IMG/VR virus record: IMGVR_UViG_3300021425_003307
Span: 1 to 27,940 of that record
Source: a virus
Taxonomy: Duplodnaviria; Caudoviricetes
Reading direction: 5' to 3' (one strand)
Length of the DNA: 27,940 bases
Part shown: positions 1 through 27,940 of the stretch, one piece after another
How positions within the stretch are numbered: position 1 is the stretch's first letter
How the letters are laid out: each line of letters starts with the position of its first letter
Made by a program: the position numbers and the translations under genes
Notes under the pieces: model-generated
Seen by the model: the letters and a program-made list of their open reading frames with translations, nothing else
Databases searched by the model: none
What the model was told of the DNA's origin: nothing

Positions 1-989
1 TTGCAGAGTCTTTTATAGCTCTGGGAGAATGAATCAATGAGATTAATAATGACTTCAATTCTAGAAGACTCATAAAGATAAACTTCTTTGAGGTATTGCA
101 GTAGATAATCTAGAGCTTTTCTCCTCAGCTCTAACTCGTAAAATGTGTTATACAGATTTCTATCTATAGAGATGGACATCTTATTACTAGCTTTTTCCAA
201 CAAAGCTTTTTCCGCTGAGCTATTTAAGCCATAATATAATGTGATATTAGCTATGTCAGAATAAATATGCCCTTTGCACCCATATCTTAAATCTTTAAAC
301 AAGAATTGATCGCCTGATACAAATATTGAGTTCTTATTGAAATCCCCAATAATATTTCCAGTATAATGTTTTGGTAGAGTATTCAATCTAGATAAGATCT
401 CAGACCTTAATGTATTGATTATATCTTTACACTTGCTGTAGTCAGAGTGGTTTTCTATGTAGGATTTTTGATCTACATCGAAAACAGAGTCGATGTCAGC
501 TTCTTTGACTAGTTTAGTTAGTAGAGTTTTATACAGTAACTTGTAATTTGAACCAGATGAAAAATAACAGTAAGAATCAACAAAAGAATCCAAGTTGGAT
601 ACCAAGTGAGATCGGCCATAATCAAATAAAGATTCGGAAACATTGGATTCACAAATCAAATAAGATATTTTATCTCCGACTTTAACTATACCGCTATCCA
701 AATATTTTGAGATATGAAGAGATTTGCCTAACTTCGTATTTTTAATCTCCCTGTTGAATTTTTCACTCTCGTAATCCAAAGAGAATTTTAAATCAAATAA
801 TTTATCGCCACTTTGGATTTGGTAAAAATCGTAATCTTCCTCAACAGAAACTAAAGAGATTTTATCTGATTTTATATCAACATTAGAGGATAATATAATC
901 TTTTGTATGATTTTAGATTCGGCAGCTGTAATTCTCCCACTAAATGGTAAGCTATACAGGCGATCCTTGAATATAGAGTCACTCTTCAT
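1..989 (-). CDS. APH/choline-kinase-like phosphotransferase-fold protein (partial, runs off the left edge)
   Basis: Not in the ORF track. Manual translation from ATG at 989 (MKSDSIFKDRLYSLPF...) is open to position 1 (>=329 codons). It contains LFDLKF..(E)KFNREI, IIGDFNKNSIFV and FLFKDLRYGCKGHIYSDIA, resembling the APH motifs LK..E, HGDxxxxNI and IDxxxxxxGxxxxDLA. Confidence 0.6.
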   Translation of the reverse strand, partial: MKSDSIFKDRLYSLPFSGRITAAESKIIQKIILSSNVDIKSDKISLVSVEEDYDFYQIQSGDKLFDLKFSLDYESEKFNREIKNTKLGKSLHISKYLDSGIVKVGDKISYLICESNVSESLFDYGRSHLVSNLDSFVDSYCYFSSGSNYKLLYKTLLTKLVKEADIDSVFDVDQKSYIENHSDYSKCKDIINTLRSEILSRLNTLPKHYTGNIIGDFNKNSIFVSGDQFLFKDLRYGCKGHIYSDIANITLYYGLNSSAEKALLEKASNKMSISIDRNLYNTFYELELRRKALDYLLQYLKEVYLYESSRIEVIINLIDSFSQSYKRLC

Positions 990-994
990 GATAT

Positions 995-1003
995 ATTATA
1001 ACA
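995..1003 (-). promoter_or_regulatory. Extended -10 promoter (TGnTATAAT) 5 nt upstream of ATG at 989
   Basis: Minus strand reads TTGT-TATAAT-ATATC-ATG. Confidence 0.55.
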
Positions 1004-1033
1004 AAACCCCACCCCTTTTAAAGGGGCAGGGTT
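1000..1033 (-). terminator. Rho-independent terminator downstream of the 71-aa gene
   Basis: Minus strand reads AACCCTGCCCC-TTTAAAA-GGGGTGGGGTT-TTGTT: an 11-bp stem including two G-U pairs, followed by a U-rich tail. Confidence 0.8.
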
Positions 1034-1063
1034 AATGTTATGACTACCTACACCAAATACAAA

Positions 1064-1279
1064 TTAATTAACACGACCGAAAGTTTTCGATCCAGAACGC
1101 ACTCCAGTGATACTAGTCTTGGAGAAGCGTCGAGAACGTTTAAAGTTGCGATCATAGACCACAATCGTCTGATTGGTTTCGGATTGTAGCTGAGCGTTTA
1201 GAGATTCGCCCTGCTTGGTATAAAGGCCAAAAAACCGACCTTTAGAATTACGGATTGCTTTTAGAACTGACTTACTCAT
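1064..1279 (-). CDS. Small basic hypothetical protein (71 aa)
   Basis: ORF flanked by its own promoter and terminator; K/R-rich with a beta-strand-like pattern. Confidence 0.75.
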   Translation of the reverse strand: MSKSVLKAIRNSKGRFFGLYTKQGESLNAQLQSETNQTIVVYDRNFKRSRRFSKTSITGVRSGSKTFGRVN

Positions 1280-1285
1280 GTTTTT

Positions 1286-1314
1286 ATATTAGTATACTTT
1301 AATACTTTTGTCAA
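1286..1314 (-). promoter_or_regulatory. Sigma70-type promoter TTGACA-N17-TAATAT, 6 nt upstream of ATG at 1279
   Basis: Perfect -35 at 1314-1309, 17-nt spacer, -10 at 1291-1286; overlaps the end of the clp gene. Confidence 0.7.
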
Positions 1315-3697
1315 CAATTTTTAAGGATATTTTATTACTTTTTTCACTCTCCATTATAAAGGAGGTTATAGGGAACTGAATAAGCTTTATCACTAAGGTT
1401 TTGATGTTTCTGGCATTCAGATTTTTAGATTTAATTTCTTTAATTAGAAAAGACTTAATAGCTTTGGGGGTCTTTAGATCAATACCCTTATCTAGCAAAC
1501 GCTTCTTTATCTTATTCATCTCAACATCAACAATGCTCTCCATAATTTTATCATTCAGAGTATTGAATATTAAAGTGTTTTGAATCCTAGCAATAAGCTC
1601 TGGACGCAAATACTTGGATAAGCTGTCTTTATAGGATTCTTGCTCATTATTGTCTGTAATGAAGCCCATAGAGCTTTTTGTAGCTTCTTTATGTCCAATA
1701 TTTGTTGTCATGACCACAATGCACTTAGAAAAGTCTACGCGCCTATTGAAACTGTCTGAAATATAACCTTCGTCTAAAAGATGCAGTAGCAAATCTAAAA
1801 TCTTGGGGTCACACTTCTCTATCTCGTCAAATAAGATTACAGAGTTAGGATTATTAGATACAAACTCAGTTAATACCCCGCCATCTTCGTAACCAACATA
1901 ACCAGCATTAGACCCTAGCAGTTTAGAAATTCCAGTCTTATCTTGATACTCACTCATGTTGATTTGCAGGAATGAGTTTTTATTACCAAAGAAATGCTTG
2001 GCTATATTCTTAGCTGTAAAAGTCTTACCCACACTAGTTGGGCCAACAAACAAAAAGTTAGCCAAGGGTTTACTGGGGTCATTTAAACCAACCTTGACAG
2101 AAGAAAGAATATTATAAATCCTTTCTAAAGCCTCATCTTGACCAAAGATCTCCTTCTTCATCTTCTTTTTGAAGTTAGAAAAAGATCTATTACTCTCTCC
2201 AATTATCTTTTTAGGTATCCCAGTTTTTTTCTCGAAAACTTCAAGTATTTGGTTCCTTGAGATTTTTCTCTTCTTATCTTCACCATCAATATAAGATACT
2301 AAATCTTTGACGTATTCTTCTATTAACTCTTGCGTTTGTACCTCATCTGCATCCTCGCCTCTTTGGGAGAATTTTTCCCTGATTAAAGATAAATCTTCAG
2401 CAGGATAATCTTGTTCTATTTTGGCTTTCGCCCCAACTTGGTCAATAATATCAAAAGCTTTCTCTGGGAATCTCTTATTAGACAAATAGATTTCACTCAG
2501 ATCTAAGATGTCTTGGATATTCTTTTTAGAATAGTTAACCCTATGGAAATCTTTATAGAAAGAGATACTACTATTTATCATCTCTAAAGTCTGCTGTTTT
2601 GTAGGCTCTTTAATTTCCACCTTGTCGAATCTCCTCTTCAAAGCTGGATCTTTTCCAAAAGACTTTTCATATTCTTTGAATGTTGTAGCTCCTATACATT
2701 TAATAGAGCCTCTAGCTAAAGCTGGTTTAAGCATGTTTGCAGCATCTATTCCGTTGTCGTTAGAGTTACCAGCCCCCATAATGGTATGAATCTCATCAAT
2801 AAAAAGAATTATCTCAGGACGATCTTCTACTTCTTTCAGTAACCCTTTGAGCCTCTCTTCAAATTGACCTCTATATTGAGTTCCCGCGATCATGGAAGCC
2901 ATATCCACAGTATATATTCTGCACATCTCAATATGGGCAGGGACTTGTCCTGTGATGATTCTCTGAGCTAAACCTTCTACAATAGCAGTTTTGCCCACCC
3001 CTGATTCGCCTAGTAAAATAGCATTACTTTTATGTTTTTTTGATAACACTTCAATTAGGTTATCTATCTCCTTCTCTCTTGATGTTATCGGTATTTGATT
3101 CCCATCCTCAGCCTCCTTATTCAAGTCTAAACAAAACTCCGATAAGAATCCAGAATTTTGTTCGGGTCCAGCAGCCCCAAGAGAACTCAGTAAGTCATCC
3201 AATCCTGAAGGCTGTTCCGTAGGGTGCTGCGTTACAACAAGACTAGCGTCTATGACTAGTTCGCAAAGCACTTCCGACATATGAAGGGTGTCGCAATAAT
3301 CAGAGCGCACCATGTCAGAAAAACTAGATCTTAAAACGCAATAGAGTATATGCTCTACATTGACAAAGAAATCTTCATTATCATCAGCGAAAGATTTAGC
3401 ATCAGCTATAATTTCGTTTAGTTCGCTGTGCCAAGCATTGTCATTTTTTGACTTCGTGAAGTAACCTTTGTTCTCCTTACATATTCTTTTAAAATCTTTT
3501 ATGTAATCCTTCACAGAATAGATGATACCTCTACTCTCAAACAGTAATTGAACCCTTTCAGATAAGTTAGATAAGCATCCATAAAATAAATGAGCAGTTC
3601 TGATTAAGTCATGAGAATTTGAAGCGGCGAATAATTTTGAATCTTTTATCGCCTTCTTTGCTTTTGGAGTCAGATTGTAGTCAGTTAGAGACATCAT
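1289..3697 (-). CDS. ClpA/ClpC-family Hsp100 AAA+ ATPase
   Basis: N-terminal Clp repeats. NBD1 has GESGVGKT, AGTQYRGQFEERLK and LFIDEIH. NBD2 has GPTSVGKT, GYVGYEDGG and LFDEIEK. An SMGF loop lies after NBD2 sensor 1. Confidence 0.93.
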   Translation of the reverse strand: MMSLTDYNLTPKAKKAIKDSKLFAASNSHDLIRTAHLFYGCLSNLSERVQLLFESRGIIYSVKDYIKDFKRICKENKGYFTKSKNDNAWHSELNEIIADAKSFADDNEDFFVNVEHILYCVLRSSFSDMVRSDYCDTLHMSEVLCELVIDASLVVTQHPTEQPSGLDDLLSSLGAAGPEQNSGFLSEFCLDLNKEAEDGNQIPITSREKEIDNLIEVLSKKHKSNAILLGESGVGKTAIVEGLAQRIITGQVPAHIEMCRIYTVDMASMIAGTQYRGQFEERLKGLLKEVEDRPEIILFIDEIHTIMGAGNSNDNGIDAANMLKPALARGSIKCIGATTFKEYEKSFGKDPALKRRFDKVEIKEPTKQQTLEMINSSISFYKDFHRVNYSKKNIQDILDLSEIYLSNKRFPEKAFDIIDQVGAKAKIEQDYPAEDLSLIREKFSQRGEDADEVQTQELIEEYVKDLVSYIDGEDKKRKISRNQILEVFEKKTGIPKKIIGESNRSFSNFKKKMKKEIFGQDEALERIYNILSSVKVGLNDPSKPLANFLFVGPTSVGKTFTAKNIAKHFFGNKNSFLQINMSEYQDKTGISKLLGSNAGYVGYEDGGVLTEFVSNNPNSVILFDEIEKCDPKILDLLLHLLDEGYISDSFNRRVDFSKCIVVMTTNIGHKEATKSSMGFITDNNEQESYKDSLSKYLRPELIARIQNTLIFNTLNDKIMESIVDVEMNKIKKRLLDKGIDLKTPKAIKSFLIKEIKSKNLNARNIKTLVIKLIQFPITSFIMESEKSNKISLKIVDKSIKVY

Positions 3698-3709
3698 ATA
3701 TAGTTACGC

Positions 3710-6250
3710 TTATTTTACCTGAGATAACTTCATATAAATTTTATCTTTTAAGGTGTTGATGGTATTGGCAAAGATTATATCGTCTCCCTTACTGCCTGTA
3801 ATGATGACGACATCGTCTTTCTTGGGCAATTTATTACCAGCATCAAGATAATCTGTCAAGCGAGATTCTCGATCACTATCCATAAATAACACATTAACCA
3901 CACCTTTTTCATCATGCATCTCTAGCCTAGCATATTTATTACCATTCCTACTGGTTCTTTTCACAATATCAACTAGAACACCAACGTGTCTAACTTCGGA
4001 TCTAGGTCCAGCCATTTTAACAGAATCAGAGCATTGATAATCTTCAGGATGCTTAAATATATCCCTTATGCTATACGAATAGCTATAGCCCAGTAATTGT
4101 GTTTCAAAATGCCAGTTGGCGTATTTTATTGAATGTTTGTTTAATCTACAAATCTCTTTATAAGGTTCCCACTTTTTCTTTAATGTGTTTATTCTAGTGT
4201 CTCTAAAGATCTTCTTGTTATCGTCGCCAATCATCTCATTGCCAATCACATCATTAATTGATTCAATAATATTGTAATTATAATTCTCTCCTAAAGCTAT
4301 GAAGTTTCTTTTCTCTCTGTCAGTCAAAACATTGAAGACTTGAGCTTCTAGAACTAGATCTGAACGATTGCTACAGACGAAGGAGTCTAGCAACCCAGCT
4401 TGAATCAAGCTAGATAAAACGCCAATATTTAAACCGACTTGTTTGGCCACTACAAACACCTGATACTTGTTTGAGAAAGATCCCTCTCTGAAGTCTAGAA
4501 GATTGACCAAAACCTTCTCAGAAACGCCCTTAATTGAATTAAGGCCATATCTGATATCCTTACCTTCAATCTTGAAGTCAATATCAGAGTTATTGAGATC
4601 AGGAGGCAACAACTTAATGTCAAAATTAATTAATTCTTGAGAGATCTTAGATATTTCATCATGACTGTTTGGCTCAAATTTAGCGAACTTTAACAAACTC
4701 AAGAAGAATTCTTGTGGGTATTTAAATTTTAAATATACAGTAATAGCAGCTAAGTAAGCATAACTGATAGAGTGGGATTTATTGAAGGAGTAATTAGCGG
4801 AGTCTTCCGCCACCTTCCATAAAACATCAGCTATAACTGGATCTGCATTTTCAAGCTGACTAACTTTCTCGCTAATCTTAGCTTTCCAAGCTGGCATTTG
4901 GTCCACCTTCTTCTTACCAACGATACGGCGCAACTGCTCCGCCTCATCTAAACTAAAGCCAACCTTAACGGCCATTTTCATCAATTGCTCCTGATAAAGA
5001 GGAATACCCCCTGTGTAACCCAGAACAGAGTCAAAAAATTCATGAACTGACTGAGATTCTCCAGTCTTAGCATACTCAGCGTATCTATCTTTGAAGTCTA
5101 ACGCTCCGGGTCTAGCAATCGCTACAACAGCAGACAACTGTTCAAGATTTCTAGGAGCAACTTTCTGACAGACTTTGAAGTTAGTGTCAGCTTCAATCTG
5201 AAAGAGTCCCTGTGGACTTTGTAGGTTAGAAAGGGCAGTATAAATCAAAGGGTCATGAGGATCAATGTCGTTAACATTTAAACCCAATCGCTCACAAACA
5301 TCATTAACAACTGATAAAGTTCTAAGCCCCAAAATATCGAACTTAACACTCAAGCTCGCAACATCATCCATATCATATCCAGATACTAAAGAGCCATCAT
5401 TAGTCTTTTGTAGAGGCATAATGTCTGACTGCTGATAGTAGCAGATAGAAATGCCAGAAGGGTGAACTCCTGTATTCTTAACTAAGCCTTCTAATTTTTT
5501 AGCTATATGAAAGGCTTTAGGATATTTATCTGCATGTTTTTTGAATGACTCACTCTCATCATAAGCAACTTCCAACTTAGCTACTTTACCAAACTGTTTT
5601 GGTATGCTATCGCTAATTTGGTTAACTTCTGTTTCATTCAGTTCAGCGACAATCTTACCGCACTCCTTCATGCAAAGTTTGCCGCTAAGAGTGTTTAGAG
5701 TTAAGATTTTAGAAGTCCTACCTTTATATTTCTCCTCAATGTACTTAACGACTTCACTCCTACGATTATAAGAAATATCGTTATCAACATCAGCAAGAAG
5801 AGACCCATCAAGGAAAACTTCACCGCCATGCTCAATCTGCTTGGCCCTGCTTCTAGAAACGAATCTCTCAAAAAATAAGTCATATTCAATTGGGTTGATG
5901 TTAGTTACACCTAAAAGATACAAAACTAAAGAACCCGCCGCAGATCCTCGTCCAGCACCTGTTGGAATGCCCTGCTTCTTACAAAAGTAAAGAACATCCC
6001 AGTTAAGAAGAATATAATCAATAAACCCCAACTCCTCAAAAATCTCTAACTCCATGATCGTTCGATCATAGTAATCTTTTTTGTTTGGAAGTTTAGTTAT
6101 ACCCTTCTCTCTTAAACCTTTTCTAGAAAGCTCATACAAAATTTCTTTGTTCGAACTCCCCTCCTCTAGACCCAATTCATCTAAGATTTCTTTTGGGACT
6201 ACAATCTCTGGGAGCTTTACTCCAGCTGGAAATGGGTTTTTGTATCTCAT
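3710..6250 (-). CDS. dnaE: DNA polymerase III alpha (DnaE) catalytic core lacking the PHP domain
   Basis: GAGRGSAAGSLVLY, LFFERF, DVDND catalytic aspartates, GVHPSG, KFDILGLRTL, YQEQLM, YSFNKSHS, HhH IRYGLNSIKGV and a C-terminal OB fold. Confidence 0.95.
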   Translation of the reverse strand: MRYKNPFPAGVKLPEIVVPKEILDELGLEEGSSNKEILYELSRKGLREKGITKLPNKKDYYDRTIMELEIFEELGFIDYILLNWDVLYFCKKQGIPTGAGRGSAAGSLVLYLLGVTNINPIEYDLFFERFVSRSRAKQIEHGGEVFLDGSLLADVDNDISYNRRSEVVKYIEEKYKGRTSKILTLNTLSGKLCMKECGKIVAELNETEVNQISDSIPKQFGKVAKLEVAYDESESFKKHADKYPKAFHIAKKLEGLVKNTGVHPSGISICYYQQSDIMPLQKTNDGSLVSGYDMDDVASLSVKFDILGLRTLSVVNDVCERLGLNVNDIDPHDPLIYTALSNLQSPQGLFQIEADTNFKVCQKVAPRNLEQLSAVVAIARPGALDFKDRYAEYAKTGESQSVHEFFDSVLGYTGGIPLYQEQLMKMAVKVGFSLDEAEQLRRIVGKKKVDQMPAWKAKISEKVSQLENADPVIADVLWKVAEDSANYSFNKSHSISYAYLAAITVYLKFKYPQEFFLSLLKFAKFEPNSHDEISKISQELINFDIKLLPPDLNNSDIDFKIEGKDIRYGLNSIKGVSEKVLVNLLDFREGSFSNKYQVFVVAKQVGLNIGVLSSLIQAGLLDSFVCSNRSDLVLEAQVFNVLTDREKRNFIALGENYNYNIIESINDVIGNEMIGDDNKKIFRDTRINTLKKKWEPYKEICRLNKHSIKYANWHFETQLLGYSYSYSIRDIFKHPEDYQCSDSVKMAGPRSEVRHVGVLVDIVKRTSRNGNKYARLEMHDEKGVVNVLFMDSDRESRLTDYLDAGNKLPKKDDVVIITGSKGDDIIFANTINTLKDKIYMKLSQVK

Positions 6251-6879
6251 AGCTCTATTTCAAATAACTGCTTTCTGAAAACTTTAAAGTTCATCTCAAT
6301 ATCATAAAGAGCATCATGCAATCTGTCTTTATCGTGTGGAATATTATATTTTTTAAGTAGGGTCGCCTGACCAGTCCTCAAACCTCTCTGGAAAAAATTG
6401 TTCCAACCGTATTGCCAGCATATAAAATTATCAAAGTCAGGCTTATCTTCCTTTGCGATGGCTCTAGCTAAACTGAGGGTATCTATAATCCTGTCTACAT
6501 ATGAATAGTCAGAACCAAGACCCATTAGCTTTCTCCAAACATTGATCATATATACATCAAACCCTAAGAGATTCTGTCCTACAATTTTATAATCTGGATT
6601 ATAAAGCTCTTTAGAAAAATCAGCCCAAACAACCTCTGGATCTTCCGCTTTCGATTTGTAGTAGTCGTAATTAAATTTGGTGATTCTAGCTGCATCTTCA
6701 GACATTTGAAGATCGTCCCACCAAATATGCCTATCATTCTTCTCTAAGATATTATCTCCTTGGGCAATGATCCAAGAGACTTGATATGGTCTCGACTTGA
6801 TCAAGTTTAAGCCTTCTGTTTCGGTATCTAAAATTAGATACTTTTGCTTTTTATCAAACCTTAATAATTGATCATTCAT
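6247..6879 (-). CDS. DEDDh 3'-5' exonuclease (DnaQ/epsilon-like)
   Basis: ExoI LDTETEG, ExoII GQNLLGFD, ExoIII HDALYD; ATGA overlaps with both neighbouring genes. Confidence 0.9.
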   Translation of the reverse strand: MNDQLLRFDKKQKYLILDTETEGLNLIKSRPYQVSWIIAQGDNILEKNDRHIWWDDLQMSEDAARITKFNYDYYKSKAEDPEVVWADFSKELYNPDYKIVGQNLLGFDVYMINVWRKLMGLGSDYSYVDRIIDTLSLARAIAKEDKPDFDNFICWQYGWNNFFQRGLRTGQATLLKKYNIPHDKDRLHDALYDIEMNFKVFRKQLFEIEL

Positions 6880-7622
6880 GACTGTCTGAGATAGCTTTCT
6901 AAGCAGAATTCTTCACTGCCAAAGTGACTTAAATTAGGGTTACTAAGCTTCGACTGCTTACCAAAAGACCTAGTGCAAAGAATTTTGTAAGTCTGAAGAG
7001 CTTCAACATCCTTCTTGTCTTTGTATAGGATCGTTTTCACTTTAGCAACCCTATATCCCTTTCTTTTTGTGGATTCTTGTAATTTGTAATTGAGTATATG
7101 ATCAAATGGCAAGTCATTACTCTCTGACCAAAATACAGGATTTAAACCATCCAAATCGGGGATGCAGTTTTTCTGATGGAAATTATTCTCGTAGATGTAA
7201 CTATCGTAGAATGGCACAACAAAAGATAATGATGTTTCATCCCAATAGTTTTTGAAAGTGGCGTAGTCTATTCTGCCACCACCTTCAGTGAAGGCGCAAG
7301 AATATATTTTGTTCAACAGCTTGCAACCCTCATCGTCCTTAGCGAAAATAATATTTTTATGGTCAGAGCTTTTAGACTCATCACTCATGTCGTTACAGAA
7401 TGTCACCCTTAGCCCATAATACAAATTCAATTTGTTTTTTTGGCAAGCTTTGAAGGCTTTCATGAAGCTGGTTAAGTTATCCTCAACCAAAACAACATCC
7501 TTGATTTCATTATCGACGCACATTTCGATAAGAGAATCTGAACCAAGTTCCTTCGACTCATCATCTAGAGTGAGGATACTTTTCCCATAAGAGTATGTAG
7601 ATTTGAATACAGGAGTCATCAC
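6876..7622 (-). CDS. Stand-alone PHP domain of DNA polymerase III alpha, metal ligands degenerate
   Basis: FKSTYSYGKSIL resembles HLHVHSEYSLLDG. LVEDNL..F.K..KAC......YGL and IFAKDDEGCKLLNKIYS.A match the DnaE PHP pattern with His ligands substituted. Confidence 0.8.
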   Translation of the reverse strand: MMTPVFKSTYSYGKSILTLDDESKELGSDSLIEMCVDNEIKDVVLVEDNLTSFMKAFKACQKNKLNLYYGLRVTFCNDMSDESKSSDHKNIIFAKDDEGCKLLNKIYSCAFTEGGGRIDYATFKNYWDETSLSFVVPFYDSYIYENNFHQKNCIPDLDGLNPVFWSESNDLPFDHILNYKLQESTKRKGYRVAKVKTILYKDKKDVEALQTYKILCTRSFGKQSKLSNPNLSHFGSEEFCLESYLRQS

Positions 7623-7628
7623 TCCCTC

Positions 7629-7656
7629 ATTCTACACAGATCCAACCAAAGATCAA
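7629..7656 (-). promoter_or_regulatory. Putative promoter TTGATC-N16-TAGAAT, 6 nt upstream of GTG at 7622
   Basis: Minus strand reads TTGATC tttggttggatctgtg TAGAAT gaggga GTG ATG. Confidence 0.45.
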
Positions 7657-8678
7657 GAACAATGAGACGGACAACCCTTATAATATTGTATTTCGTAGGT
7701 GCAACCCTCTGGCACCATATCTTCAGAGAACTCTTCTTCGAAGCAAGATCCTACAGCTTGACCATCTGAATTCTTAAATACATAATAAAAAAAGTCAAAC
7801 TTCATGGAGCAATGCCATTTTTTTGTCCCATCTTTTTTTAGTTCTCCTTTTTGAGTTGCAAAACCGCAAAGCAATCTACCGCTGAATGAATTGTCTGAAG
7901 GGAATCCTTTATCAGCAGCCATGTTTGCCACCGCATCGTCTTCAGAGAAATTATCTAAGTATTGCTGAATCTGAGTGAGTTGCATTTCGAAGCCTAAGAG
8001 ATCCTCGTCGCTTAGTGGAGTCATTCTCATAACCCCGCTTTTTTTAGCATTCGGATCTAACTCAAATTTTAAGAATAAAAATTCACTTTGTTTATTCTCG
8101 TATTCTGGATACAAGTGTTTTGTGGCTAAACTATACATTAGATCTTGCATATTATCTTCAAGATCCTTACCTTTGAAAACTTCTTTACTTGTCTTGAAGT
8201 CCCTAATCAAAGCAAACTTTTGTTTCTTGTATAGAAATAGCTTGTCGATAAAACCCCTTATCCTGTAAGCAATCTGGCCATCATTCTTGACAATATCAAA
8301 ATCCTGCTCAGAAAGCTCTTTAGTGGGTTTATCCAGATCACCACCAAAGAAATCGTAGTTTAGACCATTGAAGGTCATCTCCTTAATAAGTTGGATATTA
8401 TCCTCATCGTCAACCTCTTCACGACGAGCATGTTTCATGACTAACCGCTCTATAGACGGGACAGAAAATATATCTTGGGTCGCCATGATTTTGTCATAGT
8501 GACCCCTTCTCCTCTTTTCACCTAAAAGCTCAAAAATTAAGTGACATATAGAACCTCTTTTTGCGCCATCATTGCTAGTATCTGGCAACTTAAGTTTGTA
8601 CTTACACCAATACAACCAAGAACACCCTTGAGCTGTCTTGATCCTACTTGCTGATAGAGCTGTTTGGGGTTGAGTCAT
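7653..8678 (-). CDS. PD-(D/E)XK nuclease (RecB/AddB/Cas4-like exonuclease)
   Basis: LSASRI....C, G...H, RGFIDKL, IRDFKTSK, Q..MY, and several C-terminal cysteines. Confidence 0.85.
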   Translation of the reverse strand: MTQPQTALSASRIKTAQGCSWLYWCKYKLKLPDTSNDGAKRGSICHLIFELLGEKRRRGHYDKIMATQDIFSVPSIERLVMKHARREEVDDEDNIQLIKEMTFNGLNYDFFGGDLDKPTKELSEQDFDIVKNDGQIAYRIRGFIDKLFLYKKQKFALIRDFKTSKEVFKGKDLEDNMQDLMYSLATKHLYPEYENKQSEFLFLKFELDPNAKKSGVMRMTPLSDEDLLGFEMQLTQIQQYLDNFSEDDAVANMAADKGFPSDNSFSGRLLCGFATQKGELKKDGTKKWHCSMKFDFFYYVFKNSDGQAVGSCFEEEFSEDMVPEGCTYEIQYYKGCPSHCS

Positions 8679-9757
8679 TTAAGTTTTTGGGCCATTTTTT
8701 TATCTGTCTTATTAAATAGATGAGAATTCTTTGAGACAAAATTATGAATATAGTCCCTCTGTTTATTCTGATCTATATCTCTGTTAAGCCAGTTAGTTAT
8801 ATTATAACCAGACTTATACATTTCTCCAAAATCATTTGCATTTTGTGGCAGCTTAATAGTCAGATTATCCAAATCAAAATACTTAGCTAATTTCAAATAG
8901 TTTTTTATTGCCGCTATTAAACCTCTATTCTCTGAAGAGCTAATATCATTATTAGTAGAGATGTATATTTTGTCTAAGGTCTTGCTGGATAGATAGTTGA
9001 TGATGTTCGAACTAGCTGACAAACCAAATAACACCAAAACATTCTTCACTCCTTGATCATAAAGAGCCATAGCATCGCCTATACTCTCAACCAAGATAAC
9101 CGTTCTTAGTTTATCTATCTCTTCGCTGCATTCATTCCCCTCAACATAAGCTGGATAAATCCAAGTGTTCTTTCTACCTATATGCTTCCATTTAGGATAG
9201 TTATTATCTTCGTCTATCTTACGGCCAGAGAACCCAATAATCTGTTTGGTTTCGTTGTATATTGGGAAGACCATTCTTCTATACATCTTTCCTACACCAG
9301 CTAATCCCACTTTAAAAGATACTTGGGTCATCTCTGAAATACCCTTGTCTTTATAAAATTTGTAATTTGGGAACAGCTTATCTAAACAATCATCTGGGTA
9401 AAATTGCTCCATTTCTATCCTGTCTACTTTTTTTGCGACATAAGTTTTGTCACTTTTGATTTTCTTTATAGTTTCAGAGAACTTCTCACTATCGCCTACA
9501 GTCATTCGAACTAAAGCCTCAAAAGGTAAAGACCCTTTAGGCTCAACGAAGTCCATCCAGACTCCAGAGTTCTTGTAAATTTTTAAGGCTGTCGCATTAT
9601 CCCCATTCCTATAAAGAGCTTGAGATCTCCAATGATCTCCACAATCAATAAGTTTGTAACCTATTGATGTCAGAACTTTTTCAAACTCTTCAGAAGGAAC
9701 CAAGTTCTGGGATGTCGCTTCTCTCCTGTCTTGCTGGTGCATCTGGTATACTGTCAT
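8675..9757 (-). CDS. DnaG-like primase (TOPRIM); true start possibly TTG at 9703
   Basis: RRMVFPIYN....IIGFSGR, PKWKH, ILVESIGDAMAL, LFG, STNND and NDFGE; adjacent to the helicase. Confidence 0.85.
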   Translation of the reverse strand: MTVYQMHQQDRREATSQNLVPSEEFEKVLTSIGYKLIDCGDHWRSQALYRNGDNATALKIYKNSGVWMDFVEPKGSLPFEALVRMTVGDSEKFSETIKKIKSDKTYVAKKVDRIEMEQFYPDDCLDKLFPNYKFYKDKGISEMTQVSFKVGLAGVGKMYRRMVFPIYNETKQIIGFSGRKIDEDNNYPKWKHIGRKNTWIYPAYVEGNECSEEIDKLRTVILVESIGDAMALYDQGVKNVLVLFGLSASSNIINYLSSKTLDKIYISTNNDISSSENRGLIAAIKNYLKLAKYFDLDNLTIKLPQNANDFGEMYKSGYNITNWLNRDIDQNKQRDYIHNFVSKNSHLFNKTDKKMAQKLK

Positions 9758-11228
9758 CTAATACTGCATCTCCGTTTTGAACAGCAACGATATCTCTCAA
9801 GTCGCCGCGTTCTGAAATATTGAAATTATTAAAATTCAAATTGATGAAATTTTTGCGAAGAGAATCTTCTACTTGAACTGGCTCTAAAGCGCCAGCAATA
9901 TCTCTACCCAAACTGCGATACTTAACACTGATCATTTTGTGAGTGCCAAATCTTTCCCCCTCCAGCTGAACTTCGTCTTCTGTCTTACGTCTAAGAATAA
10001 ACATGTGAGAACAGAACTGTGTGATTCGGTCCGACAGAGAAACTATACTCTCATCGTCAATTATGTTTTGAGCGTTTCTGTTTGTGGTTATACCGCTCCT
10101 GTTAGATTGAACGGAAGTAATCATCGGAATAACTGGGTCTCCATCTTCAAGAACCTCTTTTTGGATACACCTCTTAAACTTATCAACCATCTCTCCGACA
10201 ACCTGCCACTCGTTTTTATTACCCGCTGAGTCGTTTGTTGTTTTGATATAATCAAAAGAGAAGACCATTTTATTACCCCTACCAACAGTGGAATAGTAGA
10301 ATCTTTTCAAGGTGTTGATCATAACATCAACATCCATACCGCCAACATTGTAGTAGTAGAATTTTAAATCTTTAACTCTAGACCAAACAGACCTAACCTT
10401 ATTGACGACATCTTGCCCAGCGTTTCTCCAATTGCCACTTTCTAGCAGGTGCATTGGGACTCCAGAGTGAGCAGCACACTGACGCATGATAAGCTCTTCC
10501 TTACTCATCTCCCCATTATCAAAGTGTAAAACTGGGACATTGTATTTTAAAGCTACTTTAGTAGCGTAATCCATACAGAATTGAGTTTTACCCACACCAG
10601 AACGAGCTACAATAACGGTGATATTACCCGGACGCAAAAGAGATCCGTAAATGTCATTGACCTTTTGATGCGGCCCCATCATCCCAAACTCTTCGATTGG
10701 ATTATTGCCTCGTTCTTCAATGATATGCTCCATGTCGTCATAGATATTTTCAGGAACATCATTACCGATATCGAAGAGATTAATTCTAGAGTTATAAATC
10801 TGATCAGCAGTCTCAACAATATCTCTATAAGAAGATTCTGGAGCTATAGTCTTCATCTTCTCAGCTATAAGCTCTGAAGATTCAACTATCTCACGCCTAA
10901 TGGAGTATTTCTTAAGCTCTTTACAAGTCTTAATAAGATTCCCAGAAGGGACAGCTCTCATAGAGAGAGACTTAATATAATCAGCAGGGTTGATATTACC
11001 CTCAAAGCTTAAACCTACTTCATTAACTCGTTGAGCTAAGATGATGTTGTCTACCTCCTCTCCAGCATCAACAGACTGCTTGATGACTCTGAAGATGGTA
11101 GCATGTAAGGGTGAAGCCTCAGAAAAAAAGTCTTTATGACTAATAAAGTTTGAAATCTCTATGAGAGACTGGGGATCTTTTAACAGCCCAGCTAAAAGTT
11201 GTTTTTCTAATTCGTAGCTATAAATCAT
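9690..11228 (-). CDS. dnaB: Replicative DNA helicase, DnaB family
   Basis: DnaB N-terminal domain (ELEKQLLAGLL...DFF), Walker A ARSGVGKT, EMS.EEL..R, DYI and VQSNR. Confidence 0.92.
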   Translation of the reverse strand: MIYSYELEKQLLAGLLKDPQSLIEISNFISHKDFFSEASPLHATIFRVIKQSVDAGEEVDNIILAQRVNEVGLSFEGNINPADYIKSLSMRAVPSGNLIKTCKELKKYSIRREIVESSELIAEKMKTIAPESSYRDIVETADQIYNSRINLFDIGNDVPENIYDDMEHIIEERGNNPIEEFGMMGPHQKVNDIYGSLLRPGNITVIVARSGVGKTQFCMDYATKVALKYNVPVLHFDNGEMSKEELIMRQCAAHSGVPMHLLESGNWRNAGQDVVNKVRSVWSRVKDLKFYYYNVGGMDVDVMINTLKRFYYSTVGRGNKMVFSFDYIKTTNDSAGNKNEWQVVGEMVDKFKRCIQKEVLEDGDPVIPMITSVQSNRSGITTNRNAQNIIDDESIVSLSDRITQFCSHMFILRRKTEDEVQLEGERFGTHKMISVKYRSLGRDIAGALEPVQVEDSLRKNFINLNFNNFNISERGDLRDIVAVQNGDAVLDDSIPDAPARQERSDIPELGSF

Positions 11229-11455
11229 AGTTCTTCAGCTCTCTCTTTTTCCAATCTATCTAAATACTGAGATAAAGCCTTTATCAAACCTAATTCTGTA
11301 ATCGAAGAATCAAATTTACTATACACTATAGGGTCTCCTGATTCATTAGCAGCCACCATTATGACACCCTTATGCCTGTCTGAATCCCCAGAAATCTCGT
11401 AAATCTTCTCTACAAAACCACTTGGGATTGAAAATGCCTCGTTGTCTTCACTCAT
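11225..11455 (-). CDS. Hypothetical protein (76 aa)
   Basis: ATGA-coupled to both neighbours. Confidence 0.75.
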   Translation of the reverse strand: MSEDNEAFSIPSGFVEKIYEISGDSDRHKGVIMVAANESGDPIVYSKFDSSITELGLIKALSQYLDRLEKERAEEL

Positions 11456-11859
11456 AAATAAATGTCTTGGTTTTCAAAAAATGACTCATCTACTGTGTCA
11501 TCAGGGTATATCTCTACGAGCTTTATATCGTTCATCTCACAGAAGTCTAGCTTTTTCTGATCTCTTTTCAGTTGATCTAAAAACTTGTACCTATTCTTAT
11601 GGAAATGTTTGACGTATCTAGTATGTTGAGCGCCTTGAACTTCAATAGCAATTTTTTTATTTGCATTGTAGAAGTCTAGTGATAACCGACTACCAACTAT
11701 TCTAAATTCTTCAAATACAATATCTGTACTCCAATATGGGTAGAGGAAATCTTTTACGCCTTTTTGAAACTTACTTCTGCTAGACGCATCCCAGTCTATG
11801 TGATATTTTCTGGGGTTTTTTAGATTCCTTAGTTTACCATCTGTGGAGTAGAACTTCAT
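11452..11859 (-). CDS. Vsr/DUF559-like endonuclease
   Basis: LDFY....KIAIEVQGAQH ... QLKRDQKK..FC..NDIKLVEI. Confidence 0.8.
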   Translation of the reverse strand: MKFYSTDGKLRNLKNPRKYHIDWDASSRSKFQKGVKDFLYPYWSTDIVFEEFRIVGSRLSLDFYNANKKIAIEVQGAQHTRYVKHFHKNRYKFLDQLKRDQKKLDFCEMNDIKLVEIYPDDTVDESFFENQDIYL

Positions 11860-12986
11860 TCTTCTCCATTAAAGATTTTTTTGAAGTAAGCTATAAGGTA
11901 TTGGCAAAGAGAAGAGTCGTCTTCAATAAGAGAAAACAATTTATTCTCTCCCTGCACTTTTTCTGGAAGAGAAAAACCTCCTTCAGCTAATACGTTCTGA
12001 AAATCTTCTGTAATAGAAATCCAAGCTCCAGCCTTTTTAATAAACTCCCAAGCTTCAAGAGCGCCGATAATTTCTTTCTCCACCCAGATTGAGGTTCCCC
12101 CAGTCCTACCGTAGCGAATAGGATAAGAGATTCTAGTGTTAGTCTTCTCATTTGGAGACTTCTTAACAATCACCTTAGCATAATGACCAATTGCAGGATT
12201 AGTCTTTGGGTCCATCTTCTTGTTTGATGGATTAAGTAGTATTTGGTCCCCAGAAAATCTAGGCTCAAATTCAATAATCCAGTTTGCGAAGTGTAGCAAA
12301 GCGTTTCCTCCTGTTGCGGTAGTTTGGCGAACAGGAGCCTTGCTATATGGATCTAGTTTGATATCAGCTCTGACTTGAGAAATGAAGATTGCCATATGAC
12401 CTCTTTTACCAAGAGCGATTGACATCTTCTTCATGAATGTTGCGGCAATGTTAGCTCCACCTGCAACCTGAACTGACTCCTCAAAAGTTTTTTCGTTGTC
12501 AGCTTTTTTAATCAAACCATCTACAGAGTCCAAGCAAAAACAGTATTTGTTCTTCTCTTCGTTTGAGGCTACAAGCTGCCTCATTAAGTCCACTACGGTT
12601 TCATAAATGTTAGACTCAAAAACAAAACAAGTACCATCTTCCCATTCATCGTAATTATAGACAAACTTAACGCCACAACGCTTAATCATCTGCTCTGAAA
12701 GTCTACCCTCAGCTTTGATGTAAACACCTTTTGCTTTCGGCATTTTCAAGAAGTTCTTCATAACTTCTAAGGATGCAGATGTTTTGCCTCCTTCATTCAT
12801 TCCAACAAACCTATGCAGCCCGGGGCCAAATCCGCCATCGAGGTGATGGTCAAATTCAAGAGATCCACTCGAAACTCTATAGTTCACTTGCTCCTCAAAG
12901 TTGAAGTGATCCTCTTTATTATTCTTCAAAAAATTATTTAACAAACTTTTTGAGTCTACTGTCGCTGTTGTCTTCTTGTTAGCCAT
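11856..12986 (-). CDS. RecA/UvsX-like recombinase
   Basis: SSGSLEFD..L.GG, Walker A GMNEGGKTS, LDSVDGL, FISQVR and TGGNALLHFA. Confidence 0.9.
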   Translation of the reverse strand: MANKKTTATVDSKSLLNNFLKNNKEDHFNFEEQVNYRVSSGSLEFDHHLDGGFGPGLHRFVGMNEGGKTSASLEVMKNFLKMPKAKGVYIKAEGRLSEQMIKRCGVKFVYNYDEWEDGTCFVFESNIYETVVDLMRQLVASNEEKNKYCFCLDSVDGLIKKADNEKTFEESVQVAGGANIAATFMKKMSIALGKRGHMAIFISQVRADIKLDPYSKAPVRQTTATGGNALLHFANWIIEFEPRFSGDQILLNPSNKKMDPKTNPAIGHYAKVIVKKSPNEKTNTRISYPIRYGRTGGTSIWVEKEIIGALEAWEFIKKAGAWISITEDFQNVLAEGGFSLPEKVQGENKLFSLIEDDSSLCQYLIAYFKKIFNGEE

Positions 12987-12987
12987 T

Positions 12988-13431
12988 TTAATTATCTTCT
13001 AAAAAATCTTTCAATGTTACCCTCTTCTTCTCCACAAAGCGATCTTCGCCGCTCTTCTCGCCTAGATTGTACTGTGGATACTTTGATTCGTCTACCACAT
13101 AATTAAACGCTCTGAATTTTTTGTCAAGAGTATCTTTAAGCTTAGGGCTTCTTAAATAAGTGAGCGACTCAAACTGACGGTGGAAGTTAACCACGTTCAT
13201 AAATTCCAACGAATACTTCTCAATCAAGTCGTTCAAGAACTTCATTTCTTTTTGATAAAAAAGTCTTTTGTTTTTTACAGGCTCCTCAACAAGCCTCTTT
13301 AATATGTCCCTCTTACTTATCTTAGGCTTGGCGACCTTCTTCTTCTTGAAAACGTGACCACAGATGCACAAGGATACCCCAGCCGCAATCAATGATTCAC
13401 AGCTAGGGCATGTCTTTTTACCTCTTGGCAT
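12988..13431 (-). CDS. Hypothetical protein with N-terminal zinc ribbon
   Basis: KTCPSC...CICGHVF followed by a basic tract. Confidence 0.75.
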   Translation of the reverse strand: MPRGKKTCPSCESLIAAGVSLCICGHVFKKKKVAKPKISKRDILKRLVEEPVKNKRLFYQKEMKFLNDLIEKYSLEFMNVVNFHRQFESLTYLRSPKLKDTLDKKFRAFNYVVDESKYPQYNLGEKSGEDRFVEKKRVTLKDFLEDN

Positions 13432-13437
13432 AAATCT

Positions 13438-13466
13438 AGGTTACCACTCTCTGAGATCGTGTGCAA
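13438..13466 (-). promoter_or_regulatory. Putative promoter TTGCAC-N17-TAACCT with extended TG, 6 nt upstream of ATG at 13431
   Basis: Minus strand reads TTGCAC acgatctcagagagTGg TAACCT agattt ATG; it heads the replication operon. Confidence 0.5.
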
Positions 13467-14469
13467 CCATTTTTCTGACTAATTCTAGAAAATCAGTCTG
13501 AGGCTCCCAGTTAAGGTCTCTCCTTGCTGATGAGGAGTCTCCTAGAAGAAGGTCTACTTCAGCAGGGCGGTAGAATTCAGGATTGATCTGTACCAGAACC
13601 TTATCTTCGTGGTAATATTTTTCATCAACTTCACGACCTTCCCAACGACACTTCTCTAAACCAAACCCTGCAAAATTAAAAGCTTCCTCAACGAATTCAC
13701 GGATAGTATGAGTTTCATTTGAAGATAAGACGTACTCTTTTGGCTCTTCTTGATTGAGCATTAGCCAAACACCTTCGACAAAGTCTTCCGCATCACTCCA
13801 GTCTCGCTTGGCATCTACATTGCCTAACTCAAGAGGCTCAAAATCACCATTAATATATTCATTTTTAATGCGAGCTACGTTTTTGGTAATCTTACGAGTT
13901 ACAAACTCTTCTCCGCGACGAGTTCCTTCATGGTTGAAGAGCCATCCTTGAATGGCGAACAAATTATAAGAGTCTCTCCATACTTTTACCATGTGCCTCG
14001 CACTAGCCTTAGAAACACCGTAAGGGCTTCTTGGTCGCAAAGGATGAAGTTCTGACTGTGGAGAATACAAAACGTCTCCAAACTCCTCTGAAGAGCCAGC
14101 ATTGTAGTATCTACAACTTGGACAATATTTACGAATTGCTTCAAGCTGATATAAAACAGCCATAGCATTTGTCTCCATGTGATTGACTGGCATCTTCCAA
14201 CTCACACCAACAAAAGAATTTGCAGCAAAATTAATAAAGTAATCTGGTTTTTCTTCCGCAACAACTATCTCCGTATTAGCCTGATCAGCAACATCCAAGT
14301 CAATTAGCTTAAACCGAGGATGGCTAAGAAGATGAGCGATATTAACGTGATTCTTAACGCTCAACCTACGGACACCAGCAACAATAAGATGCTCTGTATT
14401 CTTCAAGAGGTAATCAGCCATAAAGCTGCCGTCTTGTCCTGTAACTCCTGTAATGATTACTTTCTTCAT
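13441..14469 (-). CDS. gmd: GDP-mannose 4,6-dehydratase
   Basis: ITGVTGQDGS, SSEEFG, PRSPYGVSK, LFNHE..RRG.EFVTRKI, LGN.DAKRDW and YRPAEVD.LLGD. Confidence 0.95.
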   Translation of the reverse strand: MKKVIITGVTGQDGSFMADYLLKNTEHLIVAGVRRLSVKNHVNIAHLLSHPRFKLIDLDVADQANTEIVVAEEKPDYFINFAANSFVGVSWKMPVNHMETNAMAVLYQLEAIRKYCPSCRYYNAGSSEEFGDVLYSPQSELHPLRPRSPYGVSKASARHMVKVWRDSYNLFAIQGWLFNHEGTRRGEEFVTRKITKNVARIKNEYINGDFEPLELGNVDAKRDWSDAEDFVEGVWLMLNQEEPKEYVLSSNETHTIREFVEEAFNFAGFGLEKCRWEGREVDEKYYHEDKVLVQINPEFYRPAEVDLLLGDSSSARRDLNWEPQTDFLELVRKMVAHDLREW

Positions 14470-15287
14470 GTTTTTAATAAATCTTCTATTGAGTACATTT
14501 TCCTCATATAGGGACTAACGTCCTTCAATACGCTTTCTGCCATATCTCCCTCTCTACGAGGCGCATACTCAAAATTAATATCTAGATTGTTACTTTTCTT
14601 AAAAATATTAAACATCTCTAATACAGAAGTACCATATCCATGACCAAGATTCTCAATCTTATTGGCTGGTTTGTCTATAGATAATTTAATCGCTTCGCAG
14701 ATCTCGTTTACATGGACATAGTCCCTAATACAAGTTCCATCTTTTGTATTGTAGTCTTTACCAAAGATTTTAAATACGCCAGTCTCTTTTGATTTTACTA
14801 AATTGTAAAATAATCCATCTGGGTTTTTTACGTCAATACCATCTGAACCAATCACATTGTAAAATCTAAAAATAGTATAATCTATACCCTGCTCCTTACA
14901 GGTTTGTGAAACTATTTCTTCGGCAACTTTCTTCGATATCCCATAAGGAGAAGCCATCCCTTCAGCAGCACCAGTGGAAGCAAAGATAAAATTATTAGTT
15001 CTTATATGCTTAAGAATGTTTAATGTTCCAACAATGTTAGTTTCGTAATACAATACTGGATCTTTAACAGACTCACCCACTCTCATCTCAGCAGCAAGAT
15101 GCACCACGCAATCAAATTTTTGATGGTATTTTAGATATTCTGGATTGCGTATATCTGCGTGGATAAATTTGACAGGAATTTGAGTTTCGTCTTTATCCAA
15201 ACCAAATACTTTGAATTCAGATTTAATTATTTTTAATAAGTGAGAACCTATATAGCCAGAAGAGCCAGTTACCAATACAGTCTTCAT
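14466..15287 (-). CDS. NAD-dependent epimerase/dehydratase, GalE-like
   Basis: TGSSGYIGSH, HLAA...VGESV..P..YY, YGISK, G.DYNTKDGTCIRDYVHV and RREGD. Confidence 0.88.
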   Translation of the reverse strand: MKTVLVTGSSGYIGSHLLKIIKSEFKVFGLDKDETQIPVKFIHADIRNPEYLKYHQKFDCVVHLAAEMRVGESVKDPVLYYETNIVGTLNILKHIRTNNFIFASTGAAEGMASPYGISKKVAEEIVSQTCKEQGIDYTIFRFYNVIGSDGIDVKNPDGLFYNLVKSKETGVFKIFGKDYNTKDGTCIRDYVHVNEICEAIKLSIDKPANKIENLGHGYGTSVLEMFNIFKKSNNLDINFEYAPRREGDMAESVLKDVSPYMRKMYSIEDLLKT

Positions 15288-15976
15288 TTTAAAAAAACTT
15301 CCATGCTTTGAATTTGATCGAGTAAAAATGTGGTATCCATACCCATGCTTACTATTTTATAATCTTTGAACTTATTTTCAAGCTCTTCTTTTATATTAGA
15401 TACAATATGGACGCATCGTTTTTCTTTGTGTATTTTATTCTCAAACTCAGATATGATGGACTTGTATTTTGGGTTATCCCAATCTGCAACGCAACCTACG
15501 TCAGCAGATAAGTCGTAAGGGCCAAGCATGAAGTAATCAAAGTTATCTTTGATCGAGTCTAGTAAATCTATTCCAGATCTTGTTTCAATCTGAGCAATTA
15601 GCTTGGGATTTCTGTTTTGTAGTAATTCTTTTCTCCGTCCCCAACCGTTCTCACATACGAGTCCTTGGCCCCTCTTACCAAGTGGAGGATACAAACACCA
15701 GTCTAAAATTGATTGAGCATAATCTTCAGAATTCACTGTTGAAAAGATCACACCGTAAAGTCCAGCATCCAAGCAGTGCCTGACTTTGGTTTTATTCATT
15801 TCCGAAAATCTAACAAAAGTCTTTTTACCAGCATGATTAGCTAGCTGAATTGATGTTACAAGAGTTTCAGAATTAAATGCTCCATGCTCATCGTCAAAAA
15901 CAATACCATTAAAACTGCTTTGACAGTAGATTGTTGTGATCTGAGAGGATGGTATTTGTTGCCAAAGAAGCTTCAT
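15284..15976 (-). CDS. HpcH/HpaI class II pyruvate aldolase
   Basis: DDEHG, FVR, YPPLGKRG, AQIET and GPYDLS. The start is better placed at ATG 15976 (TAATG overlap with the upstream stop). Confidence 0.88.
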   Translation of the reverse strand: MKLLWQQIPSSQITTIYCQSSFNGIVFDDEHGAFNSETLVTSIQLANHAGKKTFVRFSEMNKTKVRHCLDAGLYGVIFSTVNSEDYAQSILDWCLYPPLGKRGQGLVCENGWGRRKELLQNRNPKLIAQIETRSGIDLLDSIKDNFDYFMLGPYDLSADVGCVADWDNPKYKSIISEFENKIHKEKRCVHIVSNIKEELENKFKDYKIVSMGMDTTFLLDQIQSMEVFLK

Positions 15977-16605
15977 TATTCGTGTCCTTTCAAAACATTC
16001 CAATCTTCTTCTGTATCTATATCTAAATTATAAGGAAATCCAACTTTAAAAATATAAGGATTATTACCTATCCTGTTATGCATGTCTAGAACTTCAGGTT
16101 TAAATGTGTATAAATACGAGTTTTCACAATACCACTCTGGTAAATCTTGTGTCTGTTCAAGTTTGACTGGATTATGATTAACGGGGCATAGGCCATATTT
16201 CTCTTTTCTCCAAAATCTTTTTTGAACCGCATCTACAGAAAAAACAGAGTCGAAACCTTCCTTTATTTTATAGTTGGAGAAGGTAATATGATTAACATCA
16301 AGAAGTGGAGATGTTACATGGATTTGGCAGATAGTATCTTGAATATTAAATCTTTTTACAAAACTCTTCAATAAGTCCACAACTGAAACTTCATCACCCT
16401 GAAAGTTTTCGTCCCTTAAAAAGGGTTTTACCCAAGGTTTGGACATGCATCCATCCATGATCTCCAATGAGTCCGTATCCACATAAACTTCAAAATCTTT
16501 AAGTTTGTCAATAGTATGCTCCCATAAAGGCTTTCCTTTAAATATTCTAAAGTTTTTTTCTGGGACTCTTTGTGAGTTTTTTTTAATTGGTATGTATACA
16601 ATCAT
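15976..16605 (-). CDS. CMP-ulosonic acid synthetase (acylneuraminate cytidylyltransferase family)
   Basis: IPIKKNSQRVPEKN.R.F.GKPL, VDTD, HVTSPL and DIDTEEDW. The start is better placed at ATG 16605 (ATGA overlap). Confidence 0.88.
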   Translation of the reverse strand: MIVYIPIKKNSQRVPEKNFRIFKGKPLWEHTIDKLKDFEVYVDTDSLEIMDGCMSKPWVKPFLRDENFQGDEVSVVDLLKSFVKRFNIQDTICQIHVTSPLLDVNHITFSNYKIKEGFDSVFSVDAVQKRFWRKEKYGLCPVNHNPVKLEQTQDLPEWYCENSYLYTFKPEVLDMHNRIGNNPYIFKVGFPYNLDIDTEEDWNVLKGHE

Positions 16606-17594
16606 TTTAAATATTTTTCTATTTTTTGTAGAGATTGCTTTACAGCCATCCACATGTCTAAATACTTGTAAGTAGCTAATCTACCAGTAAAGATTATGTT
16701 GTTTTCCTGTTTAGCTAAATTTTTATATTTTTTGTATAACTGATTAGGCTCTTTAAATGGTAATGGGTAAAAAGGTATATTTGTTTCAGTGTGTTCGACA
16801 GGGTATTCCTTTGTAATTACCGTCATAGTGTCGTTATCTTTGCTAAAATAACTATGATCATACTTTCTCGTATATTTTGTTTTTTTTGTATTTTGGTTTT
16901 CGACAAGATACTGCATTTTTTTATCGGAAACCTCATGCTTAAATATTAGACTCCTGTAAGGCAATCTGCCATATCTATAGTTGTAATATTCATCAATTTT
17001 ACCTGTGTATACAACAAGATCGTAATTCTCTTTTTTCCATTCTTCTTTGTTGCAATTTAATTTTACATAAATACCAGATATCATTTTTTTAAACATTTCT
17101 GTATAACCATTTTTAGGAATACATTGATATTTATCATTCTTAAACCAAGTTGGGTCTTCCAACTCGGAAGTGTCTGGAATTCTTTTTGTTATTGATTTTG
17201 GTATCTCTTCAAAAGGTAGACCCCACTGCTTCTCCGAATAATCTTTAAAAATATATTTTTCGATTTCTTCCGCACTTAGCTCTCTACCTATTTCTGAGAT
17301 AGTTTTCTTACTGTAAGGTAAAGATATTTTTCCAATTTCAGTTACCCCTTTAGGTTTATAGGAGAATGGAGTCCACTCAGTAAACCTACTCAAAAAAGAA
17401 AAAACCTCTTCATCATTTGTATGAAAAATATGAGGGCCATAATGATGAACTAACGTATTGCATATTAATCCATCATAACAATTTCCTCCTATATGTTTTC
17501 TGGTTTCAAAAATCTTAACATTATACCCTTTATCTTTTAAGGCCACTGCTGCTGTAACTCCAGATAAGCCACAACCAACAATAATAGCATTCAT
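16602..17594 (-). CDS. glf: UDP-galactopyranose mutase
   Basis: IVGCGLSG, HIGGNCYD, H.YGPHIFHT, YQ.IP..GYT, LPYRSL and GRLATYKYLDM. Confidence 0.93.
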   Translation of the reverse strand: MNAIIVGCGLSGVTAAVALKDKGYNVKIFETRKHIGGNCYDGLICNTLVHHYGPHIFHTNDEEVFSFLSRFTEWTPFSYKPKGVTEIGKISLPYSKKTISEIGRELSAEEIEKYIFKDYSEKQWGLPFEEIPKSITKRIPDTSELEDPTWFKNDKYQCIPKNGYTEMFKKMISGIYVKLNCNKEEWKKENYDLVVYTGKIDEYYNYRYGRLPYRSLIFKHEVSDKKMQYLVENQNTKKTKYTRKYDHSYFSKDNDTMTVITKEYPVEHTETNIPFYPLPFKEPNQLYKKYKNLAKQENNIIFTGRLATYKYLDMWMAVKQSLQKIEKYLK

Positions 17595-18334
17595 TTTTTA
17601 TTCTTTAAGTTGTGGAGTTTTGATTCGTTGAACATTGAATTGTAAAAATTTTGCACATCAACATTTTCTTTTATAAGCTCTGTCTCTAAACCTTTTTGTT
17701 GATACATAAGTTTAAATTCATTGTGAGATAGGTTGTTGTGTTTTAATAGGCAAGTATTTAAATCTGAATGTATTCTTGACATTGAATCCATATTGCCCTG
17801 ACTTCTTGGTTCGCTAATTATGCCTTCGCAATAGACATTGCTAGTAACAGCAACTTTACCTAGAAAGCAAGATTCAATTACGTTAAAATAATGGCAACTA
17901 TCCCATATTCCTCCATAGATTGTCGGCATTGGGAAAAATAAGTCCAAAACAGACTTATGAACTATTTTCATTTGATTATTCGAAAATAAAAGACTCTGAA
18001 CTTTGTCATTGTTTTTTTTGGGATAATTTTTTGACTTTGAATCGCAAACTAAAACAAGTGGATTATAATCAATAAGGTCTTTTTTAATTTGATCTACTAC
18101 AGTGAGTTCTGTATCGCTAATGTATTTTACATCATAATCAGTAAACCAGTAGTAATCGTAATTACTAGGACGGTTAGTGAACAAATAATTTCTATTATTC
18201 GCCCAGCTCATACCTTTATTAAAGGATAAAGCTTCAGGGTTATATTCATCATGTGTGACAAAGAAAATATCTACGTTTTCGTTTCTATGAACAAGCTTTC
18301 CTTTGGGAGAAGTTTCTAACATGCATATTTTCAT
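17591..18334 (-). CDS. Hypothetical protein, possibly a divergent GT-A glycosyltransferase
   Basis: SWANNRN...YDYYWFTDYDV (DxD after a beta strand); lies within the sugar cluster. Confidence 0.5.
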   Translation of the reverse strand: MKICMLETSPKGKLVHRNENVDIFFVTHDEYNPEALSFNKGMSWANNRNYLFTNRPSNYDYYWFTDYDVKYISDTELTVVDQIKKDLIDYNPLVLVCDSKSKNYPKKNNDKVQSLLFSNNQMKIVHKSVLDLFFPMPTIYGGIWDSCHYFNVIESCFLGKVAVTSNVYCEGIISEPRSQGNMDSMSRIHSDLNTCLLKHNNLSHNEFKLMYQQKGLETELIKENVDVQNFYNSMFNESKLHNLKNKK

Positions 18335-19017
18335 AACTCGTCACTAAGGTTTGATTTTCTAAAACATTCTAATGTCGAAACCTCACTGCAATTAACTATA
18401 TCAATACCGTTTTTTTGAGCGAAGTTTGAGAGGGCGTTCCAAGCTGGCCTGTGAAAAAGCTCTGCCTGTGGAAAGTTATAGACATCGCCTTCTCTTTGAT
18501 AGCTACTAAAAAAATAATTTGGATTTTCTTCTGGTGTTTTATCCATCACTAGGCCAGCCCCTTCAGGCTTTGCACCTTCAACAACTTCTTTGTAATTGCA
18601 ATCTGCACCCAATAGGATAATTTTTTTGTAACCCAAACACATGCCAACTTGACAGCAATTTGCCCCTGTATTACCGCCATAACCAAAAGTTTCGAAGTTT
18701 AGAGAAAAATCACCAATATTACCGTTAAGTGGTAATACAGTCAATTTGTCAGAATTAGTTACCTTCCTTAGCAAGAACCCTCTTTCAATTGGAGACTCTT
18801 CAATAAATTTTGCATAAGCTTCGGCATGATTGTCTGTAACTCTATAATCAAAACATCCAAAGTATTTAGGATACCAATCATTTTCATAGCAAAACCTATA
18901 GATCCCATTCATCGCTATAACATCTTGGTCTTTTAGTAGATTAAAATCTAAATCCTTAACAGATGGACCGTTACAAAGGACGATTAAAGGCTTTTCTTTT
19001 TGGGGCGGTGTATTCAT
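18331..19017 (-). CDS. DUF115/Maf/GT42 (Cst-type sialyltransferase)-like transferase
   Basis: IVLCNGPS..D.D...L....VIAMN, P.Y....D, G.....Q.G..LGYKKIILLGAD and IVNCS. Confidence 0.75.
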   Translation of the reverse strand: MNTPPQKEKPLIVLCNGPSVKDLDFNLLKDQDVIAMNGIYRFCYENDWYPKYFGCFDYRVTDNHAEAYAKFIEESPIERGFLLRKVTNSDKLTVLPLNGNIGDFSLNFETFGYGGNTGANCCQVGMCLGYKKIILLGADCNYKEVVEGAKPEGAGLVMDKTPEENPNYFFSSYQREGDVYNFPQAELFHRPAWNALSNFAQKNGIDIVNCSEVSTLECFRKSNLSDEL

Positions 19018-19745
19018 TTTTTAATTTTATTTAATAAAGAGATAAATTCCAAACATGTATAATCTATAGTTAGCTCTTTTCGTTTTTTATTACATGTTAG
19101 ATTGTCAGAGTAATAACTGTGATCATAATGCCATACAGTATTATGTTTATCAAAACAAATTTTCTTACCAAGCTTGTTTAGCTTCAAAGAGAAGTCAACG
19201 TCTTCATTATGCTCATAACCTTTAAACATGGCGTAAAAAGGCAAGTGATTATCCCAACAAACCTGATCAAGAAGGGTTCTTTTTGTTATACAAAATCCTC
19301 CAGTCTGATAAAAAATATCAGTGTTTGACTCATAATCATAGTCAACCATTCGTTGGACTGGTAGGTATACAGCTCTGTCCCAGTGTCTTTTACCATCTGG
19401 AAGAAGAATTTTATTTCCTAAAATTTCCCAATTTGGGTTTTTACTGTTATATTCTGTGAAATTAGAAAACCAATCTGAAGGGAATATCATATCATCATCA
19501 AAATGAACTAGGATATCACCCTTTGAGTAGTCAGTTGCAATATTTCTTCTTTTGCCCAAATACTCCACATATTCATTATCCTCAATCAAGGTTACATCTA
19601 AATCAGAGAACTGGTTAATGTTGCTCCCAACTACAATAATCTCATAGCCATCTTTTGATGAAAAATTTTTATGAACAGATTCAACAGATAAACGTAATTT
19701 ATCTGGTTTGTCTCCAATACTTATAATGCAGAAGGATATAAACAT
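19014..19745 (-). CDS. Glycosyltransferase family 2
   Basis: ISFCII, EIIVV, KRRN, HFDDD and EDVDFS. Confidence 0.88.
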   Translation of the reverse strand: MFISFCIISIGDKPDKLRLSVESVHKNFSSKDGYEIIVVGSNINQFSDLDVTLIEDNEYVEYLGKRRNIATDYSKGDILVHFDDDMIFPSDWFSNFTEYNSKNPNWEILGNKILLPDGKRHWDRAVYLPVQRMVDYDYESNTDIFYQTGGFCITKRTLLDQVCWDNHLPFYAMFKGYEHNEDVDFSLKLNKLGKKICFDKHNTVWHYDHSYYSDNLTCNKKRKELTIDYTCLEFISLLNKIKK

Positions 19746-19764
19746 GCTAATGCATGATTATATA

Positions 19765-20739
19765 TCAAAGCTCTTCTTCTTCAACAATTTCTTGAACTTC
19801 GGAAAGCTCAGGAAGTTCACGGATGATATCATCATATTCAGCGAATCCTTCATCATCCCAACCCCACTCGGAGAACTTCTCCTCTTCATCCCAAGCAATG
19901 ACATCTTCAGAAGCCATTGAGTTTACTGGACGCTTAGACCAAAACTTACAACTCCAATAACGTGGGGTAGTCTTGTCTTTAGCGGTATCACATTTGTGAC
20001 GCGCTCTAAAATTGCGACGACGATCTGGGTCATCACGCTTAATCTCCATGTTAGGATCTCCAAACTTAACCATGATTACATTGCCAGTTTTTGGATTTTT
20101 AACATAAACACCAAACTTCTTTTTGCCACCTTTAAGTCTGAATGGCTTATTTAAAGTTTTCTTTTCTGCGTCTGTGTATTCAAGATCTTCCGTAGAATCG
20201 TCCTGTTCCCACTCGTTAGCTCCAGCTTTAACTAAATCAATATGAGCGAGATCAAAATCAATATCAGCAAAATCAATAAAAGCTTCTCCCTCACGCTCAA
20301 GATAATAATCTTCTGATCCTTTAGCTACATCTTGATCAGCAGCGCGATAAGACTCCTTTACATTACCGCCACGAACCATTTTGAGGAACATGTTTACGCG
20401 AGCCATAGCCCATTGACCTCTGGTCTTACCCGGACGGTGGCTGGAAGAGAAAGCTCCAGCGCCACGACGATAAATCTTTTTAAGTTGTCCCAAGGTGACT
20501 TTCTTTGAATGCTTTTTGTTATGCTCGGCTACTTTATTCTTTAGGGATTGGATAACTTTTTCTGAAAATGTAATAGAACCACCGTCTTTACCAGCAGAAC
20601 CACTCTTGTTCTTATCAGAACCCTTCTTCTTTTCAGACGGTTTCGCAGGTGTTTGCGCCCCACTTTTGGGTCCACTACGCTTTGCAGCTTCAGCTCGCTC
20701 CAAAAGTTCTTTAATTTTCTTAGAAAAGTCCAATTCCAT
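19765..20739 (-). CDS. Viral multi-domain protein with two basic domains and acidic linkers
   Basis: Domain 1: LKKIYRRGAGAFSSSHRPG...QWAMARVNMFL. Domain 2: KKFGVYV...VKFGDPNM...RRNFRARHKC...RYWSCKFW. Both resemble viral DUFs (DUF5824- and DUF6321-like, from recollection only). Confidence 0.75.
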   Translation of the reverse strand: MELDFSKKIKELLERAEAAKRSGPKSGAQTPAKPSEKKKGSDKNKSGSAGKDGGSITFSEKVIQSLKNKVAEHNKKHSKKVTLGQLKKIYRRGAGAFSSSHRPGKTRGQWAMARVNMFLKMVRGGNVKESYRAADQDVAKGSEDYYLEREGEAFIDFADIDFDLAHIDLVKAGANEWEQDDSTEDLEYTDAEKKTLNKPFRLKGGKKKFGVYVKNPKTGNVIMVKFGDPNMEIKRDDPDRRRNFRARHKCDTAKDKTTPRYWSCKFWSKRPVNSMASEDVIAWDEEEKFSEWGWDDEGFAEYDDIIRELPELSEVQEIVEEEEL

Positions 20740-20750
20740 GGTATTTTTCT

Positions 20751-20758
20751 TTACACTT
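20751..20758 (-). promoter_or_regulatory. AAGTGTAA motif, candidate phage promoter element
   Basis: Exactly 11 nt upstream of ATG 20739; the same motif and spacing occur before nrdB. Confidence 0.45.
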
Positions 20759-20777
20759 ATTTTAAATATAAATGAAA

Positions 20778-22424
20778 TTAACCTTCACAAGATTTGCATT
20801 CCATCAAGGATCTTGCCAGTTCTTGGCTTGGATTAGCACTTCTTTGATAGTAAAAGCCTTTCAATCCACTCTCCCAACCAAAAATCATAAGCTGATTTAC
20901 TTCTTTTAGATTAGCTTTGGGCGCAATCATAAGATTTAAAGATTGTCCCTGATCAATATATTTCTGTCTTTGAGCAGCTTGAATAACAATCTCTTTCTGA
21001 GTGATTTCTCCAAATGTCTTGAACACACCTTTCTCATCTTCACTAAGGAAAGATAAGTGTTGAACAGATCCTCCAGTCTCAAGGATGCTCTTCCATACCT
21101 CGTCAGTATCCTTACCCTTTTCAGCTAAGAGAGTTTTAAGATATGGATTTCTGTAAGTGAACTTACCTTTAGCGAGATTCTTGACGAAGTAGTTAGAGTT
21201 AAGAGGCTCAATAGATGGAGACACTTGACCCAAAATAAAAGAACTACTTGTAGTTGGGGCAATAGCTAGAGTTGTGGTATTTCTACGACCGTAGCCTTCA
21301 CAGTAGAGAGGTTCACCTAAAACAGTTGCTAATTCTGCTGTGGCTTTGTCTGCCCTACTACGAATAGTTTTCCAAATTAAACTATTCTGCATTTTAGCCT
21401 CCATGCTTTCAAAGCTAATCATTTTACTTTGAAGGTAAGAGTGCCAACCCAGCACACCCATACCCAAAGCTCTGTGGCGCTTGGCAAAGTTATGAGAAGA
21501 CTCCATGAACGGAATATTTTCTGTTTTTAGGATATACTCCTCCATAACCGCATCAAGGAACATCGCTAAAGTCTCAATAGCATCAGTCTCTACAATCTCA
21601 TCCCAATGGACCATGTTAAGAGACGACAAGCAACAAACAAAAGACTCATCTTCCTTAGATGGTAAAGAGATTTCATTACAAAGATTGGAAGCATAAATCT
21701 TCATACCTTTATCTTTGTAGCAATCAGGAGCTTGGTTATTCGCGGCATCTTGGAAGAACAAATATGGATAACCAGTCTCAAATCTTTTTTTAATGACTGA
21801 AGCCCAAATTTGGCGCTTCTCAGAGTCTCCACCAATCATTGATTTCATCCATTCATCTGTAACAGTTACAGCGAAAGACATTTCTTGAATTGGATTACCT
21901 TCACTACGAATACGAAGAAACTCTTTTACGTCTGGATGTTCAATAGGAAGATAAGCAGCGAAAGATCCTCGGCGCACATTACCCTGAGAAACTACGGAAG
22001 CCACTTTATCAAATAGCTCCATAAAATGAACAGCCCCAGAAGATTCTCCTCCAGAATTAATTGGAGCGCCTCGTTCACGCAAGTCCCCAAAGTATGCGGA
22101 TGTTCCTGATCCATGCTTGGTCTGCATACCGACTTCAGACTGCTTAGCTAGAATCCCATCCATTCTGTCGGGGACATAAACGCCATTGCAGGATATAGGT
22201 AGACCACGCTTACGACCAAAATTAGACCAAACGGGAGAAGCTAGGGAGTAGAATCCCTGCTTCATATAACTGACGAACTTATCAGCAAAACCTTCCATAC
22301 TGAGATACTGTTCAGCAGTATCTGCAATGTCACGAATCCTCTGTTCTGGAGTTTCACCGTCTTTGAGGTAACCACGCTCAAGGAATAATCTTGAGTCTTT
22401 ATTTAGCCAGTAATATTCAGTCAT
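20778..22424 (-). CDS. nrdA: Ribonucleotide reductase class I alpha subunit, no ATP cone
   Basis: LPISC, SNLCNEI, IAPTTSSS, FYYQRS and C-terminal CKSCEG; only 548 aa. Confidence 0.95.
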   Translation of the reverse strand: MTEYYWLNKDSRLFLERGYLKDGETPEQRIRDIADTAEQYLSMEGFADKFVSYMKQGFYSLASPVWSNFGRKRGLPISCNGVYVPDRMDGILAKQSEVGMQTKHGSGTSAYFGDLRERGAPINSGGESSGAVHFMELFDKVASVVSQGNVRRGSFAAYLPIEHPDVKEFLRIRSEGNPIQEMSFAVTVTDEWMKSMIGGDSEKRQIWASVIKKRFETGYPYLFFQDAANNQAPDCYKDKGMKIYASNLCNEISLPSKEDESFVCCLSSLNMVHWDEIVETDAIETLAMFLDAVMEEYILKTENIPFMESSHNFAKRHRALGMGVLGWHSYLQSKMISFESMEAKMQNSLIWKTIRSRADKATAELATVLGEPLYCEGYGRRNTTTLAIAPTTSSSFILGQVSPSIEPLNSNYFVKNLAKGKFTYRNPYLKTLLAEKGKDTDEVWKSILETGGSVQHLSFLSEDEKGVFKTFGEITQKEIVIQAAQRQKYIDQGQSLNLMIAPKANLKEVNQLMIFGWESGLKGFYYQRSANPSQELARSLMECKSCEG

Positions 22425-23395
22425 TAAAACAAGTCTTCTTCGTTGAATGTCTGTGAATTTTTTGAGTACTCAACAGGTCGAGAATGAAAGAAATCGGTAG
22501 CGTTGTTACCTAACAGTTCCTCCTCAAACCAGATTGTATCTTTTAGCAGATTTTTGTCAACATCGAAAGCTTGTTTAAAGCCAATTTTTTGCAAAGAGTC
22601 ATTGATTCTATTTTTTATGAACTCTTTTAGGGTCGCGGCGTTTAAGCCCTTCTCTTGAATACCATTGATCATCCAATCAACAATCTTACTCTCAGCGCTA
22701 AAAGCTTGCTGAGCTTCATCAAGAATCCGATCCTCCAACTCTTCGTCGAATAGCTCTGGATGCTCTTCACGAATAGTATTAATAATTTTCATTCCGACTA
22801 AGGCATGAACATTCTCTTCGTTACGTGTGTACTTTACCTGCTGGTCCGTATCTTTAAGGACATTGCGATAACGAGAGAACCAGTTGATCACGTAAAACTG
22901 GGAGAACAGAGATACGTTCTCCACAAATAAAGTAAATAAAATAAGAGCGTAAACATATTGTTTTTTGCTATTCTTGTAGAACTTGTGGGTGTACTTACGG
23001 AGATAGTTTACCCGACCCTCAATAAAGTCAAGCTTGAGGTTCTCCTCGAAAACCTCCTCTAAACCTAGAACTTCCAAAAGGCGTTCATAAGCATTATTGT
23101 GAATGACCTCCACATTAGCCATAACAAACCCCAGATCACTAAATGATGGGTGGGGCAAATTATCACCCAATTTACTCCAGAACTTTTTAACAGCCACCTC
23201 TATCTGGCCAATAGCAGAAAGAGTCCTAACAATGATTTCTTTTTCTTGCTCATTCAGTGTCACGTTAAAGTCCTGCAAATCAGACGTGAAACTGAACTCT
23301 TTATCAGTCCAGAAGCCGTTGTGCATTGCTTCGATAAATTCTCCTGCCCAAGGATAATGGTCAGGCTTACGCGATACTTGCTCTTCAAAAATCAT
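22424..23395 (-). CDS. nrdB: Ribonucleotide reductase class I beta subunit with class Id-like signature
   Basis: FW, QIEVAVK, EVIHNNAY, ENVSLFSQF, EENVH, DFF..RPVEY and C-terminal DLF. Confidence 0.95.
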   Translation of the reverse strand: MIFEEQVSRKPDHYPWAGEFIEAMHNGFWTDKEFSFTSDLQDFNVTLNEQEKEIIVRTLSAIGQIEVAVKKFWSKLGDNLPHPSFSDLGFVMANVEVIHNNAYERLLEVLGLEEVFEENLKLDFIEGRVNYLRKYTHKFYKNSKKQYVYALILFTLFVENVSLFSQFYVINWFSRYRNVLKDTDQQVKYTRNEENVHALVGMKIINTIREEHPELFDEELEDRILDEAQQAFSAESKIVDWMINGIQEKGLNAATLKEFIKNRINDSLQKIGFKQAFDVDKNLLKDTIWFEEELLGNNATDFFHSRPVEYSKNSQTFNEEDLF

Positions 23396-23406
23396 AGTGA
23401 GTTTAG

Positions 23407-23414
23407 TTACACTT
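23407..23414 (-). promoter_or_regulatory. AAGTGTAA motif, candidate phage promoter element
   Basis: Exactly 11 nt upstream of the nrdB ATG (23395). Confidence 0.45.
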
Positions 23415-23441
23415 GTATCTGGATTTCAGCCTCGTGTCGAG

Positions 23442-23493
23442 TGAAAATTTATGAAAATTTTTTTCTTGACGAGATTTTCAATTCTAGTATAAT
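23442..23493 (+). promoter_or_regulatory. Sigma70-type promoter TTGACG-N16-TATAAT with upstream A/T tracts
   Basis: TTGACG at 23466-23471 and TATAAT at 23488-23493; TGAAAATTT occurs twice at 23442 and 23452 (UP-element-like). Confidence 0.7.
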
Positions 23494-23577
23494 ACCGTTA
23501 TACGGTCTAAAACCGCGAGGATTCGTTCTGTTTACAGAAAGCCTCTGAAAAAGACAACGTATAAGTAAGGAATAACG

Positions 23578-23660
23578 TATTATATTATTAAATATTGTAT
23601 TATATACTATTATATATTATATAATATTATTATATGTTATAGTATGTTATTAAATAATAA
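23578..23660. repeat. Extremely AT-rich low-complexity tract with TATTATAT repeats
   Basis: Only 5 G/C in 23581-23660. TATTATAT at 23578, 23598, 23608, 23615 and 23628. A 14-bp palindrome ATATTATATAATAT at 23614-23627. Confidence 0.85.
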
Positions 23661-23674
23661 GGTAAAGTTTTAAA

Positions 23675-24244
23675 GTGCAAACAGATCAAGAATTAATCAG
23701 TAAGGTTCAGGAAGAACAGGATAACGACAGTTTGGTCGAAATAATAAATAGACATTCAGGGGTCTATCACGACATGGTAGATAGATTTTTGTCTGGAAGT
23801 AAAAATGTGGCTGACAGAGATGGCCTCCTTGAAGACAAGGAATTTACAATATACAATTCTGTAATGAGCTATGACCCGTCAAGAGGTGCTAAATTTCCAA
23901 CATACCTAGCTAATCAGGCGAAGTGGAAATGTCTAAACACGTTAACGAGGAACAAAAAGTTCCAAAAATGTAATCTTGAAGAACTTTTACGACAGCCTGA
24001 AGTGGAAGGTGACTTTGAGATTCATGAACATTATGAAGTCTTTTCTTTATTTAAATTATTCTTGGAAAAAGAAAAAGACCAAAGATTTAAAAAAATAATT
24101 GACATGAGATACAATTCATGGTCTAATAAGCTAACACCTTGGAGCAAGGTGGCCAAATCTCTAGGGATGAGCATACAAGGAGTGATTAACATTCACAACA
24201 GATGCTTATCGAAATTTGAAAAAGAATCAGTAAATTATGTATAA
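23675..24244 (+). CDS. RNA polymerase sigma factor (sigma70 family, regions 2 and 4)
   Basis: TDQELI...Q, YDPSRGAKFPTYL, and a C-terminal HTH IIDMRY...WSKVAKSLGMS.QGV..I..R.L.K. Confidence 0.85.
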   Translation: MQTDQELISKVQEEQDNDSLVEIINRHSGVYHDMVDRFLSGSKNVADRDGLLEDKEFTIYNSVMSYDPSRGAKFPTYLANQAKWKCLNTLTRNKKFQKCNLEELLRQPEVEGDFEIHEHYEVFSLFKLFLEKEKDQRFKKIIDMRYNSWSNKLTPWSKVAKSLGMSIQGVINIHNRCLSKFEKESVNYV

Positions 24245-24629
24245 CAGTATTACAGCAGTAGGGTATCTTGTAAAAGATCCAGAAACACGTCAACTTAATG
24301 GCGGTAAGTCGGTGACACGTCTTCGTGTCGGTATCTCCCCAAGCAATGCTAAAACCAAATGCTTTATTGATTTAGAGGTTTGGGACAAGTTGTCGGAAAT
24401 CGCATCAAAGTACCTGACTAAAGGTCGTGAGTTTGTGTTTTCTGGCGAACTAGCAATGGACACTTGGGAAAACAAAGAAACTGGAAAACCTCAATCAAAG
24501 TATTTTATCAGAGGGAATAATATTCAATTCCTAAATTCTGGTAAGAAAGACGATAGTCAATCTTCTTCTCCTTCAAATGCAGCTCCAGTCTCAGCTGGTC
24601 CAGCATCTGATGATGAACCTCCATTTTAA
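24237..24629 (+). CDS. ssb: Single-stranded DNA-binding protein, bacterial type
   Basis: N...VGYLVKDPETR, WDKLSE..SKYLTKG...V.SGEL..DTWENKETG, and acidic tail DDEPPF. Confidence 0.93.
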   Translation: MYNSITAVGYLVKDPETRQLNGGKSVTRLRVGISPSNAKTKCFIDLEVWDKLSEIASKYLTKGREFVFSGELAMDTWENKETGKPQSKYFIRGNNIQFLNSGKKDDSQSSSPSNAAPVSAGPASDDEPPF

Positions 24630-25702
24630 TGAAGATTTTAATCGAAGCCCCTCTGAACTCGTTAAGCCTCGGTAATGTTTCTTTTAACATTATCCGAGAG
24701 CTTATCGGGCGGGGTCACGATGTGGGTATTTGGCCAACAGGTAAAATCGACCTGAAGGCTTATGATATTGACGATGATCTGAAAAAGAAAATCGAAAATA
24801 GTATCAATAATAGATATAATTATCTGAGCAGTGATGTTCCAAGCCTTAAAATTTGGCATCTGAACGGTTCAGAGAATAGAAAAAATTCTAACCAATATCT
24901 ATTAACATTCTATGAATGCAACCAACCCACGGACATCGAGAAGAAAATTTCTTCAAGCCAAACTCAAACATTCTTTAGTTCTTCCTGTGCTGCTGAGTTG
25001 TTTGGCGATGTATTCTGCCCATTGGGTTTCGATAAAGACTTCAAAGAAACGGAAAAAGAATACCTAAGTGGTATTACCCATTTTGGTTTAATGGGCAAGT
25101 TTGAACATAGAAAGCATACTGCTAAAATTATTCAGACTTGGCTAAAGAAATACGGAAATGATCCGAAGTATCAATTATCTTGTTTGGTTACTAACCCTTT
25201 CTACAAGAAAGAAGATATGGATGCTACAATCAATGCTGTATTAGGTGGGGAAAGATACACTAATATTAATTTCTTACCTCATTTAGAAAAGAATTCTGAA
25301 GTTAATGAATTTTTAAATGCAATCGACATTGATCTTACTGGATTATCTGGAGCAGAAGGCTGGAATCTTCCTGCTTTTAACGCAACTTGTCTTGGCAAAT
25401 GGAGCATTGTTCTTAATGCCACATCTCACAAAGATTGGGCTACTAAAGATAACTCTATCCTCGTCGAACCTTCAGGAGAAGTAGACTGTTATGATGAAGT
25501 CTTCTTTAAAAAAGGTTCGCCTTTCAATCAAGGAACTTTCTATGATTGGAATGAAGAGGATGTAATCAATGCTATGGAACAAGCTGAAAAGAAAGTGGGA
25601 CAAGTTAACACAGAAGGACGAAAGTTAGCAGACAAGTTGACTTATGAGAACACTGTGGATGTCATTTTAGCCCGTATTTCCAAGGATTTCGATCTGGCAT
25701 AA
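24629..25702 (+). CDS. GT-B (GT4-like) glycosyltransferase
   Basis: MKILI...SLGNV, MGKFEHRK, SGAEGWNLPAFNA.CLGK. Confidence 0.82.
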   Translation: MKILIEAPLNSLSLGNVSFNIIRELIGRGHDVGIWPTGKIDLKAYDIDDDLKKKIENSINNRYNYLSSDVPSLKIWHLNGSENRKNSNQYLLTFYECNQPTDIEKKISSSQTQTFFSSSCAAELFGDVFCPLGFDKDFKETEKEYLSGITHFGLMGKFEHRKHTAKIIQTWLKKYGNDPKYQLSCLVTNPFYKKEDMDATINAVLGGERYTNINFLPHLEKNSEVNEFLNAIDIDLTGLSGAEGWNLPAFNATCLGKWSIVLNATSHKDWATKDNSILVEPSGEVDCYDEVFFKKGSPFNQGTFYDWNEEDVINAMEQAEKKVGQVNTEGRKLADKLTYENTVDVILARISKDFDLA

Positions 25703-25721
25703 GAAGTGTTAAAGAGTTTGT

Positions 25722-26036
25722 ATGATTGATACATTATTGTACGACTTGTTTAATGACTATGGTTTTAATAACCAAAATTATGTTAAAGATAAAGGAGATT
25801 CCTTTGAACTAAAAGTGGAACTCGCTGGATTCTCGAAAGAGGATGTTGATATTGAAGCTACTGAAGATAGGCTCACAATTAAGACTAGTCCAGAAGGTCG
25901 AAAGAAAACTTTCTCTGTTCAACTTTTTAAAAAGGTCGAAACAGAATCTATTACCTGTGAAATGGATAATGGATTGCTGATTATAGACCTACCTAAAAAG
26001 GGAAGATCGAAACCAACCAAAATTAAAGTCAATTAA
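25722..26036 (+). CDS. Small heat-shock protein (Hsp20/alpha-crystallin)
   Basis: VELAGFSKEDVDI ... MDNGLLIIDLPK ... IKV. Confidence 0.9.
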   Translation: MIDTLLYDLFNDYGFNNQNYVKDKGDSFELKVELAGFSKEDVDIEATEDRLTIKTSPEGRKKTFSVQLFKKVETESITCEMDNGLLIIDLPKKGRSKPTKIKVN

Positions 26037-26039
26037 AAT

Positions 26040-26070
26040 AACGGGGGTGGAAACGCCCCCGTTTTTATTT
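26040..26070 (+). terminator. Rho-independent terminator after hsp20
   Basis: AACGGGGGTG-GAAA-CGCCCCCGTT followed by TTTATTT. Confidence 0.88.
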
Positions 26071-26075
26071 ATAAT
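26070..26075 (+). promoter_or_regulatory. -10 box TATAAT 5 nt upstream of ATG 26081
   Basis: TATAAT-AAATT-ATG abutting the terminator U-tract. Confidence 0.45.
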
Positions 26076-26080
26076 AAATT

Positions 26081-26467
26081 ATGCCTTTATATACTTATAA
26101 GCACCCAGAAACAGATGAACATAAAGATCTTTTCCAATCTATGGACGAAGAACATATTTATATAGATGATTTTGGTGTTGAGTGGCAGAGGGTATTCTAC
26201 GCGCCTAACGCCTCTATCGACTCCAACATTGATCCGTTTAGCCAAAGGCAGTTCACGGACAGCACAGGAGCAAAGAAGGGTACTATGGGTGATATGCTTG
26301 ACTATTCATCAGAAATGAGCGCAAGACGAGCAGAAAAATCTGGAGGAGTAGATCCTATTAAGAAAAAATACTTTGATGATTATGCTGCTAAGAGAAATGG
26401 TCAGCGGCATATAGCAGAGAAGAAACAGACTTACGAGAGCAAGAATGTTAAGATTGATTATGATTAA
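26081..26467 (+). CDS. FmdB-like protein lacking the zinc-ribbon cysteines
   Basis: MPLYTY.......F Q.M pattern typical of FmdB-family N-termini; the protein contains no Cys. Confidence 0.65.
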   Translation: MPLYTYKHPETDEHKDLFQSMDEEHIYIDDFGVEWQRVFYAPNASIDSNIDPFSQRQFTDSTGAKKGTMGDMLDYSSEMSARRAEKSGGVDPIKKKYFDDYAAKRNGQRHIAEKKQTYESKNVKIDYD

Positions 26468-27135
26468 AGACCAAATCTACCTTTGGTAGCATTGTAGTTT
26501 TGAAGGATCTCTGCTTGCGTAAGAGCTTTCTCATATACTCTAAAGCTTGCAATATTTCCTGTCCAATCTTGTTGTGGCGAATAAATCCTAGCACTACCTA
26601 TAACTAGATCGTGAGAAAATTCAAAACTGGTTATCGTATCGGTATCTTTTAATTCAGAATTTGCGTATAATTTAGCTGAAGATCCGCTAAAAGTCAAAAC
26701 TGTATGAAACCACACATTGCTTGTTATGGAAAAATCTGTGTCATTTACATTCCAAGATCTATCTTGGATTCCCCAAGCTAATTTCCCGTTTAGATACCCA
26801 ACGTAAAGTCTTTTACCGCCAAGCCATTGGCTATTAAAGAATAAAAACTCACTGTCACTCGTTCCAGATTTTTTAGCCCAAACTTCATAAGTTAAATCTT
26901 GAGTTGTTGGGTTTTTTCCTGAACCATAATTAGTGCTAACTCTATCCTCCGTACCATCAAAAACAATAGAATTGTCACTAAATGAAGCATTAACTATAGT
27001 TCCATTATTACCTTGGCTACTTCTGTCATACCAAGTCGATCCACTTCCAGAATAAGACAGCTTATCGGAAGCGTCCAAATTTAAAACCAATTGATCTGTA
27101 ACGATATTTTTACTATTTTTAATTTTTAAGCCCAT
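26464..27135 (-). CDS. LamG/concanavalin-A-like domain protein, probably virion-associated
   Basis: LVLNLDA....SY.GSGSTWYD.S..GNNGT..N, FDG, WFH, Y.KALT..EILQNYNATKGRFGL. Confidence 0.85.
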   Translation of the reverse strand: MGLKIKNSKNIVTDQLVLNLDASDKLSYSGSGSTWYDRSSQGNNGTIVNASFSDNSIVFDGTEDRVSTNYGSGKNPTTQDLTYEVWAKKSGTSDSEFLFFNSQWLGGKRLYVGYLNGKLAWGIQDRSWNVNDTDFSITSNVWFHTVLTFSGSSAKLYANSELKDTDTITSFEFSHDLVIGSARIYSPQQDWTGNIASFRVYEKALTQAEILQNYNATKGRFGL

Positions 27136-27139
27136 AATT

Positions 27140-27940
27140 TTAATTGGTTATCTCAAAGCTAAATCCTAAAGAGTAAGTCATATTTCCATTAACATCCATC
27201 TGGTATGATGAACTTTCCAACTTAACATCTTCAAACGAAAATGTATTTTGATACTCCTCTCCTGTATCCATGACTTGGATATCAAAAGCATATCCAGACT
27301 CATTGGTAATCAAAGATGCAATCTCTCCCGTAGCAAAACCAGACACTAAAAACTCTAGGTTAACAGATGAGGTAATTGGGTATTGGATCTTTCTCCCGTA
27401 TGGATAGTCGCTCCCTAAACCAAACAGATCCACTCTATTGATTGGGATGTTGAACGAGAATGATTGTAGGTGAGCGTCACCACTGATAGGCGCACCACCA
27501 ATCTGTAGGTTCTGCAATGTCACATTAACATCAGTAGGTGAGCATAATGGCGGATTAAATCTATTAAGGCTGCTGTAATAATCAAATCCACTCACTTTTG
27601 CATTCTCTAATTGGACAACACCAACGTTAGTGTTGTTTCCTGACTGTAAATTAATTGCTGGATTTAAAGATTCATCAAAAGCTCCATTTTCCATTTTAAT
27701 GTTTGAGCATTTGTAGGATGTAGAAACAATTGGAACAGACCCTACAGAAAATCCTAAAGAGTAATTTGTTAAAAAAGCATTACCTATAGAAATAACTTCT
27801 GAATCTTCTGTTAAATTACCTACTTCAGAGTTTCCATTATTAATAATATCAGACCCCTGATCCTCATGATTTATTATATAAAAGTTTTGATCTTCATTAG
27901 TGTAATCTTTAAAGAAACCAGTTCCATCATAAGAAGGGTT
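27140..27940 (-). CDS. Putative tail-tube/structural protein (partial; the ORF continues off the right edge)
   Basis: The frame is open for 82 more codons upstream of 27694 (NPSYDGTGFF...IGNAFLTNYSLGFSVGSVP...). It is beta-rich and acidic, with LQSFSFNIPINRVDLFGLG...P and a C-terminal YSLGFSFEI. Confidence 0.55.
   Translation of the reverse strand, partial: NPSYDGTGFFKDYTNEDQNFYIINHEDQGSDIINNGNSEVGNLTEDSEVISIGNAFLTNYSLGFSVGSVPIVSTSYKCSNIKMENGAFDESLNPAINLQSGNNTNVGVVQLENAKVSGFDYYSSLNRFNPPLCSPTDVNVTLQNLQIGGAPISGDAHLQSFSFNIPINRVDLFGLGSDYPYGRKIQYPITSSVNLEFLVSGFATGEIASLITNESGYAFDIQVMDTGEEYQNTFSFEDVKLESSSYQMDVNGNMTYSLGFSFEITN

Follow-up and report, generated by a model that had tools for sequence, protein, structure and literature searches.

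Separate genes for the PHP, exonuclease and core modules of a probable DnaE-type polymerase in an uncultured estuarine phage

Three consecutive minus-strand ORFs of an uncultured estuarine phage encode a PHP module, a DEDDh exonuclease and a polymerase core, and the locus raises the question of whether these are pieces of one gene broken in assembly or the separate parts of one replicative enzyme. An earlier sequence-only reading had proposed a naturally split polymerase of three coupled genes. The window analysed is the whole stretch of 27,940 nucleotides, and its relevant features are as follows, all on the minus strand.

7653–12986 (−): genes for a PD-(D/E)XK nuclease, primase, DnaB helicase, endonuclease and RecA-like recombinase, forming the upstream replication cluster
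7629–7656 (−): sigma-70-like promoter motif (−35 at 7656–7651, 16-nt spacer, −10 at 7634–7629)
6876–7622 (−): stand-alone PHP module with replaced metal ligands, identified by Pfam, fold search, alignment and dN/dS
6876–6879 (−): ATGA overlap of PHP stop and exonuclease start, from ORF coordinates
6247–6879 (−): DEDDh 3′-5′ exonuclease with D18, E20, D108, H188 and D193, identified by Pfam RNase_T and conservation
6247–6250 (−): ATGA overlap of exonuclease stop and core start, from ORF coordinates
3710–6250 (−): PHP-less DnaE-type core with palm, thumb, fingers, HhH and OB, identified by Pfam, profile and alignment
1289–3697 (−): ClpA/B-like AAA+ ATPase gene directly after the core, syntenic in close relatives

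The ORFs encode proteins of 248 aa from a GTG start (247 aa from the ATG at 7619), 210 aa and 846 aa, respectively, and the two ATGA overlaps are present as had been reported. Contigs assembled from sequencing runs spanned both junctions without gaps or indels in three of four runs; the fourth had no coverage of the junctions, and two of the three spanning runs are possibly the source of this DNA itself. All three genes were separate ORFs, none fused, in 73 of 80 first-round viral loci, the other seven having too little upstream DNA, and separate PHP, exonuclease and core genes in this order were found in 212 of 234 distinct related loci. The spanning contigs and the split genes of relatives rule out an assembly indel as the cause of the split. 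No intein family (Hint/intein, E 0.01) was found on the PHP, exonuclease or core protein; intein halves were detected in relatives, and some relatives of this core carry inteins and split inteins. Therefore, we conclude that the three genes are truly separate, naturally split and intein-free, a result which warns that annotation pipelines take these genes for fragments.

The description of the genes as coupled holds for the overlaps of this locus but not for a tight linkage in general. The PHP/exonuclease offset in relatives was 0, −1, −4, −8, −11 or −20, or a gene was inserted, so that all three frames were represented. The exonuclease/core offset was −4 in 68 of 73 close relatives, with inserted genes in the other five. 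Other DNA was inserted at a junction in 102 of the 212 split loci, so tight coupling is not required, and whole unrelated genes were found at both junctions among relatives. These observations leave next to no room for the production of one chain from the three frames by ribosomal frameshifting, hopping, RNA splicing or protein splicing. Such a mechanism would agree with a gene order that is the same as in natural fusions and with the prevailing exonuclease/core overlap, but the variable frames at the other junction and the lack of an intein family speak against it, and the inserted DNA is a strong argument against frameshifting or splicing. Searches of the window for Rfam, tRNA and tmRNA gave no match, and 108 of the 109 stand-alone cores in the tree set start with Met, mostly within a few residues of one position. 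Only 5–7% of the sequence words were present in the RNA runs.

The −35 of the promoter-like motif overlaps the upstream stop codon, and the motif is separated from the PHP gene by 6 nt if the GTG is taken as the start and by 9 nt if the ATG is. Of 172 distinct upstream regions, 126 have the same motif, ending 3–11 nt from the PHP ATG (shuffled control: mean 0.7, maximum 4 in 200 shuffles), with a pattern that was written after inspection of the sequences; it was found before none of 179 exonuclease genes and none of 176 core genes. The promoter listing gives the motif 9 of 12, a score at which the count for the region (26) does not stand out from chance (23.8). A leaderless start of the PHP-exonuclease-core unit at this motif is predicted. 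In relatives, including a locus with the fused form of the polymerase (L081), synteny extends to the primase and PD-(D/E)XK genes.

Pfam matches of the core were DNA_pol3_alpha, the finger domain (312–464), HHH_6 (545–628) and a weak OB (762–820), and the core matched positions 280–1026 of 1146 of PRK05673. The catalytic residues D154, D156 and D305 align with the motifs of Taq DnaE and were kept in 227–228 of 228 cores, bearing out the claim of a DnaE core with catalytic aspartates. Thus the three-aspartate palm and the fingers, HhH and OB in DnaE order are all present, and the PHP is missing from the polypeptide. By its sequence the core is of the DnaE type, and template-directed synthesis is predicted.

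The profile match ends after the OB with no tau-binding C-terminal domain, and none of 226 cores matched the clamp-binding pattern applied, which a divergent motif could escape. Among six near-complete relatives no beta-clamp match was accepted (0/2 and 0/5 in the search sets); one weak match (G002, E 0.002) lay at the end of the Clp gene and was discarded. Real clamps were found on other contigs of two MAGs. With no clamp, clamp-binding motif or tau-binding domain found, processivity is likely intrinsic or somehow borrowed. The same absences, together with the nearby RecA-like and PD-(D/E)XK genes, would fit an accessory repair or recombination polymerase in a phage replicated by host Pol III. 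We regard this as very improbable, since the genes adjoin helicase and primase, an intact proofreading-type nuclease is kept, and the C-family core is the sole polymerase detected in near-complete relatives. Five of these (91–100% estimated completeness) had one C-family core each and no PolA or PolB match, and the status of only polymerase thus rests on the relatives' records.

The exonuclease gave an RNase_T match of 47 bits, and each of its five active-site residues was kept in 209–210 of 210 distinct relatives; it is intact, as had been claimed, with the DEDDh active site and fold of a DnaQ/epsilon-type proofreader. It ends where the catalytic domain of epsilon ends. Profile positions 166–200 align to epsilon 140–174, so that the 210-aa protein ends near epsilon 184 of 243. 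Epsilon binds the PHP of alpha by a C-terminal tether, as described in PMC3664792, and no such segment is found in the phage protein; we propose that docking would instead proceed through a surface of the catalytic domain. The best solved sequence match was the T. maritima PolC exonuclease (2P1J, E 6.6e-7). A clamp-binding motif at the C-terminus was considered and rejected, Q204 being kept in only 71 of 210 sequences.

The PHP module gave a Pfam match of 27.8 bits against a cut-off of 26.4. Sequence search against solved structures returned nothing useful; only the fold search matched, with the PHP domains of E. coli and Taq DnaE as best matches of the predicted fold. An active PHP proofreader carries nine ligands, HHDHEH[C/H]DH, according to PMC12926913. 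In the phage protein positions 1, 2, 5, 6, 7, 8 and 9 are V5, K7, R72, K89, F138, T197 and L199, and positions 3 and 4 are ambiguous, with no His; seven are clearly replaced and none of the nine is clearly kept, in agreement with the earlier claim of lost metal-binding residues. H88 was rejected as a surviving ligand, since it is variable and K89 is the residue aligned with that ligand position. The dN/dS was 0.038–0.076 (11 of 15 pairs computable), which upholds the retention of an inactive PHP and indicates that, at the sequence level, it is kept under purifying selection. The core had been said to begin where PHP ends. This is roughly so, but the PHP chain stops about 20–25 residues short of the end of the DnaE PHP domain, and in most relatives the beginning of the core chain appears to be the counterpart of the last PHP helix/strand, an element that seems shortened in the window, where the N-terminal arm of the core is shorter than in most relatives.

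Evidence that the three proteins belong together came from natural fusions. Among 192 longer or core-like proteins, 28 PHP-exonuclease-core, 15 PHP-core and 2 PHP-exonuclease single chains were found, and in L081, a 173-kb complete record, the triple fusion lies between the same neighbours. Fused forms were scattered among the stand-alone cores in the tree (9 steps, versus 30 with re-fusion barred), and a single clade of stand-alone cores was rejected (p-AU 2e-73, 51-row subset). The split thus looks old in this phage group and looks to have been re-fused repeatedly.

The first 934 residues of the L081 fusion were modelled with AlphaFold2, with pLDDT 90.1 and pTM 0.87. The model could be superposed with Taq DnaE 3e0d (665 residues, 3.3 Å, Z 32.4, range 2–934), and matched DnaE (Z 30–33) better than PolC (Z 22–25); its exonuclease superposed on epsilon 2gui over 168 residues at 2.0 Å (Z 19.8), and in it the PHP sits against the core in the DnaE manner. 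The modelled chain is covalent and 35–50% identical to the window proteins, and its alignment had 86 rows, only 8 of which spanned more than one module, with exonuclease row ends partly misaligned. The modelled PHP-core docking can stem from likeness to solved DnaE structures. Segments 9–14 and 214–233, below pLDDT 50 in a model of the lone window PHP, correspond to segments of pLDDT 79–97 in the fusion model, which was made from a different sequence and alignment. Inter-chain mutual information, from about 190–197 paired loci with an effective number of 63–88, was not informative, since PHP-core (top z 8.2) barely differed from PD-(D/E)XK-core, which served as the control pair (7.7). From the natural fusions in the same order and position and the one fusion model, a heterotrimer of the three chains is likely.

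Two other arrangements of the same proteins were weighed. The PHP and core could form a stable polymerase with the exonuclease free or transiently bound and proofreading in trans, which we judge unlikely. The missing tether would suit this, as would the PHP-core fusions that leave the exonuclease outside at several places in the tree, and in L294 the exonuclease gene precedes the fusion; mycobacterial DnaQ is likewise described in PMC12926913 (section 14) as not stably bound to DnaE1. Against it, PHP-exonuclease and PHP-exonuclease-core fusions occur, the exonuclease gene stays between the other two in the 212 loci given above, and we infer that a three-module pTM of 0.87 would be hard to reach with a fifth of the chain unplaced. 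Less likely still is a self-sufficient PHP-less core whose PHP has drifted to another job, such as the binding of nucleotide, DNA or a replisome protein. The residues of the former active site form a basic and acidic pocket that is strongly conserved in 210 sequences (K7, K/R14, E47, D48, R72, K89, D140, K196, R218 and H233), eight proteins have the PHP fused to an unrelated C-terminal domain, and one core (L306) has no PHP or exonuclease gene in its 4-kb upstream flank. This reading is opposed by the repeated PHP-core fusion, by the canonical docking in the fusion model and by the counting of PHP in the conserved core of C-family enzymes in PMC3919608 and PMC12926913.

The E. coli Pol III core (DnaE1 alpha with inactive PHP, epsilon DnaQ, and theta) shares with the phage genes the DnaE-type core, a metal-free PHP with basic substitutions and a separate DEDDh exonuclease. 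The phage PHP, by contrast, is a polypeptide of its own, the phage exonuclease lacks a C-terminal tether, neither a tau-binding domain nor a clamp motif was found, and a single promoter-like motif precedes the adjacent genes. PolC (G. kaustophilus 3F2B; T. maritima 2P1J) also has a DEDDh domain tied to the PHP region, but there the exonuclease is inserted between PHP ligands 5 and 6 (PMC3666897, in its Table 1) and the OB domain precedes PHP, whereas in the phage the OB lies towards the C-terminal end and the exonuclease comes after the barrel and all nine ligand positions. The placement of this polymerase between DnaE plus epsilon and PolC can thus be kept in a loose sense at most: with a DnaE-type core, an exonuclease after the whole PHP barrel and no epsilon tether, the idea of a PolC-like intermediate is not supported. 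Bacteroidetes DnaE1 with fused DnaQ (Timinskas 2014, PMC3919608) is likewise a DnaE with its own DEDDh domain, but that domain is N-terminal to PHP in one chain, while the phage exonuclease comes after PHP and before the core, the modules forming three chains here and a single one in some relatives.

In group 2.2 jumbo phages (Iyer 2021, PMC7824862) Pol III alpha is likewise split without an intein, but there it is a minimal palm divided over two distant genes, without other Pol III domains and beside a PolB. In cyanobacterial split-intein dnaE and fractured dnaE loci (Dassa 2009, PMC2677866, whose main text does not contain the term PHP) dnaE is likewise in pieces, but there protein splicing within the core joins the pieces again, and no intein halves flank the phage cuts. 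The DnaE of Streptomyces phages Phettuccine and BillNye (Kazlauskas 2011, PMC3201878) lies in a replication cluster, as here, but is one chain with intact PHP ligands and is 27–33% identical to the window core. Searching GenBank phages by tblastn gave no match for the PHP and only weak matches to three Microbacterium phages for the exonuclease; hence no cultured member or host was found. Fifteen GTDB loci with scattered taxon labels and phage-like synteny are read as misbinned phage contigs. No description of this three-gene PHP/exonuclease/core polymerase turned up in the literature searched.

On balance, we favour the reading that the genes encode separate parts of one DnaE-type C-family polymerase, which probably assemble non-covalently into the phage replicase. 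A single transcript would start at the promoter-like motif before the PHP gene, and the stop/start overlaps would couple translation. The metal-free PHP barrel would dock on palm and thumb as in single-chain DnaE, with the N-terminal arm of the core supplying the last PHP element, and would act as a structural brace in which lysine and arginine side chains replace the metals as in E. coli alpha; a structural role of the inactive E. coli PHP, with Arg replacements as typical, is described in PMC3666897. The core would extend primers made with the adjacent primase and helicase, and the DEDDh protein would proofread while docked on the body formed by PHP and core. A bolder and rather doubtful extension is that PHP can dissociate and counts as a fourth kind of Pol III subunit, one whose strongly conserved basic pocket now binds pyrophosphate, a nucleotide or the primer strand and whose docking activates or tunes a clamp-independent replicase.

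On that extension, this clade would be Pol III alpha dissected by nature, in repeated rounds of splitting and fusion, and the proofreader would have a third position, behind PHP. If the favoured reading is true, the layout would show another way of attaching a proofreader without the tether of epsilon. A large group of aquatic phages has PHP, proofreader and core in separate genes, with the two- and three-module fusions of relatives as controls. Since the chains are separate, the core with and without PHP would be directly comparable, and what an inactive PHP does would become testable.

The sequence-only reading had described three consecutive ORFs, and these were borne out in the window sequence together with both ATGA stop/start overlaps:

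6876-7622, minus strand: PHP gene
6876-6879, minus strand: PHP/exonuclease ATGA overlap
6247-6879, minus strand: DEDDh exonuclease gene
6247-6250, minus strand: exonuclease/core ATGA overlap
3710-6250, minus strand: DnaE-type core gene

Pfam assigned the window proteins to PHP (27.8 bits, barely above the cut-off), DEDDh exonuclease and Pol III alpha core, the last showing finger and HhH domains plus a weak match to OB. None of the three matched an intein family, in keeping with the intein-free split proposed earlier. The window's gene content is that of a phage replication cluster: DnaB, primase, a PD-(D/E)XK nuclease, a RecA-like protein, ribonucleotide reductase, SSB and a Clp ATPase. Fourteen public DNA runs, most bearing an estuary, salt marsh or seawater label, contained at least 90% of the window's words. 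Assembly indels were checked in four runs: in three, a single contig crossed both junctions gap-free, with 3-4 substitutions; two of these runs are flagged as possibly the source of the window DNA. The fourth stopped short of the junctions.

A ClpA/B-like ATPase gene (1289-3697, minus strand), a candidate link to replisome remodelling, directly follows the core, as in close relatives; the relative L081, with a fused polymerase, has a shorter form there. Nucleotide-sugar and glycosyltransferase genes lie inside the replication region (13441-19745, minus strand; 24629-25702, plus strand), including GDP-mannose dehydratase, epimerase, aldolase, cytidylyltransferase and UDP-galactopyranose mutase. 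A small sigma-70-like factor and Hsp20 (23675-24244 and 25722-26036, plus strand) are found in a divergent cluster with SSB.

Judged from the sequences compared, the split characterises a large clade. The synteny search of viral loci found all three genes separate in 73 of 80 first-round loci and fused in none, the upstream DNA of the other seven being too short. The PHP/exonuclease offset in the 73 loci was 0, -1, -4, -8, -11, -20 or an inserted gene, and the exonuclease/core offset was -4 in 68, with an insert in five. A wider scan with more distant alignments gave 322 loci and 234 distinct cores, 212 of them with separate PHP, exonuclease and core genes in order; in 110 the genes adjoin, and in 102 more than 150 nt separates them at one junction or both. 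Seventeen had too short an upstream flank, and there was one each of an ordered split locus whose core is itself of split-intein type (L085), a frameshifted assembly (L096), a triple fusion (L081), an exonuclease followed by a PHP-core fusion (L294), and a core with neither PHP nor exonuclease gene in its flank (L306). Production of one chain from the three frames by frameshifting, hopping or splicing is strongly argued against, since offsets vary and whole genes are inserted at the junctions in relatives (a conserved 72-aa protein, plus ORFs identified by eye as cupins, methyltransferases or nuclease-like); nor was there an Rfam match in the window.

L306:3831-6660 has a core and this 72-aa protein, but neither a PHP nor an exonuclease gene within the 4 kb upstream, and represents a rearranged genome, a chimeric contig or a genuine PHP-free case. 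Fifteen loci of the clade (L083-L097) came from species-representative MAGs of GTDB whose taxon labels are unrelated to one another (Flavobacteriaceae, Verrucomicrobiales, an Asgard archaeon, Patescibacteria) and are most likely misbinned phage contigs.

The PHP metal ligands had been read as replaced. Numbered by PMC3666897 Table 1 via alignment to Salmonella DnaE, positions 1, 2, 5, 6, 7, 8 and 9 are indeed V5, K7, R72, K89, F138, T197 and L199; positions 3 and 4 align ambiguously, yet histidine is absent. In the same alignment two Streptomyces phage DnaEs retain all nine ligands. Fused relatives show the same losses as the window, so PHP inactivation is older than the fusions. Residues at least 90% conserved in 210 sequences are K7/R, R72, K89, D48, Y139, D140, R218 and H233, and PHP dN/dS was 0.038-0.076 in 11 of 15 pairs, rough values as dS was mostly >1, with four pairs saturated. 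The closest fold matches of the lone PHP model (pLDDT 79) were the DnaEs of E. coli and Taq (E 3e-9).

Exonuclease residues D18, E20, D108, H188 and D193 are kept in 209-210 of 210 sequences, and core residues D154, D156 and D305 in 227-228 of 228. Epsilon binds alpha through a tether (PMC3664792; PMC2528190); by alignment to epsilon, the exonuclease chain ends near epsilon residue 184, without this tether. The core stops after the OB domain, and none of 226 cores matched the clamp motif pattern used.

A structure predicted for residues 1-934 of the L081 fusion reached pLDDT 90.1 and pTM 0.87; this is a covalent relative, for which only 8 of 86 alignment rows span several modules and exonuclease row ends are partly misaligned. 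Between the opening PHP strand and the fingers the model superposes on DnaE (3e0d: Z 32.4, 3.3 A, 665 residues); PolC entries score Z 22-25. The exonuclease is looped out of this body and matches epsilon; Foldseek was concordant. An isolated alpha PHP chimera could be aligned to model residue 492, beyond the exonuclease, which suggests that the last PHP element is carried at the start of the core. PHP-core docking in the model, judged by pLDDT, pTM and superposition, may derive from solved structures. With moderate confidence, we favour a trimer of separate PHP, exonuclease and core chains.

Natural fusions were surveyed with a PHP profile against longer proteins (45 matches) and a core search (150 representatives among the matches listed). 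The 192 distinct proteins among the matches listed comprised 28 PHP-exonuclease-core chains, many of them near-copies, 15 PHP-core, 2 PHP-exonuclease, 9 PHP with something else and 138 cores without PHP. The L081 fusion, on a 173 kb record estimated complete, is flanked by primase/PD-(D/E)XK and Clp, the position held by the three genes in the window. A tree of 148 core rows, with three single-chain DnaEs as its root, contained 124 stand-alone cores, 109 protein-only rows being so called by initial Met (108) and shared start position, not genome context. Fused forms fell at several places among them, requiring 9 steps versus 30 with re-fusion barred, and 8 changes in a 51-row subset, where stand-alone cores as one clade were rejected (p-AU 2e-73; quick search, LG+G4). 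The simplest reading of this tree, whose root of three distant outgroups is weak, is an old split with repeated re-fusion.

Promoter-like signals were found in the window as follows:

7656-7629, minus strand: -35/-10 motif before PHP (pattern match)
1286-1314, minus strand: another promoter-like motif, 6 nt ahead of the 71-aa ORF's ATG
1064-1279, minus strand: 71-aa ORF of no known family
1005-1033, minus strand: terminator-like hairpin

In 126 of 172 upstream regions the -35/-10 pattern, defined post hoc, has its end 3-11 nt 5' of the PHP ATG, the distance being 6-7 nt in 92. Shuffled sequences gave no more than 4 such cases, and there were 0/179 before exonuclease and 0/176 before core genes. 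This predicts a leaderless transcript from PHP through exonuclease and core. The 71-aa ORF transcript is predicted to be leaderless too.

At L106:5769-5984 and in 63 other distinct loci of a sister group, a conserved acidic-tailed protein of 72-75 aa is encoded between the exonuclease and core genes, directly 5' of the core. It had no NCBIfam match and no homologue within the window, and is a candidate theta-like accessory subunit. In some relatives (L085:8001-10985; P0176, P0216, P0242, P0289, P0294, P0300, P0310) an apparent split intein at a YSFNK site cuts the core again, giving a four-gene polymerase; others have contiguous inteins at three or more sites. Nuclease-like ORFs, recognised by eye, recur at the PHP/exonuclease junction (L020:1265-1795 and 22 similar inserts), possibly mobile endonucleases targeting it. 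P0121, P0122, P0124, P0125, P0127 and P0156-P0158 carry PHP joined to an unannotated C-terminal domain that resembles these ORFs.

The enzyme would work like E. coli alpha plus epsilon, with PHP detached. Its supposed position between DnaE plus epsilon and PolC is not supported: because the exonuclease insertion point differs from that of PolC and the core is DnaE-type, it is neither PolC nor an intermediate toward it. DnaQ fused ahead of PHP is described in Bacteroidetes (PMC3919608), viral C-family enzymes are described with an N-terminal PHP (PMC3201878), fractured dnaE loci have split inteins (PMC2677866), and a 2026 bacterial survey gives PHP as universally present (PMC12926913). The jumbo-phage split polymerase is described as a different, minimal split (PMC7824862). 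Among the open-access papers listed by the literature searches, no title or abstract opening described the present layout; supplementary lists of atypical DnaE could bear on this. The three-gene layout is real, and is a variant on the known DnaE-type polymerase plan.

One C-family core apiece was found in five relatives of 172-203 kb (91-100% complete), which gave no match to PolA, PolB or beta-clamp. PolA and PolB were likewise unmatched in the complete record that bears the fusion and in another of 79% completeness, where no clamp match was credible. Judging from these relatives' genomes, the C-family enzyme is likely the replicase of these phages.
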